Positions 1 to 64,000 of a stretch of 64,000 nucleotides of DNA are shown in pieces; the stretch's first letter is position 1; each line of letters opens with the position of its first letter. The stretch is from assembly GCA_021820465.1 (NCBI GenBank), contig JAKADP010000006.1, positions 425-64,424 on the forward strand, in the 5' to 3' direction. Under the pieces are notes generated by a model. It was not told where the DNA came from. It saw only the letters and a list, made by a program, of their open reading frames with translations, and ran no database searches. The position numbers were made by a program, and so were the translations under genes. This DNA comes from Bacillota bacterium. GTDB taxonomy: Bacteria; Bacillota; Sulfobacillia; Sulfobacillales; JAIMBI01.

Positions 1-29
1 CCAGGATGCGTTGGTCAGGGGCGGGGTGG

Positions 30-356
30 TCAGGCACCTGCGGGGGGGACCAGATAGCTTCCGTCCCAGGGCTCCACGCGCCCGACCCGCTCCATGGCGT
101 CCCAAATGTTGCGCACCGCGGGGTGCTCGTGGGCCTCCTGCACGGCTTCCCAGGACAGCCACTCGTAGTACTCGATAAACACCCCGGGCTGGCGCGCGAC
201 CGCAATCACCACGGCCGGTTGGTCCGAGGTCAGGCCCTCCGCGTGCAGCGCGGGCCAGTGGCGGGCCACGAGCCGACCCAACTCCTCCTCGGATCCCGGG
301 CTGGCCGTGTAGCGCACGACGACAGGATGCATGCGTCCACCTCCGGCCACAACCAT
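30..356 (-). CDS. small ABM-like (monooxygenase-fold) protein, 108 aa
   Basis: Intact 108-aa ORF. Size and the C-terminal segment EYYEWLSWEAVQEAHEHPAV resemble antibiotic-biosynthesis-monooxygenase-type domains. Motif memory only. Confidence 0.4.
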   Translation of the reverse strand: MVVAGGGRMHPVVVRYTASPGSEEELGRLVARHWPALHAEGLTSDQPAVVIAVARQPGVFIEYYEWLSWEAVQEAHEHPAVRNIWDAMERVGRVEPWDGSYLVPPAGA

Positions 357-467
357 ACCGACCGTTCAGTACGGCGTCAAGGGCACAGCCGCGCTTGCCA
401 TACGCCATCGGGGGACGCGCGTCCGGCAGCGCGGAGGCGGATCTGCCCGATCCGCCTCCGGCGCGGC

Positions 468-1304
468 CTAGAGCCCGAGCAGGTGCTCCAGCGCGGGCAG
501 ACCCTGCTGCACGGTGCCATAGCTGGAGAGGGGAGCCGCTGTCGTCGGGCCCGCCGCCATCACCTGCCCATCGGTGTTGATGAGCCAGTACGCGGGGTTG
601 AGCCCAGACACTTTAATGAGGATGAGGCGGCCGCCGGTCAGCGGGCTTAGCCCCGGCGCGTAGTGGATCGGGACGGCGGGCGCGGAAAAGCCCGGGAAGC
701 TGCCGGACGGGAGCGCCACGAACGACAGCTGGGGCGGAGACCCGCGCCGCATCAGCGTCAGCACGGACGCCCATGACGGCCCCTGTCCCGCCAGCTTGCC
801 CGCCGTGACCGGCCACCAGGCTGTCTGCTCGACGGCCGGGGTGAGGATCGCGCTGGCGCTGGGCAGCACCACCTCCTCCAGGGGGGCGGCACTTCCGCTC
901 ATGTTCCACACCAGCACAGCGGTGTCCCCATTGGCCAGACGCCCCGCCATCAGGCCCATCATGGTGTTGGGGGCCAGCCCCGTGGGCCGGTAGGCGGCGG
1001 CAATCTTAGCGTTCGGCAGTTCGGTGGCCATCGGCACCGCCGCCGCCACCGCCGCGGGGGGGGAGCCGCTGGCCGCGCTGAGCGGCGCCAGCGGGCGATT
1101 CAGCAGCGCGTAGGCCCCGCCCACCAACAGCGCCACGGCGGCGGCTGCCACGCCCGCCGTGAATCCCCAGCCGCCCCGCTGCCGCCGCCGATAGTAGCGG
1201 TCCAGTCCGTCAGCCAGCGCCATCAGCTGGCGCTGTTCCTCGGGATCCGACACCTCTTCGTCCACGGCCGCCCGCACGTCGGCCAACCGATCGTCTTCTG
1301 CCAT
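468..1304 (-). CDS. single-pass membrane protein of unknown function (anti-sigma-like topology)
   Basis: Acidic N-terminus (MAEDDRLADV...), basic stretch RRRQRGGW, one hydrophobic helix (FTAGVAAAAVALLVGGAYALL), then an extracytoplasmic domain of about 200 aa. The start could be 1304 (ATG) or 1331. Confidence 0.5.
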   Translation of the reverse strand: MAEDDRLADVRAAVDEEVSDPEEQRQLMALADGLDRYYRRRQRGGWGFTAGVAAAAVALLVGGAYALLNRPLAPLSAASGSPPAAVAAAVPMATELPNAKIAAAYRPTGLAPNTMMGLMAGRLANGDTAVLVWNMSGSAAPLEEVVLPSASAILTPAVEQTAWWPVTAGKLAGQGPSWASVLTLMRRGSPPQLSFVALPSGSFPGFSAPAVPIHYAPGLSPLTGGRLILIKVSGLNPAYWLINTDGQVMAAGPTTAAPLSSYGTVQQGLPALEHLLGL

Positions 1305-1417
1305 TGCCCATCGCCTCGCTTCCGGGCTCACGGGACCCGAGGGGCCGTGGCCTGTTTGCTAGGGTGTGTCGCTCGCCGCGGGCGATTGTGACACAGCCCG
1401 TTCGGGTTGCGTGCGGC

Positions 1418-2719
1418 TCAGGCCGCGCCCAACAGGGCCGACCAGCCCCACAGCGCCAGCAGGGTCACCAGCAGGACCGGCACCGTGAGCGTGACGCCCA
1501 CGCGAAAGTAATAGCCCCACGTGATGCGAATGCCGCGCCGGCTCAGGACGTGCAGCCACAGCAGCGTGGCGAGCGACCCGATGGGCGTAAACTTGGGGCC
1601 TAAGTCGCAGCCCACCACATTGGCATACGCCATCGCCGTTTGCATCACCGAGTGGGCGGCCGCGTCGTGAATCGCCAGCGCGTTGATGAGCACCGAGGGC
1701 ATATTGTTCATCACGGACGACAGGACAGCCCCCACCACCCCGGTGCCGACGATCCCGACGAGGGCGCCCTGGGCCGTGAGCGCTGTCAGCGCATGGGCCA
1801 GGAGGTGCGTGAGCCCTACGTTGCGGAGCCCAAAAACCACCACGTACATCCCGATGGAGAACACGACGATGCGCCACGGCGCCTCGCGCACCAACGTGGG
1901 GATGTTGACCGCCGGACTGCGGTGGGCCACTACGAGGAGGCAGATGGCGGCGGCTCCTGCAAAGGCGGCCACGGGCCATGCCAGAAGCTGGCTGGCGAAG
2001 TAGCCCACCAGCAAGAGGGCCAGCACCACCCAAGCCACGCGGAACACCTGCGGGTCCTTGAGCGCGCTCTCCGGGGCGGCGAGCGTGTCTGTGCTGACCG
2101 CGACGGGCAGCGTGCGCCGGTAGAACAGATACAGCACCGCGAGGCTCGCCACCAGGGACACCAGGTCCACGGGCACCATCCGGAGCGCGTAGGAGGCAAA
2201 CCCCAGGTGAAAGTAGCCCGCCGACACAATGTTCACCAAGTTGGACACCACCAGCGGCAGCGACGTCGTGTCCGCGATGAAGCCACTCGTCATGATGAGC
2301 GCCAGCGTAGCCTTGGGCTCCAGCTTTAGGGCCTTGGCCTGTTCGTATACGATGGGCGTGAGGATTAAGGCCGCGCCGTCATTGGCGAAAAACATGGCCA
2401 CCAGCGCGCCCAGCACGCCCAGCAGCAGAAACAGGCGCAGGCCGCGGCCCCGGGCCAGGCGCAGCATGTGGAGTGCCGACCACTCGAAGAAGCCCACCGC
2501 GTCCAGAATCAACGAGATGAGAATCACAGCCACAAAGGTCAGCGTGGCGTCCCAGACAATGCCCACCACGGTGCCCACGTTGGCCCACGACACGATCCCC
2601 AGCAGCAGCGCCACGGCGGCGCCGCCGGCAGCGGTCCACCCGATGGACAAGCCGCGGGGCTGCGCGATGATCAGGGCCAGCACCAAGATAAAGAGACCCA
2701 GGGCCAACGCCACCGCCAT
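1418..2719 (-). CDS. arsB: arsenite efflux permease ArsB (ArsB/NhaD superfamily)
   Basis: 433-aa polytopic protein. It carries GFFEWSALH and FANDGAALILTPIV, which closely match the classical ArsB N-terminal region. It lies directly downstream of arsR. Confidence 0.9.
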   Translation of the reverse strand: MAVALALGLFILVLALIIAQPRGLSIGWTAAGGAAVALLLGIVSWANVGTVVGIVWDATLTFVAVILISLILDAVGFFEWSALHMLRLARGRGLRLFLLLGVLGALVAMFFANDGAALILTPIVYEQAKALKLEPKATLALIMTSGFIADTTSLPLVVSNLVNIVSAGYFHLGFASYALRMVPVDLVSLVASLAVLYLFYRRTLPVAVSTDTLAAPESALKDPQVFRVAWVVLALLLVGYFASQLLAWPVAAFAGAAAICLLVVAHRSPAVNIPTLVREAPWRIVVFSIGMYVVVFGLRNVGLTHLLAHALTALTAQGALVGIVGTGVVGAVLSSVMNNMPSVLINALAIHDAAAHSVMQTAMAYANVVGCDLGPKFTPIGSLATLLWLHVLSRRGIRITWGYYFRVGVTLTVPVLLVTLLALWGWSALLGAA

Positions 2720-2734
2720 CCCGCATCGACCCCT

Positions 2735-3097
2735 TTAGTTTGTTGGCCGCACGGGATCCGACGCCGAGGTCAGGCCGCACGCGGCGTCTGCATGATGGGT
2801 GCTCAGCCAGGCCGCATCCCCGGGATCCACCGGCACGTCGGCCAGCCAGCGGCGCACATGCGTGGGCAGGTCCGGCCTCAGGCGATAAAACATCCAGGAT
2901 TTCTGCCGGTATTCCACCACGAGGCCCGCCTGCTTTAAGCGGCGCAAGTGCTGGGACACCGCCGGCTGGCTCACCGGCAGCACCGCCGCCAGCTCACACA
3001 CGCACGCATCCCGGATGGCAAGCAGCATTAGGATGCGCAGTCGTGTGGCATCGCCCAACACCCGAAACTGCTCGGCCCACTCGCCGTACATGGGCAC
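2735..3097 (-). CDS. arsR: ArsR/SmtB-family metalloregulator
   Basis: 120 aa. It has the CVCEL metal-site motif followed by the HTH LPVSQPAVSQHLRRLKQAGLV, and sits 15 nt upstream of arsB. Confidence 0.85.
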   Translation of the reverse strand: MPMYGEWAEQFRVLGDATRLRILMLLAIRDACVCELAAVLPVSQPAVSQHLRRLKQAGLVVEYRQKSWMFYRLRPDLPTHVRRWLADVPVDPGDAAWLSTHHADAACGLTSASDPVRPTN

Positions 3098-3113
3098 CCC
3101 CCGTTATTAGGAT

Positions 3114-3129
3114 ATAGGCATATGCTTAT
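3114..3129. promoter_or_regulatory. imperfect palindrome in an AT-rich patch upstream of arsR (candidate ArsR operator/promoter)
   Basis: ATAGGCATATGCTTAT matches its own reverse complement at 14 of 16 positions. It lies 17-32 nt upstream of the arsR start, in the only AT-rich patch of this intergenic region. Confidence 0.45.
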
Positions 3130-3191
3130 GAACTCAAGGTATCCGAGCGGCGGCGCCCCATCCAGGGCCCAAGCCTCCGGGTGATCGATCG

Positions 3192-3446
3192 CTAGGTCCT
3201 AGGCTCGGCGGGCGCGCGAGCGACTTGCTGCCGCAGGGTCGCCAGGTAGCGCGTCCACAGCACGGTGGTGCCGTACAGGTGCGGCCCGGCGAGAACCCTC
3301 TCCACCGCCGCGGCGTGCCGGCCAAAAGGATCCGCCCGCAGGTGGCGGGCCAACTCGCGCCAATCCTCCAGGGAGCCGCGGTCCAGCACATCGGCCACGG
3401 CGGCGGTCGAATCCTCGAAGCCGGGATATAGATGGCGATGCCTCAT
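3192..3446 (-). CDS. hypothetical protein, 84 aa
   Basis: Intact ORF 21 nt downstream of ORF 3468..3719 on the same strand. Non-repetitive composition (LEDWRELARHLRADPFGRHAAAVERVL). No family recognised with certainty. Confidence 0.5.
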   Translation of the reverse strand: MRHRHLYPGFEDSTAAVADVLDRGSLEDWRELARHLRADPFGRHAAAVERVLAGPHLYGTTVLWTRYLATLRQQVARAPAEPRT

Positions 3447-3467
3447 GGTCCACTCCCTCCCGCGCCT

Positions 3468-3719
3468 TCAGGCCAAGGCGTCGGCCATCATCTGGTCGGC
3501 CAGCGCCCGGCAGAACTCCACCGTGTATCCCCAGTCCGTCCACGGCGGCGCCAAGGCGCGCCACGCGGAGAGCGCGTGAGCTTCGTGCTCGGGGTCAAAG
3601 TCATAGGGCCGGGGCTCGGCCAGCTGCTTCATAAGCTGGCGGCGGGTGGTTTCAGCGCCAGGAGGCTGCGGGTACAGGGCGTCCAATGTCCGCATCGCCC
3701 TCGCGAAGTCCGCCCCCAT
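3468..3719 (-). CDS. hypothetical protein, 83 aa
   Basis: Intact ORF, first gene of a two-gene unit transcribed divergently from serS. No family recognised. Confidence 0.5.
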   Translation of the reverse strand: MGADFARAMRTLDALYPQPPGAETTRRQLMKQLAEPRPYDFDPEHEAHALSAWRALAPPWTDWGYTVEFCRALADQMMADALA

Positions 3720-3821
3720 CCCGCCAACACCAGCACGTTGGGTTGCCCGCCCCTTGCTCTATTAAGATAATCTCAGGCTTAGGCCGGTGCAATCCGGCCT
3801 GCCCTGGCTGGAGCCCGATAT

Positions 3822-3850
3822 TTGACACCGCACGCCGCAGTGCGTAGCAT
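3822..3850 (+). promoter_or_regulatory. sigma-A-type promoter of the serS leader
   Basis: TTGACA (3822-3827), a 17-nt spacer, then TAGCAT (3845-3850). Confidence 0.6.
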
Positions 3851-4067
3851 GATGCCAGCGCGTGTGCGAGCACGGCGCTGGCGATGAAGGGCCTAAGCGG
3901 CCATCCGATTTACAGCGAGCCGGCGGTTGGTGCGAGCCGGTACGGAAACCCGCATTCCAGCCTGGAGTTCCGCGTAGTGGCGGCGGGTCAGCCCGATAGC
4001 GCTGATAGAGTACAAGCAGGGTGGCACCACGGGCGTGAGCTCGTCCCTCGGGGACGGGCTTTTTTTG
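3851..4067 (+). promoter_or_regulatory. T-box leader (Ser specifier) with intrinsic terminator
   Basis: Stem I distal GGUGCGA. Specifier-loop-like GAAACCCGCAUUCCAG with UCC (3956-3958) followed by A. T-box core AGGGTGGCACCACGGG at 4018-4033. Terminator GTCCCTCGGGGAC plus a T7 run at about 4042-4067. Confidence 0.85.
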
Positions 4068-4123
4068 ATCTCACGCCGCCGCGAGCCTAGAGGAGGACCC
4101 GAGGAAGGAGCAGGGAAGCACAC

Positions 4124-5395
4124 ATGCTGGACATGCACATCCTGCGCCATGACCCGGAGCGGGTGCGGGACGGATACCGGGTGAAGCGGGTGGATCCGCC
4201 GTGGGAGCGGGTGGTGGCGCTGGACCGGCAGCACCGAGAGCTGCTGGGGACCCTGGAGGCCAAAAAGGCGGAGCGCAATCGCGCGACCGAGGCGGTGGCC
4301 CGGCTGCGCAGGGCGAAGGACCCTCACGCCGATGCCATTATCGCGGACATGCGCCGCCTGGGTGAGGAAATTCGCGCCCTGGAAGAACAGCATCGGCCGG
4401 TGGCCGAGGAGTTGGACCGGCTGGTGTGGGAGCTTCCCAATTTGCCCGACCCCAGCGTGCCGGAAGGCGCAGGCGAGGCGGACAATCCTGAAGTGGCGGT
4501 CTGGGGGACGCCGCGCGCGGACTCCCCGGACGTCACGCCCCACTGGGACCAAGGGCCCGCGCTGGGCATTTTGGACTTCGAGCGGGCGCAGAAGTTGGCG
4601 GGCGCACGCTTTGTGGTGTTAAAGGGGTTCGGTGCCCGGCTGTCGCGGGGGCTCATCCAGTTTATGCTGGCCGAGGCCGAGCGGGCCGGCTACGAAGAGG
4701 TGGCTCCCCCGCTCCTGGCGCTCGCGGACACGCTCTACGGGAGCGGCCAGTTTCCCAAATTCGTGGATGACGTGTTTCGCGTGAGCCCGCATGACCTGTA
4801 TTTGATTCCCACCGCTGAAGTGCCGCTGGTGAACCTGCGCCGTGAAGAGATACTGGATGCCGACGAGCTCCCCCTGCACTACACGGCGCACACCGCCAGC
4901 TTTCGGTCGGAAGCGGGCGCGGCGGGCCGGGACACGCGGGGGCTCATTCGCCGCCACCAGTTTGACAAGGTGGAGCTGGTGGCCGTGGCCCGGCCGGAAG
5001 AGGGGCTCCGGGAGCTGGAGGCCATGCGCCGGCAGTCCGCCCGCCTGCTGGAGCAGCTGGAGCTCCCGTACCGCACGGTAGAGCACTGCGGCGGGGATTT
5101 GGGGTTTGGGCATGCGAAATCCTACGACCATGAGGTGTGGATGCCCAGCTACGGCCGGTACGTGGAAATTAGCTCGGTCAGCCTCATGGGCGACTTTCAG
5201 GCGCGGCGCGCCAAGATGCGCTGGCGTGAGCGCGGCCCCCACGCCACCGGGTTTCCCGTCACGCTGAACGGCAGTGCCTTGGCCGTGGGCCGCACCATGG
5301 CCGCCATCATGGAGAACCACCAAACCGCCGGCGGCGGGTTTCGCCTGCCCGCCGCGCTGGCGCCGTTTGTCGGCGGCCGCACCGAGTTTCCCTGA
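4124..5395 (+). CDS. serS: seryl-tRNA synthetase
   Basis: 423 aa with an N-terminal coiled-coil arm and a class II core (FRSEAGAAGRDTRGLIRRHQFDKVE, GSALAVGRTMAAIMENHQ). Preceded by a Ser T-box. Confidence 0.95.
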   Translation: MLDMHILRHDPERVRDGYRVKRVDPPWERVVALDRQHRELLGTLEAKKAERNRATEAVARLRRAKDPHADAIIADMRRLGEEIRALEEQHRPVAEELDRLVWELPNLPDPSVPEGAGEADNPEVAVWGTPRADSPDVTPHWDQGPALGILDFERAQKLAGARFVVLKGFGARLSRGLIQFMLAEAERAGYEEVAPPLLALADTLYGSGQFPKFVDDVFRVSPHDLYLIPTAEVPLVNLRREEILDADELPLHYTAHTASFRSEAGAAGRDTRGLIRRHQFDKVELVAVARPEEGLRELEAMRRQSARLLEQLELPYRTVEHCGGDLGFGHAKSYDHEVWMPSYGRYVEISSVSLMGDFQARRAKMRWRERGPHATGFPVTLNGSALAVGRTMAAIMENHQTAGGGFRLPAALAPFVGGRTEFP

Positions 5396-5398
5396 CGC

Positions 5399-6346
5399 TT
5401 AGGGAGCCACGACGGCAAACAGCGGGTCGCCTTCATTGATGGCCAGTGAGGTGGCGTGGAACAGGACGCGGCCGTCGTGCGGCACGGCGATGCGGTCGAG
5501 AACCTCACCAAACTCGTCGGTCAGGATGGTGCCGGGCGCCCCAGCCTGAACCGCTTGGCCGACGCGCACCTGGGGATGCTGCAGCGCGTCCCGCGGAGAG
5601 CGCACCCAAAGATTTTGGGTGTAGGTGGTTGTCTCAAACGCTTGCGCCGGCTCTGGGATGAGGCCCAGCATGCGGCACACGTTTTGCAGTCCCGCGACGT
5701 GCCGGGCCACGCCGGCTGGCTCCAGCTGGCCCATCTGCCCGCTCTCAGCCAGGATGGCGGCGATGCCGGCCTGCGTGCCGGCTTGGTAGGTGCCGCCCGC
5801 CAAGGCCGGCGATTCCACCAGCACCGGAATGCCATACGCCTCCGCCATGCGGCGTGCCGTTTGGGCCACGGGCGCCGGACCGTCGGGCGAATAAATCACA
5901 AAGGGCCACAGGGCTTCGTGCAAATCGCCGCTGTGGAGGTCCACCCAATGGGCCGTGGTCTTCGCCACGGCCATGACGGCGTAGGCGAGGCGCTCGGCCA
6001 GTGAGCCGTCGGCGCGTCCGGGAAATACCCGATTGAGGTTGAGGCCGTCCTCGGGCACCACGTACTGGCGCTTCGCATAAAAGGCCGGCCGGTTCACCAG
6101 CGCTAAGATGGTGACCTCGCCGCGCAGGGTGGCTGGGTCCAGCGCGTTGGCGAACTGGATGGCGGCTTCAATGCCGCAGTATTCGCCGCCATGCACCCCC
6201 GCCGTCACCAGAAGCGCCGGTCCCGGCTCGGCGCCTCTGACACGCGTGGCCGGGATGCCTCCCGGGAGTCCGGGTACGGGGAGGCGCCCTCGCACTCGTG
6301 TGCCTGGGGGCTGTGTGTCTGCCGGATCCCACAGGGTCTCACTCAT
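5399..6346 (-). CDS. succinylglutamate desuccinylase/aspartoacylase-family zinc hydrolase
   Basis: GVHGGEYCG, NLNRVFPG and DLHSGD motifs typical of the AstE/AspA (M14-like) family. Start set at ATG 6346 behind GGGGAGG; the ORF is open to 6397. Confidence 0.75.
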   Translation of the reverse strand: MSETLWDPADTQPPGTRVRGRLPVPGLPGGIPATRVRGAEPGPALLVTAGVHGGEYCGIEAAIQFANALDPATLRGEVTILALVNRPAFYAKRQYVVPEDGLNLNRVFPGRADGSLAERLAYAVMAVAKTTAHWVDLHSGDLHEALWPFVIYSPDGPAPVAQTARRMAEAYGIPVLVESPALAGGTYQAGTQAGIAAILAESGQMGQLEPAGVARHVAGLQNVCRMLGLIPEPAQAFETTTYTQNLWVRSPRDALQHPQVRVGQAVQAGAPGTILTDEFGEVLDRIAVPHDGRVLFHATSLAINEGDPLFAVVAP

Positions 6347-6501
6347 GATGCCCGCTCGCCTCCCCTGTCGCCGTGTCCTACCATCCGAGAGCTCCAACTC
6401 TCGGGCCTCGCCGCCATTGTAGCGCCGAGGAAAACCGCGCGGCGCGCCTCGGCCCGTTTGTGTACAGTCAAGCCAAGGAGTTGCGCCAAGGAGGAACGGG
6501 C

Positions 6502-7491
6502 ATGAGCGACGGGAGCCAGCGGCGGGACCGGGCGCTGGGTTGCTGGTGGGGCCAGATGGCGGGTGATGCGTTGGGAAGCATCGTCGAGTTTTCGGATCCG
6601 GGCCAGGTGGCCCGACGGTACCCCGAGGGGTTGACGGAGATGGAGGGAAGCCCCATCTGGGGGACGGCCGCCGGCCAGCTCACCGACGACACGGAGATGG
6701 CCATCGAGCTGTTAGAAGCTCTCCCCCGGGAGGGGGACCGCATCGACTGGGACCGTGTGGCGCGCGGATACGTCCGCTGGTACGCGTCACACCCGTTCGA
6801 CGTGGGCAACACCATTCGGTCGGTTCTGCGTGGCCCGGCCCAGGAGGCACCCGCCGAAGGTCTCGCAGACGTGCTGCGCCGGCAGACGGGGCTGTCCAGC
6901 CAGGCCAACGGCGCCTTGATGCGGGAAAGTCCGCTCGGGATCTGGGGCGCCGGCCTTGCGCCGGCGCATTTGGGGAGCCTGGCTCGGGAAGACGCCCGCC
7001 TCACGCATCCGCATCCGGTGTGCCTAGACGCCTCCGCCGTGTATGTCGCGACGCTGGCGCACGTCATCCAGCACGGCGGCACCGGCCAAGACGCCTACCG
7101 GTTTGCGTACAGCTACCAGCGCGAGCACGGCAGCGAGTCTGTGGTGCTGCACTGCCTGGAGCAGGCCGCCGACGAGCCTCCGCCCTTCTCACGCCACACG
7201 GGCTACGTCCTGATGGCGCTTCACAACGCGTTTTATCAGGTGCTGCATGCGGCCGACGGCGAAGCGGCCATCACGGCTACCGTCATGCTGGGCGGCGACA
7301 CCGACACCAATGCGGCGATTGCGGGGGCGCTGGCGGGTGCGGTGCACGGGGCAGCGCGCATTCCCCTCCGCTGGCGTCAGACGCTGCAGGCGTGTGAATT
7401 TAGCGGCCCCACCGTGCGCCCGGAGCGCTATCTGCCCCGAAGCGCCTACGCGGCCGGGGCCGCGCTCGTGGACGCCCGCGTGCAGCCCTAG
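6502..7491 (+). CDS. ADP-ribosylglycohydrolase-family protein
   Basis: GDALGS near the N-terminus and GGDTDTNAAIAGALAGA near the C-terminus. AAGGAGG lies 7 nt before ATG 6502. Confidence 0.8.
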   Translation: MSDGSQRRDRALGCWWGQMAGDALGSIVEFSDPGQVARRYPEGLTEMEGSPIWGTAAGQLTDDTEMAIELLEALPREGDRIDWDRVARGYVRWYASHPFDVGNTIRSVLRGPAQEAPAEGLADVLRRQTGLSSQANGALMRESPLGIWGAGLAPAHLGSLAREDARLTHPHPVCLDASAVYVATLAHVIQHGGTGQDAYRFAYSYQREHGSESVVLHCLEQAADEPPPFSRHTGYVLMALHNAFYQVLHAADGEAAITATVMLGGDTDTNAAIAGALAGAVHGAARIPLRWRQTLQACEFSGPTVRPERYLPRSAYAAGAALVDARVQP

Positions 7492-7582
7492 GCGCGGCCG
7501 AGGCCACCCCGCCGGCTCCGGTCGAGCGGGGCGCCCACGGGATGGGCCGGTAGAGTCGCGCAAGACGGGGAGGGATTCGCTC

Positions 7583-8701
7583 ATGGAGGCGGAGGTGCGC
7601 CCCATCCGAGGGCGCGAGGAGCTGGAGCAGTGCTTTGATTTGTGGGGCACCGTGTTTGGGGAGGGCCGGAGGTTCTTTCAAAGTCGGCTGGACGGCGATC
7701 GGGCGTACGATCCCTCCACCACCTGGGTGGCCGTGGCGGCGGGGGACATTGTGAGCGCGGCGCAGATTTTTCCCTTCGACGCGCGCTGGGGTTCCGGCAC
7801 GGTGACGGTGGCGGGCATTGGGAGCGTGGCCACGCGGGCAAGCCACCGGGGCCAGGGGCTGGCGCTGGCGGTGCTGAATGCCCAGCGCGCCTGGCTGGCC
7901 GACCAAGGCGTCCCGCTGGCGCTCCTGTTTGCGCGGGAGCGCGCGATTCCTCTTTATGAGCGGGCGGGCTACGTGCGCCTGCCGTTTGGCACCACCGTGG
8001 CCTGGTCTCCGGACGGCGCGGCGGCACGGGGCGGCTACCGCGTGCGCGCCGCGCAGCCGGGAGACTGGCCAGACATCCGCGCCATCTATGCCGCCCAGCT
8101 GGACCACTGGCCGCTGGGGCATGTCCGCTCCGACGCGTTTTGGACTGACGCCGTCCGGTGGGCGCAGCAGGCTCAGCCCGAGGGAGTCTGGCTGGTGGCC
8201 GAGCAAGCTGGCCGGCTGGCCGGGTATTTCTTCGGCGAAATCCCCGAGGGAGGATCCTCCGGCGAGGCGCCCATCCGGCTCTGGGAGGTGGTGGCTCACC
8301 CGGAGCATCCCGGGGCCGCCGAGGCGCTGGTGGACGACGCCCACCAGCGCATGGGGGCGCCGGGCGACGTGCGCCTCTCTCTGCCCGCGGGGCATATCCT
8401 GGCACGAGGGCGCGCGGTGGCCCCCGGGCGCCACCGCGGGATGTGGTCCCTCGTGAATGCCGCGGCCCTGATGCGCGCCATTGGCCCCGTGCTGATGCGG
8501 CGCGCGGAGGACGCAGGCATGCCTGCCCTCACGCTCCGCACCGGACCAAGCGACGTGCGGCTGGCGTGGGCCGGTGGAGTTCGGACGCTCCAAGGGGCGG
8601 ACTTGCTGCAGGCCGTGGTGATGGGGATCGACGGCGACCAGGGGCTGGGCGCTCTGTTTCCGGCGGCGACGCCGTTTCTGTGGAGCCTGGATCAGTTTTG
8701 A
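7583..8701 (+). CDS. GNAT N-acetyltransferase, Eis-like multidomain type
   Basis: 372 aa. N-terminal GNAT with HRGQGLALAVL (acetyl-CoA loop), a second GNAT-like region and a C-terminal extension, as in Eis-type enzymes. GGGGAGGG precedes ATG 7583. Confidence 0.7.
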   Translation: MEAEVRPIRGREELEQCFDLWGTVFGEGRRFFQSRLDGDRAYDPSTTWVAVAAGDIVSAAQIFPFDARWGSGTVTVAGIGSVATRASHRGQGLALAVLNAQRAWLADQGVPLALLFARERAIPLYERAGYVRLPFGTTVAWSPDGAAARGGYRVRAAQPGDWPDIRAIYAAQLDHWPLGHVRSDAFWTDAVRWAQQAQPEGVWLVAEQAGRLAGYFFGEIPEGGSSGEAPIRLWEVVAHPEHPGAAEALVDDAHQRMGAPGDVRLSLPAGHILARGRAVAPGRHRGMWSLVNAAALMRAIGPVLMRRAEDAGMPALTLRTGPSDVRLAWAGGVRTLQGADLLQAVVMGIDGDQGLGALFPAATPFLWSLDQF

Positions 8702-9237
8702 TGGACCGTCCCTGGGCTGGGGGACCCGGACGCTTTCGGCTGCCGAGGGCGCCGGGGGGCCATGCCGCCGAACAAGGCGAAGATGCAGCCCAAGAGCGCC
8801 ATCTGCAGCGCGTTGTTGACCACGTACGTGGAAAACGCCGGGTGCAAGACGGCCGCAACCAGCTGGGCGTGGGAGCTGGCGGTGGCGCCAGCCGTGCCAT
8901 GGAGAGCGCGATACGTGTGCCACAGGACGCGAATAAGCGTCGCCTTGCCCGGTATGACCAAGGCCGCCACGTAGGTGGCCAGCCCCGCGACCAAGCCGTA
9001 CACGAGTCCCGACCACAGTCCCACGATGAGCGGATGGTTGCCGCGGCGCCGCGCGACACCGCCCGCCAGCACAAACAAGCCCAAGGGGATGACGCCGAGC
9101 AGCACATTCCACCACACGCCGGGATCGAGGGCGGTGGCCACCTTGAACCCAATGGACAGATCCAGCGCCGCCAGTGCGATGCCCAGCAGGCTGAACAGCA
9201 GCCCGAGTCGTATGCCGGTGCGTGTTCCGGTCCACAT
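8692..9237 (-). CDS. integral membrane protein of unknown function
   Basis: 181 aa with 4-5 hydrophobic helices. Start ATG 9237 behind GGGGAGG; the longer ORF reaching 9465 has an Arg/Pro-rich, non-protein-like N-terminus. Confidence 0.55.
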   Translation of the reverse strand: MWTGTRTGIRLGLLFSLLGIALAALDLSIGFKVATALDPGVWWNVLLGVIPLGLFVLAGGVARRRGNHPLIVGLWSGLVYGLVAGLATYVAALVIPGKATLIRVLWHTYRALHGTAGATASSHAQLVAAVLHPAFSTYVVNNALQMALLGCIFALFGGMAPRRPRQPKASGSPSPGTVHQN

Positions 9238-9609
9238 GAGCCTCGCCTCCCCTGTGTGCGGCACCGCCATCGTGATGCGGACTGTCGTAGATTTTCGCCC
9301 GATCCTATCACGTTTCCCTCTTTCCTGGTTTTCCCCCATCGTTCGCCGCGGGCCCGGGACCGGCCGGCGGCCTCGCGTGGAAGCTTGCGCGCGGTGAGGC
9401 GCCTCCGGACGGACAGATGGAAGGCAGTGGCGTATAGGTGGCGTCCGCGCGTGTCGCGGCACCACTTACGCTGCGGGCACGCGTTAGAATGACTGAAGCG
9501 CACGGCAGCGGATTGCCTGGCCGGGCGGACTGACTCGGGCGCCATGGCGGCAGAACGGTGCCGCCCCCCGAGCCGGGAACATAGGGACCAGCGTCAGGAG
9601 GCTCGCAGC

Positions 9610-12600
9610 ATGGATCGCAGTTTTTGGCATGGCGTGCAATTTTGGGTGGAGGCGCTGGATACCTGGGCCGTGGTGAGCCGGGTGGACGTGGAGGCGGCTA
9701 CCGTCCAGTACCGGGGACCGGCGGGCGTGGTGGCGGAGGAGCCCGTGGCGTGGGGCAGCGCCTGGTCGCATCCCGACGCCACGATGGCGGTGCTGAGTGC
9801 CCAGGTGGCCGTGCCCCCGGGCTCGGCCCGCCTGCTGGTCGACGTAGACGGTGAGGCGCTGCTGCGCGTGGACGGCCAGCCCGCCTGGGGGGTGAACCCC
9901 AACCATCGGGAAGCCGACTTGTCGCCGGAGGCCGGGCGGACTGTGGCCCTCACGCTGGAAGTGGTGCCGCGCGGCGCCTTTGGGCGGCCGCTGGCCAACC
10001 CCCAGCTGCGATCGATGGTGCTCCTGTCCATCGACCCTGCCATCGAGCGGGTCCGGTGGGACCTAGCGGTGCTGCGGGAGCTGGGCATGCGCAGCGCCAC
10101 GCCGCTGGCGGTGCGCAACTGGCTGTATTCGCGCGTGCTGGCGGTGGTGGGCCCGCTCATGGCGCTAAGCCCCGATTGGGCGGTGTGGGAGGCGCGGGAG
10201 CGCCGTCGGGCGGACGCCTCCGTGGAGGCGGGGCTGTACCAGCGGCTGGTGGCCCATCCAGGGCCGGTGGTGGGGCTGGAGAAGCTGGACCGCGCGGAGG
10301 CGACCCGCGCTATCCGGGCCGTGGGGGAGCGGCTCACAGCGCTTCGGGCCGAACTGGAGGCCAGCTGGCCCGAGGGGGTGGGGCGGCTGTTGGCCATCGG
10401 GCACGCGCACATCGACCTCGCGTGGCTCTGGCCGATTGGCGAGACCCGGCGAAAGATTTTGCGCACGGTGGCCACCCAAGACCGGCTGCTGGCGGCGGTT
10501 CCCGACTGGGGCTATCTCATGTCCAGCCCCGAGATGTGGCGGGGCGTGCAGGAGGGGGAGCCGGGTCTCTTCCAGCGCATGCAGGTCCAAACGCGGGCGG
10601 GTCGCCTGCAGCCGGCCGGCGCGACGTGGGTGGAGTGCGACGCCCAGCTGCCGTCGGCAGCAGCCGTGCTGCGCCACCTCAGGTACGCCGGCCGCTACTT
10701 CATGGCCGAGGCGCGCCAGCGCCCCCGCGTGGCGTTCTTGCCCGACACGTTTGGCTTTGCCGGCGGCTGGCCGACGCTGCTGCGGCTGGCCGGCGTCGAG
10801 ATGATGGTGACCACGAAGCTCCTGTGGAACGACACGACCCGATTTCCCTACACGGACTTTGGGTGGGTTGGGCCGGACGGCAGCCGGGTGGCGGTGCAGC
10901 TTTACGGCGGCGCGGCTGCGGGGTACAACGGCGATGGCACCCTGGGCGACTTGGACCGCGCGTGGGCCAACTACGAGGAGCGCGGCGGCACCGGCCGGGT
11001 TTTGTACACATTTGGCTTCGGAGACGGCGGCGGCGGGCCTACCCGCGAGATGCTGGAGCGCCTGCGCCGCTATCGGGGGCTGCCGCTCGCACCCCGCATT
11101 GAGTGGGGAACCTTGGAGGACCTCATTCCCGAAGAGCGGACGCTCAGCACCTGGCCCCAGCATCGGGGCGATCTGTATCTCGAGTACCACCGCGGGGTCT
11201 TTACGACGCAGACGGCGGTCAAGCGGGGAAATCGCCGCTTTGAGACGCGGCTGAACGCTGTGGAAGCCTGGTTGGCGCTCCTGGGCCGCGGGACCGATGG
11301 CATGGAGGATGCGTGGCGTCGGGTCCTTCGCAACCAGTTTCACGATATCCTGCCCGGCTCGTCCATTGCCGAGGTTTATCGAGACTGGCGGGACGACATG
11401 GCACAGGTGGCGTCGGTGGCTGATACCAGCTGGGCGTCCGTCAAGGCGTCTCTCCCGCTCGCCGGACCGGGTGATGTCCTCACCGTAGCCAATGCGGCGG
11501 GGGCCGCGGTGCCCGCCTCCCTCCAGGTGTTTCAAGCGGCCGGGCCCGTCGCGGTCGAGGTGGAAGGTGTCTGGCGGCAGGCCGAGCCGACGCACGACGG
11601 TCGGTATGTGGTGCCCGTGCCCGGGCAGTCGGCGCTGTCGGTGGCCCGCTATCCCGTGCGGGCCTCTGCGGCGGCCACCCCCTCCGCCGAGGCTCCCGCG
11701 TCGGAGGGGGATGCGGTGGCGGTCCCCCTGCCCCATGGACGGGTGGTGGTGGGACCCGAAGGCATCCGGAGTCTGGTGCACCAAGAGCGGGAGCTGCTGG
11801 CCGGGCCGTCGGGGGTGCGGGGCTACCTGGATCACCCGGCCCACTACGACGCGTGGGAGCTGTCGCCGCAGTACCGCGAGACCGAGGTGCCGTGGCACCA
11901 CGATCCGCTGGCGGTGGTGGAGCACCACGCTTGGCGGACCGTGGTGCGGCTCGTGCACCGCACGGGCTCCACGGTGGTCACGGAGCATGTGGCGGTGGAC
12001 CGCGTGCATGGGCGCGTGGCCACAGAAATCACGGCGGACGTGCGCGACCGGCACCTGGTGGTGCGCTGGGAGCTGGATACGACACTTCAGGCGGCGGCCG
12101 CCGAGGCCGAGGGCCTCTGGGGGATGTCGCGGCATCCGACGGTGCCCGAAGGGGAAAACGACGTGGCGGCCTTTGAGTGGGTGGCGCACCGCTTCGCCTC
12201 CCTGGCGGAGCCGGGGGCGGGCGTGGCCATCGCCAATGACGGCCGCTACGGCCATTCGGTGGACGGGGGCCGGCTGGGCGTCACCCTGTCCACCGCTCCC
12301 CTCTACCCGGACCCCGACGCGGACCAGGAGCCAGCGCCCGTCAGCCTCCTGATTGTGCCGCATGACGGCACGTGGGCCACGCCGGCCGTCCACGGGACGG
12401 CGCAGGGGTGGTCGCACGGCCTGGAAGCGGCGGTCGACACGCAGGCCGCACCTGGCCTGTATGCGCCGCTGGCGTCGCTGCCGCCCAATGTGCTGGTGCT
12501 GGGCCTGTGGCCGGCGTCGGACCAGTCGGGCGACCTAGTGCTGGCCCTGGGAGAGGCGTACGGCCGGCAGACGGACGCGGCCGTCACGCTGCCCATCCCG

Positions 12601-12753
12601 GGCGCAGGGGCGACGAGTGTGGACCCGGTCACCGAGGAGCCCAACGACGGCACGCGGGTGCGGTGGGACGCCGAGCGCCGCGAGGCGACGGTTAGCCTTT
12701 CGGCGTTTGGCATCGGGGTGCTGCGCTGGCAGGCAGCCTCGCCCCGCGCGTAG
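9610..12753 (+). CDS. GH38-family alpha-mannosidase
   Basis: About 1047 aa. GHAHIDLAWLWP and FLPDTFGF motifs of the GH38 N-terminal domain. CAGGAGG precedes ATG 9610. Confidence 0.85.
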   Translation: MDRSFWHGVQFWVEALDTWAVVSRVDVEAATVQYRGPAGVVAEEPVAWGSAWSHPDATMAVLSAQVAVPPGSARLLVDVDGEALLRVDGQPAWGVNPNHREADLSPEAGRTVALTLEVVPRGAFGRPLANPQLRSMVLLSIDPAIERVRWDLAVLRELGMRSATPLAVRNWLYSRVLAVVGPLMALSPDWAVWEARERRRADASVEAGLYQRLVAHPGPVVGLEKLDRAEATRAIRAVGERLTALRAELEASWPEGVGRLLAIGHAHIDLAWLWPIGETRRKILRTVATQDRLLAAVPDWGYLMSSPEMWRGVQEGEPGLFQRMQVQTRAGRLQPAGATWVECDAQLPSAAAVLRHLRYAGRYFMAEARQRPRVAFLPDTFGFAGGWPTLLRLAGVEMMVTTKLLWNDTTRFPYTDFGWVGPDGSRVAVQLYGGAAAGYNGDGTLGDLDRAWANYEERGGTGRVLYTFGFGDGGGGPTREMLERLRRYRGLPLAPRIEWGTLEDLIPEERTLSTWPQHRGDLYLEYHRGVFTTQTAVKRGNRRFETRLNAVEAWLALLGRGTDGMEDAWRRVLRNQFHDILPGSSIAEVYRDWRDDMAQVASVADTSWASVKASLPLAGPGDVLTVANAAGAAVPASLQVFQAAGPVAVEVEGVWRQAEPTHDGRYVVPVPGQSALSVARYPVRASAAATPSAEAPASEGDAVAVPLPHGRVVVGPEGIRSLVHQERELLAGPSGVRGYLDHPAHYDAWELSPQYRETEVPWHHDPLAVVEHHAWRTVVRLVHRTGSTVVTEHVAVDRVHGRVATEITADVRDRHLVVRWELDTTLQAAAAEAEGLWGMSRHPTVPEGENDVAAFEWVAHRFASLAEPGAGVAIANDGRYGHSVDGGRLGVTLSTAPLYPDPDADQEPAPVSLLIVPHDGTWATPAVHGTAQGWSHGLEAAVDTQAAPGLYAPLASLPPNVLVLGLWPASDQSGDLVLALGEAYGRQTDAAVTLPIPGAGATSVDPVTEEPNDGTRVRWDAERREATVSLSAFGIGVLRWQAASPRA

Positions 12754-12774
12754 CGCCAACCAGGGAGAGACGCT

Positions 12775-14178
12775 GTGGAGCCAACACGGGTCGACACCGG
12801 GGCCGTGCCACCGCTGGTGCGGGCGGTATGGGAGCTCCTGGCGCCTGCCGGCCCCACCTACGTGGTGGGGGGCGCCGCGCGGGACCTGATTCGCGGCCAG
12901 ACGCCGCACGATTGGGATATGGCCACCCGGCTGGCGCCTGACGACACGGTGGCCCTCGTGCGCCGGGCGCACCCCGAGTGGGCGCTGGGGTACGCCGGCA
13001 TCCGGTGGGGCACCGTCGTGATCCGCGGGGCCGACGGAGCCGGTGCCGTCGAGGTGACCAGCTTTCGCGCCGACGGGGTGTACCGGGATGGACGGCGGCC
13101 CACGTCTGTGCGGTTTGGCACGTCGTGGGCCGAGGACGCGTCGCGGCGGGACTTTACCATGAATGCGCTGGCTATTGACCTCGACGGCCACGTGGTGGAC
13201 ACGGTCGGCGGGCTCGCGGATCTAGCCGCCGGCCTCGTGCGCTCGGTGGGAGCGGCCGTCGACCGCTTTCGCGAGGACCCGCTCCGCATGTGGCGGGCGG
13301 TGCGCCTCTTGAGCCAGGGACCGTTTCACCTGGAGGAGGCCACCGCCCGCGCGATACGCGCGGAGCGCCCCCGCTTGGCGGTCGTGGCGGCGGAGCGGCA
13401 GGGCCAAGAGCTGAGCCGCCTTTTGGCCGCTCCCGACCGAGACGCCTTGGGCCGTGCGCTGGCCGTCCTGCAGGAGCTGGGCGTGTGGGACATCATCTGG
13501 CCCGAGTGGGCGGTGGCGCGTGGGTTTCCTCAAAACGGCCCTCCCGTCGATGCGCACTGCCTGGCCACGGCGGCATTCCTGCCCCCGGAGCTCAGGCTCG
13601 CGGGGCTGCTGCACGACATCGGCAAGCCCGTGTGTGCCCGACAGAATGCGGCCGGGTCGTGGCGGTTTGACGGGCACGAGCAGGTGAGCGCGGTGTGGGC
13701 GGCTGACATGTTGCGCCGCATGCGATTTCCCGCACGGACGACGGAAGATACGGCGTGGCTGGTGGCCCACCATGGATTCCGCTGGCGCCGCGCCACCCCC
13801 ACGGCGCTGCGGCGCCTCTGGGCCGGCGAGGGCGCCGGCCGCGTCCAGAGCCTGCTGGCGCTGTATGAGGCGGATGTGGCCGCATGGGGCGGACGGCTCC
13901 CGGCCCACCCTCGCACGCTCGCCGCCAAGCTGGAGGCGGCCGTCACCACCGATGCCCCGTATGGGCTGGATCTGGCCTGTACGGGCGACGATGTGCGGGA
14001 GTGGCTGGGGCTTGACCGCCCGAGCCGCGCCGTGGGCTCGGTGCTGGCGCATCTCCGCCGCGTGGTGATCGTGCATCCGGAGAACAACCATCGCGAGGCG
14101 CTGCGCCGGGAAGCACTCCAGTGGCAGCGCCGCCATGGGGAAGGTGCGCCGGCTCCGCCGCGGAGACCCGGCCCATGA
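12775..14178 (+). CDS. cca: CCA-adding enzyme / poly(A) polymerase-family nucleotidyltransferase with HD domain
   Basis: N-terminal GGAARDLIRG...DWD nucleotidyltransferase head and LLHDIGKP HD motif. GTG start. Confidence 0.8.
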   Translation: MEPTRVDTGAVPPLVRAVWELLAPAGPTYVVGGAARDLIRGQTPHDWDMATRLAPDDTVALVRRAHPEWALGYAGIRWGTVVIRGADGAGAVEVTSFRADGVYRDGRRPTSVRFGTSWAEDASRRDFTMNALAIDLDGHVVDTVGGLADLAAGLVRSVGAAVDRFREDPLRMWRAVRLLSQGPFHLEEATARAIRAERPRLAVVAAERQGQELSRLLAAPDRDALGRALAVLQELGVWDIIWPEWAVARGFPQNGPPVDAHCLATAAFLPPELRLAGLLHDIGKPVCARQNAAGSWRFDGHEQVSAVWAADMLRRMRFPARTTEDTAWLVAHHGFRWRRATPTALRRLWAGEGAGRVQSLLALYEADVAAWGGRLPAHPRTLAAKLEAAVTTDAPYGLDLACTGDDVREWLGLDRPSRAVGSVLAHLRRVVIVHPENNHREALRREALQWQRRHGEGAPAPPRRPGP

Positions 14179-15263
14179 TCTGTGAGATGCAGCCCGTGCG
14201 GGCGCTGCCGGCGCCTGGGGCGCACCCGTGTGGGCTCGCCTGGGATGGGAGCGCCCTCTGGTATTCCGACGGGGACACGCACCGGCTAAGCCGGCTCGAC
14301 CCAGAGACGGGCGCTGTGTTGCAGGAGCACCAGCTGGACGCCGCCCAGTATCCGGTGCGGCCGGGGCTGGCGTACCGGCAGGGCCTGCTCTACCAAGTGG
14401 CGGGGCGCCCGACAAGCCTCGTGCACGTCGATGCCGCGACGGGAGACGCCCAGGATTTGCGTCTGCTGGGCGAAGACGTGTGCGGCATGGCGGGAGAGGG
14501 ACTTGTGCTGTACCTGCTGCGCCGCGGGCCGGGTCTCCTGGAAGCGCAGGAGTGGGGTTCGGGGGTAGTTCTGGGAAGGTGGCCCACCACGGCCACGCCC
14601 GGTGCGCTGGCGCTGGTGAAGGGGCGGTGCGTGTGGGTGGACGTCCCATCGGGGGCGCTTCACGTGTTTGACGGCGGCGCCCTGGAGGATTCCACCGCTC
14701 GTGAGGCCATAGGAGGGCCGCCCGCGGCCATGGCGTGGGGCGCGGGACGCCTGTTTGTCAGCGACGGCGCGGGTCGGCAGATACGCGTCTTTGCGGGGCC
14801 CGCCCTTCCCACCCCAATGCTCCCCGCCGTCGACGCCGGTCTGGTGCGCCTAGACGCCCGCGAGATGTTGTGGACCCGCGCCGAGATTGCCGCCGCGCTC
14901 GCCCCGTCGCTGTTCGAGCCGACGGAGGCCGACCTGGACCAGGTGCTGAACGAGTATCAGGCGTGGCCACACGCCCTGTATGGGCTGGCCGAGGCTGGGC
15001 GCCTTGTCGGCGTGGTGGGGCTTGACTTTCGCGATCCCGGCCTCGTCGAAATCTCCCATCTGGCCGTAGAGGCGTCGCACCGTGGTGAGGGCCGCGGCCG
15101 TAGGCTGGTGGAGAGCGTCCAGCGCGCGGTGGCTTCCCGCGTGTGTTGGCTGACGACTGACGACGATGCCGTCGGATTCTACCGCCGGCTGGGCTTTGCG
15201 GTCCACTCGCTTGGGGAGCGGTACCCGGGGCGCGAGCGGTTCTTGGCGTTGCGCTCCCGCTAG
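14175..15263 (+). CDS. fusion protein: beta-propeller-like N-domain + C-terminal GNAT acetyltransferase
   Basis: ATGA overlap with the cca stop (14175-14178). The N-terminal 220 aa has repeated WYSDG/LFVSDG-type blades. The C-terminus carries HLAVEASHRGEGRGRRLV...FYRRLGF (GNAT). Confidence 0.65.
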   Translation: MICEMQPVRALPAPGAHPCGLAWDGSALWYSDGDTHRLSRLDPETGAVLQEHQLDAAQYPVRPGLAYRQGLLYQVAGRPTSLVHVDAATGDAQDLRLLGEDVCGMAGEGLVLYLLRRGPGLLEAQEWGSGVVLGRWPTTATPGALALVKGRCVWVDVPSGALHVFDGGALEDSTAREAIGGPPAAMAWGAGRLFVSDGAGRQIRVFAGPALPTPMLPAVDAGLVRLDAREMLWTRAEIAAALAPSLFEPTEADLDQVLNEYQAWPHALYGLAEAGRLVGVVGLDFRDPGLVEISHLAVEASHRGEGRGRRLVESVQRAVASRVCWLTTDDDAVGFYRRLGFAVHSLGERYPGRERFLALRSR

Positions 15264-15858
15264 CGGCCTTCGCCGGACCAGTGCGGGCGGCTGCAGTGCG
15301 CGAAGCCCACGAAGAATTGGGGATCCACGTAGCATGGGGCCTTTGCGACCCGACGCGCGGTTTTGTCCACCCGGCGCCGACACCGCACCCGACGAGAGCC
15401 TGCGGCCGTACAACCGTGTCTGCCGGATCTCGGGACAGGGCCAGAATACGTCGGTGCCGGCGACGTGCGGGCTTGCGTGCCCCGACGCGTGACGCTTCGG
15501 TCCCTCGCGGAGTACTCGGAGCACCCGGAGTACCATGTCCATCTGCGCGCCGTGGCCGAGGCTCTGGCCGTGCACGCCAAGGCATGGCCCGTCGGCGGCC
15601 CGGCTACCGCTGTCGTCAATTGACGCACAACCACCTTGATGTCGTCCGCCACCGGACTAAAGCGAACGTGTTCTTCCGCCTGGCCAGAGGGCGGCACGAA
15701 ACCAGCAGCCTTGCGCTCCCCGCGAACAAGGTAAGTGGCGGATGGAGAGCAGTCCTCAGCGAGCCGGTGTTAGCGACTGCGATCCTGGATGGCTCCGGAA
15801 GCGGCGATCTTCGCCGACTCCACCCCACGCGCGCCGACGAAAAGACCCGACGTGTGGT

Positions 15859-16196
15859 CTATCGTTTCGCCTCCGGAGGCCGATCCTCCAGCGCCATACT
15901 ATCGATTAAGGCATTTATGCTTCGGAGCAGGACCGGGACATCGGTCTGCACAATGTCCCACACCTGTTCGAGATGCACATCAGCGTACCCATGGATCAAG
16001 AGGTTCCGAAGCGCCTTGGTGTGGCGCCAGGGGATCGCCGGGTGCCGGGCCTGCACAGTGGGATCTATTCGATTGCCAGCTTCGCCGATGATCTCCAGCT
16101 GCCGAATCACCGCACGTTGTTTTCGTCGTTCTCCGCGAACGCCTCCCAGGAGACCCCACCGGTATAGCGCTCAATGCGCTGACAGGCGTCCCGCAT
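15859..16196 (-). pseudogene. hepT: HepT (DUF86/HEPN) toxin gene split by a 1-nt frameshift
   Basis: The C-terminal frame 15859..16110 encodes IRQLEIIGEAGNRI and RNLLIH (the Rx4H HEPN motif). The expected N-terminal helix (MRDACQRIERYTGGVSWEAFAENDENNVR) is in another frame from ATG 16196 and stops at TGA 16107-16109. Confidence 0.7.
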
Positions 16197-16584
16197 GTGG
16201 ATGAGATACAGTAGCGCTTGGTGTTGCGACGTAGATAACCACCTTCCTGTTGAGGACGTCCTGGGCAATCAGGGGATGCAGGGAATCGGCCGGGACAAGA
16301 TCGACTGGTCGATGGAGGAGGTCTTCCAGCGCGAATTGCATGTCGAAAAGCTCGAAGAGCCTTAAAAACGGGCGGTTGGGTTGGAAGGTAATCAACACGT
16401 CAAGGTCGCTCGCCGCCGTGAAATCGTCGCGCAGGACGGACCCGAAGAGGGCAAGTTCCAGCGCCTGGTGGCGCTCCGCAATCGCTGAGAGGGCCGCTGC
16501 ATCGATGGCAATCGGCAGATAAGTCGGAACGTGGACTTGGCCCACCGATGTCTCCCCCTTCCGCGCCGCAGTGAATGCTGTCAT
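16171..16584 (-). CDS. mntA: MntA-type minimal nucleotidyltransferase antitoxin
   Basis: LFGSVLRDDFTAASDLDVLI (GS...DxD nucleotidyltransferase motif). The 3-prime end overlaps the hepT reading frame. Confidence 0.8.
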   Translation of the reverse strand: MTAFTAARKGETSVGQVHVPTYLPIAIDAAALSAIAERHQALELALFGSVLRDDFTAASDLDVLITFQPNRPFLRLFELFDMQFALEDLLHRPVDLVPADSLHPLIAQDVLNRKVVIYVATPSATVSHPHAGRLSAH

Positions 16585-16875
16585 TCTACGACGGGAGTCC
16601 GAGTGCTACGCCGGGAGATCACGCTCGTGTGTGGCGACATACGGAGCCCACCGCTACCCGACACCTCGGGTGGTCGCGATATGCGGAGACAGCACGGTGG
16701 CTGGGCAAGATGTCGAGCTGTGCGCCGGCCACGCGCAGGACAGACTCGAGCAGGTGGCCGACGCACGGCGTTCTGGCCCTCCGGCACGCCCACCCGGATG
16801 CGCCTTGTCTCATGACGGCCCCGTCGCATCCGAGCAAGCTGCCGCTGCGGCGACGGCGGACGCGACTCGCTGGAT

Positions 16876-17340
16876 CTACCCGCGAGCCGTGCCCACCTGG
16901 CTTGCCGCCGCGCAGTCGGCGCAGAGCCCGTGCAACTCAACCTGGTGGAAGTTCACGCGGCACTGGTTGTCTCGCCCCAGCTGGGCCATCGCTTCGGTCA
17001 AGTCGCAGTTGTAAAGATCCACCACGCGCCCGCAGCCAGTGCACACCAGGTGGTCGTGGTGAGATCGAAATGGCTCGCGCAGCTCGTAGCCGACGGATTG
17101 GTGGTCCACCAGCACCGGATGTGTCACCCCAATGGCGGAGAACACTTCGACGATGCGGTACAGCGTGGGCACGCTCAAGCCATCGTCCGACAGGTGTGTG
17201 GCCAGCTCGGGCACGGACAGCGGGCGCGCGCTTTGCAGCAAGGCGCGAAACACCGACAGGCGGTTCGGGGTCACGCGCAGCTCGTGCGTCTGCAGTCGTT
17301 CACGCAGCAAAGCCTCCGCGTCCGAGTTCAGCACGCTCAA
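16876..17340 (-). CDS. Fur-family metal-responsive transcriptional regulator
   Basis: 154 aa. Winged-helix N-domain (PTLYRIVEVF), then HHDHLVCTGCG...LCADC metal sites. 4-nt overlap with the upstream transporter gene. Confidence 0.85.
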   Translation of the reverse strand: MSVLNSDAEALLRERLQTHELRVTPNRLSVFRALLQSARPLSVPELATHLSDDGLSVPTLYRIVEVFSAIGVTHPVLVDHQSVGYELREPFRSHHDHLVCTGCGRVVDLYNCDLTEAMAQLGRDNQCRVNFHQVELHGLCADCAAASQVGTARG

Positions 17341-18224
17341 CTGGTCACCTCCTTGCCCTCGATGCCGTGGGGAGGCGGTTCCGTGAAGCGCCGGGCCGCT
17401 TCAGTGCGGCTGGACCAAAAGGCCCAGACTGCCACACCAAACAGTGCGGGCACCGCCAAGAAAAATCCGGCCCCCAAGTTGTGAAGGTTGTGCACATGAA
17501 TCGGCGTCACAATTACCATATGCGAGACGAGGCCCGGTGCCAAGATCCCCAGGCCCGCGACCGCCATAAACGCGAGGCCTCCCCCCGTGAGCGTCTTGCC
17601 GCTCATGGAGCGGGCGACAAATTCGCGCGCGGCGGCGGTCAGACGGCGGCGAGCCATCCACGCCCCAAACGCGCTGCCCAGGATCATCTGCATCACCATG
17701 GTGCCCAGTCCGAACAGGAGGCCCGGCACCCAGCCCAGCCAGGCGCTGGGCATCGTCGGGGCCAGCACCGTGTAAATGATGATGGCGAACGCTCCGACGC
17801 CCCACCCGGCGATGAAGCCGTGCACCAGCGGCATGTAGGGCGGGGCCGGCCGCGGCCCGTCGCTCGGGCCGTGCCGGCCGGCAGACCAGTGCAGGGGGTG
17901 GCCGCGGTGCAAGATGTACAAGCCCGACGCCGCCATGACCAAACCCACCACGGCGTACACGTCGTACTGCCACCGCGTGGCAAATTCGAAGCTGGAGAGT
18001 GCCAAAAAGGCGAGCTCCGACGCAATCGCCCGCTGGAGGGTGAACGCCGCTGAAAACAGAAAGCCCACGCGGCGGCCGGCCCGGCTTGAGTAGCTGCCCA
18101 CCGCATAGCTGAACGTGATCGGCCACGTGTGCTCGTCCGGGGTGATGCCGTGCACCATGCCCAGCAGGAGCGCCGTGGGCAGCACCAGCAACAGGGTGAG
18201 GTGATCCGGGCTCCAGAGATTCAT
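17337..18224 (-). CDS. polytopic membrane protein, putative metal transporter (NiCoT-like H-x4-D-x-H signature)
   Basis: 295 aa with about 7-8 TM helices. VHGITPDEH in TM1, a His-rich loop HRGHPLHWSAGRH, and IHVHNLHNLG. GAGGAGG precedes ATG 18224. Co-transcribed with the Fur-family gene. Confidence 0.55.
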   Translation of the reverse strand: MNLWSPDHLTLLLVLPTALLLGMVHGITPDEHTWPITFSYAVGSYSSRAGRRVGFLFSAAFTLQRAIASELAFLALSSFEFATRWQYDVYAVVGLVMAASGLYILHRGHPLHWSAGRHGPSDGPRPAPPYMPLVHGFIAGWGVGAFAIIIYTVLAPTMPSAWLGWVPGLLFGLGTMVMQMILGSAFGAWMARRRLTAAAREFVARSMSGKTLTGGGLAFMAVAGLGILAPGLVSHMVIVTPIHVHNLHNLGAGFFLAVPALFGVAVWAFWSSRTEAARRFTEPPPHGIEGKEVTS

Positions 18225-18251
18225 GGCTCGCCTCCTCGCCGCCATTCTGCC

Positions 18252-18305
18252 GCACATGAAAATAAATTGCATGTGCAGTATGTCGGCATGTGAGGGCGGT
18301 GTCAA
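18252..18305 (-). promoter_or_regulatory. promoter plus inverted-repeat operator of the transporter/Fur operon
   Basis: On the minus strand: TTGACA (18305-18300), a 17-nt spacer, CATACT (18282-18277). Immediately downstream is GCACATG-N11(AT-rich)-CATGTGC (18252-18276). Confidence 0.5.
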
Positions 18306-18519
18306 GCGGTCGCCGCTGAAAATCATGGCAGCGCGATAGTTGCTGCCATGGCGTTGTGGCGTCCTCCGCATTTTCTGGCCACCCGGAGCGGGCGCCTTCC
18401 GTGTTGGGGTCCACTCACCCCATGGTGCTGGGTGGCGGTCCCGTGGTGGCTCGCGCCTCTGGGGACGCAAGTCAGGCCCGAGCATCGCTCGGGCCTGACT
18501 CTGCACGGGGCGCCGGTGT

Positions 18520-19926
18520 CTATCCGGCGGCGGTCTGCCGCGTGGCGCCCACCTCGAACTCGCTCTCGCGCGACACCTCTTCCAGCGACCGCCCGGCGGG
18601 CTCGGGCAGCGTCAAGGTCAGCAGGAATCCTACGGCCGCGAAGGCGAACGTGATGGTGAGCGTCCCCGCCAGCCCCAGGGATGCGGCCAGCAGAGGGAAC
18701 ACGAACACCCCGATGAACGCGCCGGCCTTGGCGATGCCGGCACTCAGTCCGTGACCCGTGGTTCGGAGGTTCACCGGATACAGCTCGGCCGACAGCACGA
18801 ACGTGGTCGTGTTGGGCCCGAACTCGGCAAAGAAGTACGACAGGCCGTACACCAGCAGGAACGGAATGAGGGTGCTGGTCAGCCCGGGCACGATCCCCAT
18901 CGCCAGAAACGCCATTCCCATGACCGCGAAGCCAATCAGCTGGAGTCGCCGGTGGCCGATCTTGTCCATCTTCGAAAAAGCCAGGAAGTACCCCGGCACG
19001 GCGGCCAGTGCGAAGACGAACAGGGTCCAGGCGGTGCTTTGCAGCAGCGTCGCGTGCGGCGCAACCATCTTGAGGATCAGGGGGGTCGAGATGCTGTTGC
19101 CGTAGTACGCGTAGTCAAAGACGAACCAAGTGCCGGCGGTGCCTAGGAGCGTCAGCAGATAGGGCCGCAGGCTGGCCCGCACCCGGCTCTCCGCCTGCGC
19201 CGAGGCCGCGACAGCCTGACCGGAGTACTGCCGGGTGGCTTCGGCCGCCCGAGCGGTTTCTCCACGGACCCGTGCCAGGAATCGGGGCGATTCCGGCATG
19301 CGGCGCCGCAGGAGAATGACACCTAGGGCGGGAATGGCCCCGAGGCCCAGCAGCAGGCGCCACGCCAACTCGGCCGGCACACCTGCCGCCAACAGCGCGA
19401 GCGCGACCACGGGGCCGGTGACCAGCCCTACGGCCTGCATGGAAAACACCATGCCGACCAGTCGCCCGCGGTCCTTCGTGTTGGCGTACTCGCTCATCAG
19501 GACGGCCGATACCGGGTAGTCGCCCCCGATGCCAATCCCCAGCACGAACCGAATCGCAATCAGCCACATGATGCTGGGCGCAAAGGCCGAGGCCGCCGCG
19601 GCAACGGCCATGAGGGCCGCCTCCACGCCATAGATGCGCTTGCGGCCCCACAGGTCGGCCAGCCGGCCAAAGAGGGTGGCTCCCAAAAATGCCGCCAAGA
19701 GAGCCGTAGACGACAAGAGTCCCAGCTGCCACGTGGCCGGGTGCCAGGTGGCCTTGATGAGGACTGCGGCGACTCCGATGACGAAAAGGTCATATGCGTC
19801 GGTGAAAAATCCCATGCCCGCCGTTAGCATGGCCTTCAGGTGAAACAGGCTCAAGGGCGCGTTATTTAGCGCCTCGGTGAGGCTGTTCGTCGAGCCGTTG
19901 ACTGGCGGGGTGCCTCGCGTCTCCAC
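18520..19926 (-). CDS. MFS transporter, Pho84-like (PHS / metabolite:H+ symporter type)
   Basis: 468 aa, 12 TM. N-terminal GFFTDAYDLFVIG signature, and RRRMPESPRF after TM6. Confidence 0.8.
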   Translation of the reverse strand: METRGTPPVNGSTNSLTEALNNAPLSLFHLKAMLTAGMGFFTDAYDLFVIGVAAVLIKATWHPATWQLGLLSSTALLAAFLGATLFGRLADLWGRKRIYGVEAALMAVAAAASAFAPSIMWLIAIRFVLGIGIGGDYPVSAVLMSEYANTKDRGRLVGMVFSMQAVGLVTGPVVALALLAAGVPAELAWRLLLGLGAIPALGVILLRRRMPESPRFLARVRGETARAAEATRQYSGQAVAASAQAESRVRASLRPYLLTLLGTAGTWFVFDYAYYGNSISTPLILKMVAPHATLLQSTAWTLFVFALAAVPGYFLAFSKMDKIGHRRLQLIGFAVMGMAFLAMGIVPGLTSTLIPFLLVYGLSYFFAEFGPNTTTFVLSAELYPVNLRTTGHGLSAGIAKAGAFIGVFVFPLLAASLGLAGTLTITFAFAAVGFLLTLTLPEPAGRSLEEVSRESEFEVGATRQTAAG

Positions 19927-20344
19927 AGGTGCCCTCCTTAATGTATGCGCCGTCTCGCCGTATGACGTCAGCGGTTAATGAGTCTGGACCCAGTGTCGGG
20001 CCTGCCCGTGAACGGCACGTGATGGTTTCATGAAGTGCACGTGAGCGTTTCGTTAAGCTTGTGTGAAGGCGCCCGGCACGTCGCCGGTGCGTGCCGCCCC
20101 GCCGCGCCCGCCCCGATTGCACCCGAGAGGGCGTCTGGGTCTGTCGCCGACCCGAAGCAGCGCGCGCCGAGCAGACACGTCTCGGCGACGTCGCTTTGCA
20201 CAGACCGCGCTGCAGACGGCCACGGGACGACGAGGCTCGCCGATGCCGTCCCGGTCCCCGGGTACACGGTCAAACGAGGCAGCACGCCGGCCGACGGCGT
20301 GCTGCGGGTGTAGGGACCACTATTCAGAGGCACGCTGACGCTTG

Positions 20345-21790
20345 CTACTCGGACGTAGCAGCCGATGAGCCGCCGGGCTCCGCCGGCTCCATGAGTTCCT
20401 CGTGAGAGGCGACGCGCAGAGTGAGGCCCTTAGGTTCATGCAGGACCAGCAGGGTGAGGAGGGCTCCCAAGGCCGAGATGACTGCCAAGATTCCCATGGT
20501 CCCAGGGAGCTTCAGATTCAGGAGCAGCAGCGGAAACAGGAATGCAGCGACGGCGGCGCCGAACTTGCCCGTGGACGCTGATATTCCAAAACCCATCCCG
20601 CGCACGGTGACAGGGAACACCTCGGACGGGTACACGAACGTGGTGCTGTTGGGGCCAAACTCGATGAAAAAGTAGCTGACCGCGTACACTAATAGGAAGT
20701 CTAGCGGCACGCCCTCGATTCCTGGCACCAGCCACAGGGCTCCGTAAGCCAACGCCATCACGATGAAGCCCATCACCTGAATGAATCGGCGCCCAAGCCT
20801 ATCTACCAAGAGCGCCGAAACCCAGTATCCCGGAGCAGCAGCCACGAGGAAAATCCAAAACGACGTCGTCGTGTGAGACAGCAACGTGCCGGCGGGCTGG
20901 AGCGCCGTCAGGACCAACCCGGACGACACACTGTTGCCGTAAAACGCCATGTCCAAAAACATCCAGGAAAACGCTGTGCCGATGAGGGTCAGCAGCAGGG
21001 TGCGGTTCTTGAACAGCATGGATGCCCGGGAGTCCAGCGGGGCCACGGTTCCGGTGGCCGCGACCGCCGTTCCCGTCAGCTCTTGAACAGTGCGGGCCGT
21101 GCCAGCCACGTCGCCCTTTACGCCCAAGCTGAAGTGAGGGGTCTCGGACACCTTGCGCCGGAGATAGATGACGATGGCGGCGGGAATCGCGCCTAATCCC
21201 AACATGATGCGCCACGCCAGCGTCGGGGCCACGCCCGTGTGCAGAAGGATTATGGCGACGAGCGGGCCAACCAGCAATCCAAATCCCTGCATGGCAAAGA
21301 CGGAGTTCACCAAGAATCCGCGGCGCTTGCGGTTGGAATACTCGCTCATAAAGACGCCGCTCATCGGATAGTCGCCCCCGACGCCTAGCCCCACGACAAA
21401 GCGCAGGGCAAACAGCATCCAGAAACTCACGGAGAAGGCCGAAGCCAGAGCGCCCAGCGCCAGCAGCGCGGCTTCGATGCCGTACACGGTCTTTCGCCCG
21501 AGACGGTCCATGAGGCGTCCGAAAACCAATGCGCCTAGGACGGCCGCAAACAAGGCCGAGCTGTTTAGCAACATTAAGTCCACGGTGGTCAGATGCCAAA
21601 TCGGTGTAAGAAGAGTGGTGACCACGCCAATAATGAACAGGTCATACGCGTCGGTGAAAAATCCCATGCCAGCGGTCAACCAGGTGCGAAAGTGGAAGCC
21701 CTGAAGTCCCGCCTCTTCCAAGGGCATGAGGATCCTGTCCCGCACGGTGCCTCGTGGTCCACCGCTCGCCATCCCTGACGCCTCCTTCAC
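20345..21790 (-). CDS. MFS transporter, Pho84-like, tandem paralog
   Basis: 481 aa. GFFTDAYDLFIIG, and collinear similarity to 18520..19926 along the whole length. Confidence 0.8.
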   Translation of the reverse strand: MKEASGMASGGPRGTVRDRILMPLEEAGLQGFHFRTWLTAGMGFFTDAYDLFIIGVVTTLLTPIWHLTTVDLMLLNSSALFAAVLGALVFGRLMDRLGRKTVYGIEAALLALGALASAFSVSFWMLFALRFVVGLGVGGDYPMSGVFMSEYSNRKRRGFLVNSVFAMQGFGLLVGPLVAIILLHTGVAPTLAWRIMLGLGAIPAAIVIYLRRKVSETPHFSLGVKGDVAGTARTVQELTGTAVAATGTVAPLDSRASMLFKNRTLLLTLIGTAFSWMFLDMAFYGNSVSSGLVLTALQPAGTLLSHTTTSFWIFLVAAAPGYWVSALLVDRLGRRFIQVMGFIVMALAYGALWLVPGIEGVPLDFLLVYAVSYFFIEFGPNSTTFVYPSEVFPVTVRGMGFGISASTGKFGAAVAAFLFPLLLLNLKLPGTMGILAVISALGALLTLLVLHEPKGLTLRVASHEELMEPAEPGGSSAATSE

Positions 21791-21980
21791 GTACCGAACG
21801 CGATTCGCTACCGTCCCGCATCGCTGCCGCGGAGATACGGCCTCATTATTGGCCGGGGGTGTTAGGCCTCAGTGATCCAGTCGTTAAGATTCCGTAAAGC
21901 ACCCGCGCGCTTGCCTGCTCGGAGGCTCCGGCCGCGGTGACGGGCCTGAGGCGCTTGTGGCCGGAGGGCGCTATAACGGG

Positions 21981-22012
21981 CGCCCCGATCCCGGGCGGCC
22001 GGGATCGGGGCG
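21981..22012 (-). terminator. perfect 14-bp stem hairpin downstream of the S9 peptidase gene
   Basis: CGCCCCGATCCCGG-gcgg-CCGGGATCGGGGCG, 24 nt after the stop at 22036. No clear U-tract. Confidence 0.5.
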
Positions 22013-22035
22013 CATGACGAGCGGCTTCCGCCCGG

Positions 22036-24162
22036 CTACTGGGGCCGGTGGCTCTCGATCCAATCGTGGAGGGCCTCGAGGCGCGCGAGGCGGAGCTTGG
22101 GCTTGCCGCTGCGCGACAACTCGTGGTTGGCCTGGGGCACGCGGAACAGCTCCACCTCGCCGCCGTGGCGCTTGATCACCGTGTAAAACTGCTCAGCCTG
22201 CTCCATGGGGCAGCGCAGGTCTTCTTCTGAGTGCACCAGCAGCAGGGGCGTGGTGACGTGGGCGGCGTACGCGAGCGGGGACATGCGCCAAAGCGTCTCG
22301 CGGTCCTCGGGCGTGTCAAACAGGGCCACCCCCAGCTGGTGCTCGACGAAGGTGGGGCCAATGTCCGACGCGCCATAGAAGGACACCCAGTTGGAAATGG
22401 ACCGCTGAGACACCGCCGCGAAGAAGCGGTTGGTGTGACCCACCAGCCAGTTGGTCATGAAGCCGCCGTAGCTGCCGCCGGTCACGGCCACCCGCTCTCC
22501 GTCGAGGCAGTCAAAGCGGGCCAGGGCCGCGTCCAAGCCATTTAAGACGTCGACGGCGTCGTTTTCGCCATAGTGGAGGCGGACCGCGTTGACAAACTCC
22601 TGGCCATAGCTGGTGCTGCCGCGCGGGTTGGTGTACACCACGGCATAGCCTTGGGCCGCGAGCCACTGCATCTCGTGAAACATCATGTAGCCATAGTTGG
22701 TTTGCGGCCCGCCGTGAATCTCCAGGATGACCGGGTACTTTCGGCCGGGCTCGGCGCCCACGGGTCGGATGACCCACCCCTGGGCACTCCAGTCATCGGC
22801 GGAGGTATAGGTGAACGCCTCCGGCTCCACCAGGTCCACCTCGGCGAGCCACTGGTTGTCGCAGTCGATCCGGATCTCCTCAGCGGGAAACGGCGCCACG
22901 GGGCTTTCGGGAATGGGCTCCGTGAGCGGTCGGGCCACTCGCGGCCGGCCCTCGGTCGGCGCATGGACGGCCACGACGCGCGAGGGGTCGGTGGGAGTCC
23001 CGTAAATCGCCACGAGGTGCTGGCCGTCTATGGTGTCAAAGGCAAACACATTGCGGTCGCCCCCCATCACCACCGTGATGGGCCCGGCCAGCTTGCCCTG
23101 GCCCACGGGAATGCGAACGACTTCGGAGCGCCCCTCCCGGCCGGAGATGGCGAGAATGGCGTGGCCATCGCGGGCCCAGACCGCCCCCGGGCCGTCTCCC
23201 TCCGCGTGGATGTCGGACCCGCAGGCGTTGGAGAGGGAGTCCGGGAACGACGCCGTGAGGTCCTCGACAGCGCTTCCGTCCCGGTTCACCAGAAACAGCT
23301 TCGCCTGGGTAGCCGACCGGTAGCGGTACATCTCCTCGCCCACCCCTACGATGGCCAAGTGGACGCCATCGGGGGACCACGCCACATCACGCGCCGAAAT
23401 TTTGTCCGTCAGCAGCCGGAGCTCGCCCCCGGCCGCCGGGAGCAGGTAGACGTGCTGGTGCTCCTGCTGCTCGATCTCCCGGTTGGGATGGCGGTTGGAC
23501 ACCAGGGCCACCTGCTGGCCGTCGGGCGAGATGGCCGGCGCGCTGACCCCCATGTCGCCGCGAGTCAGCTGGACCACGTCCCCGGTGGCGACATTCACGG
23601 CCACGAGCTGGGGGACACGGTGGGGCCGGAGCCCAATGCCATTCATCTTGTAGTGCAGGCGGTCGAAGCGCTTGGCCCCCTCCGCCCACTCCTTGTCCTC
23701 TTTGTCGAACTGCTTTTGGGCCTCTTTTTCGGACAGCTCGGCATCAAACAGCTCGACATCGCCCTCGTATGGGGTGGGGACGAGCCCGTACAGCGTTTGG
23801 CCGTCCGGAGACCACTCCAGTGAGGTAATGCCGCGCCGGAACCGGGTCAGCCGGGTGGCCTCGCCGCCGTCCAGGGGCAGGATCCACGCCTGCGACCCAT
23901 GGCTGCGGTTGGAGATAAACGCGACGCGGGCGCCGTCAGGAGACCACGCCACGCCCGTATTGCGCTTGCCGCCGGTGGTGAGCGGGCGCGCCGGCGCGCT
24001 GCCGTCCACGGGGGCGATCCACAGGTGCGTGCGGTACCCGTTTTCCTCGGTGTCAGCCACGGTGCGCTGGTAAATCACGCGCGTGCCGTCGGGCGACAGC
24101 ACGGGGCGGGCCGTGAGCTCGAAACGCTGAACATCCTCCATGGTGAGGTGTCGCTTGTCCAT
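22036..24162 (-). CDS. S9-family serine peptidase (acylaminoacyl/prolyl oligopeptidase type) with N-terminal beta-propeller
   Basis: 708 aa. WSPDG-repeat propeller, and a C-terminal alpha/beta hydrolase domain with the GGSYGGFM nucleophile elbow. Confidence 0.9.
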   Translation of the reverse strand: MDKRHLTMEDVQRFELTARPVLSPDGTRVIYQRTVADTEENGYRTHLWIAPVDGSAPARPLTTGGKRNTGVAWSPDGARVAFISNRSHGSQAWILPLDGGEATRLTRFRRGITSLEWSPDGQTLYGLVPTPYEGDVELFDAELSEKEAQKQFDKEDKEWAEGAKRFDRLHYKMNGIGLRPHRVPQLVAVNVATGDVVQLTRGDMGVSAPAISPDGQQVALVSNRHPNREIEQQEHQHVYLLPAAGGELRLLTDKISARDVAWSPDGVHLAIVGVGEEMYRYRSATQAKLFLVNRDGSAVEDLTASFPDSLSNACGSDIHAEGDGPGAVWARDGHAILAISGREGRSEVVRIPVGQGKLAGPITVVMGGDRNVFAFDTIDGQHLVAIYGTPTDPSRVVAVHAPTEGRPRVARPLTEPIPESPVAPFPAEEIRIDCDNQWLAEVDLVEPEAFTYTSADDWSAQGWVIRPVGAEPGRKYPVILEIHGGPQTNYGYMMFHEMQWLAAQGYAVVYTNPRGSTSYGQEFVNAVRLHYGENDAVDVLNGLDAALARFDCLDGERVAVTGGSYGGFMTNWLVGHTNRFFAAVSQRSISNWVSFYGASDIGPTFVEHQLGVALFDTPEDRETLWRMSPLAYAAHVTTPLLLVHSEEDLRCPMEQAEQFYTVIKRHGGEVELFRVPQANHELSRSGKPKLRLARLEALHDWIESHRPQ

Positions 24163-24279
24163 CAGGAACCCCCTCGAATGAATTGCTGCGGTATGTTTGG
24201 CGGCGGATCCATCATACAGAATCGTCCTGAATCCTCGAAGCGCCGGGAGAGGCTACCCGGGGGGACTCTGGCACCGTCG

Positions 24280-25515
24280 TCAGGTGGAGCCGCCGGCCAC
24301 GCGGGCGGGCGTTCGCTCTTCAGGCGGGCGTACGTCGCGGAAGAGCCAGTAGTACGCCACCAAGTTCATGCCCATGAACAGCGTGGCGCCAAAGATGGGG
24401 ATGTCCAAGACGGCGTCCATCATGGCGCCGGCCACCACCGGGCTCACCATCGCGGTGACCTGGGACGGAAGGGAACTGAAGGCCGAGACCCGGCTGCGAT
24501 AGCGGTCGTCGCTCACGCCCATCACAAACGACTGGCGCGCCGGCATGCCCAGCGAGTTGAAAATCATGCGCAGCATGTACGCGATTCCCGCCAGCACAAA
24601 GGTGGGGCAGATAGCCATGGACAGCAGCACCAACAGGCCAATGGCCCGCGTGTAGGTCACCGTCTTGACGGCGCCCCAGTGTGCGGTGAGATTGGACGAC
24701 CACAGATACGGCAGGGCCGACGCCAGGTTGACGACGGTGTACAAAACGCCCAGCTCAGCGGGCCCGACGCCGTAGCGGCGGTAAAACCAGTAGGTGAGCA
24801 GGGGGCCCAAAAACCCAAACCCCAGGCCGTTGAGCGCGTTGGTGAATCCCAGCCGGCCCAAAAGTTGCTTGAACGAGATGGGCGGGGCATCGGCCGCCGT
24901 GACCGGAGTTTGAGACGGCGGGTTTTCCCGCAGCGGGATGGTGACGGCCACCATGGCCAGGGACACCACCACCGACGCTGCGAACAGCAACTGGTAGCTA
25001 GCGGCCCACGTCCAGCCATGGCTGTGCAGAATTTCGGGCACCGTAGCCACCAGGGACCCCGCGGCGCCAGCCATGACCCCCACAAAAGAGATCGTTCCAA
25101 ACGCCCGAGTGCGGTTGCCGTCGCGCGCGGCGCCTGCCACCAGCGGCTGCTCGGCCGGGAACACCGGGCCCCAGGATCCTCCGCTGCCGGCCCCGCCGCC
25201 TTTCCCGACACCGCCCAGCCCGCTGGCCAGCACCACCGGCCAAAAGGCCACCGACCGCGTGAGCACCGCACCGCCAATCGCGGCTAGGGCCGCGAGCCCC
25301 ATGATGACGCGCCGGCGGCCATACTTGTCTCCAATGATGCCCACCGCGGCCACCAGCACCAGCGTCACGCCGCCGGCTACGCCGAGCACCAGCCCCAAGC
25401 GGGCGGCGTTGTAGCCGGACACGGCGAGATATAGGGGAAAGGCTACCGTGAGAAACGCGGTGGAAAAGCTGCGCAGGCCTCTGCCCCAATACAGCCACTT
25501 CAGGTTTTCGGTCAC
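24280..25515 (-). CDS. MFS transporter
   Basis: 411 aa, 12 TM. GDKYGRRR loop 2-3 motif. Confidence 0.8.
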   Translation of the reverse strand: MTENLKWLYWGRGLRSFSTAFLTVAFPLYLAVSGYNAARLGLVLGVAGGVTLVLVAAVGIIGDKYGRRRVIMGLAALAAIGGAVLTRSVAFWPVVLASGLGGVGKGGGAGSGGSWGPVFPAEQPLVAGAARDGNRTRAFGTISFVGVMAGAAGSLVATVPEILHSHGWTWAASYQLLFAASVVVSLAMVAVTIPLRENPPSQTPVTAADAPPISFKQLLGRLGFTNALNGLGFGFLGPLLTYWFYRRYGVGPAELGVLYTVVNLASALPYLWSSNLTAHWGAVKTVTYTRAIGLLVLLSMAICPTFVLAGIAYMLRMIFNSLGMPARQSFVMGVSDDRYRSRVSAFSSLPSQVTAMVSPVVAGAMMDAVLDIPIFGATLFMGMNLVAYYWLFRDVRPPEERTPARVAGGST

Positions 25516-25604
25516 ATCGCTCCACCTCGCCGATCGTTAACCGGGTCAACTAGTTCGTTTCATCATACCCCAATCGCGCAGGTTCAGCACCGGGGCCGTT
25601 CGGC

Positions 25605-26423
25605 CTAGCCGGGCAAGGATCGGGAGGGGCGCCGGCGATTGCCGTGCAGGAGGTCGTGCGGGTCCCAGTGAAAGTGGTAAACCTTGGCCACGTCTTCCTC
25701 CAGGCGCGAGAGCCGTGGAAGCTGGAGAATGGCCAGCCCCAGGGCGAGGCCGGCCAGCGGTCCGACCCAGTCGACCCACCACGCGGTCCAGAGGTGCCCC
25801 ACCAGTGCCGGGCCAAGACTGCGGGCAGGGTTGGTGCTGGTGCCGGACAGGGGAGCCTCGATCCACACCAGAAAGGCATACAAGGGGGCAAACAAGCCGG
25901 GCGTGAAGCGGCGGAGGCGTCGGTGGCCCAGAAACACAAACAGGCCCACCACCAAGCAGGTGGTGGCGCCCACTTCCCCCAACACCGCGGCCCAGGGGCC
26001 GGCTGGACCCGGCATCGTGGCGGCCAAATGGACGCTGGCTGCCCACGGCCCCCACAGCAGGAGCGTGGCGGCACCCAAAATCGCGCCCACCAGCTGGGCG
26101 GCCACGTATCCGACGGCCACACCCGGGGCCAGCGTGCCGCGGCGCCAAAATGCCAGCGACACCACCGGGTTGATGTGCGCGCCGCTGACCCGACCGACCG
26201 GGGACAGGGCAATGGAGCCGCCGGTGGCGCCGAAGAGGAACCCTGTCAGCGCCCGGCGCGCCGCGGCGCTGGGGAGGGCATGGATCAGGGGGCTGCCCTT
26301 GGCAAAGTCGACCACCACGAAGGAGCAGCCGACGGCCACCAGCAGCAGCGTGCCCACGCATTCGGACAGGTACAGGCGCCAGACGGGGTTCGGTGGCGCT
26401 GGCGGCGCACTCGGGTTTGTCAT
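25605..26423 (-). CDS. MIP-family channel (aquaporin/glycerol facilitator-like)
   Basis: HINPVVS and TNPARS half-motifs (NPV/NPA) within a six-helix protein. Confidence 0.85.
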   Translation of the reverse strand: MTNPSAPPAPPNPVWRLYLSECVGTLLLVAVGCSFVVVDFAKGSPLIHALPSAAARRALTGFLFGATGGSIALSPVGRVSGAHINPVVSLAFWRRGTLAPGVAVGYVAAQLVGAILGAATLLLWGPWAASVHLAATMPGPAGPWAAVLGEVGATTCLVVGLFVFLGHRRLRRFTPGLFAPLYAFLVWIEAPLSGTSTNPARSLGPALVGHLWTAWWVDWVGPLAGLALGLAILQLPRLSRLEEDVAKVYHFHWDPHDLLHGNRRRPSRSLPG

Positions 26424-26577
26424 GGGGCCGAGTGTAGCACGATTGAACCCGCCGCTTTGGACGTCGGGGATGGGCGCTCCACCGGGATGGAGCGAGCCGA
26501 GCCGCGGGCAGGCACGCGGAAAGCCGGCCCGCCCAACGGCGGACCGGCCGCGGCGCGGGGGCAGCCGCCCCCGCCGA

Positions 26578-28911
<2,334 letters not shown>

Positions 28912-29344
28912 CTACCTGAGACAAATTCTAAAACGGAGGAAGAGGGGGGTCAACCCTAGCGTCTGCGAGGGCTAGGCTCACGATCCATGGATTTGGCGGC
29001 CCCGTTCGTGGGCCGGCTCAAGGATCAAACCGTGCTTGCGACGACGAGGGTGTTAGAGATTCGCTCGCTCGCGCCTCGAGCCACGTCCTTGACAAGCGCG
29101 GGGGCGGCCATCACCATAAGGGACACGAATGGCCGGACCGACGATGGTCTGGCGAGGGGAGGTGGCAACTATGACGGCCGGGCGTTTTGGTGTGCGTCGG
29201 CAGCGTGGTGCCATTTCCCCGTGGAGTGATTGGCTGGCCTTCGCGTAGGCCTGCATGCGCTCTCGTGGCCTGGGCACGCTGCCCAGGCCCTTTTTGTTTG
29301 TGGCGAGAGGTGTGGCGGTGTGCCGCGAGAAGAAGGAGGCCACG

Positions 29345-30469
29345 TTGAGCACAGGGGAACAAGTGCCGCCAGCCGGTCTGGCGGCATGGGGCTGGGATGC
29401 GGGATGGCAGGCGGTGTGGGATGAAGTCCCGCGCTTGGGCGAGCCTGCCCGCGTGATCGAAGAGCAGCGGGGACTTTACCGGATAGTCACGGGCCAGGGC
29501 GCCTGCGAGGCCGAACTGTCCGGGCGCTTTCGCCATGAGGGCATGGCGGTCGAGGCGCTACCCGGGGTCGGTGACTACGTGGACGCCACGCCCGCCAGCC
29601 GGCATCGAATTCATGGCGTGCTGCCGCGCCGCTCGCAGTTCGTCCGCAAGGCAGCGGGGGAGGCAGCACGGCTCCAGGTCGCGGCAGCCAACATTGACTA
29701 CACGTTCATCGTGCAGGCGCTGGGCCAGGACGTCCACGACTTCAATGTGCGGCGGTTGGAGCGGTACCTCGCGCTGGCCTGGGATGGGGGCTCCTCGCCC
29801 GTTGTCGTGCTGAACAAAGCGGACCAGGCGCAGGACACGGCCGCCCGGATCGAGGAGGCCGAGGCGGTCGCGGTCGGGGTGCCGGTGTGGGCCGTGAGCG
29901 CCGCCACCGGCGCCGGGCTGGGCCAGCTGACACCGCTTTTGCAGCCCGGGAAGACGGTGGTGCTGCTGGGCTCGTCAGGGGTGGGCAAGTCCACCCTGGT
30001 CAATGCGCTGAGAGCCGGCGGCGATCCTCACGCCGCAAGCGGCGAGGAACCCCTGCAGGCGGTGGGAGCCGTCCGGCTTCAGGACGGCCGGGGCCGGCAC
30101 ACCACCACCTCCCGCCATCTCCTGCGCTTGGCGGGCGGAGCGCTGCTGATTGACACGCCCGGCATGCGTGAAGTGGGCCTCACCGGTTTGGACGGGGGAC
30201 TGGGGTCGGTTTTTGCGGAGATCGACGATCTCGCGGCCGGCTGTCGATTCGCGGACTGCCGCCACGACGGCGAGCCGGGGTGTGCGGTGCAGGACGCCGT
30301 GGTCGAGGGGACCTTGGATCCCGGCCGGCTGGACGCGTACCGACGGCTGGAGCGCGAGCAGGCATTTCAGGCCCGCAAGGAGGATCGCGCCCTGGCCTCC
30401 GCGGAGCGCCGGCTCTGGGCTCAGCGCACCCGCGACAGCCGCACTCGGCGGCGCGAGAAATTTCGGTAG
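29345..30469 (+). CDS. rsgA: ribosome small-subunit-dependent GTPase A
   Basis: Circularly permuted GTPase: NKADQ, then GSSGVGKSTLVNAL, DTPGMRE, and the zinc knuckle CRFADCRHDGEPGC. TTG start 29345 behind AGAAGGAGG. Confidence 0.9.
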   Translation: MSTGEQVPPAGLAAWGWDAGWQAVWDEVPRLGEPARVIEEQRGLYRIVTGQGACEAELSGRFRHEGMAVEALPGVGDYVDATPASRHRIHGVLPRRSQFVRKAAGEAARLQVAAANIDYTFIVQALGQDVHDFNVRRLERYLALAWDGGSSPVVVLNKADQAQDTAARIEEAEAVAVGVPVWAVSAATGAGLGQLTPLLQPGKTVVLLGSSGVGKSTLVNALRAGGDPHAASGEEPLQAVGAVRLQDGRGRHTTTSRHLLRLAGGALLIDTPGMREVGLTGLDGGLGSVFAEIDDLAAGCRFADCRHDGEPGCAVQDAVVEGTLDPGRLDAYRRLEREQAFQARKEDRALASAERRLWAQRTRDSRTRRREKFR

Positions 30470-30497
30470 CCATAGGCGGGCGGTCGGGCGATGGTCT

Positions 30498-30982
30498 TCA
30501 CGGATGCCGTTCCGCCGCAGCGCGCAGCGGCCCGATGAGATCGGTGCCGTGGGAGGTGGTGAGAGCCATCGCGTGCACGCAGGTGCCGTCGTCATCCGAC
30601 ATGAGGAAGGCACCCGGATGCGGTGGGCCGCGAGGCTCCCGGGTAGCTCATCGCCTTCGTCCCAAGGCCTGGCGGCGCTGAGCCGCGCCCGTGCTGCCGG
30701 TTGCGCGTAGGACCGGCGCGGCAGGCGGACGGGTGCCCCCCTGGCGCGGTGGCACACTTCGACTCGCAGATGGTCATGGGTGGTCAGTACCCCAGCCTGC
30801 ACGGGTCCGAACTCCGCCAGAATACTCTGGATGCCCGGCACCACCGGCGGGGGTCCGCCAACACCACACCAAGGGTGCCGCTAGGGCGTGCCCCACCATC
30901 CTGTCTGCCTTGCCGGACCTCTTCGATGAACGCAGCCACCGCAGCTTCTACAGGGTCAAGGGGGTACGATGGCGCCAGGCAC
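30498..30982 (-). pseudogene. decayed gene of unknown family (protein-like pieces in three frames)
   Basis: Minus-strand pieces in three frames: VPGAIVPLDPVEAAVAAFIEEVRQ...GTLGVVLADP, then VVPGIQSILAEFGPVQAGVLTTHDHLRVEV, then FLMSDDDGTCVHAMALTTSHGTDLIGPLRAAAERHP-stop. No single intact ORF covers this 690-bp gap. Confidence 0.3.
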
Positions 30983-31160
30983 GTGTCAACCGGTGGACCC
31001 TCGGGGTCTCAGGTGACACACTGGAGGGACTTGGCGCCAGAGGGGGATCCCGTGGCGACGGGGCCCGCCAATCGGATGACGGCGCGGCGCCACCGCGCCC
31101 ACTCGCGGGGTCGAGGGCCCGCTGATTAGACCAAGCGCTGAACAAACACGCGAGAATGGG

Positions 31161-31952
31161 GTGTCGACAACGACTGGAGACGTCTTTCAGGGTCAGGTGG
31201 CGATCGTCACGGGGGCGGGTCACGGACTGGGCCAGGCGATGGCCGGCATGCTGGCTGCCAGCGGCGCGGTGGTGCACGGGGCCGATCTGTCCGCCGACGA
31301 GCTTCGAGCCACGCAACGACTGGTAGAGTCCGAGGGCGGGGAATTCGCGCCGCGGGTGCTGGACGTGCGGGACTCATCGGCCTGGGGGGCCTGGGTGGAT
31401 GACATCGCGGATCGCCATCGCGGTCGGCTGGACATCCTCATCAATAATGCGGGCGGGGTCGCGGGTCAGGTGCACCACCCTATTGAGGATGTGTCCGACC
31501 AGGACTGGGCCGCTGTGATGGAGGCCAACCTCGGTGGGGCGTTTCGCGGCATTCGCGCAGTGGCGCCGCTCATGAAGCGCCGCGCGTACGGCCGCATCGT
31601 GACCATCACGTCGGGGGCGGGGCGCAGTTGGAGCCTCACGGGCATTCAGGCGTACACCAGCACCAAGGCGGGCGAGATTGGCCTCACGCGGCAGATGGCG
31701 TTTGAGTTGGGGCCGCACGGCATCACCGTGAATGCCCTGGCGCCCGGGTTTATCCGCAGCAACCCCGCCACCGAGCGGCAGTGGCTGGCGATGAGCCCCG
31801 CGGAGCAGGCGCAGCTGGTGGCGGGCACACCGGTCCGTCGGTTGGGAACCCCCCAGGACATTGCGTGGGCCGTGCGCTTCCTGGTGCATCCCCAGTCGGA
31901 GTTCATCACGGGTCAGGTGCTGTCGGTCGACGGGGGCCACCAGATGTTTTAG
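31161..31952 (+). CDS. SDR-family oxidoreductase (FabG-like)
   Basis: TGAGHGLG cofactor motif, NNAG, and the S...YTSTKAG catalytic motif. 263 aa. Confidence 0.85.
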   Translation: MSTTTGDVFQGQVAIVTGAGHGLGQAMAGMLAASGAVVHGADLSADELRATQRLVESEGGEFAPRVLDVRDSSAWGAWVDDIADRHRGRLDILINNAGGVAGQVHHPIEDVSDQDWAAVMEANLGGAFRGIRAVAPLMKRRAYGRIVTITSGAGRSWSLTGIQAYTSTKAGEIGLTRQMAFELGPHGITVNALAPGFIRSNPATERQWLAMSPAEQAQLVAGTPVRRLGTPQDIAWAVRFLVHPQSEFITGQVLSVDGGHQMF

Positions 31953-33592
31953 GGGAGGCTGGCCGGCGTTCCTGCGGGTTCGGGGGACTCGAGGGACTGG
32001 GGCGCACGCGCGTCTTCCACCAGGAGGTCGTGCGCCCAGTCCTCCTGAAACACGTAGGCGCGGTTCTTGCCGGCCCGCTTCGCCTGGTACATCGCAATGT
32101 CGGCGGCGCGAATTAAGCTGTCGCCGTCGTGGCGCTGGCTCGGATACAGGCAGAGGCCCACGCTGATGGTGGGGTCGACCGACACGCCGGGCCCGACGAG
32201 GATGGGCGAGCGCACTGCGGCCAGCAGGCGCGCGGCGGCGGATTCTGCCGCGGCGTGGTCGGGCACTTGGGCCAGCAGCACGCCAAACTCGTCGCCGCCC
32301 AGCCGGCTCACCACGTCAGTGCCGCGGCGCTGCTGTGCCAAGCGCTGGGCCAACTCTACCAGGACCGCGTCGCCGACCTGGTGGCCCCAGGTGTCGTTGA
32401 TCTGCTTGAAATTGTCGAGATCGAGAATGGCGAGCGCAAACGTGTCCCAGTGGCCAGGGCCCTCGGACAGAGCTTCGGTGAGTCGCTGATAAAATTGCGC
32501 GGCGTTGGGGAGCGTGGTGAGCTCATCGTGGTACGCCATGTGTGCCAGCTGCGCCTGCCGCTGGCGCTCCGCCGTGAGGTCATGCAGCACCAAGATGCAG
32601 TAGGTGGCGCCGTCCACCGTGACGTAGTCTCCCTCCGCCGTCATCCAGCGATCTCCCGTGGCGCCACGGAATCTGATCTCGCGTCCCCGGATGGGCCGCC
32701 GGCGCGCAAATCCGGTGCGAAACTGCGACATCACGTCCCGCTGGTCGGCGGGCAAGAGGTCAGCCAGCGATTCACCCGCCGACCCCACCAGGTGAATGGC
32801 GGTCGGGTTGCGATCCACGATGCGGCCCGTGCCGTCTACCATCAGGAGGGGAGCCGGCGTCAGCGAGAACAAATGGTGATACTGCTGCAGCCGAAACGGG
32901 AGATACGCATAGCGGCGCAGTGCGATGCGCACAGCGCATATCCACAGGAGCAGGCCCACCAGGTAAGGGAACGGCGGCATCCAGTTCGGGGCGTGGACGG
33001 GCAGCAGCGCACCCAGGAGCAAGTTCGCACCGCCCAGGAGCCCGTTGCCCCACAGGAGGCCGTCAATCTGACCGCGCCGGGCCGGGTCCTGCGTGCGGAG
33101 GCGCACCCACGCCAATGCCGCCACCAGCACGACCGACAGGGCGACAGCCACCCACATCGCCAGATGGAATGGCCGCGTGTAGAGGGGGGTGATCCAAAAT
33201 CCCGCGTGAGTAAAAGCATCCGCGTCAAACAGGTTGCGCCCCGTGATGAGGGTCCACAAGCCCGGGACCGTCCAGACGTACGCCAGCGCGATGCCAATCC
33301 CCGCCGGCATCCGATTCATCACCCGAAGGACGCGCAGACTGAGGTGGATGCCAAACGCCGTGATCAGAACGCCCAAGGTGGTCATGCCGTAGAGGGCGAT
33401 GGCGTGGTCGTCGGCCGGAGGCGCCACCTGGAGGGCGTACACCGCGAGGAGCATCAGACCAAAGGCGAAGTGCAGCGCGGCAATCAGGCGAGCGCTGGTG
33501 TGCTCGACATTGCTGCGGAGCGTGTCCAAGCCCCAGTGGAACATGAAGAACACGGGGATGCCAAACACTGCCAGCAACCACAAGCTGTGCAT
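31949..33592 (-). CDS. membrane-anchored PAS-GGDEF diguanylate cyclase
   Basis: About 7 N-terminal TM helices, a PAS-like middle region, and a C-terminal GGDEF with intact RLGGDEFG plus an RGTD I-site 5 residues upstream. The start is uncertain (ATG 33592; the ORF is open to 33808). Confidence 0.8.
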   Translation of the reverse strand: MHSLWLLAVFGIPVFFMFHWGLDTLRSNVEHTSARLIAALHFAFGLMLLAVYALQVAPPADDHAIALYGMTTLGVLITAFGIHLSLRVLRVMNRMPAGIGIALAYVWTVPGLWTLITGRNLFDADAFTHAGFWITPLYTRPFHLAMWVAVALSVVLVAALAWVRLRTQDPARRGQIDGLLWGNGLLGGANLLLGALLPVHAPNWMPPFPYLVGLLLWICAVRIALRRYAYLPFRLQQYHHLFSLTPAPLLMVDGTGRIVDRNPTAIHLVGSAGESLADLLPADQRDVMSQFRTGFARRRPIRGREIRFRGATGDRWMTAEGDYVTVDGATYCILVLHDLTAERQRQAQLAHMAYHDELTTLPNAAQFYQRLTEALSEGPGHWDTFALAILDLDNFKQINDTWGHQVGDAVLVELAQRLAQQRRGTDVVSRLGGDEFGVLLAQVPDHAAAESAAARLLAAVRSPILVGPGVSVDPTISVGLCLYPSQRHDGDSLIRAADIAMYQAKRAGKNRAYVFQEDWAHDLLVEDARAPQSLESPEPAGTPASLP

Positions 33593-33832
33593 CGCGCTTA
33601 TGGTCGGTGCGCGGCGGGGGCCGAACGGGGACTCATGTGTCTTGTGCGCCTCATAGGAGTTGTCCCTTCGTGCGGGAGCCCAGACTGCTGGGGTGACTTG
33701 GTCCAACGCTGAATAGTGCCACGCCGGGGCGACCGAAAGACTTTCTCGCTCGCCGGCGAGGCGGATTGTACCAATCTGCGCCGGGCCGGCGCCAGCCAGT
33801 GAGCGCATTTAGCGTGCGGCCCGGTGCCAGGG

Positions 33833-34651
33833 TCACGGCTGCCAGCCGGATCTCATCTGCTGAATGGCTTGAATGCGGCTCTGCAATAGCTCAGTCGGCA
33901 TGGACGACAGCGCCGCCTCCCAATTCGAGAGCTCCGCCACGTAGTCGTGCAGGGCTGACACCAGCTCGTCCCGATTGGCGTCCAGGATCTGGGACCAGAG
34001 CTCCGGTGGAGCCGCCGCCGTGCGGGTGGCGCCGAGGAACCCGGGCCCCATCAGCGTGGGGGTATCCTGATCTCCGTGAGCCACGGCGGTCAGCGCCAGC
34101 GCACTCAGATAGGGGAGATGGCTGGTGCGTGCCGCCAACCGATCGTGTCGGGCCGCCGGGACGGTAACCACGCGGGCGCCCAGCGGCTCTACCAAGGCAC
34201 GCATCTCCGCCTCGGGGCTCTCGCGGCCCGGGACGGGAATGAGCGCCCAAATGCGGTCGGCGTACAGATGCGCCTGGAAATTATGGCTCCCGCCCCGCTC
34301 GCGCCCGGCCATGGGGTGGGAGCTGGCCACTTTGAGCTCGGGGGGCAGCGCCGCCAACTCGGGCAGCACGCGGTGCTTCACACTGGTGAGGTCCGTGACC
34401 ACTGTGCCGGGCTCGAGGTGGGCCGTGGCGGTGGCCAGCACCCCCACAACCGCCAGCGGGGGCACGGCCAGCACAACCCAGCGCGGGCGGGGAGCCCGCC
34501 CAATCTGCACACCCTGGGCCGCCGCATGCTTGCACGCAGCGGCACTGGCATCGAGGCCATACACCGTAAATGCCTGGCCCGACTGCATCAAGCCCACGGC
34601 GAGGGACAGTCCCATGAGGCCCAACCCCCAGATTTCTACCTGGTCGGCCAT
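33833..34651 (-). CDS. tyrA: prephenate/arogenate dehydrogenase
   Basis: N-terminal Rossmann motif IWGLGLMGLSLA and SSHPMAG. Begins 1 nt after the DAHP synthase stop. Confidence 0.8.
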   Translation of the reverse strand: MADQVEIWGLGLMGLSLAVGLMQSGQAFTVYGLDASAAACKHAAAQGVQIGRAPRPRWVVLAVPPLAVVGVLATATAHLEPGTVVTDLTSVKHRVLPELAALPPELKVASSHPMAGRERGGSHNFQAHLYADRIWALIPVPGRESPEAEMRALVEPLGARVVTVPAARHDRLAARTSHLPYLSALALTAVAHGDQDTPTLMGPGFLGATRTAAAPPELWSQILDANRDELVSALHDYVAELSNWEAALSSMPTELLQSRIQAIQQMRSGWQP

Positions 34652-34652
34652 G

Positions 34653-35600
34653 TTAGAGCGTCCGATCTACGCTGGCCGCCACGGGGCCCAGCGAGCGCAC
34701 CAACGCATCGAATCCGCCCAACGTGAGGCTCTGCGGCCCATCCGACAGCGCCTCGCGGGGATTGGGGTGCACCTCGACAATGAGCGCATCGGCCCCGACC
34801 GCCACCGCGGCGCGAGACAGGGCCGGCACCAAGGCGCGCTCCCCGGTGGCGTGCGAGGGATCCACCACCACCGGCAGGTGCGTCAGCGCCCGCAGCAGCG
34901 GGACTGCGGCCAGATCCAGCGTGTTGCGCGTCCGGGGTTCGAACGTGCGGATGCCGCGCTCCGCCAGCGCGACATAGGGGCTGCCGGCCGCCATGATGTA
35001 CTCCGCCGCGTACAGCCACTCGTCGATGGTAGCGGCCAAGCCACGCTTGAGGAGCACCGGCTTTTTGGTGGCGCCGGCGGCCGACAGCAGCGCGAAATTC
35101 TGCATGTTGCGGGCGCCAATCTGAATGAGGTCGGCCACCTCCGCCACGGCCGCCAAATTCTCGGTGTCCAGGGCTTCGGTGACAATGCGGAGGCCAAAGC
35201 GACTTCTGGCTTCGTCCAAGAACTTCAATCCCTGGAGGAGCAGGCCCTGAAAGCTGTAGGGGGACGTGCGGGGCTTGAAGGCCCCGCCGCGCAGGACCGT
35301 CGCGCCGGCGGCGGCCACGGCCTGGGCCACCGCCATCAGCTGGTCTTCGTTTTCCACCGCGCAGGGCCCAGCCATGAGGAGCACTTGCGGTCCGCCCAAG
35401 ACAATGCCGCCACCCAGAGGGATCGTGGTGGCATGGGGATGGTGGGCTCGCGATACCAGGCGCCAGTCGGGCCGACCCACGAGGGCGGGTGCCAGAGCCA
35501 GCGCATCGGCGCTATACGCCGTCCGCTCCTCAGTGGGGACCGCCAGGGCGTTGGGGGAGGCTGGGGAGATCGGGAAGCTTGGAGATAGTGTTCTGGTCAC
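34653..35600 (-). CDS. 3-deoxy-7-phosphoheptulonate (DAHP) synthase, type I-beta
   Basis: [31 protein letters not shown] and KRG motifs. GTG 35600 lies 6 nt after AAGGAGG. Confidence 0.9.
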
Positions 35601-35652
35601 GCGCACCCTCCTTAAGGAACCTAATGTGTGGGCCCAATAGCCGCCGAACAAC

Positions 35653-35910
35653 AAAAAACTTCGCCCCATCGGGACGAAGTTGCCTTCGCGGTACCACCCT
35701 GATTGCGCACCCAGCCCATAGGTCTGAGCACGCCACTCTTGTGCGCCCGATAACGGAGGCCAGCCGTCTCGCCTACTACTCCCTGGCGGGGATGTTCGGT
35801 CTGCGCTCCCGGGGGTATAGCCAGGGGCCCCGGATGGCTTGCACCTGCCGCCATCTCTCTGGTTTCAAGGCTGTCTGGCTTCTTCCGGTCATCGCTTTCG
35901 GATATTGGCG
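35653..35910 (-). promoter_or_regulatory. T-box leader controlling DAHP synthase-tyrA (probable Tyr specifier)
   Basis: Minus-strand RNA shows AGAGAG, a distal AGGUGCAA, the T-box core AAUCAGGGUGGUACCGCG (about 35684-35703) and the terminator CUUCGUCCCGAUGGGGCGAAG plus a U6 run (35653-35679). The candidate specifier UAC is at 35817-35815. Confidence 0.8.
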
Positions 35911-35915
35911 CCAAT

Positions 35916-35943
35916 CATATACGACGCCGGGAGGGTTCGTCAA
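35916..35943 (-). promoter_or_regulatory. promoter of the aro T-box leader
   Basis: TTGACG (35943-35938), a 16-nt spacer, then TATATG (35921-35916). Confidence 0.5.
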
Positions 35944-36051
35944 CGAAGTGAGCGCGCCAAATTTTTCGTCCGGCCCCGAGATGGTGCGCTTTGCGAAACT
36001 TGACAGGTGTCGGGGGCGGGGCAACACTGCGACGCAAAGGGGGAAGGCGCG

Positions 36052-37224
36052 ATGGACTTCCATACGCGGGTGGTGGCGGCCGACGAGCGAGCAGCGCCCG
36101 ACAACGCAGTATCTCCGCCCATCTTTCAGACGTCGGCCTTTGCTTTTCGCGACGTGGACGCCGTGGACCAGCTCTTGGGCGGTTCCCAGGCGGGCTATTC
36201 CTACACCCGAGGCGGCAATCCCAATTTTGACGCGCTGGCGGATTTCATCGCGGGCCTGGAAGACGCCGAAGCGGCCGTGGTGACCGCCTCGGGTACAGGG
36301 GCACTCTTGGCAGGGATTCTTACACTGGCTCCGAGTCCGGTGCGCCTCCTGGTGTCTCGAGAAATTTACGGGGGCACGGTGGGCTTGAGCCGTCGGCTCC
36401 TGGCGCCCTTGGGGTATCGGATGGAGTGGGTGGACCTCCACGATGTCAGCGCCGTCGCGGCGGCGTGTGCCGGCCCGCCGGCCATCCTGCTGGCCGAGAG
36501 CATCTCCAACCCCCTGGGCCGCGTGGCGCCATTGGATGAAGTGATTCGGACGGCGCACGCGGCGTCGGTGCCGGTCATGGTGGACAACACCTTTGCCACC
36601 CCGTATCACGCCGAGCCACTCGCCTGGGGTGCGGACGTGGTGGTCCATTCGCTCACCAAGTTTATCGGAGGCCACAGCGATCTGATTTTGGGCGTGGTGG
36701 CCGGATCTCGGGAGCGGATGGCCGCGGCGCGAGAGATCGTGGCGTCGGCCGGCCTGACACCCGACCCGTTCGCCACGTGGCTGGCGCTGCGGGGTGCTCG
36801 CACCCTGGCCGTCCGGATGGAGCGGGCCAGTGCCAATGCGCTGGCGCTGGCCACGGCTCTAGAGGCCCACCCGGCGGTACACCGTGTGTACTATCCAGGG
36901 CTGGCGTCGCACCCGGACCGCGCGGTCGCCCAGCGTCTCTTGTCCCGGGGCTCGGGAGCGATCGTATCACTGGCGCTGACCGGCGGGTATGACGCGGTCC
37001 AGGCGATGGTGCGCCGCCTCCAGCTGGTGCGCTTTGTGCCCAGCCTGGGGGACGTCGCGACGACCCTCTCGCATCCGAAGGTAGCGTCGCACCGCGAGCT
37101 GTCGCCCGATGAGCAGGAAGCGGTCGGAATTGACGGGCGGGTTGTGCGCATCTCCGTGGGCATCGAGCAGGTGGCCGACATCCTTGAGGATTTTTGCCAG
37201 GCGCTCGGCGGTGGTGCGTCATGA
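36052..37224 (+). CDS. Cys/Met-metabolism PLP-dependent enzyme (cystathionine gamma-synthase / methionine gamma-lyase family)
   Basis: 390 aa. PIFQTSAF, YTRGGNPN, and the PLP-lysine motif HSLTKFIGGHSD. Confidence 0.85.
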   Translation: MDFHTRVVAADERAAPDNAVSPPIFQTSAFAFRDVDAVDQLLGGSQAGYSYTRGGNPNFDALADFIAGLEDAEAAVVTASGTGALLAGILTLAPSPVRLLVSREIYGGTVGLSRRLLAPLGYRMEWVDLHDVSAVAAACAGPPAILLAESISNPLGRVAPLDEVIRTAHAASVPVMVDNTFATPYHAEPLAWGADVVVHSLTKFIGGHSDLILGVVAGSRERMAAAREIVASAGLTPDPFATWLALRGARTLAVRMERASANALALATALEAHPAVHRVYYPGLASHPDRAVAQRLLSRGSGAIVSLALTGGYDAVQAMVRRLQLVRFVPSLGDVATTLSHPKVASHRELSPDEQEAVGIDGRVVRISVGIEQVADILEDFCQALGGGAS

Positions 37225-38312
37225 GCGGCGCGGGAGCGGGGCCCGGCGCCGGATATCAAAGTCTTCGCTGGGACGATGGGATTTTGTGGGTTCTAGACCA
37301 ACGGCGCCTTCCGGGTGAAACCCGCTATATTCGTGCCGACGCGGTGACCGTGGTGGCCGACGCCATCCGCACGCTGGCCGTCCGGGGGGCCCCGGCAATT
37401 GGCGCGGCGGCCGCGTATGGGCTTGCGCTGGCGGCCGCCCCCGCTCCCGGCGACGATGTGGCGGCCGTGCGTGAGCGTGTGGAGCGTGCCGCGGTGCTGC
37501 TGCGCGCCACGCGGCCCACGGCGGTGAACCTGGGGTGGGCGCTGGACCGCGTGCTGCGGTCGGCGGCGGGGCAGCCGACCGCCGCCGCGCTGTCCGAGCG
37601 GGTGTTGGCAGAAGCCGCCGCGATTGCCGACGAGGACCGCCGCATCAACCGAGCGCTGGCGCAGCACGGGCAAGCCGTGCTGCCGCGCCGGTCGGCGCCC
37701 GTGACGGTGATCCACCACTGCAACACCGGCTCGCTGGCCACCGTGGACTATGGCACGGCCCTGGGGGTGATCCGGGCGGCCCACGAAGCGGGACAGAATC
37801 TTTTGGTACTGGTGGATGAGACGCGCCCGCTGCTGCAGGGGGCCCGTCTGACCATGTGGGAGCTCCAGCAGCTTGGCATCCCAGCCGCCCTGATGGTGGA
37901 CGGCGCGGCTGCCCATCAGATGCGGACGCGCGGCGTGGACCTGTGCCTCGTCGGGGCAGATCGCATCGCGGCGAACGGGGACGTCGCCAACAAAATTGGC
38001 ACGTACCAGCTGGCGCTGGCCGCCAAGGCGCACGGCGTGCCGTTTTACGTGGCCGCACCGCTCAGCACCGTTGATCTCACGACACCCACTGGCGACGCCA
38101 TGGTGATTGAGGAGCGCCACCCCGACGAGGTGGCTGTGGTCGGGGGCCGCCGCATGGCTCCGGAAGGGGTGGTGGTGCTGAATCCAGCATTTGATGTGAC
38201 CCCCGCCGCGCTGGTGGCCGGCATCATCACGGAAGCGGGGGTGGTGCGGCCGCCGTATGCCGAAAGCCTGGCGCTGGCGATGGGCCGTGGGAGATCGAGT
38301 AAAATCGAGTAA
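37221..38312 (+). CDS. mtnA: S-methyl-5-thioribose-1-phosphate isomerase
   Basis: LVLDQRRLP-type N-terminus (WVLDQRRLPGE), VRGAPAIGAAAAYG and CNTGSLAT. ATGA overlap with the upstream PLP enzyme gene. Confidence 0.9.
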   Translation: MSGAGAGPGAGYQSLRWDDGILWVLDQRRLPGETRYIRADAVTVVADAIRTLAVRGAPAIGAAAAYGLALAAAPAPGDDVAAVRERVERAAVLLRATRPTAVNLGWALDRVLRSAAGQPTAAALSERVLAEAAAIADEDRRINRALAQHGQAVLPRRSAPVTVIHHCNTGSLATVDYGTALGVIRAAHEAGQNLLVLVDETRPLLQGARLTMWELQQLGIPAALMVDGAAAHQMRTRGVDLCLVGADRIAANGDVANKIGTYQLALAAKAHGVPFYVAAPLSTVDLTTPTGDAMVIEERHPDEVAVVGGRRMAPEGVVVLNPAFDVTPAALVAGIITEAGVVRPPYAESLALAMGRGRSSKIE

Positions 38313-38394
38313 GTTAGAAGCTAACGGCTGCGACATGGGGCGCTGGCGGCAAGCCCGAGTGCCACGCGCCGGGAGATACGGAAGGGGTGGCGTC

Positions 38395-39252
38395 GTGCGG
38401 TTGTGGCAGTCCCTGCATCATCTGGTCGACCCCGCGAACCACACGGAAGAAGAAGTGGTGGGCTTTCAACAGATTGGCGGGCAGGTTTTGGATGTTCTGG
38501 ACCGACTGACTAAGGAAAACGCGCCCGGGGCCGCGCTCGCATACATTCAAGTGGCGCGCTGCCTCGAGATTGCGGCGGACGGGCTCATCGCGCCCTACCA
38601 GGAGCCGTCGGCGGCGACCCATATGCCCAACTGGGTTCGAAGTCAGGCGCTTGCGCTCTACCACCCCATTCCGGAGCTTGTGACGGCCGCCAAGCAAGAA
38701 GCCATCGATCCCGGCGGCGGCCGCGACGTGGATCTCCCGTGGGTATTGAAGGGGCGGGTCATGGGGGCCAGCCGGGAAGACATGAGCGTCTTCCGTGCCT
38801 ACGGCGGCGCCGTCAAGGGCGTCATGGAGTGGGTGGAGGTTGCCGTGCAGTCGGGCCCCGCGCTCAAGCAGGCGCAGCTGTACTTCGCTGAGGCGTCGAC
38901 GAACTGGGATTCGGCCAACCATCTGCTGTATGGCTTCCGGGATCAGGCTCCGTCCGCGGGGACGCTGACGTCGCTCGACAACTATCTGTGGACGGCGCTG
39001 GCGTATGCGCTGGGTGCCATCCAAGAGCAAATGAGCCCAGGCATCATGCAGCAGATGGACATTGACACCATGCTCGAAGGGGCCGAGATCCACGATGGCC
39101 ACCTTCAAGTCCTGCGCACCGACCGGTCTGGGCACAGCGAGGTGGTGCGGGATATTGCGCGGCAGTGGCGGGACGTGATGCGGGACGAAGGGCCGTACGC
39201 CGAGCACCACCATGAGCACCACGAGCACCACCACCATCGCGACTGGGATTGA
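38395..39252 (+). CDS. hypothetical protein with a His-rich C-terminal tail
   Basis: 285 aa from GTG 38395 behind GGAAGGGGTGG. Ends in EHHHEHHEHHHHRDWD. No family recognised. Confidence 0.55.
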   Translation: MRLWQSLHHLVDPANHTEEEVVGFQQIGGQVLDVLDRLTKENAPGAALAYIQVARCLEIAADGLIAPYQEPSAATHMPNWVRSQALALYHPIPELVTAAKQEAIDPGGGRDVDLPWVLKGRVMGASREDMSVFRAYGGAVKGVMEWVEVAVQSGPALKQAQLYFAEASTNWDSANHLLYGFRDQAPSAGTLTSLDNYLWTALAYALGAIQEQMSPGIMQQMDIDTMLEGAEIHDGHLQVLRTDRSGHSEVVRDIARQWRDVMRDEGPYAEHHHEHHEHHHHRDWD

Positions 39253-39279
39253 CCGCACACGCCGCGGGCGCCGGGCCGG

Positions 39280-39585
39280 TCACGTCGGGCCCGGCCCCAG
39301 GGTGCGCTGGCAGTGGGGGCAAACGCTGGCGCCGTGGCGCACTGGCTCTTGGCAGTAGGGGCAGGCAAAGCCGCTCCGGAGCGCCTCACGGCGCTGTGCC
39401 TCGGGCGACGCCGGGATGATGAGCATGATGACCACGCCGATCCAGCCCAAAAGGATCCCAAGGATCCATCCCAGCACCGCCAGGCCCTTCTTGTTGCCGA
39501 GGTGCACACTGACCCACACCGCTGCCACCGTGAGGGCAAGAGACAAGAACACGAACAGGCTCGCAAGTCCGGCCCCAGATGCCAT
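39280..39585 (-). CDS. small 2-TM membrane protein with a C-terminal CPxC...CPxC zinc ribbon
   Basis: 101 aa. GWILGILLGWIGVVIMLI, then CPYCQEPVRHGASVCPHCQ. GGGGGAGGG precedes the ATG. Confidence 0.7.
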   Translation of the reverse strand: MASGAGLASLFVFLSLALTVAAVWVSVHLGNKKGLAVLGWILGILLGWIGVVIMLIIPASPEAQRREALRSGFACPYCQEPVRHGASVCPHCQRTLGPGPT

Positions 39586-39823
39586 TGGCCCTCCCCCTTG
39601 GTGAGTGCGCCGGCGGCCAGCCGGCGCCTGGTGCCTCCACGCCATCTTACGTCGGAGGTCGCGTGGACCCCACACCTTGCCGCGAAATTCGATCAAGGGC
39701 CCTGCAGGCGCGGCGCCCAGAGGGCAGCGGCGCGGCTCCCCGATCGGCGCGACCGACATAACACCACGCCAGGCCACGGCGAGGCTCTCTTTATCCTCGT
39801 GCCGCTCGTGTCTTTAGCAGCGG

Positions 39824-40522
39824 TCACTGCGCGCCGCCGACCATGCGGCCCCCGCTTGGGGCGAGCACAGCCACACTATCGCGTCGGCCGCCTCCGTGGG
39901 GCGCCCCACCCGTCCCAGCAGCACCGCGCGGGCTATTTCGGCGCGCTGCGTCCGAGAGCGCGCCGATGCGGTCGTTTTCGATGGGCCCAGGACTCACCGC
40001 CTTGATGCGGCTGCCCTCGGCGGCGCACTCGAGCGCCGCGCAGCGCGTGAGCCCGATGACGCCGTGCTTGCTGCCCGCGTAGGCACTCAGCCCGGGCCAC
40101 CCGGACACCCCCGCGGTGGATGCGATGTTGACGATGGCCCCGGCTCCGCCCCGCATCAGGGCGATCTCGGCCCGCATGCACAGCAGCAGCCCCCGCAGGT
40201 TGACCGCGATGATGGGGTCGAAGGTGTGCGCGATGCTCATCGCGGTGATGGCCGTGGGCATGCCCGACATCCCCGCCGCGTTGCAGGCGGCGTCGAGGCG
40301 CCCCCAACGCGCGGCCACGGCGTCAAACAGCGCGCGCACCGCCGTCTCGTCGGCCACGTCCGTGGCCAGGGCCAGCACATCGCCGCCAGCCGCCCCAAGC
40401 TCTGCGGCCAGGGAGTCCAAATCGGACGCGGTTCGAGACGCCAGCGCCACGTGGGCGCCGCGAGCCGCGAACGCGTGAGCCACTGCTCGCGATTTCCATG
40501 GCCTCGCGGCGGTGCGGGGCAT
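39824..40522 (-). pseudogene. decayed SDR-family oxidoreductase
   Basis: The catalytic SAYAGSKHG is present, but the N-terminal TGxxxGxG motif is absent in every frame. The consensus C-terminal segment LLGRVGRPTEAADAIVWLCSPQA is readable only in a different frame from the main ORF. Confidence 0.6.
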
Positions 40523-40634
40523 CGTGGAAGCCCACGGCTCAGTCAGAGCCAGGGCAGGGCACCCGCTTGGTGGTGGCGCTGCCGCGAACGCCGGACCTGG
40601 CGGCCGCCGACGCGCCTCCCATGCCGGTCGGCCG

Positions 40635-41057
40635 TTAGGCGCCGGCCAGTGGAGCCCCCGACTGGCGCTGGTACTGACGGCGCATCATGGCGGTGCCGGC
40701 CACAAACCCGAGGCGCTCGTAAAACGGGACCACATCGGGATCGCAAGTCACGTCCACCATGTAGAGCGCGTCCAATGCGCCCAGCAGCCGGCGCACCAGC
40801 TCCGTGCCCACGCCGCTGTGACGGTAGGCCGGCAGCACTTCCAGCAGGGGAATGTAGGCAGACAGCACGCCATCGCTGATGGCGGTGACGAATCCCACGA
40901 CCCGCTCGTCGTCGTCGTCGGGCAGGGCTACCACGGCTCGGAAGCTAGACTGGAGCAGGCGCAGATGGGTGGCGGGCGACGGAGGAGACGGCCACCCCAC
41001 AAAGAAGCCCCCCAATTGCGCTGCCGTTAGGTTCGAGGCGTCGGTGAGGTAGCGCAA
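40635..41057 (-). CDS. GNAT N-acetyltransferase
   Basis: 140 aa. LEVLPAYRHSGVGTELVRRLL and FYERLGF motifs. Confidence 0.8.
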   Translation of the reverse strand: MRYLTDASNLTAAQLGGFFVGWPSPPSPATHLRLLQSSFRAVVALPDDDDERVVGFVTAISDGVLSAYIPLLEVLPAYRHSGVGTELVRRLLGALDALYMVDVTCDPDVVPFYERLGFVAGTAMMRRQYQRQSGAPLAGA

Positions 41058-41091
41058 GGCGTAAAACCCCTCATTTCTTACTGTCGCCTGA

Positions 41092-41406
41092 TTAGGCGTG
41101 GCCGACGGGCTTTAGGTCGCGCTGGCAGTGCGGGCACACGATGGCGCCGTACCGGACCGGCTCCTGACAGAAAGGGCAGGGAAATCCCGCTGCCAGCTGT
41201 TCCTGGCGCTGGACTTCGAAGGACGGCGCCACCAGCAGCATGATGATGACCCCGATCCATCCCAAAAACAGCCCCACAACCCATCCCAGGAGCGTGTGGC
41301 CCTTGGTGTTGCCCACGTGCACGCAGATCCAGATGGGGGCCAGCCACATGAACAGGGCGAACAGAAGAACAAGGAGTGCGACGGACAATCCCAGGGCAGG
41401 TACCAT
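41092..41406 (-). CDS. small 2-TM zinc-ribbon membrane protein, paralog of 39280..39585
   Basis: 104 aa. GWVVGLFLGWIGVIIMLL, then CPFCQEPVRYGAIVCPHCQ. Collinear with the other copy, with roughly half the residues identical by eye. Confidence 0.7.
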   Translation of the reverse strand: MVPALGLSVALLVLLFALFMWLAPIWICVHVGNTKGHTLLGWVVGLFLGWIGVIIMLLVAPSFEVQRQEQLAAGFPCPFCQEPVRYGAIVCPHCQRDLKPVGHA

Positions 41407-41897
41407 GTCATATTCCTCTCTCCCGTGGGATGCTGGCTATCCCACTCTATTCACCAGACTCCACGCGATCGCCAGGACGGCGGCCCGCTGCGGCACCTTC
41501 TTTCGACAAAATGCAAGGGGCTACCTGCCGCCACCAGAGGCGGAAGCCGTTTGGACCACGGGGGCGACACCCCTGCCGTTGGAGAGGGCTTCGGGAGAAG
41601 TCCGGTCACAGGGGCGGCCCAGGCGTCCCGCTGGCTGATCGGTCACACCAAAAAGATGCCACAAAATGCCATACCCACGGCGCCGGCCACAACTGCGACC
41701 ATGCTGACGCCTCTCTGAGGTGCGCGGGGCCACGAGTTTGCTGATTCGATTGACCTCCTCATTCTACCGGGCTCCCCACACACAGAGATAGGTGAAAGTT
41801 ACGGGCCGCCTCTCATTCGATTCCCAGAAGTTGGAGGGAGTGCTAGGGTGGCAGGGCAGGCCACGCAGACGATCCAGGGTCGTGGGGAGGGGAACGC

Positions 41898-42279
41898 GTG
41901 AGCGGCCTGGTCAAAGGGCTGGGACACGTCGCCCTGCCGCCCCACGATCTGGAGCGCGCGGTCGCGTTTTATCGCGAGGTGCTGGGGCTGCCGCTCATTT
42001 GGGCCAACGACTCCAGGGCATTCTTTCAGATTGGCGAGGTGCGGCTTATGGTAGAGGTCCCGGAGGCGCCCGAGTTCGACCAGCCCGGCTCGGGGCTTTA
42101 CCTCGACGTCCGTGACATCGACGAGGCGGTGGCCCGCCTCACGGACCGCGGTGCCCTTCCGAGATGGACCCCATCAGGTGGGGAACCTCGGTGACGTGGC
42201 TGTGTGGATGGCGTTTTTCATAGACCCGGACGGCAACCTGCCGGCGCTGCCATGCGCGCGGCCGGTCGCCGCGCGCTAG
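41898..42279 (+). pseudogene. glyoxalase/VOC-family gene with a frameshift
   Basis: The N-terminal frame reads GLGHVALPPHDLERAVAFYREVLGL... and stops at 42192. The consensus C-terminus VPFRDGPHQVGNLGDVAVWMAFFIDPDGN continues in the next frame from about 42151 to TAG 42277-42279. Confidence 0.7.
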
Positions 42280-42343
42280 CTTGCCGCCCCTGTGTGCCAC
42301 CGATAGCGAACGAGACGGATGGAGATGGACGATTGAGGTGTCA

Positions 42344-42808
42344 ATGCTGGCTGACGTGCGCTATCGCGCGGGCGTTGTCCTCGTGGAGGACGGCCGCGTC
42401 GCTTTGATTCGCCGCCAGCGCGCCGGCATGACCTACTTCGTGGTGCCGGGCGGCGGGGTGGAGTCCGGCGAGAGCCCGGACACCACCGCCGTGCGCGAAG
42501 CTTTCGAGGAACTTGGCGTGACGGTGGCGCTGGAGCGGGTCGTAGCGGAACTCTCGTTCAGCACCCCCACGGCTGAAAGCTGGCAGGTGTACTTTTGGGC
42601 GCGACGGATTGCGGGGCAGTTCGGGGCGGGGACCGGTCCCGAGCTCATGGGCCTGTACCCGGCGGAGAGGGGCACCTACCACGCAGAGTGGGTACCTCTG
42701 GACCGCCTCGGGGATTTGGATGTCCGGCCCCGCGCGCTGGCCCGCCAGCTCCAGAGCACCCCATCGTGCCCGCGCGATTTGGTACTCCGCGTGCACGAGA
42801 CCGACTGA
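42344..42808 (+). CDS. NUDIX hydrolase
   Basis: Complete Nudix box GGGVESGESPDTTAVREAFEELGV. 154 aa. Confidence 0.85.
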   Translation: MLADVRYRAGVVLVEDGRVALIRRQRAGMTYFVVPGGGVESGESPDTTAVREAFEELGVTVALERVVAELSFSTPTAESWQVYFWARRIAGQFGAGTGPELMGLYPAERGTYHAEWVPLDRLGDLDVRPRALARQLQSTPSCPRDLVLRVHETD

Positions 42809-42816
42809 TCGCGCCC

Positions 42817-42966
42817 TTAGTGTCCGTGGGTCAGCTGCCAGCGCAGAGGCGAAAACGTGTGCACCCCCTGCCGCCCCGCGCTCGTGCTGAGCTGGCACCG
42901 GTCGCCGTCCAGGTCGATCCCCGCCGCGCCGCGCAAGTGCCTGTCACGGGCGATGAGCGCATCCAT
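42817..42966 (-). CDS. possible 49-aa protein (below the ORF-track cutoff)
   Basis: The ATG..TAA ORF encodes MDALIARDRHLRGAAGIDLDGDRCQLSTSAGRQGVHTFSPLRWQLTHGH. Protein-like composition but a weak SD. Not recognised. Confidence 0.25.
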   Translation of the reverse strand: MDALIARDRHLRGAAGIDLDGDRCQLSTSAGRQGVHTFSPLRWQLTHGH

Positions 42967-43196
42967 CTGCCGCTAACCCTGCGATCGATGGCGGCAAGCT
43001 TGTGCAGGATCGGCTAGAGCCGCATACGCAAGGCGAGCTATCCACTCGTGCGGCCGTACAAAAGCTATGGGCGCAGCGGTCACGTGAGAGTCGCGCCCAC
43101 GGGGGGCAAGTCGCGTGGCCCTCAAATCACTGAGAGTGGGCGGTGGTGCCAGTTGCCGTTGAGCGGCCAGATGTCTAAAATTGATCCACAACGGTC

Positions 43197-43272
43197 GCGC
43201 CCGTAGCTCAGTGGATAGAGCAGAGGTTTCCTAAACCTCGTGTCGGCGGTTCGATTCCGTCCGGGCGCACCA
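43197..43272 (+). tRNA. tRNA-Arg (anticodon CCU), CCA encoded
   Basis: Cloverleaf folded by hand: acceptor GCGCCCG/CGGGCGC, D-arm GCUC-AGUGGAUA-GAGC, anticodon arm GAGGU-UUCCUAA-ACCUC, T-arm GGCGG-UUCGAUU-CCGUC, then ACCA. Confidence 0.9.
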
Positions 43273-43282
43273 GATAAGATTG

Positions 43283-43309
43283 AAGCCCCACTGGCTTAGG
43301 GGGGCTTTT
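43283..43309 (+). terminator. hairpin terminator after the tRNA-Arg
   Basis: AAGCCCC-loop-GGGGCTT followed by TTTA. Confidence 0.6.
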
Positions 43310-43453
43310 AGCTTGCCCCGCACGACGGCGCAGACAGCTGCGCCTCGTCGGATGCGCCATCACGAGAGAGGCCAAAGGTCTTTGGTGTTACCTTGGCGCG
43401 GTGCCGGACGGCATCGCGGGGAGTGCCCCGGCCATCAATAAGAGGCAAGGGGG

Positions 43454-43954
43454 TTGCCCGACGTGCGCGGCAACGTGGTAGTAAACCGACCAATGTCCGT
43501 TGACGGCTTTATTGCCGCCCCCGGTGACGGGATGGGCTGGATCTTCGATTTTGTGCGGCCGGACGCGTCCTGGCTGAAAGAAATTGCGGCGGACACTAGA
43601 GCCATGCGCCTTGGCCGCCGAACCGATGAGGTAGGCAGCCGAATGGAAGCAGCACAGGACCGCAGCACAGAAGCGAGGGGCGAAGGCTACGCTGGTTCCG
43701 GACCTGTTTTTGCCCTCACCCATAAGCCACCGAACCCGGCGAAATCCGGACGTGGCCTACCTCACCGGCGACATCGGGGATGCGGTCGCCACGGCCCTGC
43801 AGGCGGCAAGAACCTCCAGATCCTCGGCGCCGACGTGGCCGCCCAGTGCCTGGGGCGGGGACTCGTCGACGAAATTGTGGTATGTCTCCTGCCCGTGCTG
43901 CTCGGCGCCGCCATTCTGTTCTATTCCTCCCAGGACTCTCGCGAAAAGACTTAA
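43454..43954 (+). pseudogene. RibD-C/dihydrofolate-reductase-like family gene, frameshifted
   Basis: NRPMSVDGFIAAPGD and LGRRTDE lie in one frame, DVAYLTGDIGDAVATALQAA in a second frame, and NLQILGADVAAQCLGRGLVDEIVVCLLPVLLG back in the first. Confidence 0.55.
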
Positions 43955-44411
43955 AACCGCTCGACAGCACGCGGGTTGACGCTCTCACCAGCCTTTGCTT
44001 CCGGGTTCGCAAGGCGTCGCCGCCACTGCGGGTCGCGGTTCCCCGGTGTGCGCCTCGCGCTGGCGAAGCCGGAGGGGGTTCGGTGCCGGGTTTAGCACCG
44101 CAGTCAGGGAGGCGTGGCCCCTGGGACGCCGGACCACTTCTCGGGCACCCGAAAGTGGGTAGCGCATCGCGGAGGCGTTGAGCGCGCGGGCTACCGTTCG
44201 CCCTCCGGGCCATCCCCATAACCGGACCTTTCCGACGGGGCACAGCCTCGTTCGGTTTTCGACCGAGGTCACGCCAGATCTGGTAATTCGGGCTAAACTC
44301 CAGGATGTTGCGTTTGCAGAGATGAACTTTGGGACCGGCGCCCCGCTCTCTCGCGAGCAAGGGGGGAGGGCAACCGCTCCGATGCGGTGGTGGAGTCAGA
44401 GGAGGCGCACG

Positions 44412-45364
44412 ATGACGCTGGACGACAATGCGGTGCACCCCGATCTCCGGGCGGCGTGGCGGATGCTTGAGCCTTATGGCCTTGGCGATGTGGAGCAGAT
44501 GCGTTCGGAGATGTTCGGGGCGGACCCGGTGGAGCCAAACCCCCGGCTTGTCCTTGACGAGGCGATGGCGCCGGGGAGCCCCGGCAATCCCCCCGTGCGG
44601 GTGAAAACCTATTCCCCGCGCGGCCATACGGAGGACCGCCTTCCCGGCGTTCTGTGGATCCATGGTGGTGGCTACATCTTAGGGACGGCCGACGGCAATG
44701 ATGGCTTCTGCCAGGGCCTGTGCCGTGATCTTGGCGCCGTCGTCGTGTCCGTCGACTATCGCCTGGCGCCGGAACATCCGTATCCGGCCGCCCTGAAGAC
44801 TGCTACGCGGCGCTCGCGTGGCTTGCACGGGCAGCACCGACCCTTGGCGTGGATCCGGCGCGGGTCGCGGTGGCCGGTGCCAGCGCCGGGGGTGGCCTGT
44901 GCGCGGCACTAGCGATTCTGGCTCGCGATCGGCGTGGGCCGCGGATAGCGTTTCAGATGCCGCTCTACCCGATGATGGACGATAGGAACCAGCTGCCGTC
45001 CACGCATGAGATTCTAGATCCACGTACCTGGGACCGGAACAAAAACCGGATGGCGTGGCGCTACTATCTGGGCCGCGAGCCCGGGAGCGATGGCGTGGTG
45101 GCGTATGCAGCACCCGCGCGGGCCGACAACCTAGCGGGTCTCCCGCCGACCTACACCATGGTGGGCGGGATCGATCTGTTTCGAGATGAGACGACCCTGT
45201 TCGTGATGGCCCTCGCCCGCGCGGGGGTCCCGGTCGAGTTTCATCTCGTGCCCGGTGCCTTCCATGGGTTCGAACACGCCGTGCCGGACGCCCCGGTGAG
45301 CCGGCAGGCCCGGGCGCAGTACGTCGCCGCCCTGCGGAGGGGACTCACCGGCCAGTTCGCCTGA
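44412..45364 (+). pseudogene. alpha/beta-hydrolase (HSL-type esterase/lipase) gene with a 1-nt deletion
   Basis: HGGGY oxyanion motif and DYRLAPEHPYPAAL lie in frame 1. EDCYAALAWL...VAVAGASAGGGL (GxSxG) and the rest lie in the next frame. The junction is at about 44795, where CTGAAGAC stands in place of the expected CTGGAAGAC. Confidence 0.75.
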
Positions 45365-45956
45365 CCGCGGGCCGGGGGAGCCCGTGCGCCCTTGACGTCC
45401 AGCGGGGCGCAATGTGAGGGCGGATGCGACCACCCGTCCCGCCGTGCGCGCGGTCATGGGCGATGGGTGAACTGGCCGCGGTGGCCGGCCCGACGTTCAC
45501 CCCGGTGCGCCCGCGTTGTTCCCCGTCGAAAGCCATGACGAGAACCATCATCCGGACCGTGCCGGGGTCTACCGAGGCCGCAGACGTGCCCCGGCCGACC
45601 AGCACCGTGGTGGACGCGCGGCTTGGCGCTGTCCCTGGCGGAGGCGGGCACACCTCATGCCCGGCAGGAGGTGCCTTCACCGCCCGCGCAGCTGACAAGG
45701 ATCCATCGGGATGGCTCCGCGCGGCCTTGGCTGTCCACGCCAGCGGGGGAGTGGCCGGCCGGACCGCGCTGACTCGGTTCGTCGAGCACGCCCGTCTGGC
45801 CCGTGGTGCGGACAGCAAACTGCCCCATACGGTACAGTGGTGGATGGATGTGGTAGTGCCGCATTGCCAGGATCCTGTTTGAACGACATCAGTAATCAAA
45901 CAAGCGAGTGGAGTGACAGCAAGCCACGTTGGCCACGGCGAAAGGAGGTCGTTCCG

Positions 45957-46625
45957 ATGCGGGTCAAGGGGGGGCGCGGGCACAAGATATCCCATGCCGG
46001 GGTATGGGTAGCCAGTGCCTTGCTGGTTTTGGCTGCGCTGGTGTGGGTAGGCTCCCCCTTGATGCATCACCTAGGGCGCCTCAAGTCGGCTGTGGCGGCG
46101 CCTGTTGCCCCCGCTGTGTTCCATGGCGTGAATCAGGCAGCGCTGGCACGTTGCATCGCGCAGCACGAGAATTGCGTTGCCACGGTGCCCGGCTTGGCCC
46201 ACTGCATGCAGCACTACCGAATGTGCAACAAGGCCGGTGCTGCGACCGTTCAGTCGAAGAGTGCAAACCTGAGCCAGCCGGTGGCCGCCGGGGCATCCCT
46301 GGAGAGCAAGGCGCAGGTGGAGAAGGGATGGGCGCAGCAGGGAACCATCACGCAGGCGCTGCTAACCACGTATGGGGCCTTGCATCGGGTGCTGCCGAGC
46401 CTGGCCGCCAGCCGTATCATCAACCCGACCCGCCCCATCTGGGTGATCACGGTGCACTACAGTAGCCCCCAATTGTTTCAGGGATCGCTGCCTAGTGGGG
46501 CTGGCCCCGAATACGTCACGTGGGTCCGAGTTGCCATCGATGCGGCAAGCGGCGTGATGACCGACGAGTCAAGTTACGGTGCGACACCGCCACCCATCTC
46601 GCCCGCCATCGGCATCGGCGGATAA
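45957..46625 (+). CDS. hypothetical membrane-anchored/secreted protein
   Basis: AAAGGAGG lies 8 nt before ATG 45957. N-terminal anchor VWVASALLVLAALVWVG. 222 aa, no family recognised. Confidence 0.55.
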   Translation: MRVKGGRGHKISHAGVWVASALLVLAALVWVGSPLMHHLGRLKSAVAAPVAPAVFHGVNQAALARCIAQHENCVATVPGLAHCMQHYRMCNKAGAATVQSKSANLSQPVAAGASLESKAQVEKGWAQQGTITQALLTTYGALHRVLPSLAASRIINPTRPIWVITVHYSSPQLFQGSLPSGAGPEYVTWVRVAIDAASGVMTDESSYGATPPPISPAIGIGG

Positions 46626-47107
46626 ACGAAGGCTGTGACAGTCCAGTACCGTAGAAGGAGAGGGTTGCGGAAGCACTGGCAGTGGGAGAGCGTGCCAGGC
46701 TGCCGGAGGTGTTTCGCGTGGCGCCCGTCATCTGCGGCTAGCTGGCGCGCGCCGAGGCAACCCGCATCACCGTTGGGACCCACGCTGCGCTTGCGATGGG
46801 GTTCGACCGCGTAGACTCCGCATTGAAGCGGGTCGGTAGAGAGAAACGGCCATCTACTGCGTGCCGCGGCGTGCTATTCCTGACGATAAGTCGCCTAAGG
46901 AATACTTCACGAACAGCGGGAAGCTTAGACCATGGTGACACTGTACGGCCGTTATTCTGGATCCCAAGGAGGCCGGCTCCAAGTCTCTGGATCATGACGA
47001 CGTGGGGACATCTTGATACACTGCTGCGCAGGGGTAGACCATCTGTCGACTGGTCCGGCGAATCGCGGATTGCCCTCTGGCGTGTCTTGCTTGTTGGAGG
47101 TGTCCGG

Positions 47108-47704
47108 TTGCGGCCTAATATTTGGATTCTGGGCTCAGCCGTACTTGCGCTGGCGGCTTCCAGCTTGGCCTACCAAGGAGTCGGGGCCAGTGCTAGTTCT
47201 CCTGATGCCATGGGGGCGTTGGCTCAAATGTCCAAAGGGTGGCCCAAGGACAAGCTCGGCCTCATTCACCAGGAAGAGGCGTTGCAGGAGAAGGCGAGCC
47301 TACACCCCGCTCCCCATGTTGGTCGCGCAGCGGGGCTGGCCCAGGTGCCACCCTCCATCCCACCGCCCAAGCGGAAGGCGCAGATCTACAACATGCAGCA
47401 GGGCGCGTTGCCGGGGACCTTCTGGACCAATAACATGTGGCAGGGGCCGCTGAAGGGCAAGACCTGGGTGCTCCTCGATGCCGGGGAGATGGAGTATCCC
47501 ACGCCGTACGGTGCGGTGTATGTGACCCTAGAGACGCGGGCGCCGAACGGCCAGTTCACGCTGAAGACCCTGGGGGCATTTGCGGCGCCCGCCGGTTCAG
47601 GCTCGCTGAAGGTGGTCGGGTGGCAGGGGGATGTGGTCTCGCTCACCTCCGCCCACGGAGCCTCCCTGCAGTTCAATGTCGCCACCGACACCTTCTCGGG
47701 GTGA
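47108..47704 (+). CDS. hypothetical secreted protein
   Basis: GGAGGTG lies 5 nt before TTG 47108. Signal-peptide-like MRPNIWILGSAVLALAASSLAYQG. The ORF is open upstream to 46796, but no good start is present there. Confidence 0.5.
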   Translation: MRPNIWILGSAVLALAASSLAYQGVGASASSPDAMGALAQMSKGWPKDKLGLIHQEEALQEKASLHPAPHVGRAAGLAQVPPSIPPPKRKAQIYNMQQGALPGTFWTNNMWQGPLKGKTWVLLDAGEMEYPTPYGAVYVTLETRAPNGQFTLKTLGAFAAPAGSGSLKVVGWQGDVVSLTSAHGASLQFNVATDTFSG

Positions 47705-48020
47705 CGGCGTGACAGGGAACTCGCTGCAGAGTGGCAAGAAATTCGGTGGCGAGCGGGCGGAGCCGCTGGACTTGTCTAGCTCCACCGCGTGACGAGCATG
47801 GCATCTGTGCAGGCTTGACGTGAATAACCTGCGCCCGCGCGGTGCGGCACTTGCTCAGGTGCTTGGCAGCTGATTCGTCAAGCCAAGACGCACGATACAC
47901 CGCACAAATTCCTGGTGCCTGGCCGGCACGCGCGCATGATCCGTCCGGCCGCTGCGTTTCTGGATCTACCGGGTCCCATCGGATTTCGGGCACACGGTCT
48001 GCGACATCGTCGACTAGTGG

Positions 48021-48317
48021 ATGGATCGGGCGCTGTCGAGGGGATGGGTCGTGGGCCTGCTGAAGCGGAACGCCGCGTTTCGCTGGCTGTGGAGCGGCCC
48101 GTTTCTTTCGCAGCTCGGGAACGCTCTGTTTCTGATCATGGGATTGTGGGAGATCCAGTTGAAGTCTCCGGTTCTCTTGTCGTTGGCCGGGCTCGCGGCC
48201 GCTTTGCCATCCGTCTTGTCCGTCGTGGGGGGCGTGGTGGTCGCCACACCGCGAGGTCCGCCACGGCGAACTGCCTCAAACGCAACTGAACGACGGCACC
48301 GTGGCCACTCTAGCTAG
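48021..48317 (+). pseudogene. N-terminal fragment of an MFS transporter
   Basis: LLKRNAAFRWLWSGPFLSQLGNALFLIMGLWEIQLKSPVLLSLAGLAAALPSVL resembles TM1-TM2 of EntS/DUF894-type MFS proteins. The frame then degenerates and stops after 98 codons. Confidence 0.45.
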
Positions 48318-48353
48318 CAATCACCGGACGGGCAGGCCGTCAACTTACCACGA

Positions 48354-49592
48354 TCAAGGGGCGGCGAAAGCAACCGGTGTCCATTCGGACCCCCCGTCCG
48401 TCGTTTTTAGGAGCGCTCCGCTGGCACGTGCAGACTCGCCCAGGAGGAAGCCGGTCTGACGCCCCGTAAATGCCAGGCGGGTGCGCGCGACGAAAGACCC
48501 ACGGGCCTGTTGCACGAAAAACTGCGGCGTCGCCACCGTGATGGGAATGGTGCAGGTGCGCCACGTCCCCGAATTGTTGGTAAGCACCACCCATCGACTG
48601 GAGCGGCTGGCGGTCCACCCGGCCAAATACACCGTTGACGCTCCGACGGCCGCCATCGGGCCGGGCTGCAGCATTATCGTCGAAGATAATGCGGGGTGTA
48701 CCGAGGGATATCCGGTGGGCGCCCAGTATGCCTCATCAGTAATCGCGGCCCACCGGGTCCCCTCGTCGGTGCCGTGCCAAAGCACGAACCCCACCTGGCT
48801 CATCCCGCCGACGCCCCCGGACGCCAAAAACCATACGCTGTTCATCGAGTTCGCGGCCAGTTGGCTGGCCCAGCCGGATCCCACGACGGGGGCTGAAAAC
48901 ACCAGCCTCCACACTTGGCCGCCTGAAGACGTGCGCCACACCGTGGGGCCCACGGCAGCGTATCCCTCACTCGATGACAGCCAGACCATCGCGTTCACCG
49001 ACCCCAGGGCACCAGATGCGTTGTGCCAGGACCCCGTCGCCACATCCAACCCGTAAATGTGCCCGTCCATCCGCAGGTAGGCGGCTGTGGGACTGGACAC
49101 AACGAGCTGTTCCACGGATCCGGCGGCGGGCAGGGCCACAGATCGCATGACTTGTCCCGTGCCCCCGATGGCCAAGAGCGAGCGCCCGGTTGCAATCCAA
49201 ACGCTTCCGGCGCCCCACCCACCGACCGTGCTGATGTCCTTCGAGGCGTGGTACCAGGCGGCCCACGCGGTGCCACCGTCCGTCGTCCGATACAGGGTCG
49301 CCTGGGCGCTCAGATAGCCGGTCGTCGTCGTGGCCCAGTACATGCCCGTCGGCGGCGGCATCCGACTTGTCGGCTGCGCGGGTTGGCGAGGGTGATGCAC
49401 GATGGGTGAGGGCTTCTCCCTCATTGGCCGCGCTGGCACAGCGCGGGCGACGGGCGGCGGCGAGGGCGCGCTCCGACGGGCCGCGCTCACCCCGCTGCAT
49501 CCGCCGGCGCCAAGCAAGATGGCCAGCGTGGCGAACAGCACCGCTGCACGCCGCGGAGAGGTTGTCGTGTGGCTCGTTGTGCACGCTCCCAT
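48354..49592 (-). CDS. lipoprotein with BNR/Asp-box (Ycf48-like) beta-propeller repeats
   Basis: Lipobox LLGAGGC. Repeated S/T-x-D-x-G-x-x-W boxes (TTDGGTAW, SSGGQVW, TDEGTRW, TTDGGSEW). Confidence 0.7.
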   Translation of the reverse strand: MGACTTSHTTTSPRRAAVLFATLAILLGAGGCSGVSAARRSAPSPPPVARAVPARPMREKPSPIVHHPRQPAQPTSRMPPPTGMYWATTTTGYLSAQATLYRTTDGGTAWAAWYHASKDISTVGGWGAGSVWIATGRSLLAIGGTGQVMRSVALPAAGSVEQLVVSSPTAAYLRMDGHIYGLDVATGSWHNASGALGSVNAMVWLSSSEGYAAVGPTVWRTSSGGQVWRLVFSAPVVGSGWASQLAANSMNSVWFLASGGVGGMSQVGFVLWHGTDEGTRWAAITDEAYWAPTGYPSVHPALSSTIMLQPGPMAAVGASTVYLAGWTASRSSRWVVLTNNSGTWRTCTIPITVATPQFFVQQARGSFVARTRLAFTGRQTGFLLGESARASGALLKTTDGGSEWTPVAFAAP

Positions 49593-49811
49593 CCGCCACC
49601 CCAGGCTGGTCGGCTAGCCTTGGGGCCTGCTCTGGTCCCAAGGGCACGAAGCGCCTTCCTGTAGAGGCTGCCGCTGCAGCAGAAGGTCACCGCCGTCTGT
49701 CCCTTCAACGCTGGCGCTGGCATTCCAGTTGCGGCGGCACCCGGCGGCGACACGGATTGATCGGAACCGTTCAGACGACAAGGGTGGGGAGAGGGGCATG
49801 TGGCCAATTGC

Positions 49812-51038
49812 TCAAGAGATGGGTCGGAGCGGACAACCAGTGGACCTATCTTCTATTCTGTTGGTCCATGTCCGCCCGCCGTTGGCGGTCTGCCAGGCGG
49901 CGTAGGCAAAGGTGGTGCCCTGGCGGCGCGTCGCCAGCAGCGCGCCGTTGTTGCGCCCGGAAAAACTGATGGCGGCAAACGTCCAGCCCGGGGTGAGGCG
50001 CCACGTGACACGCCAATCACGCCCCCCGTCGGCGCTTGCCCACAGATTGCGCCCGATGGTGATCCACACCGACCCGGGTGCTGAAGCCGCCAGGCTTAGA
50101 CTTGAGCTCATCACGGCGGGGGCGGGGAGGGCGGCAGCTAATGCCCACGGCGTTTTCGATCCGCTGGCCGCGTATACCGCGATACCGGTGAATTGGGTTC
50201 CATCCACGGCAACCGGTAGGTAGCCTTGGCGCGCGGATGCCCAGACGGGGGGATACGAGGTCAACTGCGCAAGCCACCACGCCTGGGGGACGGCGGGGGA
50301 CACGGCGGTCCAGGTTTTGCCCCCGGGCGCGGCGCGGTACAGCCACACCGCCCCTTCTCCCGCCATGCTGCCCGTCAGCCAAAGGTCCTGCGCTGGGCTT
50401 GCGGCGAGACCTGTTTTGTCTCCATAGTACGGCAGGGATCCTGGCGGCTGGGAGGTAAGTCCGTGGCCGCTGCCAGCGACCAGATCCCAGGTACCTCCCG
50501 CATTGGGCGAATGCCACAGGGTCACCCCTTCACCGCCGGAGGCGCCGGCGCCAAACCCGAGCAGCCACCACTGGGACCCGTCGACGATGAAGTCTTGACG
50601 CCCGCCTAAGTCGGCGGGCAGTTTGGTGGGCACCCAGCGATGATTGTGACGCAGCCAAACCTGCGTGCAACCCATCACCAGGGGAGTCGATCCAGCCGCC
50701 TGGAGGGCGCCGGCCGCCGAACACGTGGCCGCACTGGGAACGGTGGATTCGGTCCGCCGCTGACCTTGGGCCATCGTCACCACAATGCCGTGGGGCGTCT
50801 TTACGGCAAGCCAGGACTCGGTCCCCATCTGCAAAACACTCAAGGCCTGACCCATTAGGGGGCGAGGCACCAACTGGTGGGGCGCGCCCGGATGTGCCAC
50901 GGGAGGGGATGGCGCTGCGTGACTGGTCGCCGCCGATGGTGCGCCGCAGCCCGCAGCCAACAGGAGAGTTAAAATCACCACCCCAATCCGTCGGATCGGC
51001 GGCCAGCCGAACTTGCCGACGAGATCGCCTAGCGCCAT
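49812..51038 (-). CDS. lipoprotein with BNR/Asp-box beta-propeller repeats, paralog
   Basis: Lipobox LLAAGC. Boxes SPNAGGTW, SADGGRDW, TANGGRTW. Confidence 0.7.
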   Translation of the reverse strand: MALGDLVGKFGWPPIRRIGVVILTLLLAAGCGAPSAATSHAAPSPPVAHPGAPHQLVPRPLMGQALSVLQMGTESWLAVKTPHGIVVTMAQGQRRTESTVPSAATCSAAGALQAAGSTPLVMGCTQVWLRHNHRWVPTKLPADLGGRQDFIVDGSQWWLLGFGAGASGGEGVTLWHSPNAGGTWDLVAGSGHGLTSQPPGSLPYYGDKTGLAASPAQDLWLTGSMAGEGAVWLYRAAPGGKTWTAVSPAVPQAWWLAQLTSYPPVWASARQGYLPVAVDGTQFTGIAVYAASGSKTPWALAAALPAPAVMSSSLSLAASAPGSVWITIGRNLWASADGGRDWRVTWRLTPGWTFAAISFSGRNNGALLATRRQGTTFAYAAWQTANGGRTWTNRIEDRSTGCPLRPIS

Positions 51039-51339
51039 CCATCGAGTCGGGATCTCGCCCCCCTCCCCTCAGTGCTGCGGTCCTAGTGTGTAAACGAGGT
51101 CGGGGCGATTGCGGTTCCAGGCGGCTTGAGCGGCGCCGCGCATTGCTTGTGTGGGCCGTGTTTGTTGCTTTGTGGGGCACGGCCCCCGAACCGAGCGACT
51201 CCTGCTTGGTGGCTGACTGAATATTTGCGACACCCCTGCCGGCCGCCGAGGGTCTGCGCTACACTCGGCGGGGGGAGGTGGGTCCACGGATACCAAGGAC
51301 AAGTATGCCGCCTATGTCTGCACCAGCTTTACGGCGGGC

Positions 51340-52566
51340 TTGGAGCCCATTGTGGTGGACCACGCGGAGGGCACGGCCGTGTACGATGAAGACGGCCGAG
51401 CCTATCTCGATTTGTTTTCGGGCATCGCGGTGGTGAACGCCGGCCACGGCCACCCCCGTGTGCGCGAGGCGGTCAAAGCCCAGGTGGACCGGCTCATTCA
51501 TGCGCAGTCCTATACGTACTACGTCAAGCCAGTGGCGGATCTGGCGGAGCAGCTGGCGGCGGTAGCTCCTGGACGACTGACCAAGTCGTTCTTTGGCAAC
51601 ACCGGGGCCGAAGGCATTGAAACCGCCATGCGCATGGCCAAGGCGTATACGGGCCGCCACGAGTTCATTGCGCTCGAACGCAGCTTTCATGGCCGCTCGG
51701 TGGGTACCTTGAGTCTGACGGGCAACATGGCACGAAAGACCCGGGGCGGGCCGTATCTGCCGGGGGTCTTCTTTGCACCGGCGCCCTACGCGTACCGGTC
51801 CCGCTTTGGGTCGGATCCCGAGGAGGTGGCCGAGCGCTCAGCGGACGCCTTGGAAGACGTCATTCGCTTTCACACGGCGGGTGACGTCGCGGCATTCATC
51901 GTGGAGCCCGTCATGGGCGAGGGTGGCATCATCGTGCCGCCGACCAGCTACCTGCCGCGGGTGAAGGCCATCTTGGACCGATACGGCATTTTGCTGATTG
52001 CCGACGAGGTGCAGAGCGGATTTGGCCGCACCGGCAAAATGTTTGCCATCGAGCACAGCGCGGTCGAGCCCGACATCCTCGTGGCTGCTAAGGGCATCGC
52101 GGATGGCTTTCCCATGTCCGCGACCATCGCCCGGCCCGAGGTGGCCGATGCGCTGCGGCCCGGCGAACACCTGTCGACCTTTGGCGGCAACCCCGTGGTG
52201 TGCGCCGCCGCCTTGGCCAATTTGCAGGTGATGCGCGATGAGGACCTGCCAGGGCGGGCGGCCCGACTGGGCGCCAGCGCCCTGGTGGCGCTGCGGCAGG
52301 GTGCCGCCGGGCTGCCGCGCGTGGGTGAGGTGCGCGGCCTGGGTCTCATGATTGGCGTGGAGCTGGTGGAAAGCCGCGACACCAAGGAGCCGGCGCCGCG
52401 GCTGGCGCAAGCGGTGCGCGCCAGCCTGCGCGCCCGGGGCCTCTTGGTGGGCGTGGGCGGGCCGGATGCCAACGTGCTGCGCATCCAGCCGCCGCTAGTG
52501 ATCGACGAGCCGACCTTAAAGCAAGCGATGGGGATCATCGTGGACGTGCTGAGGGCGGAGGGCTAG
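51340..52566 (+). CDS. class-III (omega) aminotransferase
   Basis: GHGHP, DEVQSGFGRTGKMFA (PLP lysine region). 408 aa from TTG 51340. The frame is open upstream to 51217, and the family N-terminus probably begins near 51283, where there is no canonical start codon. Confidence 0.85.
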   Translation: MEPIVVDHAEGTAVYDEDGRAYLDLFSGIAVVNAGHGHPRVREAVKAQVDRLIHAQSYTYYVKPVADLAEQLAAVAPGRLTKSFFGNTGAEGIETAMRMAKAYTGRHEFIALERSFHGRSVGTLSLTGNMARKTRGGPYLPGVFFAPAPYAYRSRFGSDPEEVAERSADALEDVIRFHTAGDVAAFIVEPVMGEGGIIVPPTSYLPRVKAILDRYGILLIADEVQSGFGRTGKMFAIEHSAVEPDILVAAKGIADGFPMSATIARPEVADALRPGEHLSTFGGNPVVCAAALANLQVMRDEDLPGRAARLGASALVALRQGAAGLPRVGEVRGLGLMIGVELVESRDTKEPAPRLAQAVRASLRARGLLVGVGGPDANVLRIQPPLVIDEPTLKQAMGIIVDVLRAEG

Positions 52567-52612
52567 CGGCAGCTCCGTGACTTGGCGGTGCCGCCGGGAA
52601 GGGGGTTTCTCC

Positions 52613-53731
52613 GTGAGCGACCACTACCTGATGACCCCGGCGGGCAAGCCCCGCGCGCGGGCGCTGGGCATCCCCTTGTTGGGCGCACCCGGGCCGACGA
52701 ACGCCATCACCGACGTCGCAGGCGTGGAGGTGGGGATGGCGACCCTGATTCGCGGCGCTGCCGTGCGGACCGGTGTGACGGTTATCCACCCGCGCGGGCC
52801 GTCCGGCTCTCCCGATCCGGTGGCGGCGGGATTTCACGCCCAGAACGGCAACGGCGAAATGACCGGAGTGAGCTGGATCCACGAGTCGGGCACATTTGCG
52901 GGGCCGGTGGGGATTACCAGCACGGGCGCCGTGGGGGTGGTGCACGCAGCCATCAATGCATGGGTGGCGGACCACCATCCGCAGATGGCGGAGGCATGGG
53001 TCCTGCCCGTGGTGGGGGAAACGTGGGACGGCTATCTGCACGACATAAACGGCCAACACGTCACGGCCGCCCTGGCCCGGGATGCGCTCGACGGCTCGTC
53101 GGGCGGGCCAGTGGAAGAAGGGTCCGTGGGTGGCGGCACGGGCATGACCTGCTATCAGTACAAAGGGGGATCGGGGACGGCATCGCGCCGGGTGGTCGTG
53201 GCAGGACGCGCCGTCACGGTCGGGGTGTTTCTGCAGGCGAACTTTGGCCGGCGCGCGGAGCTGACCGTGGCGGGCGTGCCGCTGGGCCTTGAACTTTCCG
53301 ACGACAACCCCATGGCCATCCAGTCGGCAACCCCGGCGGGCGCGGGATCGGTCATCGCCGTAGCCGCCACCGACGCGCCCCTGCTGCCCGGTCAGCTGGA
53401 GGCGATGGCGCGGCGCGTCCCGATGGGGCTCGCGCGCACGGGAACCACCGGATCTCACTTTTCTGGCGACCTGTGCCTAGCCTTTTCGACCGCCAACCCG
53501 GGGGCGTTTGTGCCGCAGAAACGACCGGGGGGACTTGGTCGGCTGGACTTCCTTCCCTGGGAGGTAATGGATCCTCTGTTTGCGGCGGTGGTTTATGCGA
53601 CGGAAGAGGCGGTGCTGAATGCCTTGGTGGCCAACGACCCGATGACGGGGCGGGATGGCCACGTGGCGCCCGCGCTGCCTCGCGACCGAGTGGCGGCTCG
53701 GTTTGGGGGACAGCCGCGCCATCATGGGTAG
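52613..53731 (+). CDS. DmpA/S58 (P1) family aminopeptidase
   Basis: GVTVIHP, NGNGEMTG, and the self-processing/nucleophile region GGGTGMTCYQYKGGSGTASR. The start is GTG 52613 or ATG 52631. Confidence 0.8.
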   Translation: MSDHYLMTPAGKPRARALGIPLLGAPGPTNAITDVAGVEVGMATLIRGAAVRTGVTVIHPRGPSGSPDPVAAGFHAQNGNGEMTGVSWIHESGTFAGPVGITSTGAVGVVHAAINAWVADHHPQMAEAWVLPVVGETWDGYLHDINGQHVTAALARDALDGSSGGPVEEGSVGGGTGMTCYQYKGGSGTASRRVVVAGRAVTVGVFLQANFGRRAELTVAGVPLGLELSDDNPMAIQSATPAGAGSVIAVAATDAPLLPGQLEAMARRVPMGLARTGTTGSHFSGDLCLAFSTANPGAFVPQKRPGGLGRLDFLPWEVMDPLFAAVVYATEEAVLNALVANDPMTGRDGHVAPALPRDRVAARFGGQPRHHG

Positions 53732-53788
53732 AAGACGCTAGAGGACGGCAGGCGGCCCTCGGGCGGGCCGCCGGAGAGGAGTGCCCAC

Positions 53789-55288
53789 ATGAGCGATCCC
53801 ACGCCAACGGTCCCGCACTTTATCAACGGGGAGACGCAGATGGGTGAGGCGGCGCGGTTTGCCCCCGTCTATAATCCGGCCACGGGGCAGGTTACGCACC
53901 GCGTCCCTCTGGGGTCAGGGGGCGTCGAGGCCGCGGTGGCGGCGGCGCGCGCGGCCTACCCGGCCTGGCGCGCCACGCCGCTCGCCCGCCGCACCGCCAT
54001 CTTGTTTCAGATCCGCGATCGGTTGGCGTCCCATCAGCAGGAGATTGCGCGCATCATCACGGCCCAGCACGGCAAGGTGCTGGCGGATGCCATGGGCGAA
54101 GTGGCCCGCGGTCTCGAAAACGTCGAGTTTGCGTGTGGCATCCCGCAGCTGCTCAAGGGTGAATACAGCGAGCAGGCGTCCACTGATGTGGATGTGTATT
54201 CCATCCGCCAGCCGCTGGGCGTGGTGGTGGGGGTCAGTCCGTTCAATTTTCCCGCCATGGTGCCGCTTTGGATGATGGCCAACGGCATCGCGTGCGGCAA
54301 CACGTTTGTCTTGAAGCCCTCCGAGAAAGATCCGTCGGCGTCTGTGCTGATCGCCCAGCTGATGACTGAGGCTGGGCTGCCTCCGGGGGTGCTGAATGTG
54401 GTGCAGGGGGATCGCGAGGCGGTGGAGGCGCTGGTGGGCCATCCGGACGTGGCGGCCGTGTCGGTGGTGGGGTCCACGCCGGTGGCGCGGGCCATCCGCC
54501 GCGCGGCCGTGGCGGCCGACAAGCGAGTGCAGGCACTGGGCGGGGCTAAGAACCACCTGGTGGTGCTGGCGGACGCGGATCTGGGTGCGGCCGCCGACGG
54601 TGCGGTGTCGGCGGCCTACGGGTCGGCCGGCGAGCGGTGCATGGCGGTGTCGGTGGTCGTCGCCGTGGAGGAGGTGGCCGATGAATTGGTGGCCGCCATC
54701 ACCCAACGCATGGCGGCGCTGGTGATTGGGGATGGCATGGATCCCGCGTCCGACATGGGGCCTCTGGTCACTCGCGAACACCGCGACCGCGTGGCCGGGT
54801 ATGTGGAGTCCGCGCAGCGCGAGGGCGCTGCGCTGGTTGTGGATGGCCGGTCCGCGCCCGTGACCTCATCCCCGGGATTCTTTCTGGGCGCCACGCTGCT
54901 GGACCACGTGACGCCCGAGATGGCGTGCTATCGCGATGAGATATTCGGGCCTGTCCTGTCGGTCGTGCGAGTGGCGTCTGCAGACGACGCGCTCCAGCTG
55001 GTGAACGACAACCCTTGGGGCAACGGGGTGGCACTGTACACGCGGGACGGCGGGGCGGCGCGGCGGTTCCAGTTCGAGGTGCTGTGCGGCATGGTCGGCA
55101 TCAATGTGCCCATTCCTGTCCCCGTGGGCTACCACTCATTTGGCGGCTGGAAGGCCTCGCTGTTTGGCGAGACGCACATGTACGGCCCCGACAGCGTCAA
55201 CTTCTACACGCGCCGCAAGGTGGTCACCAGCCGCTGGCCATCGGCCACGCCCGCCGGCGTGGACCTGCGGTTCCCCGGGGCGCCATGA
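53789..55288 (+). CDS. mmsA: CoA-acylating methylmalonate/malonate-semialdehyde dehydrogenase
   Basis: 499-aa ALDH. HFINGE N-terminus, FVLKPSEKDP, GERCMA catalytic Cys, and the family-typical C-terminus FYTRRKVVTSRW. Confidence 0.9.
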   Translation: MSDPTPTVPHFINGETQMGEAARFAPVYNPATGQVTHRVPLGSGGVEAAVAAARAAYPAWRATPLARRTAILFQIRDRLASHQQEIARIITAQHGKVLADAMGEVARGLENVEFACGIPQLLKGEYSEQASTDVDVYSIRQPLGVVVGVSPFNFPAMVPLWMMANGIACGNTFVLKPSEKDPSASVLIAQLMTEAGLPPGVLNVVQGDREAVEALVGHPDVAAVSVVGSTPVARAIRRAAVAADKRVQALGGAKNHLVVLADADLGAAADGAVSAAYGSAGERCMAVSVVVAVEEVADELVAAITQRMAALVIGDGMDPASDMGPLVTREHRDRVAGYVESAQREGAALVVDGRSAPVTSSPGFFLGATLLDHVTPEMACYRDEIFGPVLSVVRVASADDALQLVNDNPWGNGVALYTRDGGAARRFQFEVLCGMVGINVPIPVPVGYHSFGGWKASLFGETHMYGPDSVNFYTRRKVVTSRWPSATPAGVDLRFPGAP

Positions 55289-55538
55289 TTCGAGTTCGTT
55301 AGGGACACTTTAGCGTGTGTCCGCCTGTGCCGGTGAGCGTCAAGAACGGAGACGGCGACAGGAATCACGCGTCCGCGGTGCGCGTGCACACCTCCGTGGC
55401 GAGCGCTAGGATCTGGGCGCGCGAGGTAAAGGGCGATTCCCAACTCGCTTGCATGACGAGATGCGCCTAAGGGTATATCATTGTTGGGAGGCTCCCTTGG
55501 GGAGGAGCCTAGGACGTCCTACACCGAGGTGATTGTGA

Positions 55539-55754
55539 GTGGACATCCGGATTATCCTAGAGCGTCATGAAGATGGATACGTCGCGTATCCCATTGGGAT
55601 TTGGGGCGTCATCATCGGGCAAGGGGACACAGCGGAAGAAGCCATGGCCGATGTCATGAGCGCCATAAAATTCCATGCGGAAACGTTTGGAGAAGCATCC
55701 TTGTGGTCGGACGACCGAGTGTTGCAGGTCGAACTGCGGGAAGCCCGCGTGTGA
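55539..55754 (+). CDS. hicB: HicB-family antitoxin-like protein (N-domain only)
   Basis: 71 aa. ERHEDGYVAYPIGIWGVIIGQGDTAEEAMADVMSAIKFH fits the HicB/UPF0150 fold signature. GAGGTG precedes GTG 55539. Confidence 0.7.
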   Translation: MDIRIILERHEDGYVAYPIGIWGVIIGQGDTAEEAMADVMSAIKFHAETFGEASLWSDDRVLQVELREARV

Positions 55755-55763
55755 TCATCTTAC

Positions 55764-56006
55764 CTACGCATCCCGAAGCGCCTCGAGAAATTCCTGGCGG
55801 GTTATCCCCGCTTGCCGGATAGCGGTCCGCAGCGTAGAGCCCTTGATAGTGGAATGGTTGGGAAGCGTCATGAGGGAGCGAGTTCCGTCGGAATTTTGCC
55901 TCTGCAAGGCAAGATGTGGCCCTGAACGGACTTCCACAAAGCCCAACACCCCCAAAGCCTTCAGGACGTCCCGGATGGGAGCATCTTTCGGAAATGCCGC
56001 GTTCAT
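55764..56006 (-). CDS. hicA: HicA-family mRNA interferase toxin
   Basis: 80 aa. IRDVLKALGVLGFVEVRSGPHLAL...TLPNHSTIKGSTLRTAIRQAGITRQEF matches the HicA pattern. ATG 56006 lies 10 nt after GAGGAG. Confidence 0.75.
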   Translation of the reverse strand: MNAAFPKDAPIRDVLKALGVLGFVEVRSGPHLALQRQNSDGTRSLMTLPNHSTIKGSTLRTAIRQAGITRQEFLEALRDA

Positions 56007-56013
56007 GGGTGTA

Positions 56014-56586
56014 TCACTCCTCGGCAAACGGTAGGGTCACGATGAAGCGGGCTAGGCGTTGTGCCTCGCCGGGCGACAAGTCCTCGGGAATTTGTAACGT
56101 GGCATCGAGTCCGGGTCTGACGGGAAAATTAATGGCGACGATGCGAATGCCCGTGGCTGCCCTGGGAGAATCGGCGATAGGTTGACTCGCGCGATGTCGG
56201 CTGGCGGCCCCTCGGGCCCTGCTTGGGGGCTGAGCAGTTCTGCGGTGAGTGCCTGTGGCGAGGCTGTCCCCGGCCAGCCACCGTAAGTATAGGTCGACGG
56301 CGGCTTTGAATCGTTGCGCATAGGTGTCGATGGTTCGGTCGTTGAATCTGGCGGTTCCGCGGTGCCGGTTGCGGAAGCGAATAGTCAACCCGTCGATGTC
56401 GGCCGTAGCTAGCGCGAGAGCATCCTGCTCACCGTCCAAGACACGGCGGCAAGCGTTTTGGAGAGCGGTAGCTCTGGCCCGCGGAAGCTCGCCCTTCTCG
56501 ATCGCATGGTCAAGGAATGCCCGTAGCCCGGCTACGGTGCCCGAGGAAGCGACGGACACATCGCCGTCCATTATCGGTGGGAGCAC
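56014..56586 (-). CDS. hypothetical protein, 190 aa, immediately upstream of hicA
   Basis: GTG 56586 behind CAGGAGGTG. Its stop lies 7 nt before the hicA ATG, and its last codons supply the hicA SD. The C-terminus reads FPVRPGLDATLQIPEDLSPGEAQRLARFIVTL. No family recognised. Confidence 0.6.
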   Translation of the reverse strand: MLPPIMDGDVSVASSGTVAGLRAFLDHAIEKGELPRARATALQNACRRVLDGEQDALALATADIDGLTIRFRNRHRGTARFNDRTIDTYAQRFKAAVDLYLRWLAGDSLATGTHRRTAQPPSRARGAASRHRASQPIADSPRAATGIRIVAINFPVRPGLDATLQIPEDLSPGEAQRLARFIVTLPFAEE

Positions 56587-56897
56587 TTCGCCACCTCCTG
56601 TACCCTAGAGTCAGGATCCCCGAGTCATCGGCATCATGCCACGATCCTCGGTCCGTATCCAATCGTCCTAATAAAATATTCTGTGCGACCGTCGCAAGTT
56701 ACCTTTTTTGTATGAGCAGCAAGGAGTTCAGCTGGCATCTGTGAGTACCGTCCTGTTAACAGAGTGATCGAGACCTGTCTGGACCGGAACATAGCGGCAA
56801 TGGCTCCGGGTTGTTTTAGGCTGCGCGACGGTCGTGAAACCGTTTCTGGGTAACCGTACGGGTGTGGTGGTGAGCTACGGGGCGGGGGCCCTGGCTA

Positions 56898-58134
56898 GTG
56901 TAGCCATTCCAAGTGTGTGACAGATTGGAGGGGGTGGGGTGCGCTGGGATCGTTCTTCGTGGGAGGTGATCCCGATGCCCCGTCCCCGCACGGTGCCGCG
57001 CTTGACCGTCAGTACCGCGGAGGTGACCTACCTGGACCGGGTGGCCCGTTCCCGCATGGCGCCCGTCTGCACGGTGCCGCGCGCCCGGATTCTCGCGGCG
57101 TATGGGGCTGGCGCCAGCGGCCCGGCGATTGCCGCGACCTGGGCGTGCCCCTGCCGACGGTGATGCGGTGTGTCAAGAAAGCGTTGGCGCTGGGGCCCCG
57201 GCGGGCGCTCGAAGACTTGCCCCGGGCGGGCCGCCCCCCGCGCATTACCGCAGAGACCCGGGCGTGGATCGTGAGCCTCGCGTGCCAAAAGCCCAAGGAT
57301 CTGGGCTGGGCCCCCGAGTGCTGGACCGAGTCCCTGCGCGCCCGCTACGTGCGCGAACACGCCGCGCCGGCCGGCCATCCCTCTGCGGGCCAGATCCAAC
57401 AGGGCACCCTCTCCAAGCTGTTGGCCGCGCAGGACCTGGACCCGCATCGGGTGCGGTACTACCTGCAACGGGAGGACCCCCATTTCGATGCCAAGATGGG
57501 CAGGTCTTGCACGTGTACCAGCAGGTGACCTTTGCCTTCAACCCCGAGGACACCGGCTCGCAGTGCGCTGGTCCTACGACGAAAAGCCGGGGATTCAAGC
57601 GCTACCGGCGATCGCCCGCGAAAGCCCGGGGTCGCCGACCAGGGCAGCTGGGAGCGGGATTATGAGTACCAACGCCTGGGCACCCGCACGCTGCTGGCCG
57701 GCATTGACCTAGCGACGGGCGAGGTGCTGGGGTTGGTGCGGGCCCGGCACCGGAGTCGGGAGTTCGTGGAGTGGGTGCAGGCGCTGGACGCGAAGTACGA
57801 CGCCAAGGTGAAGATCCAGGTGGTGCTGGACAACCATTCCGCCCACACCTCGCAGGAGACCCGACGCTACTTGGCCACCCAGCCCAATCGGTTCGCCTTC
57901 GTGCTTACCCCGGTCCACGCCTCCTGGCTGAACCTGATCATGGTGTTCTTCGCCAAACTGGCCAAGCAGTGCTTGCGGGGGATCCGCGTGGCGTCCGCGG
58001 AGGAACTCGAAACCCGCCTCCAGCAATACCTGGACGGGGTGAACCAGGACCCGGTCCCCTTTCGCTGGCGGTGGCGCTTCGAGTCCGCGGACCCGCCAGA
58101 CTCACAACAGGACGGCAGTTAGAAATGGATCTAC
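56898..58134 (+). mobile_element. IS630-family insertion sequence, transposase decayed
   Basis: Imperfect terminal IRs: GTGTAGCCATTCCAAGTG (left) and the reverse complement of CAGTTAGAAATGGATCTAC (right). Each is flanked by TA (56896-56897 and 58135-58136). The transposase pieces (HTH, RAGRPPRIT, SYDEKPGIQAL, DNHSAH, SWLNLI) are spread over three frames with an in-frame stop at 57529. Confidence 0.75.
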
Positions 58135-58225
58135 TAGGGCGTGCGTGGGTTGGCAAAATTACGGGGGTGCGGAGAGCCGAGAGTCCCATTCCATGCCACA
58201 ATGGCGGGCAAGGGGGTCTTCGCTG

Positions 58226-58684
58226 ATGCAGATCGACATTCCGGGTCGCGCCCCGCTCACGCTCGAGCATGCCGTCTTTGATCTGAACGGCACGCTGTCG
58301 CTGGACGGAGGATTGCTGCCGGGCGTGCAGGAGCGCGCGCGAGCGCTGAGTGGGCAGCTCTCGTGCCTGCTGCTGACCGCCGACACGTTTGGCACCGGGG
58401 AGGCGGTGGCGCGCGCCTTGGGCTTCGCGTTTCAGCGCGTGGCCGATGGCGCCGAGAAGGTGGCGGCCGTCCGGTCGCGGGGCATCCAGCACACCGTGGC
58501 CGTCGGCAACGGCCAAAACGATGTGGGGATGCTGCGGGAGTCAGCGCTCGGCATCGTCGTGTTAGGCCCGGAGGGCACAGCCGTGAGCGCCCTGCAGGCC
58601 GCCACCATCGCGGTGCCTAACATTTGCGTCGCGCTAGACTTGCTGCTGCATCCGGCGCGCCTCATCGCCACCCTCAGGGCGTAG
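58226..58684 (+). CDS. small HAD-superfamily hydrolase (soluble P-type-ATPase-like)
   Basis: 152 aa. FDLNGTL (DxxGT-like motif I) and VGNGQNDVGML (motif III). Confidence 0.7.
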   Translation: MQIDIPGRAPLTLEHAVFDLNGTLSLDGGLLPGVQERARALSGQLSCLLLTADTFGTGEAVARALGFAFQRVADGAEKVAAVRSRGIQHTVAVGNGQNDVGMLRESALGIVVLGPEGTAVSALQAATIAVPNICVALDLLLHPARLIATLRA

Positions 58685-58702
58685 TGGCCCCGCTGGTGCC
58701 GG

Positions 58703-59854
58703 CTAGGGACCTCCCACGGCGTTGGCCCACGCGGGGGTAGTGGGAGCCGCGGCCGTCCGGGCGGCCAGCGGGCTCCAGCTGGGCTGGCCGGCCGGGTTCA
58801 AGGCGAGGCGGTATTCGGTGGTCTGCCGTGGGCGGCCCAAGACGAGCCGCTGGCCGCCCTCCAGCACCACGGTGGTTCGCAGAGGCACGAGGGTGGGCCA
58901 CACGCGGGAGGTCCAATGTAGCCCGCCGTCGGATGTGGCGTACAGCACAAGCTGCAGAGACGTGGCCGACGTCGGAATGGTCACGGGCACCCACACCACC
59001 CCCGTGGGGGACAAGCTGGGCGCGCCTTCCAGGATATTGGTGCTGGCCGCGCTTGGCGGCAGCTGGAGTGCCCGCGCCACCCAGGTGATGCCGCCGTTGG
59101 TGGTGGTCAGGATCCGGGCCGAATCGAAGGCCGGCGTGTTGATGGTCGCGATGCCCGATCCATCCCGGCGGAACGCTATGGCATTGACGTCCTCAAAGAG
59201 CGGGGAGTGCCCGGATGGCGCTTGGGATGCTTGCAGCAGCTGCCAGTGGCGGCCGCCGTCCACGGTGCCCAGCAGGGCATTCATCTGACTCCCGGCAAGG
59301 TCCTGAGATGTGAGGAGCATCCACCCGCGGCGGGCACTCACAAACTGGATTTGGAGAGACCCGCCGGCCACCGAGGATCCCCACGGCGATGCAAGTGGTG
59401 CGGTCCCACGCGTCCAGTGCACGCCGCGGTCGGTCGTTTCGTCAACCGTCACGGCGGTCCCGTGGGGCGGTTCAACGGCCACTACCGCCACGTTGGGGGC
59501 GGGGAACGCTTCCGCCACCGTGGCATCCCCTTGGCCGGCGCTCTGCCCTGATCCGCTGAGCGGTGCGCCCAAGGCCACGCGGGCCAACCCGGGCGGCCCG
59601 CTGCCCACCCACGATGTGCCGCCGCCGCGGGCCTCTACCGAGTTTGCCGGTGGCAGGGCCCACCCGCCTGCCGCTGAACCCGCCGCGATAAATGAGAAGG
59701 CGAGGGGGAGCCGCGGGCGGCGGGTTTCTGTCCTGGGCCGGGGCGGTGCCCCGGATGCCGTCGGGTGCAGCGCGGCGGGCCCGCACCCGGCCAGCAGGGC
59801 CGACGCCATCATCGCCATCATCGCGGCCGTCCGCCGCGGTGCTCCCTGCCCCAA
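58703..59854 (-). CDS. lipoprotein with BNR/Asp-box beta-propeller repeats, third paralog
   Basis: TTG 59854 lies 6 nt after GGAGG. Signal MGQGAPRRTAAMMAMMASALLAGC. Boxes TTDRGVHW, TVDGGRHW, TTNGGITW, TSDGGLHW. Confidence 0.7.
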   Translation of the reverse strand: MGQGAPRRTAAMMAMMASALLAGCGPAALHPTASGAPPRPRTETRRPRLPLAFSFIAAGSAAGGWALPPANSVEARGGGTSWVGSGPPGLARVALGAPLSGSGQSAGQGDATVAEAFPAPNVAVVAVEPPHGTAVTVDETTDRGVHWTRGTAPLASPWGSSVAGGSLQIQFVSARRGWMLLTSQDLAGSQMNALLGTVDGGRHWQLLQASQAPSGHSPLFEDVNAIAFRRDGSGIATINTPAFDSARILTTTNGGITWVARALQLPPSAASTNILEGAPSLSPTGVVWVPVTIPTSATSLQLVLYATSDGGLHWTSRVWPTLVPLRTTVVLEGGQRLVLGRPRQTTEYRLALNPAGQPSWSPLAARTAAAPTTPAWANAVGGP

Positions 59855-60150
59855 CCCGCACCTCCTCGGCCTCGTGCAGCTCGGGCGCGCGCCGGCGACC
59901 GCGCTGGGTTCTGCTTCTGACTCCTAAACGCCTGGATGGCCCGGCCTGTTGCGCGGCGAGAGAAGCGGGGCGGGGTTGAACCGGGCCAGCGGCGAGCCCT
60001 TGGCGTCGCCGCCGATCCCCAGCAAGAAGGGTGCCTTGGAGTGTGATTTCGGCGCCGCTGCGGTGGGGCTACCGCTTGAGGTGCTGGGAGAGCCGGTCAA
60101 ATTCGGCAGTGTCAATCTCGCCGCGCGCGAGGCGCGCCTCCAAGATCGCC
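59804..60150. repeat. direct repeat copy A (347 bp)
   Basis: Aligns without gaps to 62174..62520 at a constant offset of 2370 bp. I counted 17 mismatches by eye (about 95% identity). Confidence 0.85.
60069..60150 (-). pseudogene. 3-prime remnant of a SHOCT-domain gene (last 26 codons)
   Basis: Encodes AILEARLARGEIDTAEFDRLSQHLKR-stop, one substitution from the C-terminus of 62439..62699. No upstream part is present. Confidence 0.7.
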
Positions 60151-60784
60151 GACGATGTCCGGAGTCGTGGTGCAAAAAGGCGAGATTCCGCCGGGCCCCT
60201 AAGTCTAAAGAGAGCGTAACGGATCTGGGGGGGCGCACGTCAAGCCGGGAACGACGGGGATGGGGCGTTCGCCCTGCATGCATGGCGTCCATAGGGCGGC
60301 CCCAGGGCCGCGTGGGCGCCGGCCGCCCGTTGGGCTCGCTACATGGCCAGGTGGGACGAATACAAGCCTTCGCGGCGCAGATCCAGCCGCCGCGCGGGTC
60401 GGACCACCGGGCGGCAAACCGCGTGCGGTAGGAGAATTTGGCGCGGTCCCGGCGGAGGAGCACGCACACCGGATGCGCGGGCGCCGGCGCGTTCCGCCAA
60501 GGCGTACAGGCGAGGGAGTCCTGCCACGAGCCGAGGGTGATCACTTCGGGGTCGGGCACCGTCTCGAGGATCTCCCGCCGCCACTGGGGCAGCAGATGGT
60601 CTGGCGCCAGCACCAGCCATGGGTAGCCGCCGCCCCCTGCCGTCGGTGCGCCTCCCACGGCACCAGACCCATCGGGAGCGTCTTGCCACCCCCTGCTCGC
60701 CGATGACCAGCGCCCACGCTTCGCGTTGAAGCGTGGTGGCCAGCGCGCGGGGCAATATTTGAGGCTGCTGGGAGCAACGGTCAC
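60151..60784 (-). pseudogene. N-terminal stub of an SF2 (SNF2/DEAD-like) helicase, frameshifted and truncated
   Basis: ALVIGEQ / AGGGKTLPMG (Walker A) / YPWLVLAPDHLLPQWRREILE (motif Ia-like) lie in three different frames. The frame switches coincide with C5 runs at 60689-60693 and 60633-60637. The sequence ends at the repeat boundary. Confidence 0.45.
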
Positions 60785-60826
60785 CGTGTCGATATTGAGA
60801 GTGGGAGGCCTCGTCCCGCGACGCGG

Positions 60827-61311
60827 TTAGGAATCGGACGGGGATTGAAGGTCTTCCATCTCGACCTGGCGTGAATACGGGAACGGTTGCCGGACGAGAA
60901 CGCCCTCAACCTCATGGCCCAAGGGAAAGCCCTTGTCCCATGTCATTAAGTACTGGCACTTAGCTCGAATCGCGGACGCTATATGAATCGCATCGGGTCC
61001 CCGTAGTCCTCGCAGGCGTGAAAGTTTGCGGGCATGGCGGGCTACCGGTAGATCTACCTCTACCCAGTGGATAAATTTATGATGGAAGAAGGCGTCGACC
61101 ATCAAGTCGACCCGTGCCATGTCTTTAGACGAACGGACATCACCGTGGCCGCAGACCTCCGCATAAACCAGGGTGCTCGCGACAATGGCATAATGGCCTT
61201 GCTCGGCGCCCTCGAGAAGACGCCGAGCTACGTCGGCCTACCTGCTTCTCCCTTGATCACTGCTAAGTAGACGTTGGAATCCAGGTAAATGGGACCCGCT
61301 CCCTCATTCAT
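60827..61311 (-). pseudogene. PIN-domain (VapC-like) nuclease gene with a frameshift
   Basis: MNEGAGPIYLDSNVYLAVIKGEAGRP stops at 61228-61230. The next frame, open from 61237, continues with VARRLLEGAEQGHYAIVASTLVYAEV...GPDAIHIASAI...YLMTWDKGF. All four PIN acidic positions are visible. Confidence 0.7.
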
Positions 61312-62224
61312 TTCGGACCCACCGGATGTACTCGTCCGTTGACATCGAGCCTGTATACCAAGGCGCAATGCCGACCAAGTCAGCTACCGACGGCCCGTCT
61401 GATTCATCTGGGAGTCGTTCCAGCTGATCTACGTCCACGCTTAGGATCTGTCCCCGTCGGTTGCGCGTGACGGTGCCGAGTGCGCGGACGCGGTGGCCCA
61501 ATGCATCGCGGATCTCGTCGAGATGCTCCTTCGGGAACCGGCAGTTCACGGCGCGACGTGTCTCTTCGTCGTAGAGGCTTACGTGGCGCCCGCGTCGCAG
61601 GTTGATGATGTCCAACACCCCGACGGCTGAGCCAACTGTTTGCTCCACTGCCTCAATCGAGGCGCGTGCGTTGGCCACTACCGAGCCTGTGACCGGCTCT
61701 GGCTGGTCTGACAGGGCCGCGTTCGGAACGCGATAGCTAATGCCGCTGATGCCTTCTTGGAGGAAGTATTTACCTATTTTCACCAAGTGACCCGCAAGGG
61801 TCGGCGAAAAGAAGCGGGGCAGTTCCTCTGCCTCACGTAACTGGCGAATCCCATCCACTAGTCGCTGTGGCGTCTCCCCGCTAGCTACTCCTTCACGTCG
61901 TAGCACGGCGACGGCACTGCCGCTGCGAAGATCTTCGATGAGCCACTGGCTCGGAGGTGACTGAAGCGCCCGGTCAAGCTCGTCGAGCATTTGAAGGCTC
62001 GTCCGTAGAACGTCCAAGAATGCTCGTGCGGGGATGGCGCCGACACTTCCTTCCACTCGAACTTCCAGACGCGACTCAGGCACCTTGACCCCCTCTTCCA
62101 GCGCAACCTCTCCGGCTATTTTACGAAGAATTTGCGGGCAATGCGATGGGGGCATCAGCGGCGTCTCCCTCACCGCCATCGTCGCCATCATCGCGGCCGT
62201 CCGCCGCGGTGCTCCCTGCCCCAA
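61304..62224 (-). CDS. hypothetical protein (306 aa; 283 aa from its own ATG 62155), upstream partner of the PIN gene
   Basis: Intact ORF. The first 17 codons belong to repeat copy B and copy the lipoprotein signal start. An internal ATG at 62155 has its own GAGGGAGA SD. The stop overlaps the PIN ATG (ATGAATGA). No family recognised. Confidence 0.6.
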   Translation of the reverse strand: MGQGAPRRTAAMMATMAVRETPLMPPSHCPQILRKIAGEVALEEGVKVPESRLEVRVEGSVGAIPARAFLDVLRTSLQMLDELDRALQSPPSQWLIEDLRSGSAVAVLRREGVASGETPQRLVDGIRQLREAEELPRFFSPTLAGHLVKIGKYFLQEGISGISYRVPNAALSDQPEPVTGSVVANARASIEAVEQTVGSAVGVLDIINLRRGRHVSLYDEETRRAVNCRFPKEHLDEIRDALGHRVRALGTVTRNRRGQILSVDVDQLERLPDESDGPSVADLVGIAPWYTGSMSTDEYIRWVRNE

Positions 62225-62520
62225 CTCGCACCTCCTCGGCCTCGTGCAGCTCGGGCGCGCGCCGGCGACCCCGCTGGCTTCTGCTTCTGACTCCTAAACA
62301 CCTGGATGGCCCGGCCTGTTGCGCGGCGAGAGAAGCGGGGCGGGGTTGAACCGGTCCGGCGGCGAGCCCTAGGTCTCGCCGCCGATCCCCAGCAAGAAGG
62401 GTGCGTTGCGGTGTGATGTCGGCGTCGCTGCGGTGGGGCTACCGCTTGAGGTGCTGGGAGAGCCGGTCAAATTCGGCAGGGTCAATCTCGCCGCGCGCGA
62501 GCCGCGCCTCCAAGATCGCC
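62174..62520. repeat. direct repeat copy B (347 bp)
   Basis: See copy A. It covers the SHOCT gene 3-prime end, a 214-bp spacer and the first 17 codons of the downstream ORF. Confidence 0.85.
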
Positions 62521-62699
62521 AGGGCATCCGTGGGGCCGTAGGGCACCGGGCCGCAGCGATTCGGGCCATAGAATCCGCGGCGAGGCGAAAGCCAGCGCCA
62601 GAGGCCAAACGCCGCGGCCAAGATGACAATCCACCCGATCGGCCAGAACAACCACCATCCACCTGACCATCCACCTGACCATCCCCCGTATCCTGGCAT
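62439..62699 (-). CDS. SHOCT-domain small membrane protein
   Basis: 86 aa. Gly/Trp-rich N-terminus GGWSGGWSGGWW, one TM helix, and C-terminal ILEARLARGEIDPAEFDRL (SHOCT motif). Confidence 0.7.
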   Translation of the reverse strand: MPGYGGWSGGWSGGWWLFWPIGWIVILAAAFGLWRWLSPRRGFYGPNRCGPVPYGPTDALAILEARLARGEIDPAEFDRLSQHLKR

Positions 62700-63229
62700 C
62701 TTCCGTCCACTCCCTTGCGCATCTCATGTCTGGTACTGCGGGACCGCTACTGCCGCGGCTCGCGGACCGCCCCGCCATGATTTCACCGCGGGCCGCCGTG
62801 GCATGCCCCGTGGGGTCGGCGGCCATGGCACTGTCAGCATACGGAGGCCGACGAAGTCGCCGGTGGACGTGCCCTGTGCACACGGTGGGGATTTTGCCGC
62901 GGCGATGTGGCGATCGTGTGGAGGCGCCTGCGGGTGGCTGCCGACGTGCCCGCGTCGGCCATCCTGCCCCCGCGCGCGGCAGCAGGGCCTTGGCCGCTTC
63001 GCGCGGCGGTCGCCGCGGATTCTCATGGCCGCCTCAGCGCGGCCGAGTATACTATCGCGGACGAGATCGGCTTCGGAGGGTGGGGGTGCGACGTCTGGTG
63101 CCCGCGTGGCGTTAATCGGGGGAAGGCAGGCGCGCCTCCCACGCGGAGGCTCTGGACACCGTGGCCGCGCCGCAGGACGTTGGCGGAAGGGTGGGGGGAA
63201 CCGTGCAAGGTGCACTGGTTGGGGTGTCC

Positions 63230-64000
63230 ATGCTTTACTTATTGGTTTGCATTCCATACGCCATGCGCGTGTACGCGTTTGTCATCCTGGCGCTTCGCAC
63301 CGACGGTACCTCCGCGGTAGGGGGGCAGAACACCCGCGCCGCGATCTGGGGCCCCGCCAGCGTCACGGTGATCATCCCGGGCCGCAACGAAGCGCGGGTG
63401 CTGCCCGCCACCGTGCGTGCGGCGCTCGCGCAGGTCCTGCCGCCCTTCATTGGCCGCTACGAGGTATTGGTCGTGAACGACGGCTCCACGGACGACACCG
63501 GGTCGGTGCTGGACCACCTAGCCCAGGAGGCGCGCGGGCGCTTGCGCGTTATCCACCGCCCGGTGGCGCAGGGCAAGGCGTCGGCGCTGAACGAAGCCGT
63601 GAGGCAGGCGCGGGGGGACGTCCTGGTATTCATTGACGCGGACCATGTGCTGCGCCCCGACGCCGTGGCACGGCTGGCCGAGCCCCTGATCTCGGGAGCG
63701 GCCCACGTCGTCCAGGGCCGCTGCGTGGTGAGAAACCCTCACGTGAACCTGCTCACGCGTCTGGTCGAAATTGACAACACGGTGAGCTATGCGGTGGACT
63801 TGGCGGCCCGCTCCCAGTTGGGCACGTGCCCCATCACGGGATCCACCATGGCGATGACGCGGGTGGTGTGGGCACGTGTAGGGGGCTTCTGTGAGGATCG
63901 GCCGGGCGAGGACACCGACATGAGTCTTCGGATTATGCGCGAGGGGCTCCGCGTGCGCTATGAGCCCGACGCCGTCTCCGAGGACTTGGCCCCGGCCACG
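63230..64000 (+). CDS. family-2 glycosyltransferase (membrane-anchored, PgaC/cellulose-synthase-like), partial at the window end
   Basis: Not in the ORF track because it runs off the window. N-terminal TM, VIIPGRNE, VVNDGSTDDT, FIDADH (DxD). The start is ATG 63230 or GTG 63203. Confidence 0.75.
   Translation, partial: MLYLLVCIPYAMRVYAFVILALRTDGTSAVGGQNTRAAIWGPASVTVIIPGRNEARVLPATVRAALAQVLPPFIGRYEVLVVNDGSTDDTGSVLDHLAQEARGRLRVIHRPVAQGKASALNEAVRQARGDVLVFIDADHVLRPDAVARLAEPLISGAAHVVQGRCVVRNPHVNLLTRLVEIDNTVSYAVDLAARSQLGTCPITGSTMAMTRVVWARVGGFCEDRPGEDTDMSLRIMREGLRVRYEPDAVSEDLAPAT

Follow-up and report, generated by a model that had tools for sequence, protein, structure and literature searches.

The window analysed here, a 64,000-nt stretch of a Bacillota contig, carries a compact three-gene cassette in which a hicA toxin gene lies directly behind a gene encoding a 190-aa protein (fam, encoding Fam) and is faced, on the opposite strand, by a convergent gene for a small HicB antitoxin (Table 1). 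The gene content and layout are conserved, and an opposite-strand hicA and hicB beside fam recur in a second clade of the Fam family. We tentatively read the cassette as a three-gene HicA module in which HicB would be the antitoxin, the toxin would be produced from the fam transcript and Fam would play a regulatory part; this is the reading we favour, held at slightly less than an even bet.

Table 1. Genes, candidate regulatory sites and flanking mobile element of the fam–hicA–hicB cassette (window coordinates).
Feature	Coordinates	Strand	Remarks
hicB promoter-like site, sigma-70-like	55453..55481	+	ATGACG-17-TATCAT, consensus scan
Perfect 12-nt palindrome TAGGACGTCCTA, candidate operator	55510..55521		Downstream of the hicB promoter-like site, ahead of the hicB start
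hicB	55539..55754	+	71 aa, GTG start, GAGGTGA 6–12 nt upstream
hicB/hicA spacer	55755..55763		9 nt between convergent stop codons; too short for a terminator
hicA	55764..56006	-	80 aa, ATG start
fam (190-aa ORF)	56014..56586	-	GTG start, AGGAGG (56594–56599) 7 nt upstream
13-nt palindrome TGCGACGGTCGCA, candidate operator/promoter region of fam–hicA	56684..56696		97–110 nt upstream of the fam start, adjoins an AT-rich stretch
IS630-family insertion sequence, flanks the cassette	56736..58127	+	Transposase split: 56917–57528 HTH_32, 57532–58122 DDE_3 (Pfam)

In a canonical type II toxin–antitoxin (TA) operon both genes lie on the same strand and are co-transcribed, whereas in the window hicA is encoded on the minus and hicB on the plus strand; since their stop codons converge with only the short spacer between them, the two genes cannot form a single operon. 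The same opposite-strand rule for hicA and hicB holds in loci L027, L001, L016 and L022. The fam stop codon is separated from the hicA ATG by 7 nt, and the last two fam codons, GAG GAG, located 10 nt upstream of this ATG, occupy the position of a Shine–Dalgarno (SD) sequence. The initial annotation had given the coordinates and strands of the three ORFs, both spacings, the hicA SD within the final fam codons and an apparent separate SD and promoter for hicB, and all of these points were borne out, the last by the GAGGTGA motif and the candidate sigma-70-like site upstream of it. Independent gene callers predict exactly these genes in over 20 public contigs with an identical 190-aa protein, and the window-type proteins do not differ among more than 20 contigs originating from several samples. 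The cassette is 1.5 kb long and has a GC content of 57–62%, against 68–72% in the flanks. The IS630 element on one side possesses 22-nt imperfect terminal inverted repeats (56736–56757 and 58106–58127); the other flank is ordinary metabolism, encoding aldehyde dehydrogenase, peptidase S58 and aminotransferase.

The hicA product is predicted to be a HicA toxin with RNase function. It matches PF07927 at 39 bits (cut-off 27; E = 8.5e-10) over profile positions 2–58 of 58 and retains the conserved histidine that follows the Gly-rich turn (SGPH), the catalytic residue of HicA proteins. The histidine is also found in the other HicAs (RGNH in L027, EKEH in L012, and GGRH, GGKH or GSKH in the type II loci described below), being lost only in the decayed copy of L015. 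The window protein is 61% identical to the HicA of L027 and 49% identical to that of the canonical locus L012.

The 71-aa protein yields no Pfam or NCBIfam match at E ≤ 1, and type II HicBs match UPF0150 only below the threshold (E = 3e-4). Homology searches with the 71-aa protein returned 29 homologues with 55–90% identity and sizes of 55–98 aa, and the named ones are annotated by NCBI or JGI as members of the HicB family (antitoxin or nuclease). The usual arrangement of such relatives is hicB->hicA on one strand. One of them, P0005 (61% identical), is encoded in L012 just ahead of a co-oriented hicA, where hicB (75 aa) and hicA (79 aa, a PF07927 gene) overlap by 1 nt. The window HicB shares 66% identity with the L027 copy and 90% with the L015 copy. 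The protein belongs to the small HicBs (60–100 aa) of class 2, whose defining feature is the absence of a DNA-binding domain (Gerdes 2024, mBio, PMC10865869). The initial annotation had pointed out the missing DNA-binding C-domain; the observation is correct, but it describes the rule for class 2 and not a peculiarity of this locus (PMC10865869).

In two relatives of the cassette the toxin gene is decayed or lost, whereas hicB is kept. In L015, hicA is 67% identical to the window gene and both conserved histidines are gone; a 1-nt indel fuses the C-terminal motif of Fam in frame to HicA, in a contig with 2x coverage. In L035, hicB is intact and hicA is reduced to its last 32 codons, the rest of hicA together with fam being replaced by a DUF4411 and Peptidase_M78 cassette; the L035 HicB falls within the 90%-identity cluster of the L027 copy, with 91% nucleotide identity over the shared stretch. 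A working pair is expected to decay in this order, with the toxin lost and the antitoxin kept, which suggests that HicB behaves as a true antitoxin. The decay seen in these relatives, as well as the position of the window cassette next to an IS element and within a rearranging segment, might also indicate that the window locus itself is an inactive remnant, a rearranged TA pair decaying without present function. We regard this as highly improbable, as the three window ORFs are intact and have good ribosome-binding sites, HicA keeps its histidine, the proteins are the same in more than 20 contigs from several samples, and the triad remains intact in L027 at 38–66% identity.

Fam produces no matches to Pfam or NCBIfam, and a word-indexed protein search with it retrieved a single homologue (P0002, 38% identity). 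An exhaustive HMMER search with a two-sequence profile returned 1268 clusters at E ≤ 1e-3 and 643 clusters at E ≤ 1e-10, nearly all of them representing full-length proteins of 185–230 aa. The profile phrog_2602 matches 86 of 87 family members (best E = 4.8e-25), with P0190 giving 4e-31 and the window protein alone E = 0.0036 over residues 14–180; Fam belongs to the phrog_2602/ECs1184 family. The protein had initially been described as unrecognisable, which holds for Pfam and NCBIfam but overlooks its membership in a large family matched by phrog_2602. Alignment and AlphaFold2 modelling (pLDDT 85.8, above 90 for the N-domain) outline a helical N-terminal domain (residues ~9–112), a basic, disordered linker rich in Arg and, at the C-terminus, a beta-hairpin followed by a helix (149–184). 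The C-terminal domain is confidently modelled and constitutes the best-conserved part of the family, carrying the motif YPFPLRPG..L.LP.DLT..EA.RLa.Fv..LA.

No significant fold match was obtained with Foldseek for either the whole-protein or the N-domain model of Fam. The matches with the highest probability, as distinct from the lowest E-value, are integrases and tyrosine-recombinase core-binding domains, all at E > 1 (for integrases, the whole-protein model reached a probability of 0.51 and the N-domain model one of 0.33, with TM 0.50). Pfam Phage_int_SAM_1/5 profiles weakly match 4 of 87 family members (E ~0.02), and the integrase profile phrog_1 weakly matches 3 of 87 (E ~0.0015). Fam contains no recognised DNA-binding or SecB-like domain, and no domains fused to the longer members were found. 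Likewise, PADLOC recognised no known defence system among the 87 members, a sequence search of solved structures with Fam gave nothing, P0033 had no matches in the plasmid and phage collections, and the Fam alignment A4 had none in IMG/VR. Two possible identities of Fam were considered and rejected: a cryptic HicB-like domain at its C-terminus (hhalign probability of 3.4% against the HicB alignment) and a class 7 long HicB, a protein with two DUF1902 domains and a different architecture.

A tblastn search with P0190 matched 50 lambdoid phages. In VT2-Sakai (Stx2 prophage Sp5) the Fam homologue is orf22, or ECs_1184 (ORF23), which is flanked by cI and N and has the orientation of cI. In phage lambda, the slot between cI and N is the position of rexAB. 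The hhalign comparison of the Fam family with ECs_1184 gave a probability of 99% (E = 6.7e-18) over the full length. ECs1184 shares with the window protein the two-domain build and the C-terminal motif LRP...IP.D(I/L)T..EA.R; unlike the window protein, to which it is only ~19% identical, it has no hicA or hicB nearby, and no HicA-like ORF adjoins it in Sp5. Attempts to delete ORF23 (ECs1184) from an Sp5 lysogen of K-12 failed, and the gene was proposed to be needed for stable lysogeny (Mondal et al. 2016, PMC5155283). In a 2025 RNA-interactome study, ECs1184 fell just under significance and was not a strong RNA binder (PMC7618764). By analogy, the location within the cI operon and the non-deletability of ECs1184 fit a possible repressor or antidote-like role for the Fam family.

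Most of the Fam family members examined have neither hicA nor hicB in the vicinity (L017, L019, L023–L026, L029, L030, Stx phages and phage YP3), and Fam therefore has a function of its own which does not depend on HicA. In L026 (Blastococcus), the neighbourhood consists of a resolvase, a tyrosine integrase, fam, a small membrane protein and a DNA methyltransferase, with L021 and L025 being similar; in Yersinia phage YP3 it comprises an excisionase, a 430-aa integrase-like gene, fam and gin; in L017, L019, L023, L024, L029 and L030 fam has other neighbours. Fam is thus best described as a lysogeny-module or mobile-element gene with a HicA-independent role. Since mobile elements are a preferred location of TA genes as well as of fam, adjacency of the two by chance becomes more likely.

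The initial annotation had proposed the 190-aa protein as a new HicA antitoxin or regulator. A regulator role is plausible, but the gene mostly occurs away from hicA, beside integrases or cI, and it is HicB that behaves as the antitoxin, persisting where hicA decays. A related possibility is that Fam binds HicA directly, for instance through its C-terminal beta-hairpin and helix, and acts as a second antitoxin, chaperone or adaptor, which would make the three components a system at the level of the proteins. The apparent translational coupling of fam and hicA over the 7-nt gap is compatible with such binding, as are the conservation and confident modelling of the C-terminal domain and the non-deletability of ECs1184 from Sp5 lysogens, expected of an antidote (PMC5155283). 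The in-frame fusion of the Fam motif to HicA in L015 could be cited as well, but with both histidines lost and a 2x contig it looks more like decay or a sequencing error. We consider direct binding distinctly unlikely, given that the C-domain has no detectable relation to HicB, that the majority of the family lacks a HicA partner, and that in L035 hicB was retained although fam and the 5′ portion of hicA were lost together.

The association of fam with hicAB is found in two clades comprising about six non-redundant loci, within a small neighbourhood census. In type I loci (fam->hicA-><-hicB), represented by the window, L027/L028 (P0041), L038/L039 and the decayed L015, both convergent genes follow fam. 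The gaps in L027/L028 are 18 nt between fam and hicA and 12 nt between hicA and hicB; L038/L039 are syntenic with L027, but their contigs stop inside hicA. Between the window and L027 the identity is about 38–39% for fam, 61% for HicA and 66% for HicB. Type II loci (fam-><-hicB hicA->; L001, L016 and L022) encode a HicA of 63 aa and a HicB of ~78 aa; in these loci fam and hicB either overlap or are no more than 22 nt apart, and the starts of the divergent hicB and hicA are ~48 nt apart. With hicB sitting between fam and hicA, co-transcription of the two latter genes in type II requires read-through over an antisense gene. Common to both types is the placement of hicA on the fam strand and of hicB on the opposite one.

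The toxins and antitoxins of the two types are only distantly related: the identity of the type II proteins to those of type I and of the canonical L012 does not exceed 36% for HicA and 33% for HicB. Among annotated relatives, type II comes closest to a Gemmatirosa plasmid locus (L034) where hicB->hicA lie on one strand, 49% identical and with a 13-nt gap. A neighbour-joining tree, poorly resolved, does not place the two hicAB-bearing fam clades as sisters. Types I and II draw on separate HicAB lineages, and the nearer relatives of each lineage have both genes on one strand (L012 and L034, respectively); the opposite-strand layout therefore arose twice, each time beside fam, and each type descends from its own class-2 hicBA pair through a flip of one gene. 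These comparisons bear on the points raised initially. The idea of a three-component arrangement gains support in the form of a conserved and recurrent synteny (L027/L028; L001, L016, L022). Homologues of the 190-aa protein do recurrently precede hicA in the type I and type II clades, but this concerns only a part of the family. An inversion uncoupling hicB is right as history, the nearest relatives being same-strand pairs, but not as a recent accident, for the layout has been maintained over 38–66% identity and arose twice.

Another explanation is that Fam is an unrelated lysogeny-module moron, that the DNA adjoining it is a hotspot for TA cargo, and that HicAB is a plain pair whose orientation reflects a neutral rearrangement. 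What lies downstream of fam does vary widely (among other things a membrane protein with a methyltransferase, a serine recombinase or a 412-aa protein), and fam follows integrases (L021, L026, phage YP3) or cI (Sp5), which are classic moron slots. Other TA genes occur near the fam or hicB loci L016, L024 and L035, in L035 the fam–hicA side was swapped for the DUF4411–M78 cassette, and the window cassette is low in GC and adjoins IS630. However, a cargo hotspot leaves unexplained why two independent HicAB lineages have hicB opposite to hicA, a layout absent from the 14 catalogued contexts, and why hicA lies on the fam strand in both of them. In addition, the fam–hicA gaps in the window and L027 look operonic, and the fam–hicA–hicB layout is kept across deep divergence. 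We therefore judge this explanation somewhat unlikely.

Gerdes (2024, PMC10865869) catalogued 14 HicA contexts, and neither this layout nor a Fam partner is among them. HicA, class-2 HicB and the PHROG family are each known; their combination and orientation have not been described. The window locus resembles class 2 hicBA (Gerdes 2024, PMC10865869) in the sizes of HicA (~80 aa) and HicB (~71 aa), in the lack of a DNA-binding domain in the latter and in the preserved order hicB–hicA, and differs in that hicA is inverted relative to hicB and has acquired an upstream partner gene. Class 7 hicBA possesses a long HicB of 216–233 aa with two DUF1902/HicB-like domains, encoded upstream of hicA (Gerdes 2024). 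Class 7 and the window share a ~200-aa protein whose gene immediately precedes hicA in the same orientation, whereas Fam, with its helical N-domain and beta-beta-alpha C-domain, is not similar to HicB, and the window encodes a separate HicB.

Type II systems of three components that include a dedicated regulator gene, such as omega-epsilon-zeta and paaR2-paaA2-parE2, have all three genes on one strand in one operon, and their regulator has a recognised DNA-binding fold. As in these systems, the third gene of the window cassette lies upstream of the toxin gene and could supply transcriptional control that the antitoxin cannot; unlike in them, the antitoxin gene runs in the opposite direction and no DNA-binding domain is recognised in Fam.

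Several candidate regulatory elements surround the cassette. The GGTATATCAT stretch at the hicB promoter-like site is conserved in L015, and a similar GGTATCATAAT occurs upstream of hicB in L027. The palindrome TAGGACGTCCTA is mostly conserved in L015, and the left breakpoint (55520) of a self-closing 2775-bp path falls within it. On the fam side, a 10-mer of the TGCGACGGTCGCA palindrome has a second copy at 56825–56834, and L027 contains GACGCGT palindromes at the equivalent position upstream of fam. No terminator was found between the convergent hicB and hicA, and on either strand no hairpin at their junction was more stable than in shuffled sequence (z = 0.79 and -0.66). No Rfam families were detected in 54000–59000. 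An invertible DNA segment around hicB was also considered and dismissed, as no convincing flanking inverted repeats were identified in the window, L001, L016 or L022.

Returning to the three-gene module, we hypothesize that an ordinary class-2 hicB->hicA pair had its toxin gene flipped and placed directly behind fam. HicB would neutralise HicA as a protein and would be made from its own opposite-strand promoter, while hicA would be expressed from the fam transcript using the SD inside the last fam codons, so that the synthesis of toxin and antitoxin would be uncoupled. With no terminator in between, transcripts started at the fam promoter would include hicA and continue antisense into hicB. 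Increased fam transcription may accordingly produce more toxin and, through convergent or antisense transcription, less antitoxin. Fam would most likely be a regulator that binds nucleic acids and governs how active this promoter is, probably by means of the helical domain and the basic linker; we find such a regulator role plausible.

A broader speculation, which we hold to be rather unlikely, is that the phrog_2602/ECs1184 family represents a new class of regulators or antidotes restraining toxic functions of mobile elements, with the window cassette forming a new kind of TA switch, in which a single promoter would drive toxin production and at the same time silence the antitoxin. If true, the same restraining activity would explain why ECs1184 is non-deletable from Sp5.

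The layout would add one more HicA context to the 14 catalogued. How small HicAB modules are regulated when HicB has no DNA-binding domain is a question raised by Gerdes (2024, PMC10865869), and separate, opposed transcription units with a third gene offer a testable answer to it in at least one lineage. The cassette also links HicA to a large uncharacterised family of prophage and mobile-element proteins, one member of which forms part of a Shiga-toxin phage's cI operon, and a three-gene cassette from an environmental bacterium may serve as a simple system for probing the function of the ECs1184 family.

Contig L035 encodes an orphan hicB followed by a 3′ remnant of hicA, 32 codons long (5001–5333); a convergent pair encoding DUF4411 and Peptidase_M78 proteins takes the place of fam, the gene of the phrog_2602/ECs1184 family, and of the remaining part of hicA. 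This locus belongs to an island that also includes a VapBC-like pair and an SNF2 helicase. Homology of the hicB loci of L035 (4950–5000) and L027 (3170–3220), the latter with the fam-hicA order and convergent hicB of the window, breaks off 15 nt ahead of the hicB start. The GGTTACGGACC motif of L027 is found in L035 as its reverse complement, GGTCCGTAAC, directly beside the SD sequence, a hint of a small rearrangement in the hicB promoter region.

On the minus strand of contig L015 (762–1376), an indel of 1 nt with respect to the window has joined the C-terminal motif of Fam in frame to HicA. The HicA part has lost both conserved histidine residues, and the N-terminal part of Fam is not recognisable in the fusion frame. 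Because the contig coverage is only about 2x, the fusion may represent either decay or a sequencing error.

The type II cassette of contig L016, in which fam is convergent to hicB and hicA lies beyond hicB on the fam strand, is 450 bp from a ParE-toxin gene preceded by an 84-aa antitoxin-like gene (2497–3026); TA genes therefore cluster at this locus. In the VT2-Sakai prophage, a 53-aa hydrophobic ORF, VT2-Sap22 (L031, 5633–5794), appears in the annotation as a gene convergent with ECs1184, the homologue of fam, and is absent after RefSeq re-annotation of the Sakai chromosome. This ORF may be spurious; it might have a bearing on why ECs1184 reportedly cannot be deleted.

A second low-GC stretch of the window (60800–62000; 57–61% vs about 70%) may be another acquired island. 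The ORFs within or beside it (61304–62224, minus; 62623–63636, plus) gave no match in Pfam.

Mobile element and tRNA features of the window
Feature	Position	Characteristics
IS630-family element	56736–58127	22-nt imperfect terminal inverted repeats
IS630 transposase ORF 1	56917–57528	HTH_32
IS630 transposase ORF 2	57532–58122	DDE_3
tRNA-Arg (CCT)	43197–43272	sole tRNA of the window

The division of the IS630 transposase between two ORFs implies either a frameshift in the gene or programmed frameshifting. The element forms part of a 2775-bp segment (55520–58294; hicB-hicA-fam-IS630 plus 165 bp) that is closed on itself exactly in two independent assemblies, the MEGAHIT k141 contig L009 (2916 bases, 2775 + 141) and the Logan contig L010 (2805 bases, 2775 + 30). 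In both, position 58294 is joined to 55520, which falls within the palindrome upstream of hicB. This self-closing path suggests that the segment is duplicated in tandem, excised as a circle or present as a repeat-collapsed variant; such closure would separate hicB from its native promoter.

Follow-up and report, generated by a model that had tools for sequence, protein, structure and literature searches.

The SHOCT-lipoprotein junction and its repeats

The window, a stretch of 64,000 nucleotides of contig JAKADP010000006.1, comes from the genome of an uncultured, high-GC, Thermaerobacter-like member of the Bacillota, and all features described here are read on its minus strand. Two host genes frame the locus. 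First, an intact gene (62439..62699) encodes an 86-aa SHOCT-domain protein (Pfam SHOCT PF09851, 28.1 bits with a cut-off of 27), which is present in identical form in contigs L021, L022 and L023, and which has an orthologue at 4091-4354 of L001, a distant relative. Second, an intact gene (58703..59854) encodes a 383-aa lipoprotein, with signal peptide MGQGAPRRTAAMMAMMASALLAGC carrying a LAGC lipobox, and a BNR/Ycf48-like beta-propeller, for which the Pfam matches (BNR_2 and PSII_BNR) are weak. Orthologues of this lipoprotein, with 67-70% identity and residues 1-383 covered, occur in L001 and L002, and also in a Thermaerobacter sp. MAG.

Two direct repeats, copy A (59804..60150) and copy B (62174..62520), bracket a 2,023-bp insert at this junction. 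Repeat search and base-by-base comparison at an offset of 2370 gave 347 gap-free base pairs with exactly 17 mismatches, in agreement with the first-pass annotation, at positions 59811, 59856, 59901, 59908, 59930, 59985, 59988, 60001, 60004, 60005, 60035, 60039, 60040, 60048, 60055, 60110 and 60132. The edges are sharp, background identity being reached within 1-2 bases at both ends, and a 54-nt repeat probe found two places in the window, both of them repeat copies, with none expected in shuffles. The contents previously assigned to each copy were likewise recovered, namely, the final 26 codons of the SHOCT gene with their stop, then a spacer of 214 bp, a Shine-Dalgarno sequence (AGGAGG), and a TTG start with 17 codons, MGQGAPRRTAAMMA(M/T)MA. 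The SHOCT gene, whose last 26 codons and stop lie within copy B, and the lipoprotein gene, which has its true start and own upstream region in copy A, therefore both remain intact, and a SHOCT 3' stub of 26 codons plus stop is left in copy A.

The spacer of copy B contains a hairpin with a perfect 10-bp stem (62357..62384; CGGCGGCGAG-ACCTAGGG-CTCGCCGCCG), identified by inverted-repeat search and from the sequence. Its counterpart in copy A (59987-60014) is weaker and holds four of five clustered differences, the fifth (59985) lying just outside. The SHOCT stub shows two differences in 82 nt, versus ten in 84 nt of adjoining spacer (Fisher p = 0.03). One of the two is synonymous; at the other, the stub retains Thr, as in the outgroup L001, whereas the live SHOCT gene has a derived Pro.

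A foreign, truncated insert

The insert matches, at 92-96% nucleotide identity, a mobile-element segment found on two metagenome contigs, L029 and L030, which encodes a 259-aa protein, a PIN-domain protein, a DUF6094 methyltransferase and a 907-aa SNF2-like helicase. The neighbouring proteins on L029 include the DUF6094 methyltransferase and the helicase (SNF2/Helicase_C match), together with AAA_24 and DUF3854. In other genomes, the pair formed by the 259-aa and PIN genes adjoins integrase, relaxase and RepSA/FtsK genes, and in L027 and L024 it sits at the edge of an integrative element, next to a tyrosine integrase. Moreover, GC content falls to 0.59 at 61-62 kb, versus 0.67-0.72 in adjacent 1-kb windows. 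These matches, the drop in GC content and the mobile-element neighbours of the homologous gene pair show that the insert is foreign, a truncated and internally deleted piece of DNA resembling an integrative or conjugative element, and not the PIN cassette of the first-pass annotation.

At least three segments make up the insert. In minus-strand order, alignment of the window with L029, L030 and L020 places a 7-nt junction, J1 (GTGAGGG, 62167..62173), between the end of the repeat at 62174 and the start of donor-like homology at 62166. From there to 60743 the window is 95-96% identical to both L029 and L030. Junction J2 (60743-60750), where a short CCGCGCT-like microhomology is seen, marks the loss of about 1.96 kb from the donor-like element, comprising the DUF6094 gene and the helicase gene's 5' part; it joins the PIN-proximal segment to a helicase gene fragment (60373..60750) that corresponds to 5562-5941 of L029 (blastn, 91.6% identity with indels). 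This fragment has diverged by 8.5% plus indels, versus 2.8-4.1% for the 259-aa and PIN genes. The third segment is a 222-bp orphan (60151..60372), for which no match was found in the window, any fetched locus or IMG/VR, and which, by a terminator scan, ends in a terminator-like hairpin and T-run at 60179-60192. It is this orphan, and not the helicase fragment as first proposed, that directly abuts the SHOCT stub, at junction J4 (60150/60151); since its 222 bp match nothing else in the window, the earlier suggestion of a duplication followed by replacement is not borne out. There is no integrase or recombinase gene in or adjoining the insert, and neither L029 nor L030 has a repeat-like junction segment upstream of the 259-aa gene.

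The 306-aa open reading frame (61304..62224), formerly taken as one protein with its own Shine-Dalgarno sequence and an ATG at 62155, consists of 17 lipoprotein codons, 30 read-through leader codons and the 259-aa gene, the upstream 47 codons being in frame incidentally. Its native start codon is GTG 62083, which follows GAAGAGGGGG: fifty homologues of about 263 aa, covering 84% of the 306-aa query, align at their N-termini at MxESRLEVRVEG, and L029 encodes 259 aa from this GTG. Substitutions relative to L030 number 4, 4 and 14 at the three codon positions. The protein belongs to an uncharacterised family, with no match in Pfam, NCBIfam, PADLOC or PDB sequences, and its sole structural resemblance is to an OB-fold-like beta-barrel, weakly suggested by a predicted model. 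The PIN gene (60827..61311), whose ATG and the stop of the preceding gene lie within an 8-nt overlap (ATGAATGA), is split into two open reading frames by the loss of 1 nt at 61236 in comparison with L029 and L030, a frameshift common to all occupied strains. Its repaired translation matches Pfam PIN PF01850 at 1.7e-12, and the L030 gene is intact (161 aa); judged by its frameshift, the window's copy is a dead gene. As for present-day consequences, the lipoprotein upstream region, Shine-Dalgarno sequence and TTG of copy B are now positioned in frame ahead of the 259-aa gene, and the orphan segment, with its putative terminator, would shield the true lipoprotein gene from read-through.

Strain variation and the origin of the duplication

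The arrangement of repeat, insert and repeat recurs in L031, a contig of an independent NCBI MAG (GCA_027343685.1), with all 17 differences, and in part, with the same junctions, in the ENA contig L032 (k=141). Hence, it is not an assembly artefact of this window. The empty site that the first-pass annotation had proposed to seek in relatives does exist. In L001 the lipoprotein gene comes immediately after the SHOCT gene, and L023, a near-identical strain, has the SHOCT gene, one repeat and the lipoprotein gene, and shows no mismatch with the window across 384 bp plus 535 bp of flanking sequence. As both are without the insert, the direct SHOCT-lipoprotein junction is probably the ancestral arrangement. 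The single repeat of L023 equals copy B at 12 of 12 left diagnostic sites and copy A at five of five right ones. Put the other way, copy B departs from L023 at the five right sites and copy A at the 12 left ones, and both allele switches fall between 59985 and 59930.

L022, like L023 a Logan contig, resembles the product of a second deletion whose crossover lay elsewhere (59901-59856). In L020 and L032 an insertion sequence occupies the hairpin loop of copy B (62372/62373), and copy A of L032 switches allele at 60035-60005, unlike its copy B. Over some 2.8 kb the window and L032 are identical except for patches, namely, five sites that cluster in copy A (chance probability ~0.0007), another 12 between 61382 and 61580, and an IS630 copy. 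Identity in the flanks is 99.7% or more for every strain sampled. Since point divergence among them is almost nil and the differences are patch-like, the visible mode of change at this locus is the import of patches, not point mutation. To judge from these alleles, the repeats evidently recombine, giving deletion alleles, as had been predicted, and at least one conversion tract, and the population is evidently polymorphic for occupied, empty and IS-disrupted states.

How the duplication arose is a matter of graded likelihood. Our tentative preference, which we hold at slightly less than an even chance, is one reciprocal Campbell-type crossover. An incoming molecule, in the form of a circle or of an element that had been linearised inside the homology, would already have carried a junction copy about 4.9% diverged from the resident one, and would have recombined once with it inside the 54-nt stretch that is identical in both alleles (59931-59984). 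Copy B would then be resident on the left and incoming on the right, and copy A the reverse; the inserted DNA may have been a remnant on arrival, or may have been trimmed later by microhomology deletions. The reciprocal mosaic fits this reading, as a single crossover forces both switches into one interval, here the same 54-nt stretch. Conservation of the stub relative to the spacer, and its retained Thr, hint at an allele that was working elsewhere and did not decay in place. Perfect 347-bp repeats around dispensable DNA are quickly lost by RecA-dependent deletion; repeats diverged from the outset would be more stable. The reciprocal allele pattern agrees with the single-crossover capture of a 2.37-kb circle that was first proposed, but neither this size nor circularity is demonstrable from the data.

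Other observations weigh against such a crossover. L023, given flanks identical to those of the window, may be a recent product of repeat-by-repeat deletion, in which case its mosaic is automatic and silent on how the copies first differed; and with L022 as a second deletion at a different crossover, deletion suffices for every empty allele. In addition, an earlier illegitimate event would be needed to place 347 bp of chromosome, with two sharp ends, on the incoming molecule, and L029 and L030 carry nothing of the kind upstream of the 259-aa gene. The incoming, or x-type, allele was not found in its own context, as no SHOCT or lipoprotein match to it was present in a collection of 15 billion proteins, and the repeat had no match in JGI metagenomes or IMG/VR. 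Statistically, the hints carry little weight (p about 0.03; three polarisable sites).

The main rival is in-place duplicative insertion, which we consider serious though less likely. Here, one illegitimate event, whether replication template-switching, microhomology-mediated break-induced replication or fill-in at staggered breaks, copied pieces of the mobile element into the junction of this lineage and re-copied the 347-bp target, so that both repeats began as identical, and the 17 differences came later. A single event would yield both the sharp junctions and the duplication, and the composite insert with the microhomology at J2 is what serial template switches are expected to leave. The greater decay of the helicase fragment suggests long residence as junk, and the near-identity of the strain flanks means that the common ancestor may well have been occupied, L023 and L022 then being two deletions with different crossovers. 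Survival of the repeats is explained by supposing that the 259-aa/PIN pair was an addiction module until the PIN frameshift, which all occupied strains have in common, made deletion viable; unless this putative module really worked, perfect repeats would be unstable. Free decay, however, is at odds with a non-functional stub that changed five times less than the spacer and kept the ancestral Thr, with 17 substitutions and not one indel in 347 bp, and with a locus where visible change is patch import and hardly point mutation.

Clearly less probable is import by double crossover, according to which the duplicated arrangement formed in a sister lineage diverged by about 5%, with both copies x-type, and arrived on a linear piece of chromosome, whether by transformation, transduction or conjugation, through a crossover in each repeat. 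Mosaic tracts imported from diverged homologues are a visibly frequent feature of this population, and in Bacillus subtilis natural transformation is described as yielding donor segments that are discontinuous (PMC13344027). Two independent crossovers would also allow the L032 switch in copy A to differ from that in copy B, but a later 21-bp conversion tract would do so equally easily. Against this import, both switches in the window fall in one inter-site interval, less than 220 nt from the insert, which would be a coincidence given the kilobases of flanking homology that a donor chromosome would provide; the flanks have no x-type tract, and outside the repeat the window equals L023.

We give still less credence to site-specific integration, in which attL and attR of an element driven by an integrase would form the repeats, its attP having borne a long copy that replaces the target, as with phage 21 and e14 at icd in E. 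coli; deletion would since have removed the integrase together with most of the element. The 259-aa/PIN pair does border a tyrosine integrase in L027 and L024, the allele switch lies beside the perfect hairpin, and a reciprocal mosaic is expected of an integrase crossover at a core. Yet the insert and its neighbourhood have no integrase or recombinase gene, switch points vary among strains, unlike a fixed core, 347 bp over two gene ends far exceeds usual att identity, and elements of the L029/L030 type do without the segment. Finally, a strain mis-join behind either the occupied or the empty allele is very improbable: these are metagenome assemblies and L021, L022 and L020 end inside the repeat, but the occupied junctions recur in L031 and L032, and L023 crosses both repeat forks with a private SNP where a unitig-based assembler would normally stop. 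Overall, what gene transfer left here is an ordinary scar, though a well-documented one, and its repeat copies can be seen recombining in sister strains.

Comparison with known systems

The gene pair of the insert may be likened to VapBC-type type II toxin-antitoxin systems, in which a PIN toxin gene also lies downstream of a translationally coupled partner and overlaps it (by 8 nt here), and which are also carried on mobile elements. In a further parallel, the PIN gene, here a putative toxin gene, has become inactive on two independent occasions, in different lineages. The partner here, however, has 259-263 aa instead of 70-90 aa and no recognised antitoxin DNA-binding domain.

Prophage e14 and phage 21 at icd in E. 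coli, and SXT at prfC, bring a replacement copy of the end of their target gene. As here, the inserted DNA has a diverged gene-end duplicate on either side, and the host gene is restored while a displaced stub stays behind. They rely on an integrase with a short, fixed core, whereas the present locus has no integrase and its switch points vary by strain.

Homology-facilitated illegitimate recombination (HFIR), reportedly described by de Vries and Wackernagel in 2002, Prudhomme and colleagues in 2002, and Meier and Wackernagel in 2003 (cited in PMC5361080), is said to trap foreign DNA during transformation. It resembles our case in that foreign DNA enters at a conserved gene end, a 3'-end stub of the neighbouring gene remains, and the illegitimate junctions are sharp, J1 and J4 having little or no visible homology. 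HFIR has been proposed for orphan immunity-gene arrays in Vibrio T6SS clusters and Rhs loci (PMC5361080). Normally, it involves one homologous anchor, with recipient DNA replaced or deleted, whereas here the target is duplicated on both sides with no loss from the recipient.

Campbell-type, or ends-in, integration of a non-replicating plasmid or circle by single crossover is known from insertion-duplication via a cloned chromosomal segment, as with suicide vectors, and from the integration of F-primes and episomes. Unlike in those cases, no replicon, vector backbone or circular form was observed here, the insert is a decayed fragment, and the incoming allele was not found in its own context. 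In common with them, the homology segment is repeated directly on either side of the insert, each repeat joins resident and incoming alleles in reciprocal fashion, both genes stay intact because the segment runs from the 3' end of one into the 5' end of the next, and recombination between the repeats can reverse the event.

Repeat structure and flanking genes

Base-by-base comparison of 59804-60150 (copy A) with 62174-62520 (copy B) gave identity at 330 of 347 positions (95.1%), gap-free and at a constant offset of 2,370 bp, which bears out the two direct repeats with 17 mismatches described in the first-pass annotation. Both repeat ends are sharp, identity dropping to background directly beyond the 347 bp, and a 54-nt repeat probe matched within the window at the two copies only, shuffles expecting none. 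Between the repeats (R) lies an insert (U) of 2,023 bp, at 60151-62173. This R-U-R structure is real, because the same layout is present, with all 17 differences and 99.6% identity to the window, in L031, an independent NCBI MAG contig from a near-identical strain (GCA_027343685.1), and, as regards its right two-thirds, in L032, an ENA contig assembled at k=141.

On the minus strand, each repeat copy runs from the final 26 codons and stop of a SHOCT gene, through a 214-bp spacer and an AGGAGG Shine-Dalgarno sequence, to a TTG start with 17 codons. The intact SHOCT gene (62699-62439, minus strand) encodes an 86-aa SHOCT-domain protein, with its C-terminal motif, at residues 58-79, above the Pfam threshold (PF09851, 28.1 bits against a cut-off of 27). 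The lipoprotein gene (59854-58703, minus strand) encodes 383 aa, with a BNR/Ycf48-like propeller and an N-terminal signal peptide, MGQGAPRRTAAMMAMMASALLAGC, that ends, as read by eye from the sequence, in a lipobox with its Cys; the motif LLLGGC is kept in orthologues. Its nearest named relatives, at 67-70% amino-acid identity, come from a Thermaerobacter sp. MAG and from 'Bacillota bacterium' MAGs. Both genes are whole in the sequence despite the insert. Foreign DNA has been added between two genes with neither of them broken, because the target segment was duplicated.

Gene content around the SHOCT-lipoprotein site differs from species to species. Beyond the lipoprotein gene come a HAD-like gene and an IS630 copy. 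Past the lipoprotein and HAD genes, 55539-58122 forms a second accessory patch with a GC content of about 0.61, which includes a HicB-like ORF (55539-55754, plus strand) and a HicA-like ORF (55764-56027, minus strand), both labelled by eye and neither with an NCBIfam match, a 190-aa unknown ORF (56014-56586, minus strand), and the frameshifted IS630 element (56917-58122), which is 8.5% different between the window and L032. A distant relative, L001, has another gene, of 339 aa, at the position of this patch. Between the glycosyltransferase and SHOCT genes, L001 (944-4091) also has some 3 kb absent from the window (62700-63235), in which an alpha/beta-hydrolase-like ORF, a histidine kinase and a response regulator were recognised by eye from translations. 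A further relative, L002, is without the SHOCT gene. Among near-identical strains, a 20-nt indel, GGGCAGGATGGCCGACGCGG, lies between short GCGGG repeats at 62949-62968, present in the window and absent from L031 and L021 (an ENA contig), which also have in common the nearby substitutions at 63161-63162 and 62921.

Content and decay of the insert

Two contigs with a donor-like element were reached through members of the same 90% protein cluster, namely L029 (JGI metagenome, 19.8 kb) and L030 (Logan), to both of which window positions 62166-60743 are 95-96% identical. The homology starts at 62166, 7 nt (GTGAGGG) past the repeat end. In L029, a gene pair is followed by genes for a DUF6094 methyltransferase, a 907-aa SNF2-like helicase, an AAA_24 ATPase and a DUF3854 protein; in the window, a stretch of about 1.96 kb from the L029-type element is absent, the joint showing short CCGCGCT-like microhomology, and what follows is helicase gene debris (60750-60373, minus strand), 91.6% identical to the interior of the L029 helicase gene. 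Divergence reaches 8.5%, with indels in addition, in this fragment, compared with 2.8-4.1% in the two genes of the pair. The donor-like element of L029 is itself bordered or interrupted by transposases, a two-piece IS256-type gene upstream (1-2026) and an rve-type gene downstream (12229-13032), and because of these its own ends cannot be defined there.

After L029 position 5941, the window changes to an orphan segment of 222 bp (60372-60151, minus strand), which lies between the helicase fragment and the SHOCT stub in copy A, previously described as abutting. No match to it was found in the 64-kb window or in any fetched locus, nor did a 34-mer from it match IMG/VR, and a protein search with a spurious 286-aa ORF across the segment gave its own strain variant only. 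The segment ends in a terminator-like hairpin and T-run (60192-60179), 29 nt before copy A, and these are expected to keep read-through out of the SHOCT stub and the true lipoprotein gene. Rfam gave no structured RNA over 55-64 kb, and a sigma-70 consensus scan, uninformative in this high-GC organism, gave no promoter.

The first gene of the insert lies within a 306-aa ORF (62224-61304, minus strand). Fifty homologues, of about 263 aa each, cover only 84% of this ORF, and their N-termini align at MxESRLEVRVEG, which corresponds in the window to GTG 62083, preceded by GAAGAGGGGG. On this length and alignment we read the family gene as one of 259 aa starting at GTG 62083, rather than at the ATG at 62155 formerly taken as the protein's own start. 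The 47 codons upstream comprise 17 lipoprotein codons and 30 codons of former leader, and are in frame partly because the window is without one G at 62117 that is present in L029 and L030. A fusion protein could still start at the lipoprotein TTG of copy B, and the 259-aa gene now has the lipoprotein gene's upstream region, Shine-Dalgarno sequence and start codon in front of it. Differences from L030 number 4/4/14 by codon position, which marks the gene as being under purifying selection. The protein has no match in Pfam, NCBIfam, PADLOC or PDB sequences, and neither tblastn in PLSDB nor IMG/VR returned one for the family; its AlphaFold2 model (pLDDT 83.7) has a C-terminal beta-barrel with weak OB-fold matches only.

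The PIN gene that follows (61311-60827, minus strand) is split into two ORFs, and its ATG overlaps the preceding stop by 8 nt. Its PIN domain (Pfam PF01850, 1.7e-12) is recognised only once a frameshift, a 1-nt deletion at 61236, is repaired, so that the window holds no intact PIN (VapC-like) reading frame. The gene is intact in L030 (161 aa) and carries another, 13-nt deletion in L029; PIN was inactivated in separate events in L029 and in the lineage of the window. A 259-263 aa protein followed by a PIN gene constitutes a conserved, translationally coupled pair (window 62083-60827, minus strand; 6001-7258 and 6001-7273 in the loci L024 and L027; 233-1397 in L030), which recurs, unannotated, on integrative elements of Actinomycetota and high-GC Bacillota, where distant members adjoin tyrosine integrases, relaxases and RepSA/FtsK genes. 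The pair is like VapBC in gene order and coupling, and differs from it in the size and fold of the partner: in place of the small antitoxin with a DNA-binding domain of type II VapBC-like systems there is a 259-aa protein without family match, possibly an undescribed kind of PIN partner or antitoxin. Taken together, the element homology, these neighbours and a GC dip to 0.59 at 61-62 kb mean that the insert is a decayed fragment of integrative/conjugative-element-like DNA, and not a self-contained cassette.

Empty sites and variation among strains

The first-pass annotation had suggested looking in relatives for an empty SHOCT-lipoprotein site, and such sites were found. First, in L001, at about 79% nucleotide identity, the SHOCT gene stands directly before the lipoprotein gene, and its sequence carries on from copy B to the left and from copy A to the right. 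Second, L023, a contig of a near-identical strain (Logan SRR25885108), has the SHOCT gene, a single repeat with one private SNP, and the lipoprotein gene, and its 384 + 535 bp of flank match the window perfectly. L023 may represent either the ancestral state or a revertant. L021, from the same sample as L032, has the L023 repeat allele as far as the contig runs, with two private SNPs and no IS. At the 17 positions where the copies differ (59811 to 60132 in copy A coordinates), L023 agrees with copy B at the 12 on the left (60132-59985) and with copy A at the five on the right (59930-59811). Relative to L023, the two copies are exactly reciprocal, both switches falling between 59985 and 59930, a pattern that would follow trivially if L023 were itself a deletion product. 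A further contig, L022, is copy-B-like to 59901 and copy-A-like at 59856, and ends one base before the diagnostic site at 59811.

Among occupied strains, L032 departs from the window, over about 2.8 kb, in patches only. Five clustered sites (60005-59985) in the copy A hairpin are in the copy-B state in L032, with a probability of about 0.0007 of clustering by chance. Within the 259-aa gene, at 61382-61580, there are 12 clustered differences, at which the window agrees with L029 and L030 and L032 carries a third allele, unsampled elsewhere; another ENA contig, L020, has a nested, shorter patch of six sites. The patches in this gene are evidence for gene-conversion-like import from its other copies. 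The IS630 copy is a third patch of difference between L032 and the window. The population is visibly changing by recombination patches and not by point mutation.

L020 (1-484) and L032 (1-33) also carry an IS, absent from the window, inserted at 62372/62373 in the copy B spacer, in the loop of a perfect hairpin with a 10-bp stem. Its transposase N-terminus reads MRLMKKKIKGHTYWYLVESARINGQPRITW; the 84-aa piece has no match in Pfam or NCBIfam, and we presume the element to be IS1634/IS4-like. L020 was considered as a donor context and rejected, as the 484 nt upstream of its repeat are this IS end and transposase N-terminus, with the same junction in L032.

Origin of the arrangement

We refer to the L023 allele as resident and to its complement, A-left plus B-right, as x-type. 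Our best explanation, which we hold with slightly less than even confidence, is a Campbell-type ('ends-in' insertion-duplication) single crossover. The incoming molecule would have carried an x-type copy of the junction beside both insert ends, and one reciprocal crossover would have joined it to the resident junction. With these names, the two copies are exact reciprocal chimeras of resident and x-type, with both switches in the same 54-nt stretch common to the alleles, and a single reciprocal crossover would leave exactly this pattern; direct repeats of one homology segment lie on either side of the insert, L023 supplies an unoccupied site with a single copy of it, and L001 has the two genes adjacent. 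In the dead SHOCT stub, 82 nt contain two differences, while the 84 nt of spacer next to it contain 10 (p = 0.03). One of the two stub differences is synonymous; at the other, the stub retains the Thr of the outgroup L001 and the live gene reads Pro. Perfect repeats of 347 bp flanking dispensable DNA are, moreover, expected to be deleted quickly by RecA-dependent recombination. Stub conservation, the Thr and repeat instability are hints that the x-type allele may have evolved elsewhere as part of working genes.

All import models, however, are weakened by the need for an earlier illegitimate event that brought the insert together with 347 bp of chromosome, and no x-type allele was found anywhere. 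An exact 26-mer from the repeat had no match in JGI metagenomes or in IMG/VR, a lipoprotein search of JGI metagenomes gave only relatives at 36% identity or less, a protein search returned nothing between 70% and 100% identity, and the 90% clusters held no variant N-terminus or SHOCT variant; no contig with an orphan-repeat-259aa junction was found. The repeat mutation spectrum (transition/transversion, GC-to-AT direction, G-C exchange fraction) is unable to discriminate between models, because it is the same in all other lineage comparisons.

Less probable, yet the most serious competitor, is a one-step duplicative insertion in place, for example by template switching, with the copies diverging later. 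Both sharp junctions, the duplication and the composite insert would then arise at once, and the more decayed helicase fragment suits a long residence. L023 does not differ from the window in its flanks, and L022 has the look of a second deletion that crossed over elsewhere; every empty allele may therefore have arisen recently, by deletion between the repeats of an occupied ancestor, and the mosaic would then be automatic and uninformative on origin. On this account an active 259-aa/PIN addiction pair would have shielded the insert from loss while the copies diverged, deletion becoming viable after the PIN frameshift, which is common to all occupied strains.

A double-crossover import from a sister lineage is improbable, as two exchanges, independent of each other, would have to fall in one interval, no more than about 220 nt from the insert, and to leave no x-type tract in the flanks. 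We give no better chance to the reading of the 2,370-bp unit as a recombinase-free mobile cassette, cycling by RecA between chromosome and circle, with a 347-bp host segment as portable attachment site, spreading between related strains, and kept in place by a hitherto undescribed addiction pair of an OB-fold-like 259-aa protein and a PIN nuclease; if it were true, the observed alleles, whether empty, occupied or crossed over at different points, would show the cycle at different moments. Integrase-driven att sites are slightly less probable still, no integrase or other recombinase gene being found in 59804-62520 and its neighbours, and the switch points differing among the window, L032 and L022, at odds with a fixed core. 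Given the layout of L031, an assembly artefact is very remote.

A transposon or IS insertion is rejected: it would leave a short target-site duplication (2-15 bp), against 347 bp here, and the insert has neither terminal inverted repeats at 60151/62173 nor a transposase gene. Also rejected is a tandem duplication with later replacement, offered at first as an alternative, which predicts that the 222 bp beside the stub match the chromosome downstream of the lipoprotein gene, and neither the window nor the fetched loci contain such a match. Of the first-pass reading, then, the landing site, the foreign insert, the empty site, repeat-mediated recombination and a Campbell-compatible layout have held, whereas its details on the start codon, the intactness of the PIN cassette, the stub's neighbour and the incoming molecule (size and nature) were wrong or over-tidy.

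The locus is a clean natural example of DNA added between genes via target duplication. The repeats would offer a built-in route for insert loss, and the insertion scar is still recombinationally active, near-identical strains being occupied, deleted, patch-converted or IS-hit. The main by-products are this population snapshot of an active scar and an unannotated PIN-partner family, and the locus is usable as a worked case in the metagenome-level population genetics of insertion scars. No general view is changed by the finding; the scar belongs to a known kind. In T6SS and Rhs arrays, stub-leaving insertions have been ascribed to homology-facilitated illegitimate recombination (PMC5361080 and references therein), and the parallel with the present insert is the stub left behind. 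Compared with prophage att sites (e14 and phage 21 at icd), the R-U-R layout resembles gene-end replacement; compared with a plasmid carrying a cloned chromosomal segment, it works like insertion-duplication.

Follow-up and report, generated by a model that had tools for sequence, protein, structure and literature searches.

An insert of about 2 kb in the window (the whole 64,000-nucleotide stretch of DNA analysed here) probably holds the decayed remains of a type II toxin-antitoxin or addiction cassette that resembles VapBC and has a large antitoxin of a new class, together with an unrelated fragment of an SNF2 helicase gene. Few toxin-antitoxin systems are as abundant as PIN/VapC modules, whose partners are viewed as small DNA-binding proteins. 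Here, an unnamed protein family of thousands of clusters provides specific PIN genes with a three-part partner of about 260 amino acids, encoded by the gene that precedes the PIN gene (termed the lead gene herein).

The insert, at positions 60151-62173, is a piece of foreign DNA trapped between two direct repeats of 347 bp (Table 1). Copy A of the repeat runs into an intact gene for a BNR-like lipoprotein of 383 amino acids (58703-59854). On the other side, positions 62224-62174 are a duplicated lipoprotein gene start that by chance is in frame with the lead gene, and they make up codons 1 to 17 of the 306-amino-acid open reading frame (ORF) from which the lead gene was originally read. The helicase-side reading had been said to end at the repeat boundary, and it does so, near position 60150.

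Table 1. Features of the insert and its flanking repeats (window coordinates)
Feature	Position	Strand	Remarks
Direct repeat copy A	59804..60150	.	95% identical to copy B; 17 mismatches, evenly spread
Insert tail	60151..60376	-	Terminator-like hairpin at 60192-60179
SNF2-family helicase relic, motif I-Ia region	60377..60757	-	Internal fragment; frameshifts at two G5 runs
PIN pseudogene piece 2	60827..61237	-	E, D, D catalytic codons
PIN frameshift site	61231..61239	-	1-nt deletion relative to intact homologs (IKGEAGR-V/A-D/E-xAR)
PIN pseudogene piece 1, MNEGAGPIYLDSNVYLAVIKGEAGRPT followed by stop	61228..61311	-	First catalytic Asp; ends with TAG 61230-61228
Lead gene	61304..62083	-	Intact, 259 amino acids; likely start GTG 62083; full-length alignment with homologs
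C-terminal tail of lead protein, PSVADLVGIAPWYTGSMSTDEYIRWVRNE	61307..61411	-	Residues 225-259; low-confidence model, pLDDT 52-64
OB-fold barrel of lead protein	61415..61645	-	Residues ~147-223; predicted; conserved GSVxGxL and RNxxGQ motifs
N-terminal alpha+beta domain of lead protein, ferredoxin-like	61730..62071	-	Residues 5-118; predicted
Shine-Dalgarno-like sequence GGAAGAGGGGG	62089..62099	-	5 nt upstream of GTG 62083; read from the sequence
Spurious 5' extension of the 306-amino-acid ORF	62084..62224	-	Three-frame translation and repeat alignment
Direct repeat copy B	62174..62520	.	SHOCT gene 3' end, intergenic region, and lipoprotein codons 1-17

The 306-amino-acid ORF (61304..62224, minus strand) is present with a TTG start, as reported in the earlier note. 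Its first ∼47 codons fall outside the protein family: the lead homologs start at ESRLEVRVEG, which corresponds to the position of GTG 62083, and the 5' extension is absent from most of them, a few having unrelated N-terminal extensions. Judging from the sequence, the ORF is likely mis-started, and the true lead protein would have about 259 amino acids. It aligns over its full length to 29 homologs with 27 to 63% identity, and a profile search with the lead family returned 2,944 clusters at 50% identity. The family is defined by proteins of ∼260 amino acids that align over the full length and carry the GSVxGxL and RNxxGQ motifs and a C-terminal G-x-x-P-x-x-T-G...Y.R..R tail, all of which were found in the window protein. 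It is large, widespread, and without name or description, every distant member being annotated as "hypothetical protein" or nameless. The lead protein had been described as matching no characterised family, and this was borne out: no model of Pfam, NCBIfam, PADLOC-DB v2, or PHROG matched it, the family profile found nothing among PDB sequences at an E value of ≤10, and tblastn against annotated plasmids and phages gave no match. Viral contigs scanned for the close lead family yielded none, and a motif scan of viral contigs yielded one family member, in which the PIN gene is also broken.

The PIN assignment holds as well, since the repaired frame matches PF01850 (E = 1.7e-12), and it is 52 to 60% identical to the PIN genes located 3' of lead homologs; a search of the window PIN protein against PADLOC-DB v2 gave no match. 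All four acidic positions are kept (GAT 61281-61279, GAG 61159-61157, GAT 60994-60992, and GAC 60937-60935), and the gene is broken by a single frameshift, both as proposed before. Contigs L011 and L012, from other samples, carry the identical lesion, and between the window and L011 the lead gene shows 9 synonymous and 3 nonsynonymous substitutions. Programmed −1 frameshifting in the PIN gene was considered and rejected, because a slippery heptamer is missing and the frame stays unshifted at this position in relatives whose PIN gene is intact. With the PIN gene dead and the lead gene intact, what remains in the window is an orphan antitoxin-like gene accompanied by debris, not a working system.

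In the window, the stop codon of the lead gene and the start codon of the PIN gene share ATGAATGA (61311..61304, minus strand), confirming the 8-nt overlap seen previously. This arrangement, with the partner first and stop and start codons overlapping, supports the placement of the lead gene in the antitoxin position of a PIN pair. The same organisation recurs in relatives: a PIN gene lies 3' of the lead gene in ∼45 independent loci, usually with overlapping stop and start codons, and overlaps of 4 to 32 nt are the rule. In each of the 10 close loci, the gene immediately after the lead gene is a PIN homolog, and distant members with 27 to 34% identity (L013, the P0067 locus, and L014) also have PIN next. 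In a metagenome sample drawn with a degenerate DNA pattern for DPDFTG-x5-EY, the downstream ORF matched PF01850 in 30 of 32 cases. Across the neighbourhoods of close, distant, and motif-sampled loci, lead homologs essentially always adjoin PIN genes. Of the translational coupling that the earlier note had suggested for all three genes, the part concerning the lead-PIN pair stood and the part concerning the helicase did not. The two proteins are conserved to similar levels (partner, 56 to 62% identity; PIN, 52 to 60%). PIN genes that are truncated or frameshifted beside an intact lead gene were found in the window and at L011/L012, L001/L002, L010, L089-L092, L026, L032, L063, and L097. Read together with the substitutions between the window and L011, these losses point to a toxin-like behaviour of PIN. 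Some loci have an extra HTH gene upstream, and the regulatory logic may accordingly vary from one locus to another.

The contexts of the pair are mobile or defence rich. In about 9 of about 24 loci, an IS1595 transposase gene lies directly upstream on the same strand. At L047, 25-nt inverted repeats and an 8-bp target duplication (TTTTTTTT) enclose a Zn-ribbon/DDE IS1595 transposase gene, the lead gene, and the PIN gene, and the pair is the cargo of an IS1595-type element in some loci. Further neighbours are genes for integrases, methyltransferases, restriction-modification, and other toxin-antitoxin systems, as well as a possible BREX-type (PglX-like) gene. A search of the window for an IS1595 element found no transposase, the flanks being the 347-bp direct repeats.

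The structure of the lead protein was predicted with AlphaFold (pLDDT 83.9). Consistent with the earlier reading, Pfam and NCBIfam searches detected no RHH, AbrB, Phd/YefM, or HTH domain in the window protein, a Pfam scan detected none in 118 relatives, and the AlphaFold model and Foldseek searches likewise gave no RHH, AbrB, or HTH domain. The predicted N-terminal domain, modelled alone, reached a pLDDT of 91.1 and a pTM of 0.86, and Foldseek against the PDB showed no more than weak similarity to dimeric ferredoxin-like proteins (best E value, 0.035; best TM score, ∼0.45); as modelled, the domain has no close structural relative. The predicted barrel matched OB domains of Stn1, LysRS/AsnRS, and ExoVII with E values of 1e-3 to 3e-2, modest matches with TM scores of ∼0.2 over the whole query. 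In the Pfam scan of 118 members, one matched PF13742 (tRNA_anti_2) at 3.7e-6. Few parts of the protein are as conserved as the C-terminal tail, in which G, P, T, and G residues and a penultimate R are invariant or nearly so across the family; we propose the tail as a PIN-binding element. A tail-only profile gave only chance matches in the PDB (NADH-quinone oxidoreductase subunit 5). The tail motif also terminates small membrane or coiled-coil proteins without a PIN gene downstream, and the tail may therefore bind something besides PIN.

The third gene had been taken for the beginning of a helicase about 40 bp after the PIN gene. This does not hold, since the stub is a piece from the interior of a helicase gene: local alignments match it to residues 280-358 of an 899-amino-acid helicase and to residues 115-178 of a 760-amino-acid SNF2 protein, and helicase similarity past 60377 was not found. 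The AGGGKT and LVLAPDHLLPQWRREI motifs are both present, as described, and they lie in different frames. The two frameshifts reported at C5 runs were recovered: the reading frame changes at 60693-60689 and again at 60637-60633, each a G5 run when read on the minus strand and C5 on the plus strand. A complete set of helicase motifs I to VI in one open frame was not found; the stub holds motif I-Ia and ∼60 further residues in three frames. Matches to profile HMMs were weak (E values of 0.014 to 0.06), PADLOC-DB v2 gave only subthreshold matches to DpdE and ZorD, and tblastn against plasmid SNF2/DEAD-box helicases gave E values down to 6e-10. When the frames were stitched together, a word-indexed homolog search returned a near-identical copy, P0033, as its sole match. 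With ∼72% GC, the stub differs from the lead-PIN pair (55 to 62%), and its relatives belong to a DUF6094-SNF2 gene pair of conjugative plasmids. As far as the sequence tells, the stub is a pseudogene fragment of a conjugative-plasmid-type SNF2 helicase that is functionally unlinked to the pair.

These findings bear on the reading of all three genes as one defence or abortive-infection system composed of a sensor-sized protein, a PIN nuclease, and an SF2 helicase. In the window, all three genes lie collinearly on the same strand, and helicases and methyltransferases occur near some relatives. However, a relative of the stub adjoins lead homologs only in the near-identical contigs L011/L012, the gene after the pair, where visible, is unrelated to the stub, and the stub lacks at least 85 to 245 N-terminal and ∼540 to 580 C-terminal residues. 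Together with its deviating GC content and plasmid relatives, this already contradicts the three-gene module, which we regard as extremely improbable. Since the helicase lies outside the module, the system is a two-gene cassette and not a sensor-nuclease-helicase triplet. A role of this cassette as an accessory of IS1595-type transposons, in which an OB-fold protein binding single-stranded DNA (ssDNA) and a PIN/FEN-like nuclease aid transposition or are mere cargo, would fit the upstream transposase genes and the composition of the L047 element; it is very unlikely, as the pair stands without a transposase in the majority of loci, those of all close relatives of the window copy among them, and the association would be explained equally well if an insertion sequence carried the pair as an addiction module.

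The partner is far larger than classical antitoxins and about as well conserved as PIN, which is unusual for an antitoxin. These same properties would suit a two-subunit nuclease whose members act jointly, with the OB-fold protein as an RNA- or ssDNA-binding subunit that targets or activates PIN, for example in a defence effector that senses phage nucleic acids. Such a function is consistent with the resemblance to nucleic-acid-binding OB domains (the anticodon-binding domains of LysRS/AsnRS, Stn1, ExoVII, and the tRNA_anti_2 match) and with neighbouring restriction-modification, toxin-antitoxin, and possible BREX-type genes. We nevertheless consider it unlikely, though worth keeping in view, because the repeated loss of PIN with retention of the partner is as expected if PIN is harmful and the partner protective, because antitoxin-toxin pairs canonically place the antitoxin first, with overlapping codons, and because antitoxins typically possess a conserved disordered C-terminal tail. 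The toxin-antitoxin cassette that we favour draws on the pairing, the toxin-like decay of PIN, the mobile and defence-related contexts, and the predicted anatomy of the partner. For it, we infer that PIN would act as a toxic RNase and that the partner would neutralise it by placing its conserved, disordered C-terminal tail, invariant Arg included, in the active-site groove of PIN; the ferredoxin-like domain might drive oligomerisation, and the OB fold might bind nucleic acid for autoregulation or for sensing of a trigger. A more far-reaching idea, decidedly speculative and rather improbable, is that the lead family consists of new nucleic-acid-sensing regulators, in which the OB fold would detect a trigger (phage or transposon ssDNA or RNA) and a portable C-terminal peptide would latch the PIN RNase inactive; the same peptide on the small membrane or coiled-coil proteins, found in phage contexts, would be a phage decoy that disarms PIN toxins, and the cassette would also be an addiction module stabilising IS1595-type transposons.

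As an antitoxin, the partner would extend the range of known antitoxin architectures, and its built-in nucleic-acid-binding domain could serve as a sensor; as a targeting subunit, it would define a new two-part RNase. With the pair as IS1595 cargo, there is a tangible instance of an insertion sequence that carries a putative addiction-type module. For annotation, the window holds a remnant with a dead PIN gene, a 306-amino-acid ORF that is likely mis-started, and a helicase stretch that is to be labelled a pseudogene fragment.

Among known systems, the DUF6094-SNF2 pair (for example, on pMU3262 and pVS127) resembles the stub, which aligns to motif I-Ia and the next ∼60 residues (E values of 4e-12 and 2e-9 in a local search); in contrast to that pair, only ∼90 to 130 codons of 760 to 899 amino acids are left, with at least two frameshifts and without a DUF6094 gene. 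DUF6575 occurs in phage and defence proteins, and the PD systems of Vassallo et al. 2022 [PMC9519451] include a DUF6575 protein. In Foldseek, a DUF6575 protein was the best viral-library match of the full-length lead model (E = 2e-9; 263 aligned columns), but the TM scores were low (0.29 to 0.37) and the lead protein has no PADLOC match. Membership in the DUF6575 family was rejected, since none of 118 members matched its Pfam model. A PIN domain and an OB-type RNA-binding domain are combined in one polypeptide in PIN-TRAM proteins (such as YacL) and in Rrp44/Dis3, which has PIN plus CSD/S1. The cassette likewise joins a PIN nuclease with an OB-type nucleic-acid-binding module, whereas here the module is a separate, upstream, cotranslated protein of a mobile cassette and shares no sequence similarity with these proteins. 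IS1595-family insertion sequences may carry passenger genes (an ISfinder concept), and the L047 element and the adjacent transposase in eight further loci fit this pattern; unlike such elements, the cassette lacks a transposase in the window and in close relatives of the window copy, and it is not confined to these elements.

A close parallel is VapBC, although the partner, at ∼260 amino acids, exceeds VapB in size by a factor of three to four, has a predicted ferredoxin-like domain and OB fold in place of RHH, AbrB, Phd, or HTH, matches no Pfam or NCBIfam antitoxin model, and is a putative neutraliser; our literature search found no OB-fold antitoxin of PIN toxins. The toxin-binding regions of antitoxins such as VapB and FitA are conserved, disordered C-terminal segments. 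Like VapBC, the cassette has a PF01850 PIN gene with four acidic residues (D/E/D/D; broken in the window), is bicistronic with the partner gene first and overlapping stop and start codons (8 nt in the window; ∼45 loci), occurs in mobile, defence-island, or toxin-antitoxin-island contexts, shows decay of the toxin gene with persistence of the partner, and encodes a partner that ends in a conserved, probably disordered C-terminal segment.

In each of the ten close loci, which come from metagenomes or from metagenome-assembled genomes assigned to Actinomycetota and "Bacillota," a PIN-domain gene lies directly behind the lead gene (52 to 60% identity of the PIN homologue in tblastn), and the same order is found in distant members of 27 to 34% identity (loci L013 and L014 and the locus of protein P0067). 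A scan of metagenomes with a degenerate tail pattern gave 73 loci, at which 59 ORFs matched the family HMM; of the 32 ORFs lying behind complete or partial lead-family members, 30 matched PF01850, the remaining two being spurious and at damaged loci. The earlier note had placed the lead gene in the antitoxin position and proposed searching for its homologues next to PIN genes in other genomes, and both the placement and the pairing hold. As a rule, start and stop of the two genes overlap, by 4, 8, 11, 14, 17, 26, or 32 nucleotides (nt), and the 8-nt overlap described for the window is there (ATGAATGA, 61311 to 61304). At L013, an HTH_3 (Xre-type) gene of 138 amino acids (aa) (positions 3572 to 3988) ends 13 nt before the distant lead gene, giving an HTH-lead-PIN triplet, and may supply a DNA-binding function absent from the lead protein; among the other upstream ORFs, which were partly scanned, no similar HTH gene was noticed.

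Codons 1 to 17 of the 306-aa ORF (MGQGAPRRTAAMMA...) belong to a lipoprotein gene, whose duplicated start is by chance in frame with the lead gene. The resulting fusion ORF (P0001) is also the one given by gene callers and begins at the duplicated lipoprotein start codon TTG; of the signal peptide, the n-region alone is duplicated (62174 to 62224, minus strand). Homologues mostly start at the position of "ESRLEVRVEG," equivalent to the GTG at 62083 in the window, which is preceded by GGAAGAGGGGG, and the real lead product is accordingly predicted to be about 259 aa long. The 32 metagenomic homologues from a first search, typically of 261 to 264 aa and in a few cases up to 307 aa, contain no Pfam domain. 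A lead-family profile matched 2,944 of 1.84 billion cluster representatives at an E value of ≤1e-3, 1,554 at ≤1e-10, and 187 at ≤1e-30, and most of the best 150 matches span nearly the full length of the protein. No consistent Pfam family was found among 118 diverse members, one of which matched the OB-fold model tRNA_anti_2 (3.7e-6), and there was no match to NCBIfam, PADLOC, PHROGs, PDB sequences, or annotated plasmid and phage collections, in line with the earlier impression that the protein does not resemble known antitoxins. Source records list members as "hypothetical protein" or without a name, and no description of an OB-fold partner of PIN toxins was found in the literature searched. 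The lead family is thus large, unnamed, and undescribed in the libraries and literature searched.

The AlphaFold model of the full-length lead protein (pLDDT 83.9, pTM 0.77) divides into an alpha+beta domain at the N terminus, a barrel of five strands, and a C-terminal tail. The barrel carries a helix between strands 3 and 4, as is typical of OB folds, and Foldseek matched it to the OB domains of Stn1, LysRS/AsnRS (anticodon-binding domain), and ExoVII (E values of 1e-3 to 3e-2). The N-terminal domain, modelled alone with a pLDDT of 91.1, weakly resembles dimeric ferredoxin-like proteins, with a best E value of 0.035 and a TM score of up to 0.45, and therefore has no close solved relative. Despite its low model confidence (pLDDT 52 to 64), the tail of ∼35 residues ranks with the best-conserved stretches of the family. 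Its consensus is PSVDDLVGIAPWYTGDQSTDEYLRSVRGA in the close family and LPxxxDLxG.DPDFTGG.STxEYxRxxR in the wider family, in which G, P, T, G, and the penultimate R are invariant or nearly so. The motif (LPxxxDLxGxDPDFTGGxSTxEYxxxxR) also occurs at the C terminus of small proteins of about 70 to 150 aa with a transmembrane helix or coiled coil (loci L022, L042, L049, L054, L079, L040, L060, L069, L035/L083, and L086), in phage-like neighborhoods with genes that resemble, by sequence alone, methyltransferases, lytic transglycosylases, and CHAP proteins.

In the window itself, the PIN gene is broken. After repair it matches PF01850 with an E value of 1.7e-12 and has all four acidic codons, and the frameshift, a 1-nt deletion in comparison to intact relatives, falls within 61231 to 61239, a site that the earlier note had given as 61231 to 61237; no slippery site is found there. 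The identical lesion is present in L011 and L012, contigs from other samples that are 98.7 to 99.4% identical to the window, and the gene is therefore a real pseudogene, not the product of a misassembly in a single record. An intact lead gene beside a damaged PIN gene is a frequent combination (the window, L011/L012, L001/L002, L010, L089 to L092, L026, L032, L063, and L097); in the four related contigs L089 to L092, the PIN gene is split into a 53-aa piece and one of 121 or 56 aa. L097 (IMG/VR UViG_3300037310_000117) is the only lead-family member found in a viral-contig collection, and its PIN gene is likewise disrupted a short way past its start. Between the window and L011, the 2-kb insert differs by 12 substitutions, all of them in the lead gene (61304 to 62083) and 9 of them synonymous, whereas the PIN and helicase relics have none, a pattern suggestive of purifying selection on the lead gene or, alternatively, of a patch of allelic recombination. 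The copy in the window is a nonfunctional remnant: its partner gene is intact, its PIN gene is dead, and of the helicase only a fragment is left. Expression of the lead gene probably persists, from either the duplicated promoter region or its own ribosome-binding site.

The earlier note had joined a helicase to the lead and PIN genes as one collinear, coupled module; the lead-PIN part of this stands, and the helicase part does not. The helicase motifs AGGGKT and LVLAPDHLLPQWRREI are there, and the frame switches coincide with two G5/C5 runs (60693 to 60689 and 60637 to 60633), as described. The stitched stub is 30 to 38% identical (E values down to 6e-10) to plasmid genes named "SNF2-related protein" or "DEAD/DEAH box helicase," including those of pMU3262 (899 aa) and pVS127 (760 aa), each of which follows a DUF6094 gene. 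It aligns only to residues 280 to 358 and 115 to 178 of these two proteins, respectively, with no helicase similarity past window position 60377, and is therefore an internal relic that lacks at least 85 to 245 N-terminal and about 540 to 580 C-terminal residues and contains two or more frameshifts. The stub has a GC content of about 72%, compared to 55 to 62% for the lead-PIN pair. The ten loci L001 to L010 contain no relative of the stub, which the window shares only with the near-identical contigs L011/L012, and the gene after PIN, where visible, differs from locus to locus. The stub is neither translationally coupled to the PIN gene nor a component of the cassette.

All features described by the earlier note lie within 2,024 bp between two direct repeats, which are 95% identical (17 evenly spread mismatches) and have sharp ends; each repeat runs from the 3' end of the SHOCT gene through the intergenic region to codon 17 of the lipoprotein gene. 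One possible origin of such an insert between 5%-diverged repeats is a single-crossover (Campbell-type) event, by which a circular DNA would have integrated through a homologous segment from a related strain. A terminator-like hairpin (GGCGGAATCTCGCC followed by TTTTT; 60179 to 60192, minus strand) lies ∼30 nt before the insert/repeat boundary. In L012 (1 to 484) and L011 (1 to 33), the terminal part of an IS1634/IS4-like transposase gene (MRLMKKKIKGHTYWYLVES...) stands in place of the sequence upstream of window position 62372, a strain-level IS insertion within repeat copy B (62174 to 62520). Elsewhere in the window (55764 to 56586, minus strand), an upstream 190-aa ORF that has no Pfam match is overlapped at its end by a HicA toxin gene (87 aa, PF07927); the ORF may encode an unusual partner in the HicB position. 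The transposase of an IS630-like element (56736 to 58127; 22-nt inverted repeats) is divided between two ORFs, HTH_32 (56917 to 57528) and DDE_3 (57532 to 58122), reflecting either a frameshifted gene or programmed frameshifting.

Features of the window region and of related lead-PIN loci
Feature	Location	Strand	Remarks
SHOCT-domain gene, 3' end	62439-62699	-	PF09851
Intergenic stretch	between SHOCT gene 3' end and lead ORF	-	
Lead ORF as called	TTG 62224 to TGA 61304	-	306 aa
Split PIN reading frame	61311-60827	-	
Helicase-like motifs	about 60757-60377	-	in three frames
Second copy of SHOCT 3' end and intergenic region	downstream of helicase-like stretch	-	
BNR-like lipoprotein gene	59854-58703	-	intact, 383 aa
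Direct repeats	59804-60150 and 62174-62520		347 bp each
Lead gene, L089-L092	8001-8801 (7635-8435 in L091)		
Tyrosine-integrase-like genes	L006, L007		by N-terminal sequence
DNA methyltransferases and restriction-type helicases or nucleases	L004, L009, L014		
Possible BREX-type (PglX-like) gene	L010		by sequence
TrwC relaxase	L001		
Island of HicAB, Uma2, other PIN genes, and HSDR_N gene	L089-L092		longest contig (L089) 4.3 Mb, metagenomic
Upstream IS1595-family transposase	L047, L024, L080, L087, L018, L028, L057, L015, P0067 locus		

The related loci lie in mobile or defense-rich surroundings. At about 9 of the about 24 loci with upstream sequence, the gene directly upstream on the same strand encodes a transposase of the IS1595 family (PF12762, alone or together with PF12760). 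At L047 (136 to 2852), transposase, lead, and PIN genes lie inside 25-nt inverted repeats flanked by an 8-bp target duplication (TTTTTTTT); this is a 2.7-kb IS1595-type element with the lead-PIN pair as passenger cargo.

The partner-first gene order, the overlapping codons, the complete PIN tetrad, the mobility, the selective decay of the PIN gene, and the conserved disordered tail are together in keeping with an addiction module or type II toxin-antitoxin system, and we consider this reading, in which the partner's tail would neutralize PIN, fairly likely. PIN would be a toxic RNase, and the tail would fold onto it and block its active site. The invariant Arg of the tail may act as a C-terminal Arg does in FitA/FitB. 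The ferredoxin-like domain would dimerize, and the OB fold would bind nucleic acid, for autoregulation or sensing. The main alternative, to which we give a distinctly smaller chance, is that the two proteins are subunits of one nuclease, with the OB protein targeting or activating PIN. Both readings carry a caveat from the small tail-motif proteins: a PIN gene follows at none of those loci, so that the tail may have a different binding partner, or the small proteins may act in trans. The lead-PIN family is a PIN toxin-antitoxin-like module with a novel partner that, in comparison to those of known PIN toxin-antitoxin modules, is large and unlike known antitoxins.
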